Shown here piece after piece: positions 1 through 50,093 of a stretch of DNA of 50,093 nt. This DNA comes from Thermomicrobiaceae bacterium (GTDB taxonomy: Bacteria > Chloroflexota > Chloroflexia > Thermomicrobiales > Thermomicrobiaceae), in contig SLMJ01000049.1 of assembly GCA_007133615.1 (NCBI GenBank), forward strand, positions 1-50,093. Direction: 5' to 3'. Positions within the stretch are counted from its first letter, which is position 1; every line of letters starts with the position of its first letter. The notes under the pieces are model-generated. The model had not been told where the DNA came from and made no database searches. It saw nothing but the letters and a program-made list of their open reading frames with translations. The position numbers and the translations under genes were made by a program.

Positions 1-1
1 C

Positions 2-334
2 GAGCGATTCGACGGCTACTGGTACCCGTTTCGGCATGGTTTCGGGAAAACGCTGGCCCGACTCTATCGCCAGCGACCGGTCGAACCAGCTGATTTCGAC
101 CGCTGGCGTCGGGCGCTGAATGACTATACCGGTCGCACGTTGATTCTCTGGGGAGCGAACGATCCGGCGTTCCGGTTAGACGAAATGCGGGATATTCTGT
201 CGCTTCGTCCAGACGCCGAAACGATGATGTTTCCGGGTGCCAGCCATTTTCTGCCTGAAGATGCGCCAAAATCGATGGGCCGGAGGATCCGGGCGTTTCT
301 GAGTGGGATCCCGGTTACTCCAGCAGATCATTGA
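2..334 (+). CDS. alpha/beta-fold hydrolase, C-terminal fragment (5' end lies outside the window)
   Basis: Frame 2 is open from the window edge to the stop at 332-334. The tail ...LWGANDPAF...FPGASHFLPEDAP... resembles the C-terminus of dehalogenase/epoxide-hydrolase-like alpha/beta hydrolases, including the catalytic His region. Confidence 0.6.
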   Translation, partial: ERFDGYWYPFRHGFGKTLARLYRQRPVEPADFDRWRRALNDYTGRTLILWGANDPAFRLDEMRDILSLRPDAETMMFPGASHFLPEDAPKSMGRRIRAFLSGIPVTPADH

Positions 335-1433
335 TAGCAGCAGTTGACTTCAGACCGTGCCCGGTGATGTGCGCCACGATCAGTTCGTCCGGGTCGACTT
401 CGTTACGGCTGAGCGCGATGCGGAACGCGGCGACGCCCAGCGCGCCCGTCGGTTCGCAGTAGATCCCGCCCGCCCAGAGCTGTTTCAGGGTGCTGATCAG
501 CAACTCTTCGTCAACGGCGATTGCGCCGGCAGCGGGATGTTCCAGAACCCGGGCAATCTGCCGGGCTCGCGGTGGTTCGGCGATCTTTGTCCCTTCTGCA
601 ATCGTTGGGCCGGCTTCCATCCGGCGGATTGGCGCCTGCTCTTTCCAGGCACGGACAATTGGAGCACAAGCCTCGGGCTGAGCCGCGATGATTCCAGGCA
701 ACCGGGATCCCGTGGCCGAGAACCCGCGCCAGGCGCCAACAAACGAGGATCCACCACCAGCCGGGGCGAAGACCCGATCCGGGTTGCGACCGCCGAGTTG
801 TTCGTGGACCTCGAAAGCCCAGGTCTTCACGCCCTCAACGAACACCGGGTGCCAGTTGTGACTGGCGTAGCTCGCTGACTGATCCTCATCGGCGGCTGTC
901 TGCGCAGCGGTTGCGACGTCGTCCCGACTTCCCTCAATCGGGATTACGGTCGCCCCACTTGCCCGTGCCTGTACCAGTTTGCCGGGAGACGCCGTCGCTG
1001 GAACGAATACGGTGCATTCCAGTCCTGTCGCGGCTGCGTACGCAGCCATCGATGCGGCGGCATTACCCGATGAGTCGACGATAATCCGGCGAACACCGAT
1101 TTCCTTCAGGTACTGGCAGAGAACTGCTGCCCCGCGATCCTTGAAAGAGCCCGTCGGCAATTGACTGTCAACCTTGAGGTGGATTCTGACATTATCGATC
1201 TCGAAGGGCACCAGCGGGGTATCGCCTTCTCCGAGAATAGAACCGGTATCCGGGCCCTGAACCGGCAGGAGTAACCGGTAGCGCCACAGTCCAGGCCGCG
1301 ATTGATCGACCGATTCCAGAAGTTCCGGAAGACCTTCGATCAGAAGTTCGCCGCCACAATTCGGGCAGCGCCAGAGGATTTGTGCCGAGTCGCCGGTGAA
1401 GTCGCAGGTTGCGCATCGAAAGTGCCAGGTCAT
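315..1433 (-). CDS. threonine synthase-like PLP-dependent enzyme with N-terminal Cys4 zinc ribbon
   Basis: Carries the PLP-lysine motif PTGSFKDRG, the downstream SSGNAAAS loop and a tetraglycine-like PAGGGSS loop. The N-terminus CATC...CPNCG forms a zinc ribbon, as in short-form threonine synthases. The start lies 4 nt after the stop of the upstream gene. Confidence 0.8.
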   Translation of the reverse strand: MTWHFRCATCDFTGDSAQILWRCPNCGGELLIEGLPELLESVDQSRPGLWRYRLLLPVQGPDTGSILGEGDTPLVPFEIDNVRIHLKVDSQLPTGSFKDRGAAVLCQYLKEIGVRRIIVDSSGNAAASMAAYAAATGLECTVFVPATASPGKLVQARASGATVIPIEGSRDDVATAAQTAADEDQSASYASHNWHPVFVEGVKTWAFEVHEQLGGRNPDRVFAPAGGGSSFVGAWRGFSATGSRLPGIIAAQPEACAPIVRAWKEQAPIRRMEAGPTIAEGTKIAEPPRARQIARVLEHPAAGAIAVDEELLISTLKQLWAGGIYCEPTGALGVAAFRIALSRNEVDPDELIVAHITGHGLKSTAAINDLLE

Positions 1434-1436
1434 AGA

Positions 1437-2678
1437 TCAGGTTCCCATCTCATCGAACCGGTCGACGACCATTTGACCGATCACCAGGGATGACGTTGCC
1501 GCGGGTGACGGCGCGTTACGGACGTGAAGAATGCCCGCGGATTCGCTGAACACGAAGTCGTCAACCAGCTGTCCGTCATCACTGAGGGCTTGTGCCCGCA
1601 CTCCTGACGGCCCTGGGACCAGGTCTTCCATGCGGAGTTCCGGAACGTATCGCTGCAGCGAGGCGAGGAATCGCTTCTTGCTCAGATCGCGGAGCATCTC
1701 CTCTGCGCCGGTTCGCCAGTTCGTCCGCGCGAACTTGAGGAAGCCGCCGAACGTTCCCATCTCTCGCAGGTCCTTGAAGTTGAGATCGCGAAAGCGGTAT
1801 CCGTCCCGGGCGAAGGCGAGGACTGCGTTCGGTCCCAGCCAGATGTCGCCGTCAATTCGTGGCGTCAGATGCACCCCGAGAAAGGGAAAGCGGGGATCAG
1901 GCACCGGGTAGATGTTGCTCCGCACAAGGTGTCGCCGATCGTGCCGCAGAACATAGTAGTCGCCCCGGAACGGGACGATCCGCGGCTCGCGGGGCGCTCC
2001 GGACAGTTGCGCGACGCGGTCCGCCCAGAGCCCGCCACAGGTAACGACTCGCTTCGCCTGAATGTAGCCGCCGGTTGTCTCCAGAATCGTGCCTTCCGCG
2101 CGCTTGTGCAGGGCAAGGACTTCATGCCCGGTCAGTATCACTCCTGAACTCTTTCGCACATCTTCTGCGTAGGCTCGCGCGACCTGACGATAGTCAACGA
2201 TACCCGTATTGGGAGAGAGCAGCGCTTTGATGCCAGTCGCATGCGGCTCGATCTCTTTTAGTTCATCGGCATCGATAATCCGCAGGCCCGGGCACCCGTT
2301 GGCCTGGCCGCGTTCGAGGAGATTGTGGAGCCGGGGGAGCTCGTCGTCTTCGGTTGCGATGATGACCTTGCCACATCGTTCGTATGGGATTTCCCGCTCA
2401 TCGCAGAACTGCATCATCTGCGCGGCTCCGGTCACGCATGCCTTAGCTTTGAATGAGCCCGGCTTGTAGTAGATACCAGAGTGAATCACCCCGCTGTTGT
2501 GGCCTGTCTGGTGCTGAGCGATGTCGTCTTCTTTATCAACCACCGCGAGTTTGAGGTGCGGATGACGGCGAAGGATTTCACGGGCCACTGCAAGCCCGAC
2601 GATTCCAGCACCGACCACGACGACATCGCCGCTCCATTCGATGTCGAATTGACGATCTGTATTCTGCGAATTACTCAC
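1437..2678 (-). CDS. lhgO: L-2-hydroxyglutarate oxidase/dehydrogenase (FAD-dependent)
   Basis: Resembles E. coli LhgO/YgaF over its full length as recalled from memory: VVVVGAGIVGLA Rossmann fold, HQTGHNSGVIHSGIYYKPGS, PFRGDYY, FLGVHLT, GPNAVLAF, GVRAQA, NAPSPAATSS. Confidence 0.9.
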   Translation of the reverse strand: MSNSQNTDRQFDIEWSGDVVVVGAGIVGLAVAREILRRHPHLKLAVVDKEDDIAQHQTGHNSGVIHSGIYYKPGSFKAKACVTGAAQMMQFCDEREIPYERCGKVIIATEDDELPRLHNLLERGQANGCPGLRIIDADELKEIEPHATGIKALLSPNTGIVDYRQVARAYAEDVRKSSGVILTGHEVLALHKRAEGTILETTGGYIQAKRVVTCGGLWADRVAQLSGAPREPRIVPFRGDYYVLRHDRRHLVRSNIYPVPDPRFPFLGVHLTPRIDGDIWLGPNAVLAFARDGYRFRDLNFKDLREMGTFGGFLKFARTNWRTGAEEMLRDLSKKRFLASLQRYVPELRMEDLVPGPSGVRAQALSDDGQLVDDFVFSESAGILHVRNAPSPAATSSLVIGQMVVDRFDEMGT

Positions 2679-2972
2679 AAACCATTCCCACTTCGTTGTA
2701 TGAATCGGCGTCGAGTGTTTCTCCTAGAGACTAGCATAGCTGCGGGGATGTTCGAGTGGTTTCAATGGAGTAATCCAGGGGATAGACCAGCCGTCACGCG
2801 CGGAGACTTCAAAGCAGGCCGCGAGCATTGGATTCGCAAGCCGTTTAGTGACTCTGCTGAAGATCAATACTGTCAGGTCCGCAACTTAGCGGCTGTACCG
2901 TCGCTCGACGCGGGAACGGGTTGACGCCCTGCTGTGAGGTCGGTCAGTATGATCGCGAGTGGAGCGGAACAC

Positions 2973-4229
2973 ATGCACGAATCAATCAGCACGAATCATC
3001 ACACCGTCGTCATCGGCGCCGGGATCATCGGTCTGTCGGTCGCGGTTGAGCTTATCTGGCGCGGAGCCCGTGTCACGGTGGTCGACCCACGGGAACCCGG
3101 GAGCGCTGCATCGGACGGCAACACCGGTTGGGTTGTACCGGCACTGTCTGCCCCGGTTCCAACGCCAGGTTTGCCGACGCAAGTTGCGCGCTGGATGCTG
3201 GAGCATGATTCTCCCTTCAGGCTCGATCTCAGTCATGTTCGGGGCAACGCACGATGGCTGCGTCAGTTCTGGGGCCACTGTAATCCGCTCAGCCATCGAC
3301 AGGGCTTGCTCGCGCTCGGGCGATTGAACGCGGAATCGTACTCGGGATTCAGCCGGTGGCTGGAGAACGGACTGACGTTCGAATGGCGCCAACCGGGGGT
3401 TACGTTTGTTTCGCGTGACGCTGCAGCGATCGAACACGTCGCCGACGAGCTGAAATCGCTGGAACACTGGGGATATGAACAACCGCAGTGGCTCCTTGAC
3501 GATGCGCTTCGACGTCTCCATCCGGAACTTTCTGCCGACGTTGCGGCCGGAGTTCGGGCCCGTCGCGAACAGGTGGTTCGTCCGGAATCGGTGATTGCGG
3601 CCCTTCGCGCGATCGTTGACGACGCCGGGCGGGTTATTCGAGGATCGGTCCAGGACGTTCAACACGCCGGAGGCCGGATTGTCCAGGTGGAGACGGATTC
3701 CGGCGAGTGCATTGCTGCAGACGCAGTCGTGATTGCCGCCGGGGCGTGGAGCGCTAAGGTTGGCAAGTGCCTCGGTACTCACCTCCCCGTGCTTGCCGGA
3801 AAGGGCTATAGCATCACCGTCGAGAATCCTGAATTGCAACTTGCGGGACCGCTCTACCTTGCAGATGCGAAAATCGCGTGCACGCCGTTTGACGGGGCGA
3901 ACCGGTTTGCCGGCATGATGGAGTTGACCGGGCCGGACGACTCGATCAACCCGGCGCGGCTTGCCACGATGGCGAATCACCTCGATCAGGCGTTGCCAGG
4001 CTGGGAGCTTGGTTCACGTCGCATTGCCTGGTCCGGACTCCGGCCTATGACGCCGGACGGGTTGCCAATTATCGGGAAGGTTCCGACGTTCGAAAACGTT
4101 TATGCTGCCACGGGGCACGGGATGCTCGGCGTCACAATGGCGCCAGTCACCGGCGCGATCATCGCCGAACTGATCGTCAACGGCGAGAGTTCGCACGATA
4201 TCAGTGCGTTCGAGGCCGGACGGTTCTGA
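2973..4229 (+). CDS. FAD-dependent oxidoreductase, D-amino-acid dehydrogenase (DadA)-like
   Basis: N-terminal VVIGAGIIGLSVAVEL dinucleotide fold and a C-terminal GHGMLGVTMAPVTG motif typical of the DAO family. ATG 2973 has GGAG 8 nt upstream. The in-frame GTG 2934 and ATG 2949 overlap a putative promoter (TTGACG at 2921). Confidence 0.75.
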   Translation: MHESISTNHHTVVIGAGIIGLSVAVELIWRGARVTVVDPREPGSAASDGNTGWVVPALSAPVPTPGLPTQVARWMLEHDSPFRLDLSHVRGNARWLRQFWGHCNPLSHRQGLLALGRLNAESYSGFSRWLENGLTFEWRQPGVTFVSRDAAAIEHVADELKSLEHWGYEQPQWLLDDALRRLHPELSADVAAGVRARREQVVRPESVIAALRAIVDDAGRVIRGSVQDVQHAGGRIVQVETDSGECIAADAVVIAAGAWSAKVGKCLGTHLPVLAGKGYSITVENPELQLAGPLYLADAKIACTPFDGANRFAGMMELTGPDDSINPARLATMANHLDQALPGWELGSRRIAWSGLRPMTPDGLPIIGKVPTFENVYAATGHGMLGVTMAPVTGAIIAELIVNGESSHDISAFEAGRF

Positions 4230-4317
4230 ATACTGGACCGGATCATGCAACATCACCGGTCTATTGGGGGTGGGGCAGCGTGAGCACGACCAGATGGACA
4301 CCGCGAAGGGAGAATTA

Positions 4318-5322
4318 ATGCTGACACTTGGCTACAAGGCTTCGGCAGAGCAGTTTGCACCGCGCGAAATGCTCGACTTCGGGATCGCCGCGGAAAAACA
4401 CGGGTTTGACTCGGTGGTCGTTAGCGACCACTTCCAGCCGTGGCGACATACTGGCGGGCACTCGCCGTTCTCGTTTGCCTGGGTAGCGGCACTTGGTGAA
4501 CGAACCTCAACGGTCAAGCTGGGCACGAGCGTTGTGACGCCGACGTTCCGGTACCATCCGTCAATTGTGGCCCAGGCTATGGGGACGATCGGCTGCCTGA
4601 ATCCCGGTCGCGTTTTTCTTGGCGTTGGAACAGGCGAATCACTGAACGAAGTTCCGGCGATCGGCATTGACTGGCCACCATTCAAGGAGCGGTTTGGTCG
4701 CCTCAAGGAGAGCATCGAACTGATGCGGAAGCTCTGGACTGAAGAGCGCGTCACGTACGAGGGCGAGTACTTCAAGACGATCCAGGCAACCGTCTATGAT
4801 CGCCCCGACGAGCAGATTCCGATCTACGTGGCAGGTGGTGGTCCCACTGCGTCGCGTCTTGCCGGTCGTGTTGCCGATGGCTTCATTTGCACCAGCGGCA
4901 AGGACCCGGCACTCTACAGCGAGAAGCTGCTACCGAGTGTTCAGGAAGGCGCCGACAAGGCTGGCCGGAACTACGATGACGTCGAGAAGATGATCGAGAT
5001 GAAGGTCTCGTTCGATACCGACATTGATCGCGCCATGGAAGACACTCGCTACTGGGGTGCGCTGGCGCTGTCTCCGGAAGAGAAGACCGGCGTCGAGGAT
5101 CCCATGGAAATGGAGAAACTCGCCGACGCGCTCTCCGCCGAGCGTGCGGCCAGCCGATGGATTGTCTCGAACGACCCGGACGAGCACATCGAGAAGCTCA
5201 AGCCATATCTCGACCTCGGATTCCGGCATCTGGTATTCCACGCGCCTGGACCGGATCAGGAGCGTTTCATCAAGCTGTACGGTGAGCACGTATTGCCGAA
5301 GCTTCGCGATCTCGGCTATTAG
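4318..5322 (+). CDS. fgd: F420-dependent glucose-6-phosphate dehydrogenase
   Basis: Near-colinear match to mycobacterial FGD1 as recalled: LGYKASAEQFAPRE, SDHFQPWRH.GGH.PFS, TPTFRYHP, GVGTGE.LNE, GFICTSGK, DPMEMEK, HLVFHAPG.DQ.RF. ATG 4318 has GAAGGGAGA upstream. The longer ORF starting at 4204 is probably not used. Confidence 0.9.
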   Translation: MLTLGYKASAEQFAPREMLDFGIAAEKHGFDSVVVSDHFQPWRHTGGHSPFSFAWVAALGERTSTVKLGTSVVTPTFRYHPSIVAQAMGTIGCLNPGRVFLGVGTGESLNEVPAIGIDWPPFKERFGRLKESIELMRKLWTEERVTYEGEYFKTIQATVYDRPDEQIPIYVAGGGPTASRLAGRVADGFICTSGKDPALYSEKLLPSVQEGADKAGRNYDDVEKMIEMKVSFDTDIDRAMEDTRYWGALALSPEEKTGVEDPMEMEKLADALSAERAASRWIVSNDPDEHIEKLKPYLDLGFRHLVFHAPGPDQERFIKLYGEHVLPKLRDLGY

Positions 5323-5440
5323 ACGTGTTTGCAGGGCGTGTCTTGCCGCATCAGTGTTGATGAAGTAGCATCCTGCCGACATCAGTACGACGTGCACCCG
5401 CTATTCTGCGGGTGCTTTCTGTGGGAAGGGATCGAATCTG

Positions 5441-6472
5441 GTGCGGTTGACGAGTATTCCCCGTGTAGACATTGCCCATTTGCCGACACCGCTGGAGCCA
5501 GCACCGAACCTGAGTGAGGAACTCGGCGGTCCGGAGATCTGGATCAAGCGTGACGATCTGACCGGTCTCGCGCTCGGCGGCAACAAGGCCCGAAAACTGG
5601 AGTTTCTGGTTGCAGATGCCATCCAGCAGGAAGCGACTGTGCTAATGACGGCGGGCGCCCCGCAGTCTAACCACTGTCGCCAGACGGCGGCCGCAGCACG
5701 GAAAGCTGGCATGAAATCCGTGCTGATCTTTGCGCCGTATTCCAAGCACTACGGTTCAACGGATCCTGATCAGGCTCCGCAGGGGAATTTGCTGCTGGAC
5801 AAAATCATGGGCGCTCGAATCGAGTGGTACCACGGCGACTGGCAGGATCGACTCGCCTTTATGGACCAGATCGCTGCGGATCTTCGAGACAAGGGCGAAC
5901 GACCGTACGTCATTCCTGGCGGTGGGTCGAATCCAGTTGGCGCGACCGCCTACGTAAACGCGGTCTACGAGACGATGAACCAGTTGCGCGAACTGTCGCT
6001 CAATGCAACGCACTGGTACACGACGAGCAGCACCTCCGGCGGCACGCATGCCGGGCTGTCACTCGGGGTGAAGCTCGCGCACGCACCGTTTACGGTCGTC
6101 GGCAGCGCGTGCGATCAGGACGCCACGAAGACGAAGTCGGTTGTGGTCCCGCTTGCGAATGCGACCGCCGAACACATCGGAACCGATGTCCGGATCAGCG
6201 ACGAAGAGGTCATCGTCGACGACAACTACTACCTGCCCAGTTACGGGATCCCGAACGAAGGCTGCCTGGAGGCAATCGAGATTGCGGCGCGGACCGAAGG
6301 ACTGTTGCTCGATCCGGTCTATACCGGGAAGACGATGTCGGCGCTGATCGACCATGTTCGAAAAGGCAAGCTGACAAGCAACGACACGGTTATCTTCCAC
6401 CACACCGGTGGAACACCGGCGCTGTTCGCCCAGGCGGACGGAATTGCCGGATCGTTCAGCGAACCAGAGTAA
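5441..6472 (+). CDS. D-cysteine desulfhydrase / 1-aminocyclopropane-1-carboxylate deaminase-family PLP enzyme
   Basis: LPTPLE...IKRDDLTGLALGGNKARKLEFL contains the PLP lysine, and a GG.SN loop and a C-terminal HTGG are present. GTG start with a GGAAGGG upstream. Confidence 0.85.
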   Translation: MRLTSIPRVDIAHLPTPLEPAPNLSEELGGPEIWIKRDDLTGLALGGNKARKLEFLVADAIQQEATVLMTAGAPQSNHCRQTAAAARKAGMKSVLIFAPYSKHYGSTDPDQAPQGNLLLDKIMGARIEWYHGDWQDRLAFMDQIAADLRDKGERPYVIPGGGSNPVGATAYVNAVYETMNQLRELSLNATHWYTTSSTSGGTHAGLSLGVKLAHAPFTVVGSACDQDATKTKSVVVPLANATAEHIGTDVRISDEEVIVDDNYYLPSYGIPNEGCLEAIEIAARTEGLLLDPVYTGKTMSALIDHVRKGKLTSNDTVIFHHTGGTPALFAQADGIAGSFSEPE

Positions 6473-6573
6473 GTCTGACGCGCTTCAATCAGTGGCCCGA
6501 TCCTTGCGTGCCGAAATTGGTACGCAGGTCGGGCTGAACTTGACATCCGGCCTTGTCACAGCATGTCGCCAGT

Positions 6574-6603
6574 TTGCACGCGTTGCTGAGCATCCGTTAG
6601 TAT
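6574..6603 (+). promoter_or_regulatory. candidate sigma-70-type promoter (TTGCAC, 18 nt spacer, TAGTAT) inside the long non-coding gap
   Basis: Hexamers read directly: TTGCAC at 6574-6579 and TAGTAT at 6598-6603. It would drive a plus-strand transcript toward the ABC operon. Based on sequence resemblance only. Confidence 0.25.
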
Positions 6604-6862
6604 TGGCGAATAGCGTCCGTTTCTACACGGACCATGCGAACCCCTTGAACCGGTGAAATCAGTTGGAACTGAGGTCCGGTTTGGCTTTTGTCGTGTCAGC
6701 GGCTGCTGGCATGATAACGGGTCACCAGTGACTTACGGGGTAATTCAGCGGGCTCTTGCCGCCTGAATCGGGTCGAGGAGTGCTTCGATGGTGGACGCTC
6801 CGCTCGCCCGAATGAGCGAAGAATCGCGATACAGCAAGTCCATCGTTGAGAAGGAGAAACTG

Positions 6863-6904
6863 ATGTTCGCCTCAGGATCTGGATACTGCCCAGCGGTTTT
6901 CTGA
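6863..6904 (+). CDS. candidate 13-codon leader micro-ORF (MFASGSGYCPAVF)
   Basis: A perfect Shine-Dalgarno AAGGAG at 6851-6856 lies 6 nt upstream of ATG 6863, with TGA at 6902-6904. It is the only SD-preceded start in an otherwise ORF-less 0.8 kb region. Too short to judge coding from composition. Confidence 0.2.
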   Translation: MFASGSGYCPAVF

Positions 6905-7282
6905 GAAGATTCCGCGTCAGGTGCAAAGCAACGCATCGGCCACAGGGTTGCCCGGGTAGTTCGAGTGCCCCGGCACACCGGTCGAGACGGATCGCAGACA
7001 CCACCGCGAGTCCGTCGCGACAAAACGGCACGGAAAACGCATAGCGAATCCCGCTCAGTACTCTCACGCCGGATATCCCCGGCACAGCACGAACATGATG
7101 GCGCTCTCGGAACCGGGGGCAACTGCCAGCGATGCAAAGTGAGACTGGCAGATCCGGCCGGGACAGGCGGAGACGCCTTCATGGCTTGAGGGCCTCACGC
7201 TGAAGACCTGAAAACGGTTGTGAAGATAATCACGAGTGAGCGCGGGATTCGATCTTTTGAGAGCAGGCGAGGAGGAGGAATC

Positions 7283-8983
7283 ATGACGATGTGGAACAAG
7301 CTCAATGCGACTCGAGTAACTGAACTCAACGGGATGGCGATGTCGCGCAGGACGCTCTTGCGCCGTGCGGCCGTGGCAGGCCTGGCCACGCCGGCAATTG
7401 CCGGGCTTCTTGCGGCCTGTGGTGAGGACGACGATGTCGACGACACTGCAGATCTTGGCGATACCGACGACGCAGACGATGAAGAGATCGACGTCACCGA
7501 TGATGCCGACGACGTCGCCGAGGAAGACGAGCCGGATGCCGATGAGCGCCGCGGTGGTACGCTGCGGATCGGGTTGAGTGGCTCCGCCGAGAATTTCGAC
7601 CCTCACCACCAGACCCAGTTTGACTCCATCTGGGTCAACGGCATGATGTACAACCGTCTGGTCCGGATTGACCCGGACATGCAGCCGGTTCCCGACCTTG
7701 CACATTCATGGGAACAGGACGACGAAGCAACCGAGTGGACGTTCCAGCTCCATGAAGGCGTGATGTTCCATAACGGTCGTGAAATGACCGCGGAAGACGT
7801 CGTGGAATCATTCGAGCGACTAAAGGATCCGGATGAGGGAACTGCGTTCGCGCAGCAATTGGACATGATCGACAGCGTGGAAGCGACGTCCGATTACGAA
7901 GTTGTTTTCCACATGGACGGATCCTATGCAGATCTGCTCGCTGTTCTCGGATTCTATGCCTTCCGGATTATTCCGATCGAGGACGCCGAGAATCTCGCGA
8001 CCGAACCGGTGGGTACCGGCCCATACAAGCTGCTGTCACACAGCCCGGACGAGCGGACGGTGCTCGAGCGGTTTGACGACTACTTCCTGTCTGACGAAGA
8101 GGGCTTTCTTGATGAAATTCACTACATCAAGATCGAGGAAGAGACCTCGCGTCTGACCGCACTGACGGATGGCACTGTCGATCTGGTCAACGAGGTTTCT
8201 CCGTCATCCCTGCCGATGATCGAGGGCAGCCCGGAACTCGAGATCGAAGAAATTGTGACCGGCAGCTACCACGTCTTCGCCATGCAGGCAGACGAAGAGC
8301 CCTTCACTGATGTCAACGTCCGGCGGGCGTTCAAACTTGTTGCCGAGCGCTCCGAGTTCGTCGAAACCGTTCTACAGGGCTATGGCGTGGAAGCGGCCGA
8401 TCAGCCAATTCCGCCGAACGATCCAATGTACGGTGAGGTTGAGATTCCGGACCGGAACATCGAGGAAGCCCAGCAGTTGCTGGAAGAAGCTGGCTATGGA
8501 GACGGCCTGCAGATCGAGCTTCATACGACGGCTGGTCGCGTCGGACTGCACGAAGCTGGTCTGACGTTCCAGGAACATGCATCTCAGGCCGGAATCGAGG
8601 TAGAAGTCATCAACCACCCGGTCGATTCCTACTGGGCAGACGTCTGGATGCAGCGCCCGTTCCACATGAGCAACTGGGGACAGCGGCCGAACGCCGATCT
8701 GGCGTTCACCGTGGCCTACGTTGAGGGAGCGTCGTGGAATGAATCCAACTGGACGAACGAGGAGTTTGAGGAGTTGCTCAGCGAGGCACGCGGCATTCTG
8801 GACGACGACGAGCGGCGCGAAGTGTATCGCGAAGCCCAGCAGTTGCTTTCAGATGAAGGCGCCGTGATCATTCCGTATTTCATTTCGGTGATCGGCGCGT
8901 GGTCAAATCGGGTGCACGGCTTCGCGCTGAACCCAACTCGAATGGTCGAGCTCCACAAGGTGTGGATCGAAAACGGCATGTAG
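7283..8983 (+). CDS. ABC transporter substrate-binding lipoprotein, family 5 (peptide/nickel/opine type), Tat signal
   Basis: Twin-arginine signal SRRTLLRRAAVAGLA followed by lipobox LLAAC. A long acidic D/E linker precedes a typical SBP_bac_5 body (TLRIG..., W.FQLHEGV.FHNG...). GGAGGAGGA lies upstream of ATG 7283, and 7334 or 7340 are alternative starts. Confidence 0.85.
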   Translation: MTMWNKLNATRVTELNGMAMSRRTLLRRAAVAGLATPAIAGLLAACGEDDDVDDTADLGDTDDADDEEIDVTDDADDVAEEDEPDADERRGGTLRIGLSGSAENFDPHHQTQFDSIWVNGMMYNRLVRIDPDMQPVPDLAHSWEQDDEATEWTFQLHEGVMFHNGREMTAEDVVESFERLKDPDEGTAFAQQLDMIDSVEATSDYEVVFHMDGSYADLLAVLGFYAFRIIPIEDAENLATEPVGTGPYKLLSHSPDERTVLERFDDYFLSDEEGFLDEIHYIKIEEETSRLTALTDGTVDLVNEVSPSSLPMIEGSPELEIEEIVTGSYHVFAMQADEEPFTDVNVRRAFKLVAERSEFVETVLQGYGVEAADQPIPPNDPMYGEVEIPDRNIEEAQQLLEEAGYGDGLQIELHTTAGRVGLHEAGLTFQEHASQAGIEVEVINHPVDSYWADVWMQRPFHMSNWGQRPNADLAFTVAYVEGASWNESNWTNEEFEELLSEARGILDDDERREVYREAQQLLSDEGAVIIPYFISVIGAWSNRVHGFALNPTRMVELHKVWIENGM

Positions 8984-9053
8984 CCAGCGAGAGCCATCCG
9001 GCTCTGCTTCGGACCTCGTTTGCTGATTGTCAGCAGAGAGGACGGGAGATTCT

Positions 9054-9995
9054 GTGCTTCAGTTCATCGTTCGCCGACTCGCGTTTCTGGTATTTACCCT
9101 GCTGATCGTCTCGGTGGTGATTTTCTCCGTCACCGAGGTCCTGCCGGGTAATGCCGCGCGGTCAATCCTGGGGGCAGAAGCGACCGAGCAGAGCGTGGCT
9201 GCGCTCGAAGAACGTCTCGGGCTGGATCGACCAGCCTGGGAGCGCTACGTGGACTGGCTATTCGGCGCTGCACAAGGTGATTTTGGCGAGTCGCTCCGGA
9301 TGAATGTTCCCGTTGGGCCGTTGATTCTGGAGCGACTCGGAAACTCACTGGCGCTTGCCGGGATGGCCTTGCTGATCTCGGTCCCGATTGCAATCACGCT
9401 CGGGGTTATCGCAGGTCTTCGCCAGGGAAAACCGGAAGATCATGCGATCTCCGTGGGGACACTTGCTGGTGTCTCGATGCCTGAGTTCGTTGTCGGTGTT
9501 GTGCTGATTCTGGTGTTCGCGTCGACACTGTCGATTCTGCCGGCCTCGAGTCTGATGGAGCCGGACCAGAATCCATTCAGCAATCCGGCTATTCTGGTAC
9601 TGCCGGCGGTGACACTGCTCGCCGTCACGCTGGCCCATACAACCCGAATGACCCGGGCGAGCATGATCAGTGTCATGCAGACGGATTACGTTCGTACGGC
9701 ACTCTTGAAGGGGCTGCCGTGGCGACGAGTGGTTCTGCGACACGCGCTGCCGAACGCTCTGTTGCCGACGATCACGATTATTGCGATTAACATCGGCTGG
9801 ATGATCGGCGGGTTGATCGTTGTTGAGACCGTGTTCAGTTATCCCGGTCTCGGGCAATTAACGATTCGTGCGATCACGAATCGGGACGTTCCGCTGATGC
9901 AGGCGGTGGCGTTGCTCATCACGTTTATCTATGCGTTCGCCAATCTTATCGCGGACGTGCTCTACACGATCCTGAATCCGAGGATCCGGTACTAG
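9054..9995 (+). CDS. ABC transporter permease (DppB/OppB-like)
   Basis: Canonical N-terminus LQFIVRRLAFLVFTLL, multiple TM segments and an EAA-like loop (TDYVRTALLKGLPWRRVVLRHALPNAL). GTG 9054 is preceded by GGGAGA, and the ORF opens at TTG 9027. Confidence 0.85.
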   Translation: MLQFIVRRLAFLVFTLLIVSVVIFSVTEVLPGNAARSILGAEATEQSVAALEERLGLDRPAWERYVDWLFGAAQGDFGESLRMNVPVGPLILERLGNSLALAGMALLISVPIAITLGVIAGLRQGKPEDHAISVGTLAGVSMPEFVVGVVLILVFASTLSILPASSLMEPDQNPFSNPAILVLPAVTLLAVTLAHTTRMTRASMISVMQTDYVRTALLKGLPWRRVVLRHALPNALLPTITIIAINIGWMIGGLIVVETVFSYPGLGQLTIRAITNRDVPLMQAVALLITFIYAFANLIADVLYTILNPRIRY

Positions 9996-10049
9996 GCACC
10001 AGGTCCCGTTCCGGAGCGGAAAACCCGCTTCGGTCGACACGGAGGAGAC

Positions 10050-11063
10050 ATGTTGTATCAGCAGCACAATCCGGAACGTCAACGGGCCCTGGGTGGCATC
10101 ACCGTGCACCACTCGACGATCGCCGGGTCTCACGAGCATGGGCACGGTGGGCAGCCTCCGGGTGAGCCTGGGCCGGACGCAAACGCCTCGTATGACTACG
10201 GTGTTGACGACACCGAAACGCCGTCGGTCTTTCGGCAGATTATTCGAACTCCCGGGGTTGCGATTCCCGGAGCGATTCTGCTGATGTTCCTGCTGATCGC
10301 CGTGGTTGCGCCGCTCATTGCTCCGTATCCACCGACCGAGTTTCACTCGGGTCGATCTTATGAAGGACCGAGCGCGGACTTCCTTCTGGGTACCGATCAG
10401 TTCGGTCGCGACATCCTGAGCCGGGTCCTGGTCGGAACGCGAAGCATCTTCCTGGTCTCCTTCAGTGCGACGGCGTTTGGTGTGCTGCTCGGCACGCTGG
10501 TCGGGCTGACTGCCGGATACTACGGCGGGAAGACAGATGAAATCGTCATGCGCATCGCAGATGCTGTTATGAGTTTCCCGTCTCTGCTTCTGGCGCTCTT
10601 CGTTCTGACGATGTTCGGGCCGGCGGTTATCAATGTGATCATCGCAATCGGGATCGTCTTCATACCGCGCGTTGCCAGGATCATCCGAAGCGTCGCCCTG
10701 GACATCAGGACCAATCAGTTCATCCAGGCAGCCGAAGCCAGAGGAGAGCGCGGCGTGTACATCATCCTGCGGGAGATGCTGCCGAATGCCTGGCCGCCGA
10801 TCATCGTTGAGAGCTCGATCCGGGTCAGTTACGCGATTCTGATTAGCGCGTCGCTCGGGTTCCTGGGGCTTGGTGTGCAGGAACCAACACCGGATTGGGG
10901 GCTGATGATCTCCCAGGGACGTAACGTGATCGCAGTTGCCCCGTGGAACGTGCTCGCACCGGCGGTGGCGATTTCAGCGCTCGTCATCTCAACGAACCTC
11001 TTTGCGGATGGGTTGAGCCGCATCCTGCTCGCCGGAGGGCGCGTGGAGGGAGCCAACGAATGA
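10050..11063 (+). CDS. ABC transporter permease (DppC/OppC-like) with His-rich N-terminal extension
   Basis: Core motifs: LIAPYPP, LGTDQFGRDILSRV, and an EAA loop FIQAAEARGERGVYIILREMLPNA. GGAGGAG lies immediately upstream of ATG 10050. The first ~60 residues (..HHSTIAGSHEHGHGG..) precede TM1. Confidence 0.85.
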   Translation: MLYQQHNPERQRALGGITVHHSTIAGSHEHGHGGQPPGEPGPDANASYDYGVDDTETPSVFRQIIRTPGVAIPGAILLMFLLIAVVAPLIAPYPPTEFHSGRSYEGPSADFLLGTDQFGRDILSRVLVGTRSIFLVSFSATAFGVLLGTLVGLTAGYYGGKTDEIVMRIADAVMSFPSLLLALFVLTMFGPAVINVIIAIGIVFIPRVARIIRSVALDIRTNQFIQAAEARGERGVYIILREMLPNAWPPIIVESSIRVSYAILISASLGFLGLGVQEPTPDWGLMISQGRNVIAVAPWNVLAPAVAISALVISTNLFADGLSRILLAGGRVEGANE

Positions 11064-13156
11064 GCAATCCAGTTCTCAGCATCAAAGACCTCCACCTGTC
11101 ATATGGTTCCGGACCGGCACGCGTTCGGGCAGTCCGTGGAGTGAGTTTTGACATTCAGCCCGGTGAAGTGCTGGGCGTGGTTGGTGAATCTGGTTGCGGG
11201 AAGAGCACCGTCGGCTTTGCGGCGATGGGTTACGTGGCGCCGGGCGGCCAGATTACGCATGGCGAAATCCTGTATCAGGGTCATAACATCGCGACCATGC
11301 GTTCTCGGGATTTGCAGCGGCTTCGGGGCAAAGAGATCGCGATGGTCTTTCAAAACCCGCTAACCTCACTCAACCCGTCGATGACTGTCGGCGAGCAAAT
11401 CATCGAGGTACTGGAACACCACACCGGGATGAGGGAATCGGAAGCACGCCAGCGCGTAATTGACCTTTTCGAGAGTGTCTACCTGCCGTCTCCGGAAGAG
11501 ACCATGCACCGATATCCGCACCAGCTTTCCGGCGGACAGCAGCAGCGAGTGGTGATCGCTATGGCGATGGCCTGCGATCCGGCACTGCTGATCATGGACG
11601 AGCCGACCACCGGACTCGACGTGACCACCGAAGCGACGATTCTCGACCTGATCGCCGAGCTGAAAGAGAAGACCAGTGCAGCGATCATGTACATCACCCA
11701 CAACCTTGGTGTGATCGCAAGGGTCGCGGATCGTGTGGTTGTGATGTATTCCGGTGAGGTTGCCGAAGAAGCGCCGGTTGGCGAGATCTTCGCAACGCCT
11801 CGACATCCTTATACCACTGGACTGATGGGGGCGGTGCCGGACGTGTCTCGCGCGAATATCGCGTTGCGACCAATTCCCGGACAACTGCCGCGTCCTGGCA
11901 GCTATACCGGGGGGTGCCCATTCGCTCCACGGTGCAGCTATGCTCAGGATGTCTGCACCGAGAGCCACCCACCACTCGAAGAGGTCAATGACCGCCACTT
12001 CGCGCGGTGTTTCTTCTGGGACCAGGTTTCACTCAAACGCGAAGAGGTCGAGGTTGTGCCCGAAGCGCAAAAACCTCAGACTGATCCGGTTCTGAAAATC
12101 GATAACCTGAAAAAGTACTACGAGCAATCGCTCGGAATTCTTCCGTGGAGTTCGAAGAAGCGGGTCGTCAAGGCAGTTGATGGTGTTTCGTTCGAGATCG
12201 GCGAACAGGAGACGCTGGCGCTTGTCGGAGAGTCTGGCTGTGGCAAGACGACGCTGTCCTCTGCGATTGTGGGACTGACCGATGATGTCGATGGCGAGAT
12301 GCTCCTGGACGGGAAGAAGCTCGAGCCGCGCGTCAAAAAGCGCCCAATGTCCCAGCGCCAGCAGCTGCAGATCGTCTTCCAGAATCCGGACTCATCCCTG
12401 AATCCGGCTCATACGATCTACGAGATTATCAGTCGCCCGCTCAAGCTGTTCCGTGGCGAGGAAGTGAAGGGTCGGGTGAAGGACGAGGTTGTCAGCATTC
12501 TGGAGAGCGTGAACCTGCACGAATCGTATCTCTGGCGGTATCCATCGCAGCTTTCGGGCGGTGAGAAGCAGCGCGTGGCGATCGCCCGGGCGCTGGCGGC
12601 GAACCCGAAGGTGATCATTTGCGATGAGCCGGTCTCTGCGCTGGACGTTTCGGTTCAGGCGACTGTCCTCAACCTGCTGAAGAAGCTGCAGGAAGAGGAC
12701 GGCTACTCGTACCTGTTTATCTCGCATGACCTTAGTGTCGTCCGTTACCTCTCTAACCGGGTGATGGTCATGTATCTCGGGCATATTATGGAGATTGGCC
12801 CGACTAGCGAGGTGTTCCATCCGCCGTATCACCCGTACACCGAGGCGCTGACGTCGGCGATTCCGCTGCCGAACCCGCAGATCGAGCAGGCGCAGATCCG
12901 GCTCCAGGGCGCGGTTCCGAGTGCAGCAAACCCGCCGTCAGGATGTCCGTTTCAGACTCGCTGCCCCCGTAAGATCGGTTCCATCTGTGAGGAAGAGTTC
13001 CCACCGATGCAGGACGCCGGGGATGGTCACCAGATCCGGTGTCATATTCCACTGGACGAGCTGAAGGCCGTGGAACCGGTCATCCGGATGAAGAAGGGCG
13101 CCGCCCGGGATGTTGAAGAAGTCGCAGAGCATTCCGAACAGCCGGTGAGCGACTAG
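11060..13156 (+). CDS. ABC transporter ATP-binding protein with two fused nucleotide-binding domains (DppD-DppF type)
   Basis: Two Walker A motifs (GESGCGKST and GESGCGKTT), two LSGG signatures (LSGGQQQRV and LSGGEKQRV) and two Walker B motifs (LLIMDEPT and VIICDEPV). Each domain has an oligopeptide-type C-terminal Cys-rich tail. ATG 11060 overlaps the upstream stop (ATGA) and GGAGGGA lies 8 nt upstream. Confidence 0.9.
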   Translation: MSNPVLSIKDLHLSYGSGPARVRAVRGVSFDIQPGEVLGVVGESGCGKSTVGFAAMGYVAPGGQITHGEILYQGHNIATMRSRDLQRLRGKEIAMVFQNPLTSLNPSMTVGEQIIEVLEHHTGMRESEARQRVIDLFESVYLPSPEETMHRYPHQLSGGQQQRVVIAMAMACDPALLIMDEPTTGLDVTTEATILDLIAELKEKTSAAIMYITHNLGVIARVADRVVVMYSGEVAEEAPVGEIFATPRHPYTTGLMGAVPDVSRANIALRPIPGQLPRPGSYTGGCPFAPRCSYAQDVCTESHPPLEEVNDRHFARCFFWDQVSLKREEVEVVPEAQKPQTDPVLKIDNLKKYYEQSLGILPWSSKKRVVKAVDGVSFEIGEQETLALVGESGCGKTTLSSAIVGLTDDVDGEMLLDGKKLEPRVKKRPMSQRQQLQIVFQNPDSSLNPAHTIYEIISRPLKLFRGEEVKGRVKDEVVSILESVNLHESYLWRYPSQLSGGEKQRVAIARALAANPKVIICDEPVSALDVSVQATVLNLLKKLQEEDGYSYLFISHDLSVVRYLSNRVMVMYLGHIMEIGPTSEVFHPPYHPYTEALTSAIPLPNPQIEQAQIRLQGAVPSAANPPSGCPFQTRCPRKIGSICEEEFPPMQDAGDGHQIRCHIPLDELKAVEPVIRMKKGAARDVEEVAEHSEQPVSD

Positions 13157-13264
13157 GTCAACTCCATGAGTTCCTCTCCGTGTTCCGTGCCCGAACGGCC
13201 AAGTCATTCGTGCTAAGATGCCGCGGTAGCTTGACACTCGGTAATCGGAGCACGGAGGAATGCT

Positions 13265-14230
13265 ATGTCCACAACTCAGCTCATCAGTCCGGTCCCATCC
13301 GGGCTTCCGTCTTTCCTCGATTCCGAGCGCGCCAAGAATCTGAGTGAACTCGAAGCCGACGTCGCGATCATTGGCGTTCCATATGGGATCCCCTACGACC
13401 TCGCCGGGATGCGTTCGCCGTCTGCTCCGGCGCCCGGAGCGCTGCGGGCTGCGTCTCGCCGGTTCGTCAAATACTTGAGCCATTACGACTTCGATCTCGG
13501 CGGACCAGTCTTCGCCGGTCGAGACGTTCGCCTCGTCGATTGCGGTGACGTGTTCATGTATTCGGGCGATTTCGAAGGCAACAGCCAGCGAACGACCGAA
13601 GCAATCCGCCTGATTCGAAAATCCGGTGCGTTTCCGATCATTCTGGGAGGTGACCACGCCATACCGATTCCGGTCATGCGCGGGTACGACGACATCGGTT
13701 CGATGGCGGTCGTCCAGCTTGACGCCCACATCGACTGGCGGCACGAGGTCAACGGCATTACCGAAGGCTTGAGTAGCCCGATGCGCCGTGCATCCGAACT
13801 GGAATACATCGGCGACATGGCTCAGTTTGGCATTCGCGGCATCGGCAGCGCGCGTCAGGAGGAAGTGGACGCCGCGTTGGCATACGGCTCCCGGCTGATC
13901 ACTGCTGAGGAGATTCACGAACACGGCGTCGCGAGTGTGCTGGACCGAATCCCGGACGCTGAGAACTACTACATCACCTTTGATGCTGACGGTCTGGATC
14001 CTTCGATAGCTCCGGGTGTTAATACTTCGGCTCCCGGTGGATTGACCTATTTCCAGGCTGCACGGCTGATCGAAGCGGTCATCAAACGAGGCCGACTGGT
14101 TGGTTATGATTTCGTGGAGGTTGCTCCGGATAACGATGTGGCCGGGATGACTGCAATGATCGGGGCCCGGCTTGCGCTCTTCACGATCGGTACGCTTTCG
14201 CACAACGGTCAGATTGGTCGAGCCAGATAG
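13265..14230 (+). CDS. agmatinase/arginase-family ureohydrolase (guanidino-group hydrolase)
   Basis: Mn-binding motifs of the arginase fold: GGDHAIPIP, LDAHIDW and ITFDADGLDPSIAPG. GGAGG lies upstream of the ATG. Confidence 0.85.
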   Translation: MSTTQLISPVPSGLPSFLDSERAKNLSELEADVAIIGVPYGIPYDLAGMRSPSAPAPGALRAASRRFVKYLSHYDFDLGGPVFAGRDVRLVDCGDVFMYSGDFEGNSQRTTEAIRLIRKSGAFPIILGGDHAIPIPVMRGYDDIGSMAVVQLDAHIDWRHEVNGITEGLSSPMRRASELEYIGDMAQFGIRGIGSARQEEVDAALAYGSRLITAEEIHEHGVASVLDRIPDAENYYITFDADGLDPSIAPGVNTSAPGGLTYFQAARLIEAVIKRGRLVGYDFVEVAPDNDVAGMTAMIGARLALFTIGTLSHNGQIGRAR

Positions 14231-14248
14231 AAGCTGGATGAGCATGGA

Positions 14249-15718
14249 GTGAGAACGATTCTGGATACGGATTTCCCATCGGCAATAGAAATGATCAGTG
14301 GGCTTCGTTCCGGACGATGGTCGTCCCTGGAACTGGTTCGTGATCTCGTGAGCCGGATTCACCAACACAATCCCCGGCTGAATGCTATTGTCATTGATCG
14401 GCTCGATCAGGCCGAAGTTGAGGCGGCCCGGGCGGATAAACGGAGGGCCGAAGGCAATGACGCTCCATTACTCGGGCTCCCGATGACGATCAAGGAGAGT
14501 ATCGATGTCGCTGGACTTCCCGCTACCAGCGGGATGCCCGAATTTGCCGATCGCGTTCCCGACCGTGATGCTCCGCTTGTTCAAAGCCTCAAGACGGCCG
14601 GTGCGATTATTGTTGGAAAGACGAACCTGCCGTATGCATGCGACGACTGGCAGGCAAACTCCCCGGTTTACGGCACCACGAACAATCCGTGGGATCTGGC
14701 GCGGACGCCGGGTGGGAGTACGGGTGGGGGAGCAGCTGCGCTTGCTGCCGGGATGACGCCACTGGAGATCGGCAGCGATATTGGTGGTTCGGTTCGATTT
14801 CCGGCTGCGTTCTGCGGTGTCTACGGCCACCGCCAGAGTGAGACTCTCGTACCGCAGAGCGGACATTTCCCGGGCCACGAAATTCCGAATCGATCGGTTG
14901 TGCTCAACGTGATGGGTCCGCTTTCGAGAACCGCGGACGACCTGGAGCTTGCGCTGGACGTAATGGCCGGCCCGGAGCTTGGCGAGGACACCGCCTGGAG
15001 GGTGCAGCTCCCCGGACCACGTCACCAGCAATTGCGCGAGTTTCGCGTTGCGGTTTTTCCTGACCTGGACTGGTTGCCGGTATCGCAGGACATCGCCGAT
15101 GCGCGAGATCGGGTCATCGTGGCGCTGGAAGACGCCGGAGCGTACGTGGTCGAGGCAGCTCCGGAGGGCTTCGGTGACCTCAAGGCTTTCCATCGCACGT
15201 ATTGTCGAATGCTGCGAGCGGTGACGTCGATCAATCTTGACGAGCAGGAGCGCCAGACACTGCTCGAGATGGCGCGTTCACGTGGTGACGAGTTTGATTC
15301 AACTGTGGAAGACGCACTGAACGGATCTCCGGCTGATTTCATCATCTGGCACGCTCAGCGAGAGCGGTACCGCCAGGCGTATCGGGATTTCTTCAAGGAC
15401 TTCGATATCCTGCTTGCGCCGATCACGCTGACGACGGCGTTTACGCATCTGCCGAGTCAACAGGCCGGGCTCGATGATTATCACCGGTTGATCGATGTGG
15501 ACGGAATCCGCATGCCGTACGACTATCAGGTCGTCTATCCGGGACTTGCGACGCTTTGCGGCCAGCCCGCAACCGCGTTTCCCGCCGGAGTCAGTGATGA
15601 TGTGCTGCCGACCGGCTTGCAGGCGATCGGACCGTACCTGGAGGACCGGACCACAATCCGGTTCACGGAATTGCTGGCGGAGCAAATCGGCGGCTTCATT
15701 TCACCACCGGGCTATTGA
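14249..15718 (+). CDS. amidase (amidase-signature family), copy 1
   Basis: Catalytic Lys context PMTIKESIDVAG. AS signature GGSTGGGAAALAAG...GSDIGGSVRFPAAFCGVYG. GTG start. Confidence 0.85.
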   Translation: MRTILDTDFPSAIEMISGLRSGRWSSLELVRDLVSRIHQHNPRLNAIVIDRLDQAEVEAARADKRRAEGNDAPLLGLPMTIKESIDVAGLPATSGMPEFADRVPDRDAPLVQSLKTAGAIIVGKTNLPYACDDWQANSPVYGTTNNPWDLARTPGGSTGGGAAALAAGMTPLEIGSDIGGSVRFPAAFCGVYGHRQSETLVPQSGHFPGHEIPNRSVVLNVMGPLSRTADDLELALDVMAGPELGEDTAWRVQLPGPRHQQLREFRVAVFPDLDWLPVSQDIADARDRVIVALEDAGAYVVEAAPEGFGDLKAFHRTYCRMLRAVTSINLDEQERQTLLEMARSRGDEFDSTVEDALNGSPADFIIWHAQRERYRQAYRDFFKDFDILLAPITLTTAFTHLPSQQAGLDDYHRLIDVDGIRMPYDYQVVYPGLATLCGQPATAFPAGVSDDVLPTGLQAIGPYLEDRTTIRFTELLAEQIGGFISPPGY

Positions 15719-15758
15719 TCTTCGATCCTGACCGTTGATCGTAATAAAGGACGAACAG

Positions 15759-17231
15759 ATGAAAACAACAGCTACGGTAGATGCGTGGAGTTCCGCTCTC
15801 GATCTTTCGAAAGCGCTGGAACATCGCCAGATCTCGGCAACGGAACTGCTACAGATGTATCGAGATCGCATAGAATACTTCAATCCTGTGCTAAACGCTA
15901 TTGTGGTCGAGTGTTTCGATCGCGCCGAGGCACGCGCCAGGGAGATCGATTCTGTGGCCCCGGATAAACGCCCAGCGCCACTGTATGGGCTTCCAATGAC
16001 CGTGAAGGAGAGCCTTGAGGTTACCGGACTGCAGACGACTGGCGGCGTTGTGAGCGCCAGAGGGCGAATCTCCGAGTTTGACTCGCCTCACGTCCAGGCG
16101 CTGACGAGCGCGGGGATGTCACTCATGGGGAAGACCAACATTCCATCAGAGTGCGCGGACTGGCAATCGAACTCCCCGGTCTATGGTCGCACGAACAATC
16201 CCTGGAATCTGGACCGCTCGCCTGGAGGGAGTTCGGGTGGGAGCGCGGCCGCGCTGGCGGCCGGGTTGACCCCTCTGGAGATCGGTACCGACATTGGTGG
16301 GTCCGTACGGGTTCCGGCGAACTATTGCGGGCTCTACGGGTTGCGCCCCAGTGAGACAGCCGTGCCGAGATGGGGGGATTCCCCAGGCAGTTCGTTGCCC
16401 AATCCATCGGTTGCAATGTCTGTCTGTGGTCCGCTGGCGCGACATGCCGAAGATCTCGAACTGGCGCTGGACATCATCGGCATGCCAGATCCAGGGGAGG
16501 ACGCAGGGTGGCACCTCAATATTCGCCCTGCACGACGTGAGACTCTCCGGGACTTCAGAGTTGGTTTCCTCGGGGAACTGGACTGGGTACCGTTGTCGAA
16601 TGATGTGCAACGGGCGATCGAGCATGTCCGATTCACGTTGGAACGGGCGGGTGCGACTATCGTCGAAGTCGATCCAGAAGCACTCTTCGCCGGTTCATGG
16701 CGCCATCATCTTGACTACACGAGAATGCTGATGGCGATCATGGGGCCGGATCTATCAGCAGATGATCGCGAGTTCATAAACGAACGACTCACCGACCGGC
16801 CCGAACTCTGGTCAGCGGTGAATGAGGCATTCGAATCACCACCGTACGCGGTGTTCGGATGGTTTGCGCGTCGTGAGCAGCAACGCGAGCGTTACCGGAG
16901 CCTGTTTCAGGACATTGACCTGCTGGTCGCGCCGATCTCACTGAGAACAGCATTTCCACATAAGCCGGAACAGCGCGTGCTTGTCGACCTCTATGATCGA
17001 ACAATTGAGATCGACGGCGTTGAGCATCCATATGATCTCAATGTCGTCTATCCGGGCACGGCAACGTTCGCTGGTCAGCCGGCGGTGGCCTTTCCAACTG
17101 GGTTGGGTGAAGACGGGATGCCGGTTGGATTACAGGCGATCGGTCCATACCTGGAAGACCGGACGCCAATTCGATTTGCCGAACTGATGGCACAGGAGAT
17201 CGGCGGGTTTACCCCGCCTCCTGGGTACTGA
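15759..17231 (+). CDS. amidase (amidase-signature family), copy 2 (tandem paralogue)
   Basis: PMTVKESLEVTG and GGSSGGSAAALAAG...GTDIGGSVRVPANYCGLYG. Colinear with copy 1 through to the shared C-terminus ...LQAIGPYLEDRT.IRF.EL.A..IGGF..PPGY. AAAGGA lies 7 nt upstream of ATG 15759. Confidence 0.85.
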   Translation: MKTTATVDAWSSALDLSKALEHRQISATELLQMYRDRIEYFNPVLNAIVVECFDRAEARAREIDSVAPDKRPAPLYGLPMTVKESLEVTGLQTTGGVVSARGRISEFDSPHVQALTSAGMSLMGKTNIPSECADWQSNSPVYGRTNNPWNLDRSPGGSSGGSAAALAAGLTPLEIGTDIGGSVRVPANYCGLYGLRPSETAVPRWGDSPGSSLPNPSVAMSVCGPLARHAEDLELALDIIGMPDPGEDAGWHLNIRPARRETLRDFRVGFLGELDWVPLSNDVQRAIEHVRFTLERAGATIVEVDPEALFAGSWRHHLDYTRMLMAIMGPDLSADDREFINERLTDRPELWSAVNEAFESPPYAVFGWFARREQQRERYRSLFQDIDLLVAPISLRTAFPHKPEQRVLVDLYDRTIEIDGVEHPYDLNVVYPGTATFAGQPAVAFPTGLGEDGMPVGLQAIGPYLEDRTPIRFAELMAQEIGGFTPPPGY

Positions 17232-17285
17232 GGCGCCGGGACGTAGCGCAGTAGATTCGAGCACAAGAGAGAGGGAACGAGCACA

Positions 17286-18203
17286 ATGGCTGATTTCAAA
17301 GTCGGTCTCTACCAGCCACCGTCCGAATTCACGATGGCCGGGGAGAGTCCCCGCTGGGAGAACATTAAAGAGATGACGCAGGTCGGAGAGCAGGTCGGTT
17401 TCGATTCTGTCTGGATGGCCGATCATCTTCTGTTCCGGACCGGATCCGACGTTCCCGAAAAGGGAATGTGGGAGTGTCTGACGATGCTGTCTGCGCTGGC
17501 CGCGGTAACGGAGAAGATGGAGATTGGTCCGCTGGTAAGTTGTATGGGCTTTCGCAATCCCGCGCTTATCGCCAAGATGGCGGAAACGATTGACGAGATC
17601 AGCGGCGGACGGTTCATCCTGGCACTGGGGGCCGGCTGGCACAAGCCCGAGTACGACGCCTTCGGGTATCCGTATGATCACCGCTATAGCCGCTTCGTTG
17701 AGGGCATCAAGATTATCAGTGGTCTGATCCGCGAGGGCCAGGTCGACTTCCAGGGAGAGTTCTACCAGGCCAATGATTGTGTTCTCCGTCCTCGGGCGCC
17801 TCGTGCCGAGAAGTTGCCGATCATGATCGGGACGTTCGGAAAGAAGATGCTTAGAGTCGCCGCCGAATACGCCGATATCTGGAATGCGGACTGGAGCCAG
17901 TCATTTTCCGAGATCGCGGAGCACGATGCGGAACTGACTCGTGCCTGCGAAGATGTCGGGCGCGATCCGGCGACGCTCGAGCGTACTGCTTGTGTACTCG
18001 TAGAGACCGAAGGAGCGGTCGGACGGGGTAGCAGTCATGCTTCGCGCAACCAGGCCACGTCACCGATGTCGAATGACCAGGTTGTGGAACTGATCGGCGA
18101 GTACAAGGAGAACGGCTACACCCATGTGATCGTCTGGATCGATCCGAACACGCCGCACGCGATCGAACGGTTCGCGCCGGTTATTGAACAGCTGAAACAG
18201 TAG
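17286..18203 (+). CDS. LLM-class (luciferase-like) F420/flavin-dependent oxidoreductase
   Basis: GFDSVWMADHL, GPLVSC..FRNPALIAKMAETIDEISGGRFILALGAGW and GTFGKKMLRVAAEYAD are typical of luciferase-like monooxygenase-fold proteins. Confidence 0.8.
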   Translation: MADFKVGLYQPPSEFTMAGESPRWENIKEMTQVGEQVGFDSVWMADHLLFRTGSDVPEKGMWECLTMLSALAAVTEKMEIGPLVSCMGFRNPALIAKMAETIDEISGGRFILALGAGWHKPEYDAFGYPYDHRYSRFVEGIKIISGLIREGQVDFQGEFYQANDCVLRPRAPRAEKLPIMIGTFGKKMLRVAAEYADIWNADWSQSFSEIAEHDAELTRACEDVGRDPATLERTACVLVETEGAVGRGSSHASRNQATSPMSNDQVVELIGEYKENGYTHVIVWIDPNTPHAIERFAPVIEQLKQ

Positions 18204-18233
18204 ATTCGCTCCGAAGAAACCAAAGGGGGGTTC

Positions 18234-19217
18234 TTGGACATCGCAGTAACGGGGGCACACGGATTCGTGGGACTGAACGTTGTCCGAACGCTGGCTGAGC
18301 AGGGTCACACAGTCTATGCGATCGGGCGAAGTGCCCCGGATCAGTGGGTGACCGCGTTTCTTGACGGACTGCACGGTGTTCAGCATCTGGTCGCAGATGT
18401 GAGCAAGCCTGGAGAATTGACCGGGGCACTTGGAGGTCAATCACTTGACGCGGTCGTCCACGCTGCGGTTGTGACGGCGACGACGCTGCAGGTCGAGCGG
18501 GACGACGCGGCGCGGATCGTTCATGTCAACACTGGCGGGACAATCGAGGCACTGGAGGCCGCGAAGAGTTCCGGCGCAACCCGGTTCGTTTATGTGTCAT
18601 CACCGTCCGCGATCGGCAACGCGACAGCCGATGCAACGATGGATGAAGCAATCGAGAAACGGCCGGATTCGCTGTACGGGATCTCCAAAGACGCTAGTGA
18701 GGAGATCACGCGGCGCTACGGCAGGTTGCATGGCCTTTCGGTGGCGTCCGTCCGGATTGCGCAGCCATACGGTCCGGGTGAGCGCGCCACGGCTTCCCGG
18801 GTTCGCACATCGCCGATCTACGAGTGGATTCTGGACGTCGAGGCTGGACGCGAGTTGCCGGCCGGACCGCTGGATCGTTCACGCGACTGGACTTACATCG
18901 ATGATACGGCTCGCGGAATCGCCGAACTGGCTACGGCTGAGATACTCAATCACGATCTCTACCATCTGGCGCGTAGCGCTCCGGTTACGGTTGGAGAGGT
19001 AATCGAGCAGATCCGGGCCGCGTATCCGGACATATACTGGAACGAGAATCCGGCTTCGGAGGACCTCAATCCGAATATTGCCGGATCCAGTGCGCGGAAA
19101 CCGCTTGATAGCTCGCGGTTTGGGGCGGAGTTCGGCTGGGCGCCTGAGACTGGCATCGTAGACGGAATGCGGCGCTATCTGGGCTGGTGGAAGACCTTCC
19201 CGGTTTCCGGATCGTAG
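18234..19217 (+). CDS. NAD-dependent epimerase/dehydratase family protein (extended SDR)
   Basis: N-terminal VTGAHGFVGLN glycine-rich NAD fold and a catalytic YGISK motif (YxxxK). TTG start with AAAGGGGGG upstream. Confidence 0.75.
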   Translation: MDIAVTGAHGFVGLNVVRTLAEQGHTVYAIGRSAPDQWVTAFLDGLHGVQHLVADVSKPGELTGALGGQSLDAVVHAAVVTATTLQVERDDAARIVHVNTGGTIEALEAAKSSGATRFVYVSSPSAIGNATADATMDEAIEKRPDSLYGISKDASEEITRRYGRLHGLSVASVRIAQPYGPGERATASRVRTSPIYEWILDVEAGRELPAGPLDRSRDWTYIDDTARGIAELATAEILNHDLYHLARSAPVTVGEVIEQIRAAYPDIYWNENPASEDLNPNIAGSSARKPLDSSRFGAEFGWAPETGIVDGMRRYLGWWKTFPVSGS

Positions 19218-20299
19218 ACGATGCAGGCGAGTCCCTGGTCCTGAATGCGGTCGACGGTTACTGGCCCGATTCCCGGTACGCGTTGGAGATCGTCGACTGA
19301 TTCAAACGGGCGATGATCCATGATCGCCTGTGCTCGCGACTCACCGATGTTTGTGATCCGCGTTAGATCGAACGTCGTTGCCAGGTTCAGCTCAACGCAC
19401 TCGAGAACATCCGGCGGCCGGCCGTAGCGGAACTCGTGGTAGTGGCGGCCGATATTCCCGGCTTCAACCTGCCAGCCGTCCGGGTTTTCCGGCGTATAAG
19501 TGAGGCATCGGCGTTCGAAGCACTGCAGCAGAACATCACGCCAGTTGCCGCCGACTGGAACATGAACCCAGTACGCAGCGGTGATTGGAAACCCGGTGGC
19601 GAAGAACGGATCCTCGAAGAGCCTTCCTCGGACGTTGATCCCGTCTTCCCGGACGATTCCGGTCGAGTTCATGAACTCCCAGAACGGTTCAGCGACGGTG
19701 CGATCAGTCTCCGAAACATGATAGTAGGCGATGACGTTGTAATCCTCGAACTCGTCGGACTCGGTAAGTTCATAATCGTCACCGTCGATAAGGAGTTGCT
19801 CGGTGATGAGCGTTCCCTCTGGGCGAGTTGGTTCGTCGAGAACGTGTGAGAGCGTCAGATAGGTCGGTGAGTCCGGATGGCGGTCGCCGGCTACTTGACT
19901 GCGGGACGGTTCCGTCTGGACACGAGTCAAATGGCCGGTTTGCACGTCACCGGTGATCAGTTCCTTCGCGAGCAGACCATTTGTCACGAACCAGAGCGAA
20001 TACGGGTCGGCCAACGGGTTGTTGATCTCCATGCGGGTCTTATCGAAGTACTGGATTTGACGATAGCCGCCGGGAGCTTCCAGATATGGCTCGGTAATCG
20101 GCCCTGTCGTTGCGACCGGGCCCCACATCCACGTTCGGTTGGCGACCTGATCAGAGACCGGGCGCTCGGTTCTTTCCCAGGTGCGGTAAAAGGCGTCGTT
20201 GGCGGGTTGGGTGGCGAGGGCGGTTAGCTGCAGGCTGACAAGAAAAACTACAACAAGAATCAACGGAAGTACTCGGGCCCGGGTCGATAAACGCATCAA
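19175..20299 (-). CDS. secreted hypothetical protein with C-terminal ComEA-like helix-hairpin-helix DNA-binding module
   Basis: N-terminal signal peptide (RARVLPLILVVVFLVSLQLTALA). The C-terminus LTRITNIGESRAQAIMDHRPFESVDDLQRVPGIGPVTVDRI matches tandem HhH motifs as in ComEA. The central region has no motif I recognise. Confidence 0.6.
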   Translation of the reverse strand: MMRLSTRARVLPLILVVVFLVSLQLTALATQPANDAFYRTWERTERPVSDQVANRTWMWGPVATTGPITEPYLEAPGGYRQIQYFDKTRMEINNPLADPYSLWFVTNGLLAKELITGDVQTGHLTRVQTEPSRSQVAGDRHPDSPTYLTLSHVLDEPTRPEGTLITEQLLIDGDDYELTESDEFEDYNVIAYYHVSETDRTVAEPFWEFMNSTGIVREDGINVRGRLFEDPFFATGFPITAAYWVHVPVGGNWRDVLLQCFERRCLTYTPENPDGWQVEAGNIGRHYHEFRYGRPPDVLECVELNLATTFDLTRITNIGESRAQAIMDHRPFESVDDLQRVPGIGPVTVDRIQDQGLACIVYDPETGKVFHQPR

Positions 20300-20466
20300 T
20301 CCACCTGTCGTTAAACAGCAGAAACGCTTTCGGCCCCGATCGTTGTCCCGAATGTGGCGAGGTCATGTTAGCGCAGAGCTTCACCGAATGCACGTGATGG
20401 CACCAACGCTTAGTGAGTCGCGGCTTACCGGGCTCGGAATTCATGATGTTGAAGTGGCTCCTGTGG

Positions 20467-20901
20467 TCAGGGACGAGCAGGATCAACTTCGTCTGGAAGT
20501 CGGTTCAGTATTTCCCGATGGATCTTGGCTGCCGTATCAACGAACATATCTACGGCTTCCGGATCGGGTTCGGCCTGCAGGTCGGGATATCGGCTTTGAA
20601 GCGCATAGGTTGTGATCAGACGAGCCGGCTCGGAGAAATCCGGAATGTCTTGATTGATAGATTGACACTGACGCAGCAGTTCCACGAGGTTGTGAGTCTT
20701 CCGAAACGGGGTGTCGTGCCAGACCAGAAATCCCTTCAATGCCTTCTCAACGGCTTGCTGAGCGTGGTACGCGGCGACATCATCCAACCTCGGTGATTCG
20801 AGTGCACGATGACACGTGCTGAGATCGTCGCGGGACTTCCGAAGCCACTCGCGAGTCAATTGTGCTCTGATATCCCCCGGAGATGCACCTTCAGTTGGCA
20901 T
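20467..20901 (-). CDS. HEPN domain protein (toxin of a HEPN/MNT pair)
   Basis: WLRKSRDDL...AYHAQQAVEKALKGFLVWHD.PFRKTHNLVELL matches the COG2250-type HEPN helix pattern with the R..H motif. ATG 20901 overlaps the upstream gene's stop by 11 nt. The longer ORF to 21018 overlaps the MNT coding region. Confidence 0.8.
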   Translation of the reverse strand: MPTEGASPGDIRAQLTREWLRKSRDDLSTCHRALESPRLDDVAAYHAQQAVEKALKGFLVWHDTPFRKTHNLVELLRQCQSINQDIPDFSEPARLITTYALQSRYPDLQAEPDPEAVDMFVDTAAKIHREILNRLPDEVDPARP

Positions 20902-21226
20902 ACAGCAAGGTGCCTTCTCGCTGAACGGTTGAGGAGAGGGAAGCCGCCGCGGATTGCTGATCCTCAAACTGTTCGACTGTGAATACCAGGACCTCGCCGG
21001 AGAGGTCCAGATCTTCAATCGATGCCAGTGCGCGAGCCGCTCGCCGATAGTGAGGTTCCAGGGATTCTGCTACCACCACAAGGATGTCGTAATCCGAATC
21101 CTCCCGGTGGTCTCCGCGTGCCCGGGACCCGAATAGATAGATGCGCTCCGGCTGGAAGTGCTCAACCAGCCGGCGCACTGCTTCGGTCAAATCCGGATGG
21201 AAGCGCTCGTCAACGGTTATGCCCAT
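20891..21226 (-). CDS. minimal nucleotidyltransferase (MNT; antitoxin partner of HEPN)
   Basis: LFGSRARGDHREDSDYDILVVV is the GS..(D/E).D nucleotidyltransferase signature. ATG 21226 is preferred. The ORF is open to 21322, but that start would overlap the preceding gene by 37 nt. Confidence 0.8.
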   Translation of the reverse strand: MGITVDERFHPDLTEAVRRLVEHFQPERIYLFGSRARGDHREDSDYDILVVVAESLEPHYRRAARALASIEDLDLSGEVLVFTVEQFEDQQSAAASLSSTVQREGTLLYAN

Positions 21227-21285
21227 TTCGTCCGCACTTACTCCGCTCTTACCTGATCTGACCGGCTCATCAGCAATTTCCGATC

Positions 21286-22782
21286 CTATGGCGTCCAGGT
21301 GGTGTCTGGATCCAGCGGCCATATGGGCCGTCGCACGTTGTTGAACGTATAACGATCGAGCGTTGGGTTCGCGGCACCCGGCGCATCGACCTCGATGATG
21401 CTGTGCGAGATCGGCTCGAAGTCTGCCCGGAAGTGCCCGCGCGACTTGATCATCAGCAGCGGTTGATCCTGCGGTTCGACTCCTGCCACCCGGAAGTATC
21501 CCTGATCGTTGGCGGCATGCCGGATCGAGGTGACGACGATCTTCAGATCGCCGACGTCAATCCGGGCAGTCGGGCCGCAATTGACCGGCTGGCCGCGAAC
21601 AACTGGGCCTTCACCGACGAAGTGACCATCTGATAGATGCCCGACTGTGCCCTCGACTTCCACGGGTGCTCCGTAGGCGTCGGTCGCCTTGCCGCCGATT
21701 CGGAACGCTCCGCTGTTGCCGAGACCGATCTGCTGGGCCTTCTCGACGGTCTCGGGGTCCCAGACACACGCGACCGCACCAGATGCACCACGTTTTACGA
21801 GCTCGCGCAGGAGTTCCGGCGTATCACCGGATCCACCACCTCCGGGGTTATCGGCAACGTCGGCGAGCGAGACTGGCTTTCCGGGCGACTGATCGACGAT
21901 CTCCAGTGCCTGCTGGACTGCCTGTTCGACCGGGGCGATTCGCTTGAGGAACTCTTCGCGGATCTCCCAGGCGAACCCACCGACGTCCTTCGCGCACTCC
22001 TCGCCGGCAGCGCGGTCGGTCGATGTCACCAGGATCGCGGTACCGGCCAGATCGAAGTCAGCGTATGGGAATCCGCCGAAGACGGACACATCGAGGATTT
22101 CGGGCCGCTTTTCCCATTCCCAGCCACGGGCGAGGATTCGCTGCATCGGGCCCTCGGCGGTCCGCATATTGATCGTTGGCGGTAGCATAGGTGGCTTCGA
22201 AATGGAAACCGTCGGCCGGGCGATCTCGCCGTTGAGCAGTTTCGCGAGATGTTCGGCGGTTTCGACTCCGCGTTCCCAGGCGTCGATGTGCGGGTTGGTG
22301 TTGTATGCGAAAACCGCGTCCACCGCCTGGCAGAAGTTCGGGGTAATGTTGCCATGCAGATCGAGCTCGACGAAGAGCGGCACGTCTGGCCCGATAACCT
22401 CGCGTACGGCTTGGCAGAGGTCACCTTCAGCGTCCGGAGCGTTCTCAGCGAGCATTGCACCGTGCAGGTGGAGCAGGACGCCATCGAACGGCCCCTCGGA
22501 CTTCAGCCGGTTGAGCATCCGAGTTTTGAGCTCGGTGTAGGCGGATGCATCGACGTTTGCCGACGGTGTTGCCCCGGCTGCGACGGTGCCGACCATTGTC
22601 CAGCCCTGTTGTTGACCAACTTCGATGAACCCGCCAATTCCGCTTTTCCGTCCCGTCATCGTCTCGATGACTTCATCGCCGTTGAGAACTCCGACCCGCT
22701 CTTCAGCGAATGACTCGAGAGTCGTTGGAATAGGGGAGAATGTATTTGTTTCGTGCGAGATCATTCCGACGGCTATGCGCAT
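21286..22782 (-). CDS. M81-family metallopeptidase (MlrC-like, DUF1485 plus MlrC C-terminal domain)
   Basis: N-terminus MRIAVGMISHETNTFSP and overall length and architecture match microcystinase-C-like proteins as I recall them. Confidence 0.8.
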   Translation of the reverse strand: MRIAVGMISHETNTFSPIPTTLESFAEERVGVLNGDEVIETMTGRKSGIGGFIEVGQQQGWTMVGTVAAGATPSANVDASAYTELKTRMLNRLKSEGPFDGVLLHLHGAMLAENAPDAEGDLCQAVREVIGPDVPLFVELDLHGNITPNFCQAVDAVFAYNTNPHIDAWERGVETAEHLAKLLNGEIARPTVSISKPPMLPPTINMRTAEGPMQRILARGWEWEKRPEILDVSVFGGFPYADFDLAGTAILVTSTDRAAGEECAKDVGGFAWEIREEFLKRIAPVEQAVQQALEIVDQSPGKPVSLADVADNPGGGGSGDTPELLRELVKRGASGAVACVWDPETVEKAQQIGLGNSGAFRIGGKATDAYGAPVEVEGTVGHLSDGHFVGEGPVVRGQPVNCGPTARIDVGDLKIVVTSIRHAANDQGYFRVAGVEPQDQPLLMIKSRGHFRADFEPISHSIIEVDAPGAANPTLDRYTFNNVRRPIWPLDPDTTWTP

Positions 22783-22814
22783 GGAAAACCCTTCCTGTGT
22801 CCCGGAATCGAACC

Positions 22815-22833
22815 TTACGTTCCGCTAACGTAA
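22815..22833. promoter_or_regulatory. perfect inverted repeat TTACGTT-N5-AACGTAA, candidate operator upstream of the MlrC-like gene
   Basis: Read directly from the sequence. It lies 33-51 nt upstream of the ATG at 22782 on the minus strand. Confidence 0.3.
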
Positions 22834-22880
22834 CAGAAATCGTGACAGCGTGGGCGGATGTGGTTTCGAATTGGCAGGCG

Positions 22881-22929
22881 AAAAACAAGCCGGCAGGCCT
22901 CTCCGGGTGTGCCGGACGGTCCTGCCGGT
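22881..22929 (-). terminator. intrinsic terminator downstream of the lipoprotein gene
   Basis: On the minus strand, CCGGCAGG...CCTGCCGG(C) forms an 8-9 bp GC stem and is followed by CTTGTTTTT. It lies directly after the stop at 22960. Confidence 0.55.
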
Positions 22930-22959
22930 GACTCGATCAGTCATCTCGACTTTCGGAGA

Positions 22960-23838
22960 CTAGTTGCCTCCCGAGAGTTTCTCATCGGCGGTGCGAACGA
23001 TCGCATCGAAATCCGCATCGCTCATCCCAAAGATGTCGAAGTACATCAGCATCGTGACGTACTCGCCGCGCTGCAGGAATACCAGGTCGAATGCAAATTC
23101 GCCGAACATGTCGATCATTGCGGATTCTTCTTCGCTCAGATCTTCAAACGAAAGCGCGAGGTTAACCCGGAATGCGTCATCTCCCACACCATCGAACGGG
23201 ACCTCTTCGATTGTGAAGGTCATTTCATCACCGAACTCGTCGGTTTCGGTCCATTCTTCGCAGCCGAACAGTTCACGCATGTAGTTCATCGCCTCTTCGG
23301 CATCGGATGATGAATCCAGCTGCATGAGATTCTGCATAAGGAAGGGTCCGAGTTCGGATCCCTCGAATTCCCGGTCAGCTTCGGCGACTGGCTCGATGGC
23401 TTCATCGAGTGGTTCGATTCCGCATGGTTCACTGAAGGGGTCTTCCGAAACGTCGGAAAACTCATCTTCAACCATGTCAGAGTCAACTTCGACCTGACTC
23501 CAACCTTCCGGCAGGTCCTCGACGCTCAGGAGAAGACCTTCGAGCGCTCCGGGATCGGCATCTCGGTCGCTATCGTCGGCTTCGTCCTCATCATCCATCG
23601 CGGTGTCGTCTGATTCAGGCGTTGGAGTCGGTTCCGGCTCCGGTGTCGGCGTTGGCTCTGGGGTGGCTGTCGGTTCCGGGGGCTCCGTTGGCTCAGGCTC
23701 AGGTGTGGGAGTCGGTTCAACCTCCGCTGCGACGTCATCGTCTGACGTTACATCGTCGGCGGCGTCATCATCGCTGGCACAGGCCGCAACCAGCAAGAGC
23801 AACGCGCTCATCGTCGTTAGCAGAATCCAGGATCGCAT
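22960..23838 (-). CDS. lipoprotein of unknown function with acidic and Pro/Thr/Glu-rich linker
   Basis: Signal peptide plus lipobox (LLLVAAC), then DDDAADD..., then EPTPTPEPEPTEPPEPTATPEPTPTPEPEPTPTPE, then a very acidic globular C-terminal domain. No recognisable catalytic motif. Confidence 0.6.
   Translation of the reverse strand: MRSWILLTTMSALLLLVAACASDDDAADDVTSDDDVAAEVEPTPTPEPEPTEPPEPTATPEPTPTPEPEPTPTPESDDTAMDDEDEADDSDRDADPGALEGLLLSVEDLPEGWSQVEVDSDMVEDEFSDVSEDPFSEPCGIEPLDEAIEPVAEADREFEGSELGPFLMQNLMQLDSSSDAEEAMNYMRELFGCEEWTETDEFGDEMTFTIEEVPFDGVGDDAFRVNLALSFEDLSEEESAMIDMFGEFAFDLVFLQRGEYVTMLMYFDIFGMSDADFDAIVRTADEKLSGGN
23590..23720. repeat. low-complexity GC-rich tandem-like DNA encoding the (E/T)P linker
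   Basis: Reiterated GGTTC(C/A)GG/GGCTC(C/A)GG/GGTGT(C/G)GG units are visible on the plus strand. They correspond to the PT/PE linker of the lipoprotein. Confidence 0.5.
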
Positions 23839-24063
23839 TCGTTCTTACCCTTTCAAACCCTGGTGATTCTCGACGGACATCATCCGGAATCACCTGAACA
23901 CAGACAGCGCCCTCGGCGACGCTTCACTGCATCACAGTATCTTTCGTTGCACGAGTATCGTCAATGGCACCGGGTACTGAATTGTTCGCGAATGTTTCGG
24001 GGCAGATATGCGCAATACGCGGCGACAGGAGGTCGGGTGCTGCCAAAGGCGTATCCTGGGAGG

Positions 24064-24094
24064 CCGGCCTGAAACAGTGGCTGTTCCAGGCCGG
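24064..24094 (-). terminator. 14-bp hairpin immediately downstream of ggt (terminator-like, no U-tract)
   Basis: CCGGCCTGAAACAG-TGG-CTGTTCCAGGCCGG gives a near-perfect stem with one G-U pair. It begins 10 nt after the ggt stop. Confidence 0.45.
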
Positions 24095-24103
24095 GAACTC
24101 AGT

Positions 24104-25828
24104 CTAGTCGAGGGCAATTGCCGTCGCGTTCGTGTACTGGAACACGCCTCCGCGAAGAGTTCCTGAATCCTGGTCGATCCGGATTCCGCTCGGGCGTGCA
24201 AACCCGGCAGAGTTGAATCCTTCGACTCGTGGGAGCACCCGGTGGCCCATTTTCTCAAGTTGATCCAGGGTTTCCTGACCGATTCGTTCCGAGACCTCAC
24301 TGATCGGTCCTTCGGCGTGCATCCGCGGAGCGGAGATCGATTCCTGCATGCCTTTTCCGTACTCCATGAGGTTCAGGGCGACCTGGGTCATTGCCGAGAT
24401 AATCCGTCGCCCTCCTGGAGCGCCAATCGCGGCAAACGGCTGCCCGTTTCGTCGAATCAGCATCGGCGAGGCGGCAGACAGAATGCGCTTCCCGGGACCC
24501 ACCGAGGTTACAGCGCCGGGACGTGGATCGAACCAGGTGGTGGCGTTATTGAGCATGATTCCGGTGCCTGGAACGACGACACAGGAACCGAAACTGGCCC
24601 CGAGCGTCGAGGTAAGGGCAATCATGTTCCCGTCCCCGTCAATGACGTTAATGTGGGTGGTTCGTCCCCCCGGCGAGGCGCTATCGCGAAACTCGTCTGC
24701 AGGTCGGTCCTGCGGGTCGAACGGCCACGGATCACCAGGACCGGCATCTGGTGTTGCTCGGGCCGGATCGATGTCGTCGCGGCGTTGGCAGGCGAAGTCC
24801 GGAGAAATGACGCCCTTATACGGAACAGTCATCAGCTCGGCATCGCCGAGATAGCGCAGTCGATCCCGGAACGCGCGCCGGACAGCTTCCAGGATCAGAT
24901 GAGCTGCCTCGGTTGTCTGGAACCCGCACCCGGAGAGGTTGAGACCCTCGAGGATCTTTAGCGCTTCGAACACCGAGGCATTGCCACTGTTCTCGATCTG
25001 CCCTGAAACTTCGAAGTCCTTGTAGGTGATCGTCGTGGCAGCATGTTCAAGTGTTTGATGGGCGTGGAGGTCATCTTCAGTGATCAAGCCGCCGTTCTTC
25101 TCCATCTCGGCGACCAGGCGTTTGCCGACCTCGCCGCGATAGAGCGCGTCAGGACCGTGCTCCGCCATTTGCTCGAGTGTCCAGGCGAGTTCAGCCTGAA
25201 TCAGTTTGTCACCCGGTTTCATGCCTGCGGGCATCAACGGGCCGCCGGCGCGTGTGAAGTAGATTTCTCGACTCGAAGGGAACCTGGCAAGGCTTTCGTA
25301 GCTCTGCGTGATGGCCAGTGAACCGAACGGATCGATCTCGAACCCGTCACGGGCGATCCGGATCGCCGGTTGCAGAAGATCGCTCCAGGGCAGCCGTCCA
25401 TAACGGGCGTGAGCGTCCCCCATAAGCGCGGGCATTCCCGGCACTGCTGGAGCCCGCCAGCCGGTGTTGTTGGCGTCGTCCTTTGTTGCTGGCCAGCTAT
25501 ACATTCCGGCGACATCGTCACCGGGCAGGACGTCGAACTCGTCGGGGCGAATACTCTTCGGAAGAACCGATGTTCCGTCGAGACAAACCGTTGTATCAGG
25601 CGAATCTGCCGGACTGTAGGCGAGGAAGGCGATGCCGCCGACACCACTGCTCTGTGGTTCGGCTACGCCGACGGCGAACGCGGTGGCGATTGCCGCGTCG
25701 ATCGCGTTGCCACCCTTCTTCAGTATCTCGGCTCCGGCTTCGGCGCCGAGCGGGTGCATTGCCGTGACCATGCCGCCTTTGCCGACGGCCTCCGTCTTGT
25801 CGATCTGCCACTGGCTTCGGTGTGTCAT
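24104..25828 (-). CDS. ggt: gamma-glutamyltransferase
   Basis: GGNAIDAAIATAFAVGV, the autoprocessing site GGRTTHINVIDGDGNMIALTSTLG, then GTGIMLNN and GAPGGRRI. ATG 25828 has GGGAGA upstream. The 280 in-frame codons further upstream are Arg/Ser-rich and overlap the flavodoxin gene. Confidence 0.9.
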   Translation of the reverse strand: MTHRSQWQIDKTEAVGKGGMVTAMHPLGAEAGAEILKKGGNAIDAAIATAFAVGVAEPQSSGVGGIAFLAYSPADSPDTTVCLDGTSVLPKSIRPDEFDVLPGDDVAGMYSWPATKDDANNTGWRAPAVPGMPALMGDAHARYGRLPWSDLLQPAIRIARDGFEIDPFGSLAITQSYESLARFPSSREIYFTRAGGPLMPAGMKPGDKLIQAELAWTLEQMAEHGPDALYRGEVGKRLVAEMEKNGGLITEDDLHAHQTLEHAATTITYKDFEVSGQIENSGNASVFEALKILEGLNLSGCGFQTTEAAHLILEAVRRAFRDRLRYLGDAELMTVPYKGVISPDFACQRRDDIDPARATPDAGPGDPWPFDPQDRPADEFRDSASPGGRTTHINVIDGDGNMIALTSTLGASFGSCVVVPGTGIMLNNATTWFDPRPGAVTSVGPGKRILSAASPMLIRRNGQPFAAIGAPGGRRIISAMTQVALNLMEYGKGMQESISAPRMHAEGPISEVSERIGQETLDQLEKMGHRVLPRVEGFNSAGFARPSGIRIDQDSGTLRGGVFQYTNATAIALD

Positions 25829-26053
25829 CAGTGCTCGTCTCCCTGATTTTGTGCGACGGGTCCTGCCGGCCAGAATAGACCCGTTCCGCCGAATCCGCAA
25901 ATCGGGTTGGCGGAATCGGGGCGCTCCTCTTGACGCGAAACTCGTGTTGTTCCGCTCGATTTGTCGCGAATTTCTAACGCTGGATGAAGGATCATGTGAC
26001 TGGGGCGCTGGGAACGGCCGCGCACCGGGTTCCTGCGGAGAGGAACGTCTTAC

Positions 26054-26572
26054 ATGAACGTACTGGTGACATACGCGAGCAAGCACGGAAGCACAGCGCA
26101 GATCGCGGACGTTATTCGGAATGATCTTCGAATGGCCGGATTCGATGTAGCGCTGCAGCCCGCCGATGAAGTAACAAACATCGACGAGTACGATGCGGTC
26201 ATCCTTGGTAGTGCAATTTACGTTGGACAGTGGCAGCAAGCCGTGACCGACCTGATTAACCGCTTTGCAGAGACCCTGAAGACGAAACAGGTATGGCTCT
26301 TCAGCAGTGGCCCCATCGGGGATGATCCATTTCCGAAGGAAATGCCACCGATCACGGAAGAACTTATCGAAAAGACTGGTGCGGTCGAACACCAGAGCTT
26401 CCTCGGGAAACTCGATCGTTCCACCCTCGGATTCGGAGAGCGGCTGATCACCACGGTACTGCGCGCGCCAGAGGGTGACTTCCGTGATTGGGACGCGATC
26501 CGCGCCTGGGCGGACTACATCGGACGCACGCTCAGAGAATCGAGCGTCAGGAGCGCTGCGTCCACAGACTGA
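26054..26572 (+). CDS. flavodoxin-domain protein (HemG/Flavodoxin_5-like)
   Basis: MNVLVTYASKHGSTAQIA...YDAVILGSAIYVGQW is the flavodoxin-like FMN-binding N-terminus. GGAGAGGA lies upstream of the ATG. Confidence 0.75.
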   Translation: MNVLVTYASKHGSTAQIADVIRNDLRMAGFDVALQPADEVTNIDEYDAVILGSAIYVGQWQQAVTDLINRFAETLKTKQVWLFSSGPIGDDPFPKEMPPITEELIEKTGAVEHQSFLGKLDRSTLGFGERLITTVLRAPEGDFRDWDAIRAWADYIGRTLRESSVRSAASTD

Positions 26573-27386
26573 TAAACGCAGCATGGGCTTCGAGTTGACT
26601 GGTGATTGATTCCGGGCCGTCGTCGTAGATGTAGAGCACACATCGTTCGACGCCGGCCCGTGCTGCATCTTCGATTAATGCTGGATCGTGAGGCACATTG
26701 AAGAGCGTCACCGGAATGGTCGATCTGCCGGCTTCACTCGCGCGAGCCTGCAACTCGGGAATGCGTTCCAGAATCCCTGGTACAGGGTGCGGCCCCCACA
26801 TATCGCCGTAATCGACTACCCGGTCGAGCACGCCGGGACCTTCTCCACCAACGATGACCGGTGGGTGGGGATTCTGAAACGGTTTCGGCCACGACCAGAG
26901 TCGATCGAACCGGACGTGCTCCCCGCTGAACGCGGCCTGATCTTCAGCCCAGATCTGTTTCATAGCCAGAACGTTTTCCCGCATTACCGACCAGCGGTCA
27001 TGCGCAGCGACTCCATGATCGCGGGCCTCGCTACGGTTCCAGCCAGCCCCAACACCAAGCATGAAGCGTCCACCGGAGATCTGATCGATCGTGGCAATTC
27101 GCTTCGCCATCGCGATCGGGTCGTGCTGTGCGATAAGGGAGATTCCGGTGCCGATCAGAAGGCGTTCGGTCACGGCCGCGACGGCGGTCAGTGAAATGTA
27201 CGGGTCCGGCATCTCCTTCATGCGGTCGTGCGTTTCGGACCCAGCCGCGTGCCGATCCCCATGCACCGGGATGTGGGTGTGTTCCGGGAGAAAGAGTGAA
27301 TCGAACCCCGCATGTTCGATAGTTCGGGCGATCTGACGCAGATCGGCGGACGCTGCACGCGCCAGAATGTTGATACCAAAATTCAT
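26547..27386 (-). CDS. LLM-class F420/flavin-dependent oxidoreductase
   Basis: GFDSLFLPEHTH, IATIDQISGGRFMLGVGAGW and PPVIVGG support the family call. ATG 27386 (MNFGINIL...) fits the family N-terminus better than the ORF opening at 27515. Confidence 0.8.
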   Translation of the reverse strand: MNFGINILARAASADLRQIARTIEHAGFDSLFLPEHTHIPVHGDRHAAGSETHDRMKEMPDPYISLTAVAAVTERLLIGTGISLIAQHDPIAMAKRIATIDQISGGRFMLGVGAGWNRSEARDHGVAAHDRWSVMRENVLAMKQIWAEDQAAFSGEHVRFDRLWSWPKPFQNPHPPVIVGGEGPGVLDRVVDYGDMWGPHPVPGILERIPELQARASEAGRSTIPVTLFNVPHDPALIEDAARAGVERCVLYIYDDGPESITSQLEAHAAFISLWTQRS

Positions 27387-27555
27387 ATAGAAGTACCCCC
27401 GGTTTTCTTCGTCCCTTGCACTTTGCCGACCGTACAGGCGCGGATATGTTAGCATGCGAGGCTGTGCGAACCTGGTCGTGACCAACGGGCGTTGATCAGA
27501 CACGCCCGGAAGCATCCAGCACGAGCGTTATCGTCCCGGACCGGGAAGCGGAAGC

Positions 27556-29760
27556 GTGAGCGAACAGCAATACATTGGCAAGTACCAGATCGAGCAACGG
27601 CTCGGCAGCGGCACCTTCGCGACCGTTTACCGGTGTCATGATCCCGATCTCGATACCACCTGCGCGATCAAGCTGCTCGCCGAAAACTGGAGCGAAGACG
27701 AGAGCGCCCGGAACTGGTTTCTGAACGAGGCCCGGGTGATGTTTGGCATCGAGCATCCGGCAATTCTTCGGATCTTCACCTCTGGCACGCTCGATGACGA
27801 TCGTCCCTACTTCGTTATGGAGTATGCCGACCAGGGAAGCCTCGCAGATCGTATCCGTTCACGCCGTGCTCAGGGTGAAGTGTTCGATATCCACGAGGCG
27901 CTAGATATCAGCATTGCGGTCGCCGATGGGTTGATCGTCGCGCACGACCGCGAGCTCGTCCACAGAGACCTCAAACCCAGCAATATCCTGTTCCGGACAC
28001 CGCCAGACTCGAACGGATCCGCTGAACAAAAGGACCATGGCCCGCAGATCAAGATCGCCGATTTTGGACTGGCCAGACGACTCGAACAGGGTGCGAACAG
28101 TCTGGCCGGTGCTGGCACGCCGCACTACATTGCACCGGAACAGGCAAAGGGGCTGGCGGAGGAACGCCCGGACGTTCGGAACGACGTTTACTCTGCGGCG
28201 ACAATCCTCTATGAGATGGTCGCCGGGCAGGTCCCGTTTCCATACAAGTCAATGACCCAGGTCATTGCGGCACACCTCAATGAAGAACCTGCGGCGGTCC
28301 AGGATTTCGCCCCGCAGGTCCCTGATGAGATGGCCAAAGTCATACACGATGGTCTCGCCAGAGAGCCTGAAGACCGGATCCCGACAGCGCAGGCGTGGAA
28401 GCAGCAACTGCAGGTGCTCCGTAATTCATTGAATCCGGACGGATCGATCGCCGGCTGGATCTCCGCCGCTCCGATGAGCGGCGCTGCAGCAGCGGATGCG
28501 CCCTCGGAACCAGATCCGGTTGATGACGAAACGAAGACGATACCGATCGGAAGCGTGACAAATACGCGTGTTCTGGATCCAGACGAAGAGCCCGCACCGC
28601 TGGACGAGATCCCGGCCGAGGAAACGGTCGTTCGTGAGGAGCGATCGAACCCGATGGCCATGTACGTCATTGCCGCGGCCGCAATCGGCTTGCTCGTGGT
28701 CGGGATGCTCGGTCTCGCCCTCTCGGATCTGGTGAACGGTGGAAACGGCAGTGGAACGACCGACGACACGGCGCTGATTGTTGATGTGAATGGCGACGAT
28801 TCGGCAGGTGACGCTGAACTCGCCGTCCCTGATGATTCAGAAGGTTCTCAGGCCGGGGAAGAACCAACTTCAACAGTCGAGCCAACCGAGACACCGAGGC
28901 CGGAGCCATCGCCCACGCCTGATCCAACGGCGACGCCCGAACCCGAAGAAGATCCAGCCGTTGAGCCGATCCGGGCGATTCTTGAGGAACTGCCTGGAGA
29001 CAGCTCGGGAGTGATTGTGCTCCCGTCTGGCGAGATCGTTGATGAGTCAGGAGATCAACAGGTCCCGGCGGGCGGAACAATCTCCCTCTGGATTGCGGCG
29101 GCGACATTTGATGCGGCGAGCAGCGGAGATCTCGATCTCGATGACACCGTTACGATAACGGAAGATGTCCAGGCTCCGGGGACCGGGATGCTCAACTCGT
29201 CGGAGTATCTGGGTGATGAGTTCAGCTATGAAGAGATTATCGGGATTATGCTTCTGCACAGCGATAACTCTGCATCGAACATACTTACCGAGGCGATTGG
29301 CGGGATGTCCCAGGTAAACGAATATGCGGAAGATCATGGCTATGAGTCGACCCGAATGCAACGAATGCTCGGCGCGCTTGATCCGGAGCAGGAGAACTAC
29401 ACCTCTGCGACTGACGGAGCGCTGTTCATGACCCGGTTGCTGGATGATGAGATTGTTGATCCAGAGGCATCGGAGCAACTGCGTTCGATCCTCGAACAGC
29501 GCTCGAACAATGAAACAGTGGCGCTCGACTTCTTCGGTCGGGAGTTGCCGGATGACGCGGCCCATGCGAACATCTCCGGCCTGCTGCCAGCTACCAGGAA
29601 TGAAATCGGATACATTCTGCTGACAGATGATGGCCGGTTCGTTGTGATCAGCCTGATGAGTGGGTCGCTCGATGACGAATCGGGCGGGGAAGCCGCGATC
29701 GCGGCCGCAATCGCGGAGATTCATGCGGAACTTCTCGAGTCAGGTGATCAAGACGAGTGA
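27556..29760 (+). CDS. membrane Ser/Thr protein kinase with extracytoplasmic class-A beta-lactamase-like (degenerate) domain
   Basis: Hanks kinase motifs are present: GSGTFATVY, AIK, HRDLKPSNIL, DFG and APE. One TM segment (YVIAAAAIGLLVVGMLGLAL) and an acidic/PT linker follow. The C-terminal domain carries SDN (HSDNSASNIL), but shows SLWI in place of SxxK and NISG in place of KTG/KSG. Confidence 0.85.
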   Translation: MSEQQYIGKYQIEQRLGSGTFATVYRCHDPDLDTTCAIKLLAENWSEDESARNWFLNEARVMFGIEHPAILRIFTSGTLDDDRPYFVMEYADQGSLADRIRSRRAQGEVFDIHEALDISIAVADGLIVAHDRELVHRDLKPSNILFRTPPDSNGSAEQKDHGPQIKIADFGLARRLEQGANSLAGAGTPHYIAPEQAKGLAEERPDVRNDVYSAATILYEMVAGQVPFPYKSMTQVIAAHLNEEPAAVQDFAPQVPDEMAKVIHDGLAREPEDRIPTAQAWKQQLQVLRNSLNPDGSIAGWISAAPMSGAAAADAPSEPDPVDDETKTIPIGSVTNTRVLDPDEEPAPLDEIPAEETVVREERSNPMAMYVIAAAAIGLLVVGMLGLALSDLVNGGNGSGTTDDTALIVDVNGDDSAGDAELAVPDDSEGSQAGEEPTSTVEPTETPRPEPSPTPDPTATPEPEEDPAVEPIRAILEELPGDSSGVIVLPSGEIVDESGDQQVPAGGTISLWIAAATFDAASSGDLDLDDTVTITEDVQAPGTGMLNSSEYLGDEFSYEEIIGIMLLHSDNSASNILTEAIGGMSQVNEYAEDHGYESTRMQRMLGALDPEQENYTSATDGALFMTRLLDDEIVDPEASEQLRSILEQRSNNETVALDFFGRELPDDAAHANISGLLPATRNEIGYILLTDDGRFVVISLMSGSLDDESGGEAAIAAAIAEIHAELLESGDQDE

Positions 29761-29797
29761 TGGACGACATCGACCTCAGCCGTGCCGGTTAACGAGG

Positions 29798-29830
29798 CTG
29801 ACCCCGGGCGATCGGTATGCCCGGGGTCAG
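29798..29830. terminator. 12-bp GC-rich hairpin between convergent genes (bidirectional terminator)
   Basis: CTGACCCCGGGC-GATCGGTAT-GCCCGGGGTCAG lies 38 nt after the kinase stop and 31 nt after the stop of the minus-strand small ORF. The plus-strand flank AAGCTTGTTT is T-rich. Confidence 0.6.
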
Positions 29831-29860
29831 AAGCTTGTTTCAGGCAAGTATCAGGCCTGA

Positions 29861-30115
29861 TTATGCTTTCTCGGACTTGCGCCAGGCCGGGAGCGTGAAC
29901 CGCTTTGCGCTCGATTTCTGGTTCCTGACCTGATAGCCAACGAGTTCGGACTCCTGATACGTCGCAACAACGTCACCGCGTTGGTTACGGCATACGAGCC
30001 AGCGTGGCGAGTGTTTGGATCCGGCCCGACTCGCCTGTGCCGGGCTCCAGGAGCAGGAATGTGCGGCTCGCAGCTCCTCAACCTGACCGTTCCGGAGATG
30101 GACAACGATCGGCAT
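29861..30115 (-). CDS. hypothetical small protein (84 aa)
   Basis: GAGGTG lies 7 nt upstream of ATG 30115. Composition is more protein-like than the overlapping Arg-rich frame at 29851-30144. No recognisable motif. Confidence 0.4.
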   Translation of the reverse strand: MPIVVHLRNGQVEELRAAHSCSWSPAQASRAGSKHSPRWLVCRNQRGDVVATYQESELVGYQVRNQKSSAKRFTLPAWRKSEKA

Positions 30116-30355
30116 TCGTAATCACCTCGTCGTTCGTAAATCAACGATATTCCAATGACTCAAGCGTATCAGCTACACCATGAATGCGCAATACATTGGG
30201 ATATCCACTGTGGGTGGCATGCCCGCATGCCAAAATATGTGGCATCTGCAACATGTACGGTATGCGTAAACACCTGAGTCAGGCCGCACGAGAGCAGACC
30301 TCGAAGGTCTAAAGCGGCTGACAGCGATAGTGGTTACGTTTTATCGAGAAGTTGC

Positions 30356-31345
30356 TCAATCGACCCTGGATTCGGGAGAAATCGAATACCGATCATGCCA
30401 GTAGTAAAGATGTTGCGGATGGGTCTGAATCACGCGAATGCATGCGCGGACTAGTTGTGGATCAAACTGCGTTCCGCGATTTGCTTCGAGCTCGGCAAGT
30501 GCATCCCGATAGGAGAGCCCTGGACGATACGGGCGTGCGGATGTCATTGCCTCGAATGCGTCCGCCACGGCGAGAATCCTGGCGCCGCAGGGAATCGCAC
30601 TACCGCTGAGTCCGTCCGGATAGCCGGTGCCATCGTACCGCTCGTGGTGACCGCGCACGTCTTGCTGGTATTCGCGGAAGTCCTCGATGCTCTTGACGAA
30701 CTCCTCTGAGCGGATCGGGTGTTGCCGGATCAGTTCCCATTCATCCATGCTCAGCGGACCCTGCTTGTTCAGCACGTTGTCCGGAATCCAGAGTTTTCCG
30801 ACGTCGTGCAAGAGAGCCGCCCAGCGGATCCGCTCGCAGTAACCCTGATCGAGATTCATCTCTCTGGCAATGGCGGTGGCGAGTTCCGATACCCGCTCGG
30901 AGTGTCTGGCAGTGTAGGGGCTTTTGGCGTCGATGGTTTTGACGAACGCGAGGACCGCATCTTCATGGAGGCGCTCACTGCGGCGAAGCCGATCATGGAG
31001 AATCGTAGCGCCGCCTCCGCTGATGAGTCCGATTGTAACGAAGAATGCTCCTCGGGAAACCCAGTTCTGCACGGACTGAGCCTGCCCGGTATCAGCGTCG
31101 AGTGGCATCAGTGGTCCACAGGCGATCATCGCCAACCCACCAGTGAGGAGCCCGCCTGATGCGCCGAATCGGTAGGCGGCGAAGATGACTGGCACGTAGA
31201 ACGTGTGCGGAAATGCGCGGTGCGTGCCTCCGGTCAGATAGGTGATGGCCCAGGCAAGGGCAAGCCCCACGACGATGAGGATCATTGGTGTGATTGCATC
31301 GCGAAATGGTCGGCTTATGCTTGAAGGAACCGTGTTTGAACGCAT
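30356..31345 (-). CDS. HD-GYP domain cyclic-di-GMP phosphodiesterase with N-terminal membrane domain
   Basis: HSERV...LLHDVGK (the HD motif) and HHERYDGTGYPDGL (the GYP motif) are present. The N-terminal ~130 residues form several hydrophobic helices. Confidence 0.85.
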   Translation of the reverse strand: MRSNTVPSSISRPFRDAITPMILIVVGLALAWAITYLTGGTHRAFPHTFYVPVIFAAYRFGASGGLLTGGLAMIACGPLMPLDADTGQAQSVQNWVSRGAFFVTIGLISGGGATILHDRLRRSERLHEDAVLAFVKTIDAKSPYTARHSERVSELATAIAREMNLDQGYCERIRWAALLHDVGKLWIPDNVLNKQGPLSMDEWELIRQHPIRSEEFVKSIEDFREYQQDVRGHHERYDGTGYPDGLSGSAIPCGARILAVADAFEAMTSARPYRPGLSYRDALAELEANRGTQFDPQLVRACIRVIQTHPQHLYYWHDRYSISPESRVD

Positions 31346-31513
31346 CTTTGTTAGAACTGACCGGATTCGATGAACTGGATTTCAGAATCATAATGAGCAT
31401 CCTAACATGCAATTGAACGCGACGGAAGTATCCGGTTTTACTGAACATTCGCCCGGAAGAAACCGCTCAGTCGGAGAGCGATAGTGTGACATGATGTCAA
31501 CCATAGCAGGGTC

Positions 31514-31542
31514 TGGACATTCGTGTTTCCATACCGTATGAT
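31514..31542 (+). promoter_or_regulatory. candidate sigma-70-type promoter (TGGACA, 17 nt spacer, TATGAT)
   Basis: Hexamers at 31514-31519 and 31537-31542 have an exact 17-nt spacer. The site is in the AT-richer gap upstream of the polysaccharide locus. Confidence 0.35.
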
Positions 31543-31548
31543 GATCTA

Positions 31549-31816
31549 CGAGTGGGGACCCAAGGGATCGCCACTCGCATAGAGCCCAGGTTGAGCGTAA
31601 AGCGCCTGCCGTCTCGTTTTCGGTCGGAGAACGAGGTCAAGGGTTCGGGCAAAGATGGGTTTTTCGTTCACTGGATCTTGCGATTCAGTTGCATCGGAAG
31701 ACTGGCACAACAATTAAATCCAAAGAGACTTTGAAACGTGAGCTGCAAGATGGGCACCTCGCTCACGTGGAGTCAGTGGTGCAACCGGCTTTCGGATTCC
31801 CGAGCCGGTTTTTTCT
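31549..31816 (+). ncRNA. candidate structured leader RNA or sRNA (unclassified), ending in an intrinsic terminator
   Basis: Lies between the putative promoter and the terminator. Hairpins: GAGTGG/CCACTC (31551-31577), CTCGTTTTC/GAGAACGAG (about 31611-31633) and ACGTGAGC/GCTCACGT (31736-31768). There is no convincing ORF. Confidence 0.3.
31783..31816 (+). terminator. intrinsic terminator (AACCGGCT...AGCCGGTT followed by a T-run)
   Basis: An 8-bp stem at 31783-31790 and 31803-31810 is followed by a run of six T (31809-31814, the first two lying within the stem), then CTTG. Orientation is specific to the plus strand. It sits 25-90 nt upstream of the first polysaccharide gene. Confidence 0.6.
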
Positions 31817-31906
31817 TGTGCTCTGGAAGCCGTAAGACCAGTGACGCGAACAACTCAGGTCCATCATTTCGATTGGACCAGGTACGACATTAGGAAGGTG
31901 GGCACC

Positions 31907-32719
31907 ATGCCTGATGGTCGGTTCGCGTCTACAAGCCTGCAAGCTGTCGATATGTCTTTCTCGGTCGCGAGTTCTGAGACTTCGACCGGGAGCGTCGAGC
32001 CTCTCGGAGTGGCTCGACCGCCCCTGAGTATCCCTGAAACATGGGATCGTGAGACGATCACGTGGCAGCAGGAGCGACTGATTCGACGAGAGTATTCCCG
32101 CAGTACGCTCGATCACGAATCCGCGACGACGACATCAAAACATGTGATTTATCAGATGAGCAAGCGAGTGCTCGATGTATCGCTGGCGATACTAGCACTC
32201 ATCCTGCTCGCGCCAATCATGCTTGTGGTGGCGCTTGCGATCCGGCTGGATTCACCAGGTCCGGCGCTGTTCAAGCAGCAGCGGGTGGGCAAGAGCGGTC
32301 AGCTTTTCCGCATGTACAAATTCCGCTCGATGACGGAAAACGCCGGCGTCCGCCTGAATGGTCTGCACAAATCGAGTGATGACGATCGGATCACTCGCGT
32401 CGGGGCCTTCATCCGGAAGACAAGTCTGGACGAGCTCCCACAGCTGCTCAACGTGATTCTCGGACATATGAGCCTGGTCGGACCGCGACCGGAGCTGCCG
32501 GAGATCGTGCTGCAGCGTTATGAGCCCTGGCAGTACAAGCGACTGAATGTTCCGCAGGGAATCACCGGCTGGTGGCAGGTGACCGGACGCGGGAAGAAGC
32601 TCCTCTGGAAGCACACCGCTGATGACCTGTACTACGTGGAACGCGCGTCCTTGTGGTTCGACCTGAAGCTGTTGTTCATGACCGCAAAAGCGGTATTCAG
32701 CCGGGACGGGGCGTTCTAG
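31907..32719 (+). CDS. undecaprenyl-phosphate sugar phosphotransferase (bacterial sugar transferase; priming enzyme)
   Basis: [77 protein letters not shown] and [10 protein letters not shown] support the call. ATG 31907 has AGGAAGGTGG upstream. The ORF opens at GTG 31841, and ATG 32156 is a shorter alternative. Confidence 0.85.
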
Positions 32720-33084
32720 CCACGCAGTGGAGAGACGCCAGTGACGGTTCGACGAGTCTTTACGTGACCAGCGCATGCGTTCCTGTTCCGTTCGTCCTGA
32801 ATTGCGCCAGTTTCTCAATTTCGGGAGTGGCTGCCAGCCCCGGCGAAGCGACTGATCCAGCTGTGGTCAGGAAGGATCGCTTCACCGGGGCTGGTTCCGT
32901 AACGGGAACCTGAACGAATCCGGAGGCGGATCGTCTTCCGCAGATCAGTACTGCTGGGCTGATTACACCGCGGCTGTAACAGGTATTAATCAATCAGTAA
33001 CGCATTCAAGCAGCAGGTGCCCCTGGGGAATCATCCGGGAGCCGGATACCTCACACAATGTCGGGATCGAAAGGATAATTCTCA

Positions 33085-34065
33085 ATGGAACAGCGCGTCA
33101 CGGTTACTGGTGCCGGAGGATTCATTGGCCACCACCTCGTCAAAAACCTCAAGCAGCGTGGCTACTGGGTTCGCGGTGTGGACATCAAGGAACCCGAATA
33201 CGAGTCGACCGACGCCGACGAATTCCTCCTGCTCGACCTTCGAACCTGGGAGAACTGTGTTCAGGCGGTCGATGGCGTGGAGCACGTCTACCATCTTGCG
33301 GCAGACATGGGTGGCATTGGCTACATCACGGCAAACCACGCCGACATTGCTCGAAACGATATTCTGATCAACACACACATGCTGGAAGCGAGCAGGAAGG
33401 CCGGGGTATTCCGCTTTCTGTTCTCCTCGTCTGCCTGCATCTATCCAGAGTACCGGCAGAACGAAGCCGACGTCACGGCGCTGAAGGAAGATGACGCCTA
33501 CCCGGCCATGCCGGAGGAGGGCTACGGCTGGGAGAAACTCTTCACCGAGAAGCTCTGCCAGTATTACCAGGAAGACTATGAGATCGAGACTCGGGTTGCC
33601 CGGTTCCACAACGTCTACGGGCCGCTCGGAACCTGGGATGGCGGCAAAGAGAAGGCCCCGGCGGCCATTTCCCGGAAGATCGCAATGGCTGAGGATGTCG
33701 ACGAGATCGATATCTGGGGTGACGGTAGCCAGACGCGGTCGTTCATGTATATCGACGATTGTGTCGAGGGCGTCTACCGCATCATGCACAGCGAGTATCA
33801 GATGCCCCTGAACCTGGGCACCGACGAGCTGGTGACGATCAACGAACTCGTCGATACCGTCGCGCGGATCGCTGGCAAGCAGATCGAGAAGAAGCACGAT
33901 CTCTCGAAGCCGCAGGGCGTCCGTGGTCGCAACAGCGACAACACCCGGATCAAGGAAATTCTTGGCTGGGCACCCTCGATCCCGCTGGAGCAGGGGCTCG
34001 CCGACACGTATCGATGGGTCGCGGAGCAGGTACGGACTGCCGCGGTGCCGGGGCATACGCGATAG
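33085..34065 (+). CDS. gme: GDP-mannose 3,5-epimerase homologue (extended SDR)
   Basis: Strong colinearity with plant GME as recalled: TGAGGFI, LAADMGG.G.I..NH, SSACIYPE, YG.EKL..E.LC..Y..D..IE.R..RFHN.YGP.GTW.GG.EKAPAA..RK, WGDG.QTRSF..IDDCVEGV, and GVRGRNSDN..IKE.LGWAP. Confidence 0.85.
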   Translation: MEQRVTVTGAGGFIGHHLVKNLKQRGYWVRGVDIKEPEYESTDADEFLLLDLRTWENCVQAVDGVEHVYHLAADMGGIGYITANHADIARNDILINTHMLEASRKAGVFRFLFSSSACIYPEYRQNEADVTALKEDDAYPAMPEEGYGWEKLFTEKLCQYYQEDYEIETRVARFHNVYGPLGTWDGGKEKAPAAISRKIAMAEDVDEIDIWGDGSQTRSFMYIDDCVEGVYRIMHSEYQMPLNLGTDELVTINELVDTVARIAGKQIEKKHDLSKPQGVRGRNSDNTRIKEILGWAPSIPLEQGLADTYRWVAEQVRTAAVPGHTR

Positions 34066-34127
34066 CTTGAAGAAGCCGCTCGCGGACTCGTCATGATCGG
34101 GCAGCGCCAAAGCAGCAAAAGGGACTG

Positions 34128-34976
34128 ATGGTTAGAGAGTTACGGAACGCAATTGCACGAAAGCTGGCGCACATTGCGTGCTGCCTGCGCTGTTATCGCG
34201 ATCCGTTTGCAGCGCTGGTCAATTGCCTTGGATTCAAACTGAGTGACCAGGACATCCGGTACTCGTTGCGTAACGGTCTGAAGTTTGACGTGAACCGCGG
34301 GGCTGTTGACGTACGGACCATTAATCACGTTGTCTGCCAGAGACTGTATGAACCGAATTCGATATTCAAGGTCAGCGATGGTTGGAACGTGCTTGACCTC
34401 GGCGCTCACAAAGGGGTCTTCAGCGTCCAGTCGGGTGCCCGCGGCAGAAGCGTCCGCGTGATCGCGGTAGAACCGGAGCCGGACAACTACCGGCATATCA
34501 TCCGGAACGCAGAGATCAACGGGTTGTCCAACGTTGAGGTGCATAATCGAGCAGTGGCTGTTCAGCCGGGCGACGCGACACTGGTGCTTAGCGATGCGTC
34601 GTGGGGACATCGGCTGACTGAGTCGGCAGATGAAACCGGATCGAACGTGCTGAACGTCGAAACGGTGTCGCTCGATGATTTGATCCAGTCATTCAAAGGC
34701 GACGTCGATCTGCTGAAGATTGATATTGAAGGAGCGGAGTTCGATGTTCTCTATGGCCTCGATCAAGCGCTCTGGGGCCGGGTTCGTCGAATAGCGATGG
34801 AGTATCACGCAGACTTTGGCTCATCGGGCGACGGACGCAGTGGTGAAGATCTGGCTGCCTATCTGGAGCAGAACGGTTTTCGATGCATGTTTGTTGAAGG
34901 AGCCCATGACCATCTCTTCGCCTGGCGAGCAGATGACAGCAAGGGAACCGGAGTAGCTGCGACCGCGTTGCAGTAG
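34128..34976 (+). CDS. FkbM-family SAM-dependent methyltransferase
   Basis: VLDLGAHKGVFSV (SAM motif I), IAVEPEPDNY, plus VSLDDLI and LLKIDIEGAEFDVL are typical of Methyltransf_21/FkbM. Confidence 0.8.
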   Translation: MVRELRNAIARKLAHIACCLRCYRDPFAALVNCLGFKLSDQDIRYSLRNGLKFDVNRGAVDVRTINHVVCQRLYEPNSIFKVSDGWNVLDLGAHKGVFSVQSGARGRSVRVIAVEPEPDNYRHIIRNAEINGLSNVEVHNRAVAVQPGDATLVLSDASWGHRLTESADETGSNVLNVETVSLDDLIQSFKGDVDLLKIDIEGAEFDVLYGLDQALWGRVRRIAMEYHADFGSSGDGRSGEDLAAYLEQNGFRCMFVEGAHDHLFAWRADDSKGTGVAATALQ

Positions 34977-34981
34977 CTCAG

Positions 34982-36232
34982 ATGGCGATCCGGGATGGAG
35001 TTCATATGCGTGACAACCCCAATATGGAGAGACTCCCCCGGCAGTACGACCTGGACTGGTTGCGAGTCTTCGTTATCCTGTTCGTCTTCATGTTTCACGT
35101 TGGCATCATCTTCAGTGTGGATGATCTCGGTGTCCATTCCGATTGGCGGAACGGCACGCTTGGCCAGTTGTTGTTCTTCACGTCGTTTCTGCGGATGCCA
35201 GTGCTGTTCTTCATCGCCGGTGCCGGAACCTGGTTTCTGTTCCGACGGCGCGATGTCCAGCAGTTCTTTTCCGAACGTGTTCGGCGCCTGTTGATTCCGT
35301 TCATTAGCGCGTTGATCCTGATCGTTCCTGCGATGAGCTACATTGGATACCGCTTTCAGGCCGAACAGGCCGGGGAACGCATTCCTGGCTTCGGCGAGGT
35401 CTTCGTACAGTTGATCACCGCTATGCCGCACGAGTGGATGCATCTCTGGTTCATCGCCTATCTCCTGCTGTTCTCCCTGCTTGCCGCTCCGCTGTTCCAG
35501 TACCTGAAAACCGAACGCGGTCAGGCATTGCTGAATCGCGTGCTCTGCGCGCTCGACTGGCGCTGGGGAGTGTTGCTGTTCGCGGTTCCGATGATTCTGA
35601 TCGAGTGGTCGATGCAGTGGCGTTTCGTTGGTGACGTTCCGCTCGTCAACGACTGGGCCGACTTCACGCTCTATTTTTATCTGTTCATCTGTGGCTTCAT
35701 TCTCGTTGGCGATCCCCGATTCTGGGAACAGGTGCAGCGATTGCTCCCAGTGTCAGTCATCGCCACTGCGGGGCTGTTTGTGACCTTGCCGATTGCCCGA
35801 CAGCAGGTTGATCTGACTCAGAGTTTTCCGACTCACTGGGACTATTCACTCATTCAAGTGGGAATGGGCCTGATTGGATGGACGTCATTGCTCGCCGCTG
35901 TCGGTCTCACCCGGCGCTTCCTTTCGTTCGAAAATGCAGCGCTGCGCTACGCACGAGACGCAAGTTACCCGTTCTATCTTTTGCACATGCTTCCTCTGTG
36001 GGCGGTGGCGTACGTGGTCGTTTCCCTGTCGATGCCATATCCGATTGAGTTCGTTCTTATTACAGGCGTTTCGTTTGTGTTGACGCTGGCCATCTACGAG
36101 GTTCTGGTCCGGCGGCACCCTTCGACTCGATTCGCGTTCGGACTGAAACCGGTCTCGCAGGACTCACATCCAGCACGCACGCCACAGGATCTTGTGGCTT
36201 CTCGAGCGGGCCGGCACGGAAGCTCCGGTTAG
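34982..36232 (+). CDS. membrane acyltransferase family 3 protein (polysaccharide O-acyltransferase/OpgC-like)
   Basis: The LDWLRVFVILFVFMFH N-terminal motif is present and the protein has about 10 hydrophobic helices throughout. Several in-frame ATGs leave the start ambiguous. Confidence 0.75.
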   Translation: MAIRDGVHMRDNPNMERLPRQYDLDWLRVFVILFVFMFHVGIIFSVDDLGVHSDWRNGTLGQLLFFTSFLRMPVLFFIAGAGTWFLFRRRDVQQFFSERVRRLLIPFISALILIVPAMSYIGYRFQAEQAGERIPGFGEVFVQLITAMPHEWMHLWFIAYLLLFSLLAAPLFQYLKTERGQALLNRVLCALDWRWGVLLFAVPMILIEWSMQWRFVGDVPLVNDWADFTLYFYLFICGFILVGDPRFWEQVQRLLPVSVIATAGLFVTLPIARQQVDLTQSFPTHWDYSLIQVGMGLIGWTSLLAAVGLTRRFLSFENAALRYARDASYPFYLLHMLPLWAVAYVVVSLSMPYPIEFVLITGVSFVLTLAIYEVLVRRHPSTRFAFGLKPVSQDSHPARTPQDLVASRAGRHGSSG

Positions 36233-36319
36233 CAAAGTGGATCTTCGCGTGAGTGTACTGATCCTTACTGCCTTCATTGCATCGTACACCAGTGTTCGGG
36301 ACGACTCGAGGTATCTACG

Positions 36320-37663
36320 TTGATTCGATGGCTCTGGGACAATCCAGTTGTTACGGCGGTTACCAGCGTCCTCGATCGCCGCATTATCGAGACGGCCGTC
36401 GCGCTCTACAGCGTGCAGGCAATGAACTACATCCTGCCGCTCGTCACCATTCCGTATCTTGCTCGCGTGCTTGGACCAGGCCCATGGGGCGAGTTGATGT
36501 TCGTCATGTCGATTGCTGCGTTCGTCCACATGGTGATCAACTATTCGTTTGAGTTGTCCGCCACGCGGGACGTCGCCCAGCAACGTGGTGATCCAGACGC
36601 GATTTCAAGAACCGTTGCGGGTGTGCTCGGTGCTCGACTGGTGTTGACGGTCGGAATACTGGTTGTGATCGGCATCGCTCAACTGGTGTCGACAACCCTG
36701 GCGGATCTTGGCTGGTTGCTCTGGCTAGGTGTTTACTGGTTCGTGGCGATGGGATTCCACCCGTTCTGGTTCTATCTCGGGATCGAGCGGGTTCGAACTG
36801 CGGTCACGATTGACGTAATCATCCGGGCAATTGCGGCCGGACTGGTGATTCTGCTCGTCAATGCTCCGGGTGATGCCTGGTTGGTCTTCACGCTACAGGG
36901 AACCGGCACCATGCTGGCGATGATCGTGACCACCATTATGATCTACCGCCACGTTCCGTTCCGATTGCCGGACCTTCGTTTGACGATCGACACGCTCAAG
37001 TCCGGTGCTGGGCTGTTCATCTTCAGGGCATCGACCGGCCTCTATGCAATGAGTAACACCATCATTCTTGGTTTCGTGTCGGCACCGGCGGCTGTCGCGT
37101 TTTATTCCGCCGGAGAACGAATCCAGCGAATCACTACGACGGTCCTGCAAACGATTACCAACGCGATGTTTCCGCGAGCATCAATGCTCGCCAAGAGTAA
37201 TCCACAGCAAGCGGCACGTCTGGCGCGGGTCTCGACGTTTACGATGTTCGCGTTGGCCCTTGTCGGGGTGGGGATACTCTACCTTCTGGCCCCCTGGATC
37301 GTGCTGATTATTCTGGGAAGTGGATACGAGGAGGTTGTGCCCGTACTCCGGATCCTCTTCCTGGTGGTACTTCTTCACAGTATCAACATCCCGATAGGGC
37401 ATCACTGGTTGATTCCGAACGGCTACGATGGGTTGTTGACGAAGATCACGGCGACCGCGGGAGTTATTCACATCCCGGTCGCGATATTCCTGGCGATGCA
37501 GTATGCGCACATCGGCGTCGCCTGGGCGCTGGTCGGTGCAGAAGCGATCATCATGGTATTGCTGATTGTTATCCCACTGATCAAAGGCATCGGGCCATTC
37601 AGAATGCCGCTGCGTGACTCCGGGACTCTGACGTCGACGCCGATGGAGAGTGTGAACTCATGA
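36320..37663 (+). CDS. wzx: Wzx-type oligosaccharide flippase (MOP superfamily polysaccharide biosynthesis protein)
   Basis: Polytopic membrane protein of about 447 aa. The N-terminus ...LYSVQAMNYILPLVTIPYLARVLGPGPWG is typical of PF01943 flippases. TTG start is uncertain. Confidence 0.8.
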   Translation: MIRWLWDNPVVTAVTSVLDRRIIETAVALYSVQAMNYILPLVTIPYLARVLGPGPWGELMFVMSIAAFVHMVINYSFELSATRDVAQQRGDPDAISRTVAGVLGARLVLTVGILVVIGIAQLVSTTLADLGWLLWLGVYWFVAMGFHPFWFYLGIERVRTAVTIDVIIRAIAAGLVILLVNAPGDAWLVFTLQGTGTMLAMIVTTIMIYRHVPFRLPDLRLTIDTLKSGAGLFIFRASTGLYAMSNTIILGFVSAPAAVAFYSAGERIQRITTTVLQTITNAMFPRASMLAKSNPQQAARLARVSTFTMFALALVGVGILYLLAPWIVLIILGSGYEEVVPVLRILFLVVLLHSINIPIGHHWLIPNGYDGLLTKITATAGVIHIPVAIFLAMQYAHIGVAWALVGAEAIIMVLLIVIPLIKGIGPFRMPLRDSGTLTSTPMESVNS

Positions 37664-37709
37664 GTGTCGTTTCCGGACAGGCAACCGCAATGAATGCAGG
37701 GCAGTGCGT

Positions 37710-38678
37710 ATGCAGGTAAGCGTGGTCATCCCGGCACACAATGCCCAGAAGCACTTGCAGGAAGCGGTCGACAGTGTGTTGAACCAGACCCATCGGGATT
37801 TTGAACTCATTCTGATCGATGATGGCTCGACTGACGCGACGCTGACGATCATGCGTGAGTTTGAGGAACGTGATCAGCGCGTGCGGGTGATTTCCCATCC
37901 GAACTGGGGAATACCTCGCTCACTCAATCATGCAATCGAACAGGCTCGCAATGAGTGGATCGCCCGGATGGATGCTGACGACATCATGCATCCGGAGCGA
38001 CTGGAACGACAGGTCGCGTTCGTTCAGGAGAACCCTGATCTCGACGTTACTGGCACGTTAGTGACGTATATCGATCAGCGCGGTCGGGAAATTGGTCGCT
38101 GTCATCCAGTCGGTACCACTCGCGATTCGATCAAGGAGACACGTCAGGAGGGTCTGATCTCCGGAATCTATCATCCGACTGTTCTGATGAGACGCTCGAC
38201 GGTTCAATCGGTTGGCGGCTATCGTCCTGAACTGTGGACCGCTGAGGATATAGATCTCTGGGCTCGAATCGATGACGCCGGAGCTAAGGTGCTGGTTCAA
38301 GCAGAGTACTTGCTTCAGTACCGAGTGCACGGCGGTTCATCGGCCTTCGGGAAAACTCGCGACGTTGAACTGGCCCGCGAATGGATCCGCGCCTGCTCCC
38401 TCAATCGCCGAGCGGGGATTGCCGAACCAACGCTGGAGGAGTTCCTGGAGCAGCGAAACTCGCGTCCACTGCTGCAACGGCTGAATCAGAACCGGCGGGA
38501 GATTGCCGATGCGTGCTATCGAACGGCGGTGTTGTCCTACGGGACGCGCGACTACCTGAGGTTGATCGTATATGTCGCAGGAGCAACGATCCTCGGTTCG
38601 CCGCACGTGCGCAGACAGGTCGAATGGCGTCTGTTGCGCCCGGTGACGAGCCGGCTCATCAGGACCAAAGAGGCATGA
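37710..38678 (+). CDS. family 2 glycosyltransferase (copy A of a tandem pair)
   Basis: VSVVIPAHNAQKHL..AVDSVLNQTH.DFELILIDDGSTD and the DADD motif support the call. GTG 37704 is an alternative start. Confidence 0.85.
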   Translation: MQVSVVIPAHNAQKHLQEAVDSVLNQTHRDFELILIDDGSTDATLTIMREFEERDQRVRVISHPNWGIPRSLNHAIEQARNEWIARMDADDIMHPERLERQVAFVQENPDLDVTGTLVTYIDQRGREIGRCHPVGTTRDSIKETRQEGLISGIYHPTVLMRRSTVQSVGGYRPELWTAEDIDLWARIDDAGAKVLVQAEYLLQYRVHGGSSAFGKTRDVELAREWIRACSLNRRAGIAEPTLEEFLEQRNSRPLLQRLNQNRREIADACYRTAVLSYGTRDYLRLIVYVAGATILGSPHVRRQVEWRLLRPVTSRLIRTKEA

Positions 38679-38744
38679 TCGTTCGCGCCCGTTCGTAGTG
38701 GAATTGTATTCGAGCAACTGCACCGATCCGTGGATGGAACCAAT

Positions 38745-39701
38745 ATGTTCGTTAGTGTTGTCATCGCTGCGTACAATGCAGAGCCATTCTTGTGCGACCT
38801 CATGGAAAGCACGCTCGGGCAGACGCATGAGGACTTCGAAGTGGTCATCGTCGATGACGGTTCGACTGATCGAACGCTCGAACTGCTCCGCGAGTACGAA
38901 AAGCGTGACGACCGTGTCCGTGTAATCAGCCAGGAGAACCAGGGCGCAAGTATCGCCCGGAATCGTGCCATCGAGGCCGCACGGGCGGACTGGATCGCCT
39001 TGATGGACGCGGACGACACGATGGAGCCGAATCGACTCGAGCGTCAGATTGCCTTCATCGAGGAGCACCCCGAACTACACCTTGCCGCGACCATGGTGAT
39101 CCACATCGATGCCGATGGCAGGGAGATAGGACGCAGTGTTCCAGTGCTGACCCGCCACGAGGAAGTTGAAGCCGCGAAACAGCGGGGCGACATCATTGGA
39201 TTTCATCAGAATACGGTGCTGATGCGCCGTGATGTTTTTCAGGCAGTTGGCGGATATCGACACGAATTCTGGCCGGGTGAGGACATGGATCTCTGGGCCA
39301 GAATCGTCTATTCGGGATACCGTGTTCTCGTTCAGCCAGAGTACCTGGTTCGATACCGGGTTCACGGCTCTTCCGCCTCGGTGCAGACCAGAGAGTATCG
39401 CGAGAACGTACGCTGGATTCACACGTGCATCAACCGAAGGCTGAACGGGCTTCCCGAGCCGACTCGTGACGAGTACCTGCGGGGTCTGCAAAACGAGCCC
39501 TTGCTGACCCGGTTGAACATCAAGCGTATCGATACCGCATGGGTGTTCTACCGCAACGCGACGCTGGCGTTTGCAACTGGTAACCGCATTCAAGCCGCCT
39601 ATCAGGTTGTGATCGCGTCCATTCTGGATCCGCTGCACGCAGTGCCGAAAGTCATCCGGAAGCTGCGCCAGTCGATCCCCGGGACCCGCTCGGCACACTA
39701 G
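38745..39701 (+). CDS. family 2 glycosyltransferase (copy B of a tandem pair)
   Basis: VSVVIAAYNAEPFL...LGQTHEDFEVVIVDDGSTD and DADD are present. It is colinear with copy A over its whole length (..ERLERQ.AF..E.P.L...GGYR.E.W..ED.DLWARI....Y.V.YRVHG.S). GTG 38730 is an alternative start. Confidence 0.85.
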   Translation: MFVSVVIAAYNAEPFLCDLMESTLGQTHEDFEVVIVDDGSTDRTLELLREYEKRDDRVRVISQENQGASIARNRAIEAARADWIALMDADDTMEPNRLERQIAFIEEHPELHLAATMVIHIDADGREIGRSVPVLTRHEEVEAAKQRGDIIGFHQNTVLMRRDVFQAVGGYRHEFWPGEDMDLWARIVYSGYRVLVQPEYLVRYRVHGSSASVQTREYRENVRWIHTCINRRLNGLPEPTRDEYLRGLQNEPLLTRLNIKRIDTAWVFYRNATLAFATGNRIQAAYQVVIASILDPLHAVPKVIRKLRQSIPGTRSAH

Positions 39702-39717
39702 GAGTTCATCGCGGCGT

Positions 39718-41016
39718 ATGTCTGTTCTGGATCAAACAACTCATTCAAGTAACGATCCGGCAACCGGGGACGGTAGTGAATCGCCAGAGCGGTTGAACGT
39801 CCTCATATCTGCATTCTCTTGCTGGCCGGGAAAGGGGTCCGAGGCGGGAGTTGGCTGGAACTGGTCAACGATTGCTTCCCGGCACCACAACGTCTGGGTC
39901 CTGGTCTGGCCGGAGAATCGCCTGGCAATCGAAACCGAACTCGATCGAATGGACGGACCGAAGCCAAACTTCATCTACTGGCGTGTTCCGGGCTGGCCGG
40001 AGTCGTTGCTCCCGATCGACGAATACATGCGTATCTACTACGTTCTGTGGCAGCTGACGATCCTGCCAAGAGCATGGTGGCTGCACAAGCGGATCGGATT
40101 CGATGCGGTTCACCATCTCACGTTCAACACCATCGAACTGCCCGGATTTCTCTGGATACTGGGTGCACCGTTTTACTGGGGGCCTGTCGGCGGAGCCCAG
40201 GAGCCTCCCTCAAGCCTGCGGCATCACTTTGGTGGAGCATGGTTCGGCGAAGTGGTCCGGATTATCCGCAAGCGAATCGTCCCCTGGAACCCGTTGGTGA
40301 GAATGTCGCTCCGCCGCGCGAAGAAGGTACTGGCTGCCAACGAAGACACCGCGCGTCTGCTGGAAAAGTGCGGTGTAAAAGATCCGCCACGTGAACTGGA
40401 AACCGGCATCGATACCTCAACGATCGAGGTCGTGGACGAGTCGTCGGATCCGGAGCGACTGACGGTCCTCTGGGCCGGGAAGTTTTTCGCTCGGAAAGGA
40501 CCGTTCCTGGCGATATCGGCGATCGCCGAAGCGAAACGCCGGGGCATTCCTGTGCGCATGCTGATTGCCGGTGATGGCCCCCAGGAGTCGGCGATGAAGC
40601 AACACATCAACGCTCTGGGGCTCGATGAGGATGTCGAACTCCTGGGGCGACTCAATCATCAGGAGATGACCGAGTTCTACCGTCGAGGAGACGTCCTGTT
40701 CTTCTCGAGCCTGCACGATACATCAGGCAACGTCATGCTGGAAGCAATGGCGCACGGTCTTCCGGTTCTGGCGCTGGATCAGCACGGGGCTGCAGAGATA
40801 GTCGACGAGTACAGCGGAATCAAAGTCCCGGTGGCTGATGAGCAATCCGTGCTCACGGGGTTCGCGGATGGCATGCAGACGTTCTACGAGAATCCGGATC
40901 AGCGCAAATCCATGGGCTATTCGGCACGTAAGCGGGTTGAAGCAAAATACTCATGGAGTCGGAAGAACGAATTGATCCGGGATCTGTACGTCTCTGAATC
41001 GACGGTCAAAGCGTGA
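39718..41016 (+). CDS. family 4 (GT-B) glycosyltransferase
   Basis: The C-terminal Glycos_transf_1 pattern is present: GK.F.RKG, LIAGDGP, FFSSLHDTSGNVMLEAMAHGLPVLA and VP. Confidence 0.8.
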   Translation: MSVLDQTTHSSNDPATGDGSESPERLNVLISAFSCWPGKGSEAGVGWNWSTIASRHHNVWVLVWPENRLAIETELDRMDGPKPNFIYWRVPGWPESLLPIDEYMRIYYVLWQLTILPRAWWLHKRIGFDAVHHLTFNTIELPGFLWILGAPFYWGPVGGAQEPPSSLRHHFGGAWFGEVVRIIRKRIVPWNPLVRMSLRRAKKVLAANEDTARLLEKCGVKDPPRELETGIDTSTIEVVDESSDPERLTVLWAGKFFARKGPFLAISAIAEAKRRGIPVRMLIAGDGPQESAMKQHINALGLDEDVELLGRLNHQEMTEFYRRGDVLFFSSLHDTSGNVMLEAMAHGLPVLALDQHGAAEIVDEYSGIKVPVADEQSVLTGFADGMQTFYENPDQRKSMGYSARKRVEAKYSWSRKNELIRDLYVSESTVKA

Positions 41017-41074
41017 GCATCGAGCGGTTGCGGTTATGCCGGCCACTCAAACAGTCTGAAACACAGGAGAACCG

Positions 41075-42226
41075 GTGACAGCAAACGCCCGGCTGAGCAT
41101 CATCATCAACAACTTCAATTATGAGCGGTTTCTGCCCGCTGCAATCCAGAGTGCCCTGGATCAGACCTGGGCCGAGACCGAGGTCATAGTTGTCGATGAC
41201 GGCTCCAGTGATGGGTCTGCCTCTGTCATCCAGTGGTTTGGGGATGCAGTGATTCCGGTCTTCAAGGAGAACGGTGGGCAAGCCTCCGCGATTAACGTCG
41301 GCTTTCGGGCGAGTTCCGGGGATGCCGTGATATTCCTCGACGCTGACGACGTGCTGGAATCTCACATTGGCGAGCGAGTGATGGCGATCGTCAACCACGA
41401 ACCCGATGTTGCGAAGATCCAGTTCCGGCTCCGGATGATCGATGGTGATGGCGAGGATCTCGGCGCGGTTGTGCCGCCATCGTGGCAGTTATTACCGAAC
41501 GGCGATCTGCGTTCCTGGATCGTCCGGCATCGCTCTTACGTCTATCCGCCGACAAGCGGCAACGCCTTCACCCGGGCAGCACTCAAAGAGATCTGGCCGA
41601 TTCCCGAGACGACGTTCAGGATCTCCGCCGATCAATACCTTCATCATGCCACGCCGCTTGTCGGCACAGTGAGAGCCATCGACACAGTCGGCGGACGCTA
41701 TCGCCTGCATCAGTCCAACCACTATGTAACGCGAGAAATCGATCTGAATCGGGTCAGAACCGAGATCGTCATCAGCCGTGACGGGCATCCCTTCTATCGG
41801 GAGATTGCGGAACGTACCGGCCTCTACGCGTACCCGCGGACGTATCTGGATGTCAGTGACCGAATCCTGTTCGGCTTGCGGTTGACATCGCTGAAACTCG
41901 ATCCCGGACGCCATCCAGTACCCGGGGATAGTGTTTTCCGCCTCGGCATTCGCGGGATTCTCGCGACCGTCAGAGCACCGGATTCGTCACTCGCACGCAA
42001 GCTGTTTCAGAGCATCTGGTTTGCGGGCGTCGCGTTGCTGCCTCGTCGACAAGCTGCCTGGATCGTTCTGCAACGAATGCAGGTCAACACTCCCGCCCAG
42101 CGTTCCGATTCGAAGGAATCTGGGCGAGTTCGGAGCCTGTTTGTCCGCCTGATTTCTCGAAAATCTGGGAACGATATCGAGATGAACCCCGAAAACGCAC
42201 CGAAACGAGGTGTTGGCAATGGATGA
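41075..42226 (+). CDS. family 2 glycosyltransferase
   Basis: LSIIINNFNYERFL..AI.SALDQTW...EVIVVDDGSSDGS and LDADD support the call. AGGAGA lies upstream of GTG 41075. Confidence 0.8.
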   Translation: MTANARLSIIINNFNYERFLPAAIQSALDQTWAETEVIVVDDGSSDGSASVIQWFGDAVIPVFKENGGQASAINVGFRASSGDAVIFLDADDVLESHIGERVMAIVNHEPDVAKIQFRLRMIDGDGEDLGAVVPPSWQLLPNGDLRSWIVRHRSYVYPPTSGNAFTRAALKEIWPIPETTFRISADQYLHHATPLVGTVRAIDTVGGRYRLHQSNHYVTREIDLNRVRTEIVISRDGHPFYREIAERTGLYAYPRTYLDVSDRILFGLRLTSLKLDPGRHPVPGDSVFRLGIRGILATVRAPDSSLARKLFQSIWFAGVALLPRRQAAWIVLQRMQVNTPAQRSDSKESGRVRSLFVRLISRKSGNDIEMNPENAPKRGVGNG

Positions 42227-43682
42227 GTCTCGGCAAGGGGGGCAAGTCCAAGACCCTGAACAAATGCGACTGGTCAAGCTGGCCTGGCTCGCACTGATCT
42301 GGGGTGTGCTCCTCGCGCCGATGTTCATGACGTTCGCCCACCCTGGAACCGCCGGTCCCGAGTTCTATTCCGCGGCGGAGCCAGTGCAACGCGTGCCGAG
42401 TGGGCCGTTGGCGCCGCTGTTGATCCTGCTCGCCCAATACGGTCTTCTCGGGATCGGTGCGGCAGCAGTCATCATAGCGGTTCGCGTACCGAAGCCATTG
42501 ACTTCTGGACTCGGGCTCTGGCTCGGGGCAATGCTTATGACGATGGGCCCGTTCCTGGCGATGTTCTTCGGCGCCGAACCTGGGCTTCGCAGCGCGATTG
42601 TCCGGATTCCGATTATCTTCACGGCAGCGTTTCTGTTACCCAGTCCCGGGGTCGATTGGTTTGTTCGGAGATGCAAAGGGGTCATCGAGTTCTACACAGC
42701 GATGTCCCTGGGAGCAATGCTTGTCGCCCAGCAGTGGGTGCTGACGACCGACTACGCCGGGTCGATCATCCCGGGTATTTCGATCCGTTTACACGGCATC
42801 GCCGGACACGCGAACAATTTTGCGCTGCTTCTGCTGGTCTACCTGATCATCGGATGGATAGTTCCGGCCCGGACCGTCCGGGAGCGGTTCATGCTCGGCA
42901 TGATTCTGACTGCGCTGGTACTCACGCAATCGAAGACGATCTTTCTCGTTACCGCAATCGTGTACGTCATCAGGCTGTTCTACATGAGCGGGATGACGCG
43001 CTTGCTTGCTCCCTACCTGCTGGCGGTGGGAGCCACGACGACCGCCCTGGTGGCTACCTTCATCAATCCGCGGTGGCCGGGTGAACTCGTCAGCCATATC
43101 TTCACCGAAGACGTCGTTACGCTGACCGGTCGGACCAACGTCTGGGAGTTTACGACCGAGTTATGGCGTGAGAATCCGATATTCGGTTATGGGGTGAATC
43201 TCTGGGACCAGCGGATGGCTCTGGACTTTGCCTCGATGTATGGCTGGTTGCCCGAACACGCTCACAACCAGTTCTATCAGACACTCGGTGAAGCCGGGCT
43301 CGTCGGCCTTACCGGCCTGCTGATATTCACCGTTATTCTGATCATGTACGCCGTTCGGCACCACTCCTGGACCCGTGGTGCGTCGCTGGCTCTGGTCGTG
43401 ACGCTTCTGGTTCGTGCGATTACCGAACTCTCGATGCACGGTGATCTCGGGGAATCATTCTTCGCGTTCTTCGTCACATTTGCTGCGTTGATTGTCATAA
43501 GTGCCGAAGCGCCGGAAACGGTGCGAGAGCAACGACCGTCCAGTCAGTCTGTCGTGCCCGCGATGCAATCTGCCGCCGGGACGATTCCGGCGGATCATCC
43601 CGGGGCTGTGGCTCCGGTTACGAGTTATTTCAGATCGGATATGAATGAGTCGTCCAGCGCGGAAGAATCGCGCTGGCCGTAA
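42219..43682 (+). CDS. wzy: O-antigen ligase/Wzy-like polysaccharide polymerase (Wzy_C domain)
   Basis: About 11 TM helices and an external loop with GRTNVWE...GYG....EHAHNQFYQTLGEAGLVGL, the O-antigen-ligase family motif. ATG 42219 has GAGGTG upstream and overlaps the preceding stop by 8 nt. Confidence 0.75.
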   Translation: MDESRQGGQVQDPEQMRLVKLAWLALIWGVLLAPMFMTFAHPGTAGPEFYSAAEPVQRVPSGPLAPLLILLAQYGLLGIGAAAVIIAVRVPKPLTSGLGLWLGAMLMTMGPFLAMFFGAEPGLRSAIVRIPIIFTAAFLLPSPGVDWFVRRCKGVIEFYTAMSLGAMLVAQQWVLTTDYAGSIIPGISIRLHGIAGHANNFALLLLVYLIIGWIVPARTVRERFMLGMILTALVLTQSKTIFLVTAIVYVIRLFYMSGMTRLLAPYLLAVGATTTALVATFINPRWPGELVSHIFTEDVVTLTGRTNVWEFTTELWRENPIFGYGVNLWDQRMALDFASMYGWLPEHAHNQFYQTLGEAGLVGLTGLLIFTVILIMYAVRHHSWTRGASLALVVTLLVRAITELSMHGDLGESFFAFFVTFAALIVISAEAPETVREQRPSSQSVVPAMQSAAGTIPADHPGAVAPVTSYFRSDMNESSSAEESRWP

Positions 43683-43699
43683 TGTAAGGAGCCGTTCAC

Positions 43700-44857
43700 T
43701 TGCGAGTTGCCTGTTTGATCCCGTCTTTTCAGCCTTATCGTGTCCCTGTTTTCGATGTCATGCACGAAGAGCTCGGCGACGATTTCACGGTGTTCACGCT
43801 TTCTGACCCGCCTCAGCGTAACGATCGACTCGGACTGGAACGCGGGAATTTCAACCGCCGGCTCGTGAAGGGGCGCTATCTTCCACTGGCGCCGCTCGAG
43901 CCGGAAGGGTTGCAGACGCCGACGAACTTCGTAATGGGGCCGGGCTTTCCGCTTCATCTGCGTGAGGAAGATCCGGACGTTGTGATCGCAATGAATTTCA
44001 CATCGTGGACGCTCGCATCGATCGCGATGGGTTACCCCACGGTTGTCTTCTGGGAAGGCACCCGGCATACCGAGCGGACAGTCGGGCGCTGGCGCCGAGG
44101 GATTCGCCGGCAGATGACACGGCGAGCGGAGGAGTTTGTGGTCTGTGGACCACTGGCCGAGGAGTACCTGGTAGATGTGCTCCGCGCACCGCAGGAACGG
44201 GTTCGAATCGGTGGAACAGCGGCAGCGCCGCCTCCCGAGGAGTATCGAAACCTCGGGCCGCGGAGAGTGCTGCCCGACGAGCCGATCCGGTTTCTCTATG
44301 TCGGTCAGATGATCGGCCGCAAGGGAGTCACGCATCTGATCAGTGCCGTCGAAGAACTGAAACGGCGCACTGACCTGCCGCGACCGTTCGAAGTCTGGTT
44401 GTCCGGTGACGGACCCCGGCGGGAAGAACTCGAGCAGCAGGCACGTGATGCCGGAGTGGCCGACATCGTGAAGTTCCTCGGCCACACATCATACGATGAG
44501 GTCTGGTCACTCTACTCACGGGCGCACGTGTTTATCATGCCGACGTTGCAGGATCACTGGCCCCTGGTCGTTCCGGAAGCGATGTCTATGGGCCTGCCAA
44601 TGATGATCTCGCACTATGCCGGCAATGTGCCCGAGTTCGTCCATGAAAATCGCAACGGATTCGTGCTGGAACCGACTGACCACCGTGGAATCGCTGACAA
44701 CATGGAAACGTACATCCGCGATACCGGGCAGGTCGAGCGCCACAGTGTTCAGAGCCTGGAAATGGTTGCGCCGTATACGCCAGAGTGGGCGGCGGAAGGG
44801 TTCCTGTCTGCGGCGCGCGATGTTCACGAACGTCGGAACGCGCTGGCCGCTGGCTGA
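43700..44857 (+). CDS. family 4 (GT-B) glycosyltransferase
   Basis: FLYVGQMIGRKGV, LSGDGP, FIMPTLQDHWPLVVPEAMSMGLPMM and NGF support the call. AAGGAG lies 8 nt upstream of TTG 43700. Confidence 0.8.
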   Translation: MRVACLIPSFQPYRVPVFDVMHEELGDDFTVFTLSDPPQRNDRLGLERGNFNRRLVKGRYLPLAPLEPEGLQTPTNFVMGPGFPLHLREEDPDVVIAMNFTSWTLASIAMGYPTVVFWEGTRHTERTVGRWRRGIRRQMTRRAEEFVVCGPLAEEYLVDVLRAPQERVRIGGTAAAPPPEEYRNLGPRRVLPDEPIRFLYVGQMIGRKGVTHLISAVEELKRRTDLPRPFEVWLSGDGPRREELEQQARDAGVADIVKFLGHTSYDEVWSLYSRAHVFIMPTLQDHWPLVVPEAMSMGLPMMISHYAGNVPEFVHENRNGFVLEPTDHRGIADNMETYIRDTGQVERHSVQSLEMVAPYTPEWAAEGFLSAARDVHERRNALAAG

Positions 44858-44881
44858 CCGCGCGCAAAGGCAGAAACAAAG

Positions 44882-44909
44882 AACCGGGGCGGTGTTAACC
44901 GCCCCGGTT
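44882..44909. terminator. 11-bp GC hairpin between convergent genes (bidirectional terminator)
   Basis: AACCGGGGCGG-TGTTAA-CCGCCCCGGTT has T-rich flanks on both strands. It lies between the stop at 44857 (plus strand) and the stop at 44941 (minus strand). Confidence 0.65.
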
Positions 44910-44940
44910 TTATTGCGATTCGTTCTCTGATCGGTACAGG

Positions 44941-46722
44941 TTATTCGGCTTCGTACCAGATGCTCCAGTTGTCGCTACCTGCGCTCTGGAAGGAGAAGAT
45001 GTTGTCTCCGTTCGGCTCCTGTGTGCGATAGCGGACGATAACTTCTGGTCGACCATCGCGCGGATCAAGTCTGGAGTCGCGGACGGTCATCGATCCGGTA
45101 ATTCCTTCTGCGTACTGACCGGTCGACGGATCCGCGGTGTGATAGCGGTTCTCCTGCAATCGGATCGCGGACCACTCGTTCTTGATCAGTGACAGTCCAA
45201 CCAGGTCGATGTTCTCGTTGGTGCCGTGTGTCACAAAACCGGCGAGTCCGTTGTCTTCCGATACCGAATTCTGGAACCGTACGTTTTCGGACCATTCGAC
45301 ATTCAGGCCGCCGCGATCGTTCCAGTATGCATGTACATCTTCGACGACAACATCGCGTGCGCCGTATACCGAGACGCCAGCCCAGGTGTTGCTCCAGACC
45401 CGTGCGCCGGTAAGTCGGACGTCGCGGGTGATGGACTGGTTCAGATCGCCGTCGATGTGAATACCGGTTCCTTCAACGTCGTGGGCTTCGATGTTCCGCA
45501 GCGTTCCGCCGGTCACACCGTTCAGCATGGTGCCGAAGGACTCGCGGTTGATTCCGATGATGTCGTGGACCCGGATATTCTCGATCGTGATGTTCCGGGA
45601 GTCCCATGGCTGAACACGGATGCCCTGGAACCCGACGGTGCCGAATCCGCTGCGATTGACCTGGTCCTTGCTGCCGTCAAAGGTCAGGTCGGCAACCCGG
45701 GTGTTGCTGTGCATCACGATGCCAACCTGGTGCGCATGGTTTTCGATCGTGTTCGGAATGACCTTGATCGTTGTGCGATCACGCCCCGCGCCGACGAGGC
45801 TCATCCCGTTCGGAAGTTCGATTTCCGTAGAGGATGGCTGCCAGTAGGTTCCGGCGCGGATCATGTAGGTGCCTTCAGGCAGGTAAACCTGCGACTGGCC
45901 CTGAGCCTGTGCCCGCTCGATTGCTCGCTTGATGCTGTCAGTATCGTCGGCGCTTCCATTACCGCGAGCGCCATGGTCGCGGACATTGACGGCACCTGCA
46001 GGAGTCGAACCGGTTTCGTCGTCACTGTTGCTGCCGCTGCTGCTACGCTGACCTTGCGGTCCGTTGCCATCCGGTCCGCGACCGTTGGCGCGCAGGAACT
46101 CGACTTCGGCGTTACCGAGATGGCCGAGCAGGACTTCGTAGTGGGATCCGGCGTTCTCTGGATGGTGCTCGAAGCGGGCGCGTTCGAAGTACTGCGTTAC
46201 CAGACCGGTGTCTGGATCAACGAATTCTTCGGAGATCGGATAGCCGAACAGTGCAAGCGATTCGCGGAAGGAGACGCCGGGATCACCGAAGTCCAGGCCA
46301 TGGTTGTTCCAGTACTCTCGGAAGAGCCCGCTGAGGTTGTGCCCGGTTTCTTCAAAGAACCGGCCCTCGCCGTTGCCGCTTGATCTTGGCTGGAAGGCTT
46401 CATGGGCCAGGAGGCCGCGTCGTTCAGCCTCTTGCAGACCGAGGTGTCCGAGGAGGACGATGTACGGGGTTCCGGCGTTTTCTGGGTGGAGTTCGAGTCG
46501 CTGTCGTTCGAAGTACTGAACCAGGCGGCCATTCTCTTCACCCACCTCAGATACGGCGTATCCGAAGACGGGCAGGCCACCGGCTGCTTCGTAATAGTTC
46601 TGGAATTCCGGATCTATCTCGTATCCCGTTGGGGAAGATGCAAACGAGTAGGCTACCGGGAAGGCAATGAGGGCGGCCAGGCCGAGAAATAGCCCCAGCC
46701 GATACCGCGTAATGTTGAACAT
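44941..46722 (-). CDS. secreted right-handed beta-helix protein (pectate-lyase-superfamily glycanase) with two N-terminal LGFP-like repeats
   Basis: A signal/anchor helix (LGLFLGLAALIAFPVAY) is followed by two ~60-aa repeats (FGY..SE...QYFER.R.E.HPENAG..Y.VLLGHLG). Next comes VNVRDHGARGNGSADDTDSIKRAIE, the Pectate_lyase_3 N-cap, then repetitive beta-helix-like turns. ATG 46722 has GGAG 8 nt upstream and the ORF opens at 46767. Confidence 0.75.
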   Translation of the reverse strand: MFNITRYRLGLFLGLAALIAFPVAYSFASSPTGYEIDPEFQNYYEAAGGLPVFGYAVSEVGEENGRLVQYFERQRLELHPENAGTPYIVLLGHLGLQEAERRGLLAHEAFQPRSSGNGEGRFFEETGHNLSGLFREYWNNHGLDFGDPGVSFRESLALFGYPISEEFVDPDTGLVTQYFERARFEHHPENAGSHYEVLLGHLGNAEVEFLRANGRGPDGNGPQGQRSSSGSNSDDETGSTPAGAVNVRDHGARGNGSADDTDSIKRAIERAQAQGQSQVYLPEGTYMIRAGTYWQPSSTEIELPNGMSLVGAGRDRTTIKVIPNTIENHAHQVGIVMHSNTRVADLTFDGSKDQVNRSGFGTVGFQGIRVQPWDSRNITIENIRVHDIIGINRESFGTMLNGVTGGTLRNIEAHDVEGTGIHIDGDLNQSITRDVRLTGARVWSNTWAGVSVYGARDVVVEDVHAYWNDRGGLNVEWSENVRFQNSVSEDNGLAGFVTHGTNENIDLVGLSLIKNEWSAIRLQENRYHTADPSTGQYAEGITGSMTVRDSRLDPRDGRPEVIVRYRTQEPNGDNIFSFQSAGSDNWSIWYEAE

Positions 46723-47321
46723 CTGTCCGCTCCACTCCTGGTATGGGCTCTGCCCACAAGTGGGCAAACCTCACCGAAGTGAAACGCGACAGTTTCTGGA
46801 CTTCGTTGTCCTCAACTGGCAGCCTGGCTGTCTCTCAAGCAGGAGACCCATGGCTTTGCGTCCCCGTCTCACGACGGGTTTGCCCTTATCAGCAAGCCCC
46901 AGTCTACGTTCTCCGCGTAAGTGGAGCATGAGAGATTGGTGCAGACTAAGGTGTCCGATACTCCCAGTACCATCGGGACGTCTTTACCACGTCTTGGGAG
47001 CACTGGATGAAACGCAGATTCGGAAAGTGTTTTCCCATTCATCAGGGACAGAAGTACTGCACTATGCGTACGCAGGTTCGAAATCCGGACACACTATTGG
47101 TCACTGTACCCGGTGTGCTGATGATTTCCCTGATTTCTGAAGGGCCGAAGCCGAATCTTCCTGTAGCTGCCAGCGTGATTGGTTCAGGCGTCACGCCACG
47201 TGACCGGATCCGAGACGGAAAGTCGCTCGAGATCCGGACTATTTCACCATGCAGACGCCTCGCCCTGGCTTTTCGCCCTCGAGTAAACTGTTAGTACGCT
47301 GAACGTTCTACCCGGGAACTG

Positions 47322-48968
47322 GTGATTGCAGAGATGATGCTCCCCGAAATACTCAAAGGTGTGCGCCAGCGGTGGTGGGTACTTGTTCTGTTCCCGCTCC
47401 TCAGTGTGCTTGCTGCATTCGCAATCAGTTCCACGATGACGGAGATTTACCGGGCCGACACCACACTGCTCATCGAGCATCAGATGGCCGGTGGAACCAG
47501 CGACTTGCAAAGCATCCAGGCAGCCGAACGCCGCACCCAGACGTTCAGCCGACTGATCACGAGCCGTTCGGTACTCGAACCGACAATTGCCGACCTCGAT
47601 CTGGAACGAGGTCTTGAAGAACTCCGGCAATCCGTGTCGGTATCCGCAACCCGGGAAACCCAGCTCGTCACGATCTCGGTGGAAGATCCAGATCCCGACC
47701 GCGCCGCGCAAATCGCCGACGAAATCGGGCGTCAGTTTGCTGACTTCGTGTCCCTCATCCAGACGCCAGTGACCGGTGAGCAGGAAGAAGATCTCAATGC
47801 ACTGGTGTCACAGCTCGACGAGCAGATTTCCGACACGCGTGAACAGATCGATGAGATTCAGGCCGATGGTGGACCGGAATCGGGTGCCGAGGAGATGGAA
47901 CTTGCCGAACTCGAGGAATCGCTCGAGCGCATGGAACGCTCGTTGGATGCGATTGCTCTGCTGCGGGAAAACGTTGACGGAACCGATTCGGCTGCCGGAT
48001 CGCAGGTCTTCATCGTGGAGCAAGCTGCTGCCCCAGGTGCACCGGTAAGCCCGAGAGTCATGATGAACATGGCGCTGGCTGGATTTCTGGGACTTCTCCT
48101 CGGGGGAGGTGCTGTCGTTGGCCTCACCTGGCGCGATGACAAGGTCAAGACCGAGCAGGATGTACGCCGGTTGATTGACCGTCCGGTCCTTGGCAAGGTG
48201 CCGACCGTCGATTTCCCGGATCAGGCGGAGAAGATTCACTCCGAGCGCTCGATGAGTGGTGAGATCTTCCGCCAGCTCCGAACGAACCTGCAGTTCACGA
48301 TGGTGGATCGCAGTGTTCGGTCGTTCTCAGTAACCAGTATCAACCCTGGCGACGGGAAGACGACGATTGCATCCAACCTGGCGATCGTTCTTGCCCAGGG
48401 TGGTCAGCGGGTGATGCTGGTTGATGCAGATATGCGTCGTCCGCAGTTGCATACCCGGTTCCATCGCGTGCGGAACGATCGTGGCCTGAGCAACCTGCTC
48501 TTGCAGTCGCCGGCAGTTATCGAGGACGTTGTTCAGTCAACCACCATCAAGAATCTGAAAGTGCTCACCTCCGGCCCGCTCCCGCCAAACCCGCCGGACC
48601 TTCTGGGATCGTCACGGATGAGGGCGCTTGTGTCGGCACTCGAGGAAACCGCGGACATTGTGATATTCGATGCTCCCCCGCTGGCGATCACCGATTCACT
48701 CCTCCTGTCGAGCCTTTCCGATGGAATGCTCGTCGTGATTCGGGCCGGTCAGAATCGTACCGGTGATGTGGCGGAGAGTCTGGGGCGCGCATCTCAAACA
48801 AACGTTCCGATTCTCGGCATTGTCCTCAATGGTCTGCCACGGCACTCGCAGGAAGCCTATCGGGTTTATCAGCAGTATTACTCGGACATGGAAACCGTCG
48901 AGGCCGACTACGTTCCAGCCTCGAGAACACGATGGCTCCGTCGAATCCTCGGTCGCGGAACGTCGTAG
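47322..48968 (+). CDS. polysaccharide co-polymerase (Wzz domain) fused to BY-type tyrosine autokinase
   Basis: N-terminal TM, a coiled-coil periplasmic-type region and a second TM. Kinase motifs: Walker A NPGDGKTT, Walker A' MLVDADMRRP and Walker B IVIFDAPP. The C-terminal tyrosine cluster is YRVYQQYYSDMETVEADY. GTG 47322 is the ORF start, with ATG 47334 or 47337 as alternatives. Confidence 0.85.
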   Translation: MIAEMMLPEILKGVRQRWWVLVLFPLLSVLAAFAISSTMTEIYRADTTLLIEHQMAGGTSDLQSIQAAERRTQTFSRLITSRSVLEPTIADLDLERGLEELRQSVSVSATRETQLVTISVEDPDPDRAAQIADEIGRQFADFVSLIQTPVTGEQEEDLNALVSQLDEQISDTREQIDEIQADGGPESGAEEMELAELEESLERMERSLDAIALLRENVDGTDSAAGSQVFIVEQAAAPGAPVSPRVMMNMALAGFLGLLLGGGAVVGLTWRDDKVKTEQDVRRLIDRPVLGKVPTVDFPDQAEKIHSERSMSGEIFRQLRTNLQFTMVDRSVRSFSVTSINPGDGKTTIASNLAIVLAQGGQRVMLVDADMRRPQLHTRFHRVRNDRGLSNLLLQSPAVIEDVVQSTTIKNLKVLTSGPLPPNPPDLLGSSRMRALVSALEETADIVIFDAPPLAITDSLLLSSLSDGMLVVIRAGQNRTGDVAESLGRASQTNVPILGIVLNGLPRHSQEAYRVYQQYYSDMETVEADYVPASRTRWLRRILGRGTS

Positions 48969-49109
48969 CTTTCATCTTCGGCTTCCCTACGGGACGCACT
49001 AATTCGCGAGCATCGCTTTTTTTGCTTCATGCGATAGACTGCGTGTACACCGACGTAGATGAATATACCGGAACTGACTCTGTGCCTGATTGCATGAAGT
49101 GAGGGTCAA

Positions 49110-49649
49110 ATGCTGGTGCGAGGACTGTTGCGACGAGTCAGTGTTATTTCCGCTGTCGCGATTCTGATTACGGCTGTGACCGCGTGCGGGGATGAGACCA
49201 ATGATTCGGCAGGTGGCGCGGGTGATGACCGGGACGATCGGGCTGCGGAAGTCCTTCGCGAAGCCGATCGGGATCTCGACTTTCCGCTGTATGCTCCTTT
49301 TGAACTTCATGCTATGGAACCGTCCGTGGATGCACCTCCAGGCGACTTGAATCCTCCTTTTGTGACGATGAATCTGGTTGATCCGGAGGAGCCTCAGCGG
49401 CGGATTCAGTTTCACCAGGAGAAAGGTCCACCGGGAACAGTCGCTCCTCCCCCGAACATTGAAGATGAACGCACTGTTGACATTCAGGGCCACGACGCTG
49501 AACTCATCACCGGCTCCCGAGAGGGTCGGGAAATGGTGCTTCTGCAATGGGACATGGGCGAGCAGTCATTCGTACTGGCAGCAACTGATGTGGACGTCGA
49601 CAGAGTTGTGCAGATCGCAGAGTCGATTGAGCCGATAGACGAAGACTAG
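49110..49649 (+). CDS. lipoprotein of unknown function
   Basis: Signal peptide plus lipobox (AILITAVTAC), followed by an acidic linker and a ~130-aa domain with no recognisable motif. GAGGG lies upstream of the ATG. Confidence 0.5.
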   Translation: MLVRGLLRRVSVISAVAILITAVTACGDETNDSAGGAGDDRDDRAAEVLREADRDLDFPLYAPFELHAMEPSVDAPPGDLNPPFVTMNLVDPEEPQRRIQFHQEKGPPGTVAPPPNIEDERTVDIQGHDAELITGSREGREMVLLQWDMGEQSFVLAATDVDVDRVVQIAESIEPIDED

Positions 49650-49753
49650 CTCGAACAAGGGTTCGTATGCCGGTCTACATGTTAAGTCGCGGCCCGATCA
49701 CAACGAGATCCGTAATCCGATGGAGGTCGGGCGCCAGAACGCCCGATCTGACC

Positions 49754-50071
49754 TCATTGGAGCGGGCGACCATCCAGATCGGTCCCGTCAGCGTCGTTGA
49801 ACCCATCCTCGGCTAGTTTCACGTCCGAATTCGGTGGAATCCCCTTGGCATCGAACGCATCCGTAAGTGTGACCCTACCTGGCCATACAACGAAGTCGTG
49901 AATGATGCTCGTGTCGTTGGTCCCACTATAGATCCCGGCCCACGCGGCACCTGATCGCTGGCTGACGGGAATCCATGCGCCGCCCGACAGGTCGGCTCCA
50001 TTTGCGAACGCTCTGATGTGTTCGCCTTTGTCGATGATGGTCAGGTCTATCCTCGCACCGTCTTCGATCAT
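49754..50071 (-). CDS. hypothetical protein (possibly the C-terminal part of a longer protein starting beyond the window)
   Basis: ATG 50071 has GGAGGG 9 nt upstream, but the frame stays open to the window edge. The sequence is beta-rich (..IHDFVVWPGRVTL..) with no firm family assignment. Confidence 0.35.
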   Translation of the reverse strand: MIEDGARIDLTIIDKGEHIRAFANGADLSGGAWIPVSQRSGAAWAGIYSGTNDTSIIHDFVVWPGRVTLTDAFDAKGIPPNSDVKLAEDGFNDADGTDLDGRPLQ

Positions 50072-50093
50072 AGAGGTATTCCCTCCGGTACTC

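What the first reader, a model, noticed from the sequence alone, without database searches (positions are those of the whole stretch)
6473..7282. An 0.8 kb ORF-less, hairpin-rich gap upstream of the ABC/ureohydrolase/amidase operon: candidate large structured leader or ncRNA
Elsewhere in this window intergenic spacers are mostly under 150 nt. Here about 810 nt separate the D-Cys-desulfhydrase-family stop (6472) from the solute-binding-protein start (7283).

The track ORFs in this interval (6408-6656 and 6965-7189 on plus; 6696-7085, 6745-7182 and the 3' end of 7064-7705 on minus) translate to Arg/Cys/Pro/Ser-rich strings that do not look protein-like.

The region contains a plausible plus-strand promoter (TTGCAC, 18 nt, TAGTAT at 6574-6603) and many local stems:
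- GCGTGCC/GGTACGC at 6506-6525
- GTCCGT/ACGGAC at 6615-6632
- CGCGA/TCGCG around 7006-7020
- CTGCCAG/CTGGCAG at 7122-7150
- GGCG-GAGA-CGCC, a GNRA-type loop, around 7167-7178

No convincing terminator lies between the promoter and the operon. That is consistent with a ~675-nt 5' leader or an independent RNA. I could not match it to tmRNA, RNase P, SRP, cobalamin or guanidine riboswitch consensus sequences.
Basis: partly seen in the sequence, partly recalled or inferred. Interest (0 to 1): 0.6.

Follow-up and report, generated by a model that had tools for sequence, protein, structure and literature searches.

The report
Long operon leader with tiny uORF
The 0.8 kb "empty" stretch is mostly a long transcribed leader in front of a nutrient-uptake operon. 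It has its own conserved promoter and a conserved 13-codon mini-gene, so it is probably a regulatory device of a known general kind, not a new RNA gene or a dead gene.

Summary
The gap is real: 810 nt with no coding signature and no protein or Rfam match. It has two parts.

- **6473-~6540:** the 3' end of the upstream PLP-enzyme gene, with a strong terminator-like hairpin.
- **~6610-7282:** a ~670-nt 5' leader of the ABC/ureohydrolase/amidase operon.

Comparison with a second lineage of the same genus (Thermomicrobiaceae/Sphaerobacteraceae MAGs from soda lakes) gives 45% identity across the leader and 38-39% between four conserved islands. The islands are:
- the promoter block at 6571-6608 (87% identical);
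- an SD plus 13-codon uORF at 6850-6904 (same length, start and UGA stop, no gaps);
- a TCCCGCT...hairpin element at 7045-7083;
- a TTGTGA-N6-TCAC palindrome at 7217-7236.

In a metatranscriptome of the source habitat, one contig starts at 6622, 19 nt after the -10 box, and runs unbroken into the binding-protein gene. The 6489-6609 depth bin has no RNA cover, although DNA contigs cross it.

My best reading is a uORF-containing regulatory leader, possibly with nascent-peptide or Rho control, plus an operator. Interest is moderate.

The parts
6497..6534 (+). Terminator-like hairpin of the upstream PALP (D-Cys-desulfhydrase-family) gene. It has no U-run and lies outside the leader.
   Evidence: Folded. 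The sister lineage has an unrelated 11-bp perfect stem at the same position. The last RNA-run contig listed on the PALP gene ends at 6451.
6571..6608 (+). Conserved promoter block P1: -35-like TTGCAC at 6574-6579, 18-nt spacer, -10-like TAGTAT at 6598-6603.
   Evidence: 33/38 identical to lineage B, against 38-39% in the non-island segments. Unique in the genome. The RNA contig starts 19 nt downstream.
6610..7282 (+). About 670-nt 5' leader of the ABC/ureohydrolase/amidase operon. The exact transcription start is inferred.
   Evidence: Metatranscriptome contig, 1522 nt, depth 15.9, covers 6622-8146 without a break. The RNA depth bin 6489-6609 reads 0, while DNA contigs span 5400-8146.
6615..6632 (+). 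5'-proximal stem-loop GTCCGT/ACGGAC.
   Evidence: Pair probability 0.87. A shifted CCGTC/GACGG hairpin sits at the same place in lineage B.
6639..6742 (+). About 100-nt folded domain closed by an invariant CCCC/GGGG helix.
   Evidence: 5/5 closing pairs are kept in lineage B, with one A-U to U-A swap. Both lineages close this helix when the domain is folded alone, but the internal folds differ.
6850..6856 (+). Shine-Dalgarno sequence (GAAGGAG) of the uORF.
   Evidence: The SD region 6843-6862 is 15/20 identical to lineage B with no gaps.
6863..6904 (+). 13-codon uORF (MFASGSGYCPAVF, stop UGA).
   Evidence: Same start, length, frame and UGA stop in lineage B (MYPASAGHSPTVF). It is the only start/stop/frame-conserved ORF in the transcribed leader among 64 candidates on both strands. 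14 nucleotide differences: 7 at codon position 1, 1 at position 2, 6 at position 3. Not found elsewhere in 401 genomes of the class.
7000..7100 (+). C-rich, G-poor tract in the untranslated spacer (possible Rho entry site; inferred).
   Evidence: C/G is 1.6-1.67, between the genome's 95th (1.56) and 99th (1.89) percentile. A weaker bubble (1.35) lies at the matching place in lineage B. A Rho gene is present.
7045..7083 (+). Conserved element TCCCGCT-N-TCTC followed by a GCCGG(A) hairpin.
   Evidence: Conservation peak of 20/30. Also present in G005. In the window, 7045-7054 pairs perfectly with 7242-7251, and 7/10 of those pairs are kept in lineage B.
7123..7151 (+). Hairpin CTGCCAG/CTGGCAG.
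   Evidence: Pair probability 0.96. Lineage B has a hairpin CTATCGG/CTGATGG at about the same place. The MAFFT alignment does not put the two in register (2/7 pairs kept).
7217..7236 (.). Palindrome TTGTGA-N6-TCAC(G/A)A: operator-like DNA site, or a small RNA hairpin.
   Evidence: Apart from the SBP RBS, it is the only multi-base block invariant in all five same-genus upstream regions. Half-sites are fixed and the spacer varies. It is not enriched genome-wide.
7270..7285 (+). RBS (AGGAGGAGGA) and ATG of the family-5 solute-binding protein, first gene of the operon.

Best explanation
The gap holds no gene, no pseudogene and no free-standing RNA gene.

Its first ~70-100 nt are the 3' end of the upstream PLP-enzyme transcript, with a terminator-like hairpin. 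From about 6610 onward it is the ~670-nt 5' leader of the nine-gene ABC-importer/ureohydrolase/amidase operon. This is transcribed from a conserved sigma-70-like promoter at 6574-6603. I count the promoter as shown by conservation, and transcription through the whole leader as supported by one metatranscriptome.

About 250 nt into the leader, ribosomes are recruited by a canonical SD to a conserved 13-codon uORF ending in UGA. That it is translated is inferred from conservation of SD, start, length, frame and stop, and from sparing of codon position 2.

Most likely mechanism (inferred, about 25-30%): the fate of the ribosome on this uORF, normal release or nascent-peptide-dependent pausing at the conserved G-[YH]-[CS]-P-x-V-F-UGA end, decides whether the following ~380-nt untranslated, partly C-rich spacer is open to Rho. 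That in turn decides whether RNA polymerase reaches the transporter genes.

A second layer is a locus-specific TTGTGA-N6-TCAC palindrome about 50-90 nt before the transporter's start codon in the same-genus relatives (58 nt in the window). It most likely binds a dimeric DNA-binding regulator as a roadblock or an activator.
For: - **Synteny and gap size.** The LLM-PALP-gap-SBP order and the ~750-810-nt gap recur in lineage B of the genus.
- **Conserved islands.** The leader is 45% identical overall and 38-39% between islands. P1 is 87%, the SD 75% and the uORF 67% identical, all without gaps.
- **Conserved spacing.** From -10 to the uORF ATG is 260 vs 258 nt. From the uORF stop to the SBP ATG is 379 vs 385 nt (coordinates).
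- **Transcription.** The RNA-run contig covers 6622-8146 (depth 15.9). The RNA depth bin 6489-6609 reads 0. PALP RNA contigs are patchy at depth 5-6.3. DNA contigs are continuous.
- **uORF.** It is the only conserved ORF in the leader. Substitutions are mostly conservative (F/Y, S/A, Y/H, C/S, A/T). The single G001-vs-L006 difference inside it is synonymous.
- **No classic attenuator.** No intrinsic terminator on the plus strand.
- **Rho.** A Rho gene is present, and there is a C>G bubble downstream of the uORF in both lineages.
- **Palindrome.** It is invariant in five upstream regions.
- **Precedents.** 14-aa uORF peptides that arrest at a UGA stop (PepNL, NanCL: PMC11890864); TnaC with RF2 at UGA (PMC8450073); uORF-gated Rho termination (ToiL: PMC12121999).
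Against: - Only two independent lineages carry the promoter and uORF region, so conservation statistics are anecdotal.
- The RNA evidence is one run kept as assembled contigs. These cannot show strand, true 5' end or a single transcript, and DNA carry-over cannot be excluded.
- The C-rich tract is modest, especially in lineage B (1.35, below the 90th percentile).
- Nothing shows that the peptide arrests ribosomes. The uORF has no known arrest motif.
- No -10-like element follows the palindrome, so its role is open.
- The uORF was not found outside this genus.
Confidence: 0.6

Rival explanations
1. Two transcription units. P1 drives only a short RNA that carries the 13-codon ORF (a micropeptide gene or dual-function sRNA). 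The operon is started from a proximal promoter controlled through the TTGTGA-N6-TCAC site. The continuous RNA contig would then reflect read-through or assembly of overlapping transcripts.
For: The palindrome matches the CRP/FNR-type TGTGA-N6-TCACA consensus and is invariant in five relatives. Three Crp-family HTH genes are present. Lineage B has a strong 9-bp hairpin right after the uORF stop. Contigs cannot prove a single transcript.
Against: No conserved -10-like element lies downstream of the palindrome in the five sequences (read). The post-uORF hairpin is not conserved in the window and has no U-run. RNA cover is unbroken in a single contig from 6622 to 8146. A 13-aa peptide is too short for a membrane helix.
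Confidence: 0.15
2. The leader is a ligand-sensing structured RNA (an unnamed riboswitch-like element). The uORF is incidental or part of the expression platform.
For: - Leader length and internal spacings are conserved to within 2-6 nt despite sequence divergence close to saturation.
- Fold z-scores are -2.4 and -5.0.
- Window MFE pairs are kept in lineage B at 53%, against 36-45% for slid controls.
- A CCCC/GGGG-closed ~100-nt domain occurs in both lineages.
- A paralogous transporter operon in another family has a ~285-nt leader with covariation support.
Against: - No Rfam family matches at E<=10 in the window or E<=5 in lineage B.
- The RNAalifold covariation term is about 0.
- Internal folds of the two lineages differ.
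- The z-score in lineage B is equally low on the antisense strand.
- The conserved islands are a promoter, an SD/ORF and a palindrome, not the paired-junction pattern of an aptamer.
- The other family's leader is not detectably homologous.
Confidence: 0.12
3. The gap is decayed coding DNA or a neutral spacer with no function of its own. Only the promoter is functional, and the short ORF is conserved by chance.
For: GC content of the gap (0.54-0.63) equals that of the genes. One 50-nt, 80% BLASTN match of 7150-7199 falls inside a LacI-family gene of another genus.
Against: - No codon-position periodicity.
- No Pfam hit on any frame.
- HMMER against 1.84 billion proteins gives only a repeat-protein artefact.
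- The other antisense frame matches only itself.
- tblastn with that LacI protein gives noise only.
- PF13377 has no six-frame match anywhere in this genome at E<=10.
- Lineage B also lacks a long conserved ORF here.
- The SD, start, stop and length of the uORF are conserved without indels, while flanks carry many gaps.
Confidence: 0.05

Closest known systems
Stop-codon arrest uORFs: E. coli PepNL and NanCL (14 aa) and TnaC (PMC11890864, PMC8450073)
   Same: A very short uORF (13 vs 14 codons) with its own SD in the leader of a catabolic/uptake gene. It has a UGA stop and its best-conserved residues are at the C-terminal end. In the tna case, an untranslated spacer follows in which Rho can act.
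   Different: No sequence similarity. Arrest is untested. The phylum is different (Chloroflexota/Thermomicrobia). The uORF sits 380 nt from the regulated gene. There is no Trp or Pro at the critical positions known from TnaC.
uORF-gated Rho termination, e.g. ToiL upstream of topAI-yjhQ (PMC12121999)
   Same: A long 5' region with a short translated ORF whose ribosome occupancy would control premature Rho-dependent termination before the first structural gene.
   Different: In ToiL the signal is antibiotic-induced stalling. Here neither the signal nor Rho dependence is known, and the rut-like tract is only a modest compositional bias.
Classical leader-peptide attenuators (trp, his, leu type)
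   Same: A short leader ORF upstream of a metabolic operon.
   Different: No run of regulatory codons, and no terminator/antiterminator pair with a U-tract. The distances are far too long.
CRP/FNR-type binding sites (TGTGA-N6-TCACA)
   Same: The palindrome has this half-site sequence and spacing. It is perfect in lineage B and G005, and 9/10 in the window.
   Different: It lies inside the transcribed leader with no recognisable -10 at the class II distance. The motif is not enriched in the genome (2 perfect sites; scrambled controls 0-3). It could equally be the operator of a locus-specific repressor.
Riboswitch leaders of transporter operons (Rfam classes, including the guanidine classes)
   Same: A long, moderately structured 5' UTR in front of an importer/catabolic operon that contains a ureohydrolase.
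   Different: No covariance-model match and no demonstrable conserved fold.

Membership tests
Any Rfam 15 family (riboswitches, T-box, leaders, sRNAs) | Covariance-model score at or near the family's gathering threshold | tested here: not met
   Window 5800-8000: best hits in the gap score 16.5 bits against thresholds of 50-88. Lineage B leader: no hit at E<=5.
Structured cis-regulatory RNA (generic) | A secondary structure shared by relatives and supported by compensatory changes | tested here: inconclusive
   Covariation term +1 and -3.4 kcal/mol. 53% of window pairs are kept in lineage B, against 36-45% for slid controls. Only 2-3 independent lineages are available.
Ribosome-arrest / regulatory uORF | A short ORF with a functional translation start inside the 5' leader of the regulated gene | tested here: met
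   GAAGGAG, 6-nt spacer, ATG at 6863. It lies inside the RNA-covered leader. SD and start are conserved.
Ribosome-arrest / regulatory uORF | Peptide-level constraint: conserved length, frame, C-terminal residues and stop codon | tested here: met
   13 codons and a UGA stop in both lineages. G7, P10, V12 and F13 are identical. 1 of 14 differences falls at codon position 2. n = 2 lineages.
Ribosome-arrest / regulatory uORF | Demonstrated stalling (toeprint, peptidyl-tRNA) and an effect on downstream expression | not testable with these tools
   Needs in vitro translation or reporter assays.
Rho-dependent attenuation | Rho present, and a C-rich, G-poor, unstructured untranslated tract downstream of the uORF | tested here: inconclusive
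   Rho found at C210. C/G is 1.6-1.67 at 7000-7100 but only 1.35 in lineage B. The tract is partly base-paired in the MFE fold.
Classical amino-acid leader-peptide attenuator | Tandem regulatory codons, plus alternative terminator/antiterminator hairpins with a U-run | tested here: not met
   The peptide has no codon run. No plus-strand terminator was found.
CRP/FNR-type operator | TGTGA-N6-TCACA dyad | tested here: met
   Window: TGTGA-AGATAA-TCACG. It is perfect in lineage B and G005.
CRP/FNR-type operator | Position at about -41.5 or -61.5 relative to a promoter; membership of a regulon | tested here: not met
   No conserved -10 lies downstream. There are 2 perfect sites genome-wide, against 0-3 for control dyads.
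Pseudogene | Translated similarity to a protein family, or residual codon periodicity | tested here: not met

The most novel reading that the evidence does not exclude
The 13-codon uORF encodes a metabolite-sensing ribosome-arrest peptide, analogous to TnaC, SpeFL or PepNL. It would couple the presence of the operon's still unknown guanidino/amide substrate to Rho-dependent read-through of a 380-nt spacer. This would be the first such nascent-peptide sensor in Chloroflexota/Thermomicrobia and one of the shortest known.
Probability: 0.2. Interest if true: 0.65.

Novelty: new member of a known kind. Interest (0 to 1): 0.4.

Why it matters
Regulatory leaders and uORFs are almost uncharted in Chloroflexota. 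This locus has a mapped candidate promoter and RNA support from its natural habitat. It also has a minimal conserved uORF whose C-terminal residues and UGA stop are fixed.

That makes it a compact, directly testable candidate for nascent-peptide or Rho-based control of an uptake/catabolic operon with an unassigned substrate. If the peptide senses a metabolite, it would also point to that substrate.

If it is only a long leader with an operator, the result is ordinary, but it still corrects the annotation: the stretch is not an RNA gene and not a pseudogene.

Tried and rejected
- **Rfam.** Nothing on the window or on lineage B.
- **Pseudogene.**
  - Pfam on 10 frames found nothing.
  - Codon-position GC is flat.
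  - The 149-aa antisense frame hits only a copy of itself on a 1522-nt contig.
  - The 160-aa frame hits only a tandem-repeat nonsense protein, through one ~29-bit segment repeated 12 times.
- **LacI remnant.** A 50-nt BLASTN hit of 7150-7199 lies in a LacI-family gene of G015. tblastn gives only noise. PF13377 has no six-frame match in this genome at all. I treat it as chance.
- **More homologues.**
  - The metagenome-contig scan with an SBP alignment returned one irrelevant locus.
  - Plasmid BLAST found nothing.
  - A degenerate uORF pattern over 401 genomes of the class matched only the three known loci.
  - Loosened SD and promoter patterns in G002, G004 and G005 gave only one chance hit, which appears to lie inside coding sequence (not checked).
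- **Global CRP-like regulon.** Not supported.
- **Classical attenuation.** No terminator and no codon run.
- **Homology to the g31 leader.** nhmmer finds none.
- **Earlier notes.** The look-up for relatives found no look-alike windows.
- **RNA cover gaps.** Patches of the PALP gene without RNA cover are not interpreted.

Full report
**Observation**

The interval 6473-7282 lies between the stop of a PALP-family (D-Cys-desulfhydrase/ACC-deaminase-like) gene and the ATG of a family-5 solute-binding protein. That protein opens a same-strand run of two permeases, a fused double ATPase, an arginase-family ureohydrolase, two amidases, an LLM oxidoreductase and an SDR.

The gap has the GC content of the genes but no coding signature:
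- The spread of GC over the three codon positions is 0.24-0.52 in most windows inside the flanking genes and 0.02-0.22 in the gap.
- None of ten stop-to-stop frames hits Pfam.
- A crude genome-wide gene call puts 810 nt above the 95th percentile of spacers.

**Not a pseudogene**

- The 149-aa antisense frame finds only itself.
- The 160-aa frame finds only a tandem-repeat nonsense protein, through one weak segment counted twelve times.
- A 50-nt BLASTN match to a LacI-family gene of another genus is not backed by any translated similarity. The LacI ligand-domain profile has no six-frame match anywhere in this genome.

**Relatives**

The organism is a Thermomicrobiaceae/Sphaerobacteraceae MAG. 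The runs holding this DNA are soda-lake and alkali-sediment metagenomes.

Three records of a second lineage of the genus (G001, G003, L006) keep the order LLM-PALP-gap-SBP, with a gap of ~750-810 nt and no conserved long ORF. G005 and G002 contribute 411 and 172 nt upstream of their SBP genes.

Window versus lineage B is 45% identical over the leader and 38-39% in the stretches between islands, which is about what saturated sequence gives. Four islands stand out:
- (i) 6571-6608, 33/38 identical, containing TTGCAC-N18-TAGTAT.
- (ii) 6843-6904, an SD (15/20 identical) and a 13-codon ORF (28/42 identical), with no gap.
- (iii) 7045-7083, TCCCGCT...TCTC followed by a GCCGG(A) hairpin, also present in G005.
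- (iv) 7217-7236, TTGTGA-N6-TCAC(G/A)A. Together with the SBP RBS this is the only multi-base block invariant in all five upstream regions.

All four are unique to this locus in the genome.

Spacings are kept within 2-6 nt: from -10 to the uORF ATG is 260 vs 258 nt, and from the uORF stop to the SBP ATG is 379 vs 385 nt.

**Transcription**

One run of the source study is a metatranscriptome of the same sample as a DNA run. Its contigs show three things:
- Patchy, low-depth cover of the PALP gene (depth 5-6.3). The last listed piece ends at 6451.
- Zero depth in the 6489-6609 bin.
- One 1522-nt contig (depth 15.9) whose first base is 6622. It runs through the uORF, the spacer and the palindrome to 8146 inside the SBP gene. 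The DNA contig breaks at 8146 too, and the next RNA contig carries on from there.

DNA contigs cross 5400-8146 without a break. The RNA onset, 19 nt after the -10 box, is what a start at ~6610 would give after assembly trimming.

Caveats, as the tool itself states them: contigs show neither strand, nor true ends, nor a single molecule; DNA carry-over is possible; this is one study.

**The first part of the gap**

It lies upstream of the promoter. Lineage B has a different, 11-bp perfect stem at the same place. Both lack a U-run. I read this as the terminator or 3'-end structure of the PALP gene, not as part of the leader.

**The uORF**

- ATG 6863 is preceded by GAAGGAG at a 6-nt distance.
- The ORF ends at UGA 6902-6904.
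- Lineage B has the same start, 13 codons and a UGA stop.
- Of 64 ORFs of 6 or more codons on both strands of the aligned gap, only this one is conserved in start, stop and frame within the transcribed leader. The other, an 8-codon frame, is simply the promoter block itself.
- The 14 nucleotide differences fall 7/1/6 on codon positions 1/2/3.
- The amino-acid changes are mostly conservative. G7, P10, V12 and F13 are identical.
- The one difference between G001 and L006 is synonymous.
- A degenerate pattern for the peptide matches nothing else in 401 genomes of the class.

**Structure**

The leader is moderately more stable than shuffles: z = -2.4 in the window, and -5.0 in lineage B, but there on both strands.

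Many local hairpins are predicted in each lineage, but their architectures differ. RNAalifold gives essentially no covariation term. Window MFE pairs are kept in lineage B somewhat more often than in slid controls: 53% against 36-45%.

Individual candidates exist: the CCCC/GGGG closing helix with one swap, and the 7045-7054/7242-7251 pairing, of which 7/10 pairs are kept. With two to three lineages none can be established. No Rfam family matches.

**The palindrome**

It fits TGTGA-N6-TCACA. The genome encodes three Crp-family HTH proteins. However, the motif is not enriched genome-wide, and no -10-like element is conserved downstream of it.

Fixed half-sites with a variable spacer favour a DNA-binding dimer over an RNA hairpin. 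Its distance to the ATG varies among the relatives.

**Mechanism**

- Shown or well supported: a conserved distal promoter, and a transcribed ~670-nt leader continuous with the operon.
- Inferred: translation of the uORF.
- Hypothesised: ribosome behaviour at the conserved C-terminal residues and UGA stop controls Rho access to the 380-nt untranslated spacer. Rho is present. There is a C>G tract at 7000-7100. There is no intrinsic terminator.

Precedents are PepNL and NanCL (14 aa, arrest at a UGA stop; PMC11890864), TnaC (PMC8450073) and ToiL-gated Rho termination (PMC12121999). No regulator gene lies in the operon, and the notes on the flanks mention none. This makes a cis-acting device plausible.

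**Side result**

Transporter operons with 45-47% identical SBPs and the same fused ATPase, but different catabolic genes, occur in another family (genus g31). They also have ORF-less upstream regions. An invariant TAGCATC lies 279-289 nt before the ATG in all seven.

That leader has no uORF and no Rfam hit. It shows covariation support on the RNAalifold structure: 89% of cells paired against 32-48% for slid controls, 16 pairs changed on both sides against 4-11, and 0 of 500 shuffles as high.

Two cautions apply. The structure was derived from the same seven sequences. One of them (L103) comes from G339, which the tool marks as unpublished, so this claim rests partly on an unpublished genome.

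This leader is not detectably homologous to the window's leader.

**Limits**

The upstream DNA of closer SBP relatives (P0002-P0004 and others) could therefore not be examined. That is the main reason the structural and uORF conservation tests remain thin.

**Verdict**

This is a real, transcribed, genus-specific long leader with a conserved promoter, a conserved micro-ORF and an operator-like palindrome. It is a new, non-homologous instance of a known kind of regulatory arrangement. It is not a novel RNA gene and not a dead gene.

Noticed in passing
L107:1025-1330, L106:1030-1330, L105, L104, L108, L101, L103 (genus g31, family f4): Paralogous family-5 ABC operons have a ~285-nt ORF-less leader of conserved length behind an invariant TAGCATC. 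There is covariation support for about 10 helices. The SD is partly paired, and the start codon sits in the loop of an invariant GCAAG/CUUGC hairpin. There is no Rfam hit, so this is a candidate unnamed structured leader. One of the seven sequences (L103, from G339) is from an unpublished genome.
   Followed up: partly
whole genome G000: The LacI-family ligand domain PF13377 has no six-frame match at E<=10 in this 98%-complete 3.8-Mb genome, although it rings in 11 of 14 control genomes.
   Followed up: no
window 5441-5620: One metatranscriptome contig on the PALP gene begins exactly at its GTG start codon (5441). This could be chance at low depth, or it could hint at a leaderless mRNA.
   Followed up: no
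window 6833; 7513: An A>G difference at 6833 (in the leader, 17 nt before the uORF SD) is seen in the RNA run and both soda-lake/alkali-sediment DNA runs laid (X5 has no cover here). A 3-nt deletion at 7513, in the acidic linker of the SBP, is seen in two runs. So the assembled window differs slightly from the dominant population.
   Followed up: no
G000:C332:1744 and C332:4549-4767: One of only two perfect TGTGA-N6-TCACA dyads in the genome lies about 3 kb from a Crp-family regulator gene on the same contig.
   Followed up: no
window 7420-7560: After its lipobox-like AACGE, the SBP carries a ~45-residue Asp/Glu-rich linker. This would fit a haloalkaliphilic (soda-lake) origin.
   Followed up: no
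window 10943-11063: The longest ORF of the fused double-ATPase gene overlaps the preceding permease ORF by 121 nt. The true start is probably further downstream.
   Followed up: no

Follow-up and report, generated by a model that had tools for sequence, protein, structure and literature searches.

The leader of a Wzx/Wzy-type polysaccharide operon in an uncultured bacterium of the Chloroflexota very probably houses a class II c-di-GMP riboswitch that works as a transcriptional ON switch, a reading to which we assign a probability of nearly nine in ten. In the window (the whole stretch of 50,093 nt that was analysed), a promoter, a structured leader, the aptamer and an intrinsic terminator sharing sequence with the aptamer stand in this order before the gene of a priming sugar transferase (Table 1). 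The ligand is presumably c-di-GMP and the direction of switching is predicted from energetics; the arrangement would most likely tie exopolysaccharide synthesis to high levels of the second messenger.

Table 1. Features of the leader, its neighbours and the downstream genes (window positions; empty cells, nothing reported).
Feature	Position	Strand	Details
HD_5 gene	30356-31345	-	Motifs HD (LLHDVGK) and HHERYDGTGYP
Intergenic gap	31346-31906		561 nt, between the HD_5 and Bac_transf genes
TGACA-type repeats	31486-31500	+	GTGACATGATGTCAA, just upstream of the -35 box; from the alignment and extracted upstream sequences
Sigma-70-type promoter	31514-31542	+	-35 TGGACA, 17-nt spacer, -10 TATGAT
5'-proximal leader hairpin	31550-31576	+	Minimum-free-energy fold
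Conserved upstream domain	31613-31703	+	~95 nt, upstream of the aptamer; hairpin A and helix B
Hairpin A	31613-31635	+	Stem CUCGUUUUC/GAGAACGAG, loop GGUCG(GAG); motif GGUCGGAG at 31622-31629
Helix B	31658-31703	+	GGUUUUUCG (31658-31666) pairs with CGGAAGACU (31695-31703)
c-di-GMP-II riboswitch aptamer	31715-31799	+	RF01786, Rfam covariance model
Aptamer helix P1	31717-31725/31789-31798	+	C31793 bulged
Aptamer helix P2	31727-31729/31772-31774	+	
Aptamer helix P3	31736-31743/31761-31768	+	
Aptamer pseudoknot	31754-31758/31778-31782	+	P3 loop with 3' tail
Intrinsic terminator (expression platform)	31783-31817	+	11-bp stem AACCGGCU-UU-CGG / CCG-AGCCGGUU, loop AUUC, then UUUUUUCUU
Structured translation-initiation region	31845-31927	+	CGCGAAC (31845-31851) can pair with GUUCGCG (31921-31927); contains hairpin 31858-31879, Shine-Dalgarno AGGAAGGUG (31892-31900) and ATG 31907
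Copy of pseudoknot strand	31899-31906	+	UGGGCACC directly before ATG; identical to the P3-loop pseudoknot strand at 31751-31758
Bac_transf gene (priming sugar transferase)	31907-32719	+	Operon gene 1; ATG 31907
Regulated operon (putative)	31907-44857	+	Pfam matches
Second riboswitch, c-di-GMP-I-GGC	46814-46893	-	RF03167, GEMM-I-type variant; Rfam

Results

Aptamer class and conservation

The Rfam covariance model RF01786 matched the leader over its entire length (model positions 1-84 of 84) with 74.4 bits (gathering score 53.5) and an E value of 5e-15 for the whole window. An earlier sequence-only reading of this stretch had raised the idea of a c-di-GMP-sensing RNA while declining to name a known class; the match bears out the former, overturns the latter and removes the possible novelty that had been assumed. 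The GEMM-I-like words pointed out on that occasion (31596-31607 and around 31648) are spurious, as they are unconserved in the orthologues and as even permissive filters and E <= 10 gave no match in 31300-31950 to any member of clan CL00126 (GEMM-I, RF01051). The proposed riboswitch of ~265 nt also had to be narrowed down, since it is a riboswitch whose sensor takes up only the 3' 85 nt of a leader RNA of ~268 nt. Judged from its sequence, the element is an ordinary new example of the c-di-GMP-II class and no new class. Within clan CL00127, which holds the variants c-di-GMP-II-GAG and -GCG, canonical RF01786 was the best-scoring model, lower-scoring overlapping clan matches being suppressed. 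The consensus blocks GA, UGA, UGGGCAC, GAG and AGUGGUGCAACCGGC were all found in the cmscan alignment and are invariant in the nine orthologues; together with the clan scores, they indicate that the aptamer is probably canonical rather than a variant. Class II aptamers feature a kink-turn-like P2-P3 junction, in which a 3-nt bulge is followed by tandem G.A/A.G. By inspection, such a junction is present here, with P2 GAC/GUC, the bulge UUU (31730-31732) and G31733-A31734 opposite G31770-A31771.

Comparative support came from eight orthologous metagenomic loci, all from one narrow clade, whose transferases share 60-77% identity. The aptamer lies upstream of the orthologous transferase in eight orthologous loci, with RF01786 scores of 62-67 bits, and the aptamer alignment contains nine distinct sequences including the window (a truncated tenth was seen in L178). 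Pairing holds in 92% of cells across the nine sequences versus 22-41% with slid partners, and eight aptamer pairs show compensatory changes. Helix P3 is 99% paired with compensatory changes in five of its eight pairs, and P2 is 96% paired with two of three. In the MAFFT alignment, P1 is paired in 80% of cells and has one compensatory pair; every orthologue carries a bulge or mismatch in this helix, at a shifting position. The pseudoknot strands GCACC and GGUGC are complementary at five of five pairs in all nine sequences. Since the pairs of the pseudoknot and of the terminator are invariant, they are without covariation support either way.

Strict synteny links aptamer, terminator and transferase gene throughout the orthologues. 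L169/L170 show decay of the aptamer core as well as of the terminator's 5' arm and U-run; the L169 copy has lost the conserved core nucleotides, and the transferase gene is retained in L169. This joint decay is as expected of one functional unit. Wider relatives of the transferase (matches of at most 50% identity) were collected by scans of genome and metagenome contigs, and the aptamer core was found in none of the 166 distant loci among the matches listed, an absence suggesting that the riboswitch may be clade-specific.

Terminator and switching mechanism

The plus-strand terminator recognized by the sequence-only reading is real: its stem (31783-31810, with a UU bulge) is 99% paired and nearly invariant in nine orthologues and is always followed by five to seven T residues, the U-run reaching 31814 in the window. 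The case for it is made by this conservation and by its overlap with the aptamer, because a plain terminator scan is non-significant alone (one match versus 0.7 expected). Its 5' arm (31783-31795) combines the aptamer core CAACCGGC with the 3' strand of P1, which makes aptamer and terminator mutually exclusive, in agreement with the alternative folds envisaged earlier. As a hairpin, the terminator alone reaches -16.0 kcal/mol versus -2.9 for P1, and P2, P3 and the terminator together reach -29.3 kcal/mol versus -16.0 for P1, P2 and P3. The unliganded terminator state is thus more stable by ~13 kcal/mol, a difference that predicts an ON switch. From the terminator to the ATG is a distance of 90 nt.

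In the mechanism that we propose, the sigma-70-type promoter would drive a transcript from near 31549, and ~165 nt of structured leader would be transcribed before the aptamer. Bound c-di-GMP would lock P1, the pseudoknot and the CAACCGGC core, making positions 31783-31798 unavailable; with this segment sequestered, no terminator hairpin would form and transcription would read through into the priming transferase gene and the rest of the 13-kb operon. Without ligand, the far more stable terminator with its U-run would form and leave an RNA of ~268 nt.

Promoter and 5' part of the leader

The gap between the two divergent genes is as had been described, and the promoter-like pair within it proved to be real. 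Indeed, TGGACA-17-TATGAT is the sole match in the 900 nt scanned (31200-32100; 0.3 expected), and each of the eight orthologues that reach that far has a single T[TG]GACA-17/18-TAnnnN pair, which precedes the aptamer by 166-190 nt. Its position would place the transcription start near 31549. The TGACA-type repeats have an orthologous counterpart (GTGACATTTTGACAA-N13-TTGACAA) and possibly represent an activator site or an UP-like element. A sigma-54 promoter, CTGGCAC-N5-TTAA (31702-31717), was rejected: the GC of its -12 element is missing, the box is unconserved (GGCAAAAG and GGCGTAAT in orthologues) and a start there would truncate P1.

The overall fold of 31549-31820 has a z-score of -3.7 versus shuffles. 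All three stems named by the sequence-only reading were recovered, the third (31736-31768) being aptamer P3 and the other two the 5'-proximal hairpin and hairpin A. Conservation in related loci was confirmed for hairpin A, P3 and the terminator and failed for the 5'-proximal hairpin, whose sequence is unconserved in a stretch that is unalignable among orthologues. As nothing can be aligned from the -10 box to 31608 and the leader alignment contains frame-breaking indels, there is no conserved leader ORF, as had been proposed. Small ORFs, including a leader peptide, were likewise dismissed for both the leader and the gene 1-2 gap, because the tblastn matches fall on both strands and therefore reflect a conserved hairpin rather than coding sequence. 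Overall, the earlier picture of a promoter-driven leader with a conditional terminator before the first operon gene is supported computationally.

The domain upstream of the aptamer is conserved as well, with 86% of cells paired versus 35-56% in slid controls and seven compensatory pairs. Hairpin A, recovered as an RNAalifold helix, has compensatory changes in five of six pairs; helix B, paired in 90% of cells, encloses an inner hairpin (31670-31677/31682-31689), in which a population SNP (31685 T/C) converts a G-U pair into G-C. No Rfam family matched the domain at E <= 10. Our model of it, R1, matched only beside intact aptamers, was absent where the aptamer has decayed and detected no further copies in either the window or 80 distant loci. 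When the full leader is folded, the domain forms by itself, separate from the aptamer. Two other readings of this region were rejected. The stretch GGGUUUUUCG (31657-31666) is not the tail of an upstream terminator; instead, it supplies the 5' strand of helix B, where L172 has compensatory changes. A pseudoknot between the loop of hairpin A and a downstream GACC, as well as CsrA-type GGA sites, were sought by eye and are inconsistent across orthologues.

Start-codon region

Pairing within the translation-initiation region is 89% with little covariation. Among the orthologues whose aptamer is intact, all but L179 (which has GGGUACC at this place) carry the copied pseudoknot strand immediately next to the start codon; the copy is retained also in L169, whose aptamer is dead. 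GUGGUGC (31776-31782) could pair with GCACCAU (31902-31908) in a duplex of -11.8 kcal/mol versus -9.8 for the pseudoknot. In two of nine folds (L171 and L179), the pseudoknot strand appears paired with the start region, as read off dot-bracket strings.

Operon and neighbouring genes

From gene 1 onwards, Pfam matches identify a priming sugar transferase, an epimerase, an FkbM methyltransferase, an acyltransferase, a Wzx flippase, five glycosyltransferases and a Wzy polymerase, which we infer to be one operon. The gap between genes 1 and 2 shows no terminator and no convincing second promoter, and nothing in it reaches any Rfam gathering score; it does contain a conserved structured hairpin element (32820-32966).

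The divergent neighbour had been named as an HD-GYP gene, and its product is a genuine HD-GYP protein, although the gene is no conserved partner of the operon: it is adjacent in the window, L168 and L172/L173 and absent in L169/L170, L171, L174, L175, L176/L177 and L179. Downstream, the c-di-GMP-I-GGC riboswitch is the sole GEMM-I-type match in the window and sits on a gene for a beta-helix enzyme, putatively polysaccharide-modifying.

Discussion

The c-di-GMP-II riboswitch class was reportedly described by Lee et al. in 2010. The element resembles members of RF01786 in its full-length model match, helices P1 to P3, pseudoknot complementarity, core blocks, location in a 5' UTR and possession of an expression platform; it differs in its host lineage, Chloroflexota rather than Clostridia, and in that ~165 nt, including a conserved domain, separate the aptamer from the predicted start. 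A structure of the Clostridium acetobutylicum aptamer is available (PDB 3Q3Z; Smith et al. 2011, cited in PMC7583470). [quoted passage not shown] The leader studied here belongs to the same class with the same predicted logic, c-di-GMP promoting read-through into genes for surface or adherence structures. However, Cdi-2-4 controls type IV pilus genes and was validated in vivo, whereas control of the Wzx/Wzy polysaccharide operon is a prediction. The riboswitches Vc2 and Bc2 belong to the c-di-GMP-I (GEMM-I) class, Bc2 being a terminator-based ON switch (PMC4933901, PMC6366702). The presumed ligand, the link with adhesion and matrix biology and, for Bc2, the terminator-based ON logic are shared with our element, but the fold is unrelated and the leader has no GEMM-I match at E <= 10. 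Tandem arrangements of c-di-GMP-II riboswitches have been reported as self doublets and triplets or with a group I ribozyme (PMC9481103). As in those cases, the class II aptamer lies inside a larger leader with further conserved RNA domains, although the upstream domain is here no ribozyme and no further class II aptamer. Finally, EAR (eps-associated RNA) is a conserved structured RNA of Bacillales eps operons. The likeness lies in the association of a structured RNA with an exopolysaccharide operon and in the comparable intra-operon position of the 32820-32966 element; the differences are the lack of a match to the Rfam EAR model and the presence of a riboswitch upstream of gene 1.

A simple ON switch may not be the whole of the regulation, because a conserved domain lies in the ~165 nt between the predicted start and the aptamer and because a copy of the pseudoknot strand stands at the start codon. 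The class II aptamer could then be genuine and yet one input of several, the upstream domain being a second sensor or a protein-binding platform and the copied strand adding a translational layer, so that two signals or two levels would be combined. We consider this unlikely. The conservation, pairing and compensatory changes of the domain, its restriction to loci with intact aptamers and its lack of an Rfam family speak for such a leader, as do the near-constant box before the ATG, the feasible duplex and the apparent joining of pseudoknot strand and start region in the L171 and L179 folds. However, conservation among nine sequences of one clade may be phylogenetic inertia, and the domain, which folds independently of the aptamer, offers neither a separate expression platform nor a ligand clue. 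Moreover, the persistence of the box in L169 beside a dead aptamer suggests translation-initiation or coding constraints, and both partners of the putative duplex are invariant, which makes covariation impossible. Slightly more doubtful is an extended version, in which an undescribed composite leader of ~360 nt, the conserved hairpin of the gene 1-2 gap and the GEMM-I-GGC riboswitch would form a multi-checkpoint RNA circuit under c-di-GMP control. Here, the upstream domain would sense a ligand or a protein as a second input, with the one terminator serving both inputs, and the free 31776-31782 strand would pair with the 31899-31906 copy to block translation of unliganded read-through transcripts, one aptamer controlling both termination and initiation.

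Other readings question the ligand or the riboswitch itself. That the class II fold senses another nucleotide signal is very improbable: variant families of the same clan exist, some of which may sense other signals, lower-scoring clan matches were left out of the scan and the lineage is far removed from the Clostridia that served to validate the class, but it is the canonical model that gives the top score, at a value well over its cut-off, every core block is canonical, and the exopolysaccharide genes, the HD-GYP neighbour and the GEMM-I-type riboswitch of the locus fit c-di-GMP. The ~268-nt terminated RNA might instead be a stand-alone trans-acting small RNA, read-through into the operon being incidental or transcription coming from another promoter. 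A strong terminator favoured without ligand should indeed let a short, highly structured RNA accumulate at low c-di-GMP. We give this little credence, given that no promoter-like site lies between terminator and ATG in the 31200-32100 scan, that synteny with the transferase gene is strict, that aptamer and terminator decayed jointly in L169 with the gene retained, and that a cis-acting class II aptamer accounts for every part. Polysaccharide operons of other phyla use protein-dependent or processive antitermination systems, and both the leader and the gene 1-2 gap contain conserved RNA structures without explanation. The sequence-only reading had listed an EAR-like element or a protein-dependent antiterminator. 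Such a system, possibly dependent on a LoaP/NusG paralogue, would override the terminator in place of a riboswitch. This is just as hard to credit. At gathering score, the leader holds only the c-di-GMP-II aptamer and the gene 1-2 gap nothing, sub-threshold matches (lincRNA-p21_2, bZIP intron, miRNA precursors) belong to unrelated families, no EAR model of Rfam matched at E <= 10, and Pfam revealed no NusG/KOW paralogue among the scanned predicted proteins of at least 150 aa in the 50-kb window. Besides, the overlap of the terminator with a bona fide aptamer is already a complete mechanism, for which an antiterminator is unnecessary.

On its own, the riboswitch is a routine annotation detectable with Rfam. 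The leader that houses it is nevertheless unusually long and conserved, and potential novelty lies only in its conserved domains and in the start-codon copy of the pseudoknot strand. Provided that these elements are functional, the leader would be a case of a class II aptamer at work on two levels or with two inputs. The locus joins three c-di-GMP-related parts, namely a class II riboswitch, a class I variant and an HD-GYP phosphodiesterase. To conclude, the predicted switch would extend terminator-based class II ON switches beyond the Clostridia, where they were validated, to the control of exopolysaccharide, and it predicts that this uncultured organism turns on its Wzx/Wzy polysaccharide operon as c-di-GMP rises.

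Results

A class II cyclic-di-GMP aptamer in the polysaccharide leader

The 561-nt gap at 31346-31906 lies between two genes. The one on the minus strand encodes a bona fide HD-GYP-type protein, in which an HD_5/HD domain carries the diagnostic motifs HD (LLHDVGK) and HHERYDGTGYP; the one on the plus strand (gene 1) encodes a Bac_transf priming sugar transferase. Plus-strand genes follow to 44857, encoding an epimerase, an FkbM methyltransferase, an acyltransferase, a Wzx-type flippase, five glycosyltransferases and a Wzy-type polymerase. Elsewhere, and unrelated to the leader, a stand-alone HEPN-domain protein (20467-21018, minus strand) may be the toxin component of a HEPN/nucleotidyltransferase pair.

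With gathering thresholds applied, Rfam 15 gave two matches in the entire window, one of which lies in this gap: RF01786, the c-di-GMP-II riboswitch aptamer, at 31715-31799 on the plus strand (74.4 bits, cut-off 53.5; E 5e-15; alignment over all 84 model positions). None of the blocks that are strongly conserved in the class is missing from the alignment: GA follows P1, UGA and GAG form the junctions, UGGGCAC lies in the P3 loop, and AGUGGUGCAACCGGC is also present. Rescanned permissively (E <= 10), 31300-31950 gave nothing else credible and no match of the GEMM-I (RF01051) type. The sequence-only reading, which proposed a candidate riboswitch without calling a class, had the right kind of element, albeit one that falls into a known curated family. 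The GEMM-I-like words that it noticed, GCGTAAAGCGCC and GGGCAAAG, are located 5' of the aptamer; no model matches them, and they are not kept in relatives. Its promoter pair and plus-strand terminator are both present (Table), as are hairpins at 31550-31576, 31613-31635 and 31736-31768, the third being aptamer P3. For the predicted leader RNA (31549-31820), the fold is better than that of 200 of 200 shuffled sequences (z = -3.7).

Table. Features of the leader RNA and of the element between genes 1 and 2
Feature	Position	Strand	Description	Basis
Promoter-like pair	31514-31542	+	TGGACA-17-TATGAT	sequence scan
Hairpin A	in 31613-31703	+	GGUCG(GAG) loop (GGUCGGAG), covarying stems	
Helix B	in 31613-31703	+	GGUUUUUCG/CGGAAGACU, encloses a smaller hairpin	RNAalifold
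P1	31717-31725 with 31789-31798	+	C31793 bulged	by inspection
P2	31727-31729 with 31772-31774	+		by inspection
P3	31736-31743 with 31761-31768	+		by inspection
Pseudoknot	31754-31758 with 31778-31782	+	GCACC with GGUGC	by inspection
Terminator-like hairpin and U-run	31783-31817	+		sequence, terminator scan
Gene 1-2 element	32820-32966	+	5' box GGGAGUGGCUG (UUCGGGAGUGGCUG); hairpin 32833-32895; 3' hairpin box AUCAGUACUGCUGGGCUGAUUACA	

Conservation of aptamer, terminator and promoter

The window sequence recurs near-identically in several metagenome assemblies and one MAG, with only three intergenic SNPs among these copies (31685, 31568 and 31418) and none in the aptamer. Named homologues of the transferase belong to Thermomicrobiaceae, Sphaerobacter and Chloroflexota, which points to a probable Chloroflexota origin of the window. 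For comparison, we used metagenomic contigs encoding transferase orthologues of 60-77% identity. RF01786 was matched at 62-67 bits in eight of these loci (L167, L168, L171, L172/L173, L174, L175, L176/L177 and L179), with the start codon some 100-190 nt downstream of it where called and confirmed; L178 holds a truncated copy, and the aptamer core was found in 0 of 166 more distant transferase loci. The sequence-only reading named a lack of stem conservation in related genomes as one refutation; the aptamer helices are kept with compensatory changes. Over the nine distinct aptamer sequences, 92% of cells are paired in the named structure versus 22-41% with partners slid; compensatory changes affect eight pairs, mostly in P2 (2/3) and P3 (5/8), and the pseudoknot is invariant. 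The terminator is 99% paired, essentially invariant and always followed by five to seven T.

The promoter call is supported by its conservation at a specific position, since each of the eight orthologues reaching that far has a single T[TG]GACA-17/18-TAnnnN pair, 166-190 nt before the aptamer. TGACA-type repeats (31486-31519, plus strand; GTGACATTTTGACAA-N13-TTGACAA in orthologues) extend upstream from and include the -35 box, are kept with or without the HD-GYP gene as divergent neighbour, and are possibly a transcription-factor site.

One lineage, represented by loci L169 and L170, carries a decayed copy: UGGGCAC, GCAACCGGC, the terminator 5' arm and the U-run are mutated, while the transferase gene and its Shine-Dalgarno sequence are retained. 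In L169 (2990-3095) and L170, GGTGAAAGTGAC replaces the core GGTGCAACCGGC and TCGGCAC replaces TGGGCAC, and the called transferase ORF is extended over the pseudo-riboswitch. Such joint loss of aptamer and terminator is expected of one functional unit and looks like the loss of c-di-GMP control in that lineage.

Additional RNA structures

The aptamer is preceded by about 165 nt of leader, of which the first 60-100 nt differ among orthologues and 31613-31703 is conserved. RNAalifold recovers both hairpin A and helix B in this domain, for which 86% of cells are paired versus 35-56% in slid controls and seven pairs show compensatory changes. No Rfam family matched it. A covariance model of the domain matched only beside intact class II aptamers of this clade, with no match in the decayed L169 leader (the domain is missing from L169/L170), the rest of the window or 80 distant loci. 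Coming from only nine sequences of a single clade, this evidence is suggestive. The population SNP at 31685 (T/C), located in the inner hairpin of helix B, turns a G-U into a G-C pair, which agrees with selection acting on the RNA structure.

Another strongly conserved structured element (Table) lies in the 366-nt gap between genes 1 and 2; it is found in most orthologous loci and in divergent form in L175. Its main hairpin is 92% paired with five compensatory pairs among five orthologues, and the element folds with z = -4.0. It has no U-run, and Rfam gave no family at gathering score over this gap, the only matches below threshold being a spurious bZIP intron and miRNA precursors. It is a candidate for RNA processing, stabilisation or antitermination. 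Among the predicted window proteins scanned, Pfam gave no NusG/KOW paralogue.

The second Rfam match in the window is RF03167, a c-di-GMP-I-GGC variant aptamer (46814-46893, minus strand; 75 bits, cut-off 59, full model). It immediately precedes a pectate-lyase-like beta-helix gene (44941-46767, minus strand) that is convergent with the polysaccharide operon. Since no terminator-like site was found after this aptamer, it may act at translation.

Discussion

The leader element adds to the c-di-GMP-II family an example whose host and gene context are unusual and whose mechanism is predictable. The terminator 5' arm (31783-31795) is made up of the conserved core, AACCGG, together with the P1 3' strand, so that ligand-bound aptamer and terminator are mutually exclusive. 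By nearest-neighbour energies, the terminator hairpin by itself contributes -16.0 kcal/mol, as against just -2.9 for P1, and P2, P3 and terminator together reach -29.3 versus -16.0 kcal/mol for P1, P2 and P3. Termination near 31814 would be the default, yielding an RNA of ~268 nt, and the ligand would stabilise P1, pseudoknot and core by tertiary contacts that should permit read-through. The leader should therefore be an ON switch, its ligand, switching direction and start site being predicted. In C. difficile, all four class II riboswitches are validated ON switches, and that of pilA1 is described as acting via a terminator formed without ligand (PMC6366702, PMC6200980); the logic predicted here matches this behaviour. 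The conditional terminator and possible c-di-GMP sensing put forward from sequence alone are supported computationally by the RF01786 match and the aptamer/terminator overlap, but in a known class and not through the spurious GEMM-I words.

That reading also leaned on the adjacent HD-GYP gene. This arrangement is not a conserved one: the HD-GYP neighbour occurs in the window, L168 and L172/L173, and is absent from L169/L170, L171, L174, L175, L176/L177 and L179, where the divergent neighbour is an 83-aa ORF or a beta-helix protein. The HD-GYP gene supports the c-di-GMP theme of the locus from outside the device itself. An 84-aa ORF without Pfam domain (29861-30115, minus strand) lies between a Ser/Thr kinase/beta-lactamase-like fusion and the polysaccharide leader; an ORF of 81-84 aa is called at the same position in most orthologous loci (L169, L171, L174, L175, L082-L085), and in several it is the first gene diverging from the riboswitch promoter; L172/L173 have a 107-aa ORF there.

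One hypothesis is a translational checkpoint at the start codon. An exact repeat of the P3-loop 8-mer UGGGCACC (31751-31758) abuts the ATG, at 31899-31906 (plus strand), in every intact-aptamer orthologue but L179, whose GGGUACC could still pair via wobble. The 3' pseudoknot strand could then form 7 bp with GCACCAU, spanning the start codon (-11.8 kcal/mol versus -9.8 for the pseudoknot). However, the box is also kept in L169, where the aptamer is dead, and both pairing partners are invariant. Another possible pairing, between CGCGAAC in the 5' UTR (31845-31851) and GUUCGCG in transferase codons 5-7 (31921-31927), would enclose the Shine-Dalgarno sequence and ATG; it is 89% paired over orthologues with almost no covariation, and its 3' side is under coding constraint. 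We consider it improbable that the conserved leader domains supply a real second input or control level, with a chance of at most about one in seven.

What remains new is the conserved leader domains beyond the riboswitch. As no promoter-like site was found by sequence scan between terminator and ATG, and no terminator between genes 1 and 2, the riboswitch plausibly controls the entire polysaccharide cluster over its predicted operon extent, and ON switching accords with the role of c-di-GMP in promoting the production of matrix.
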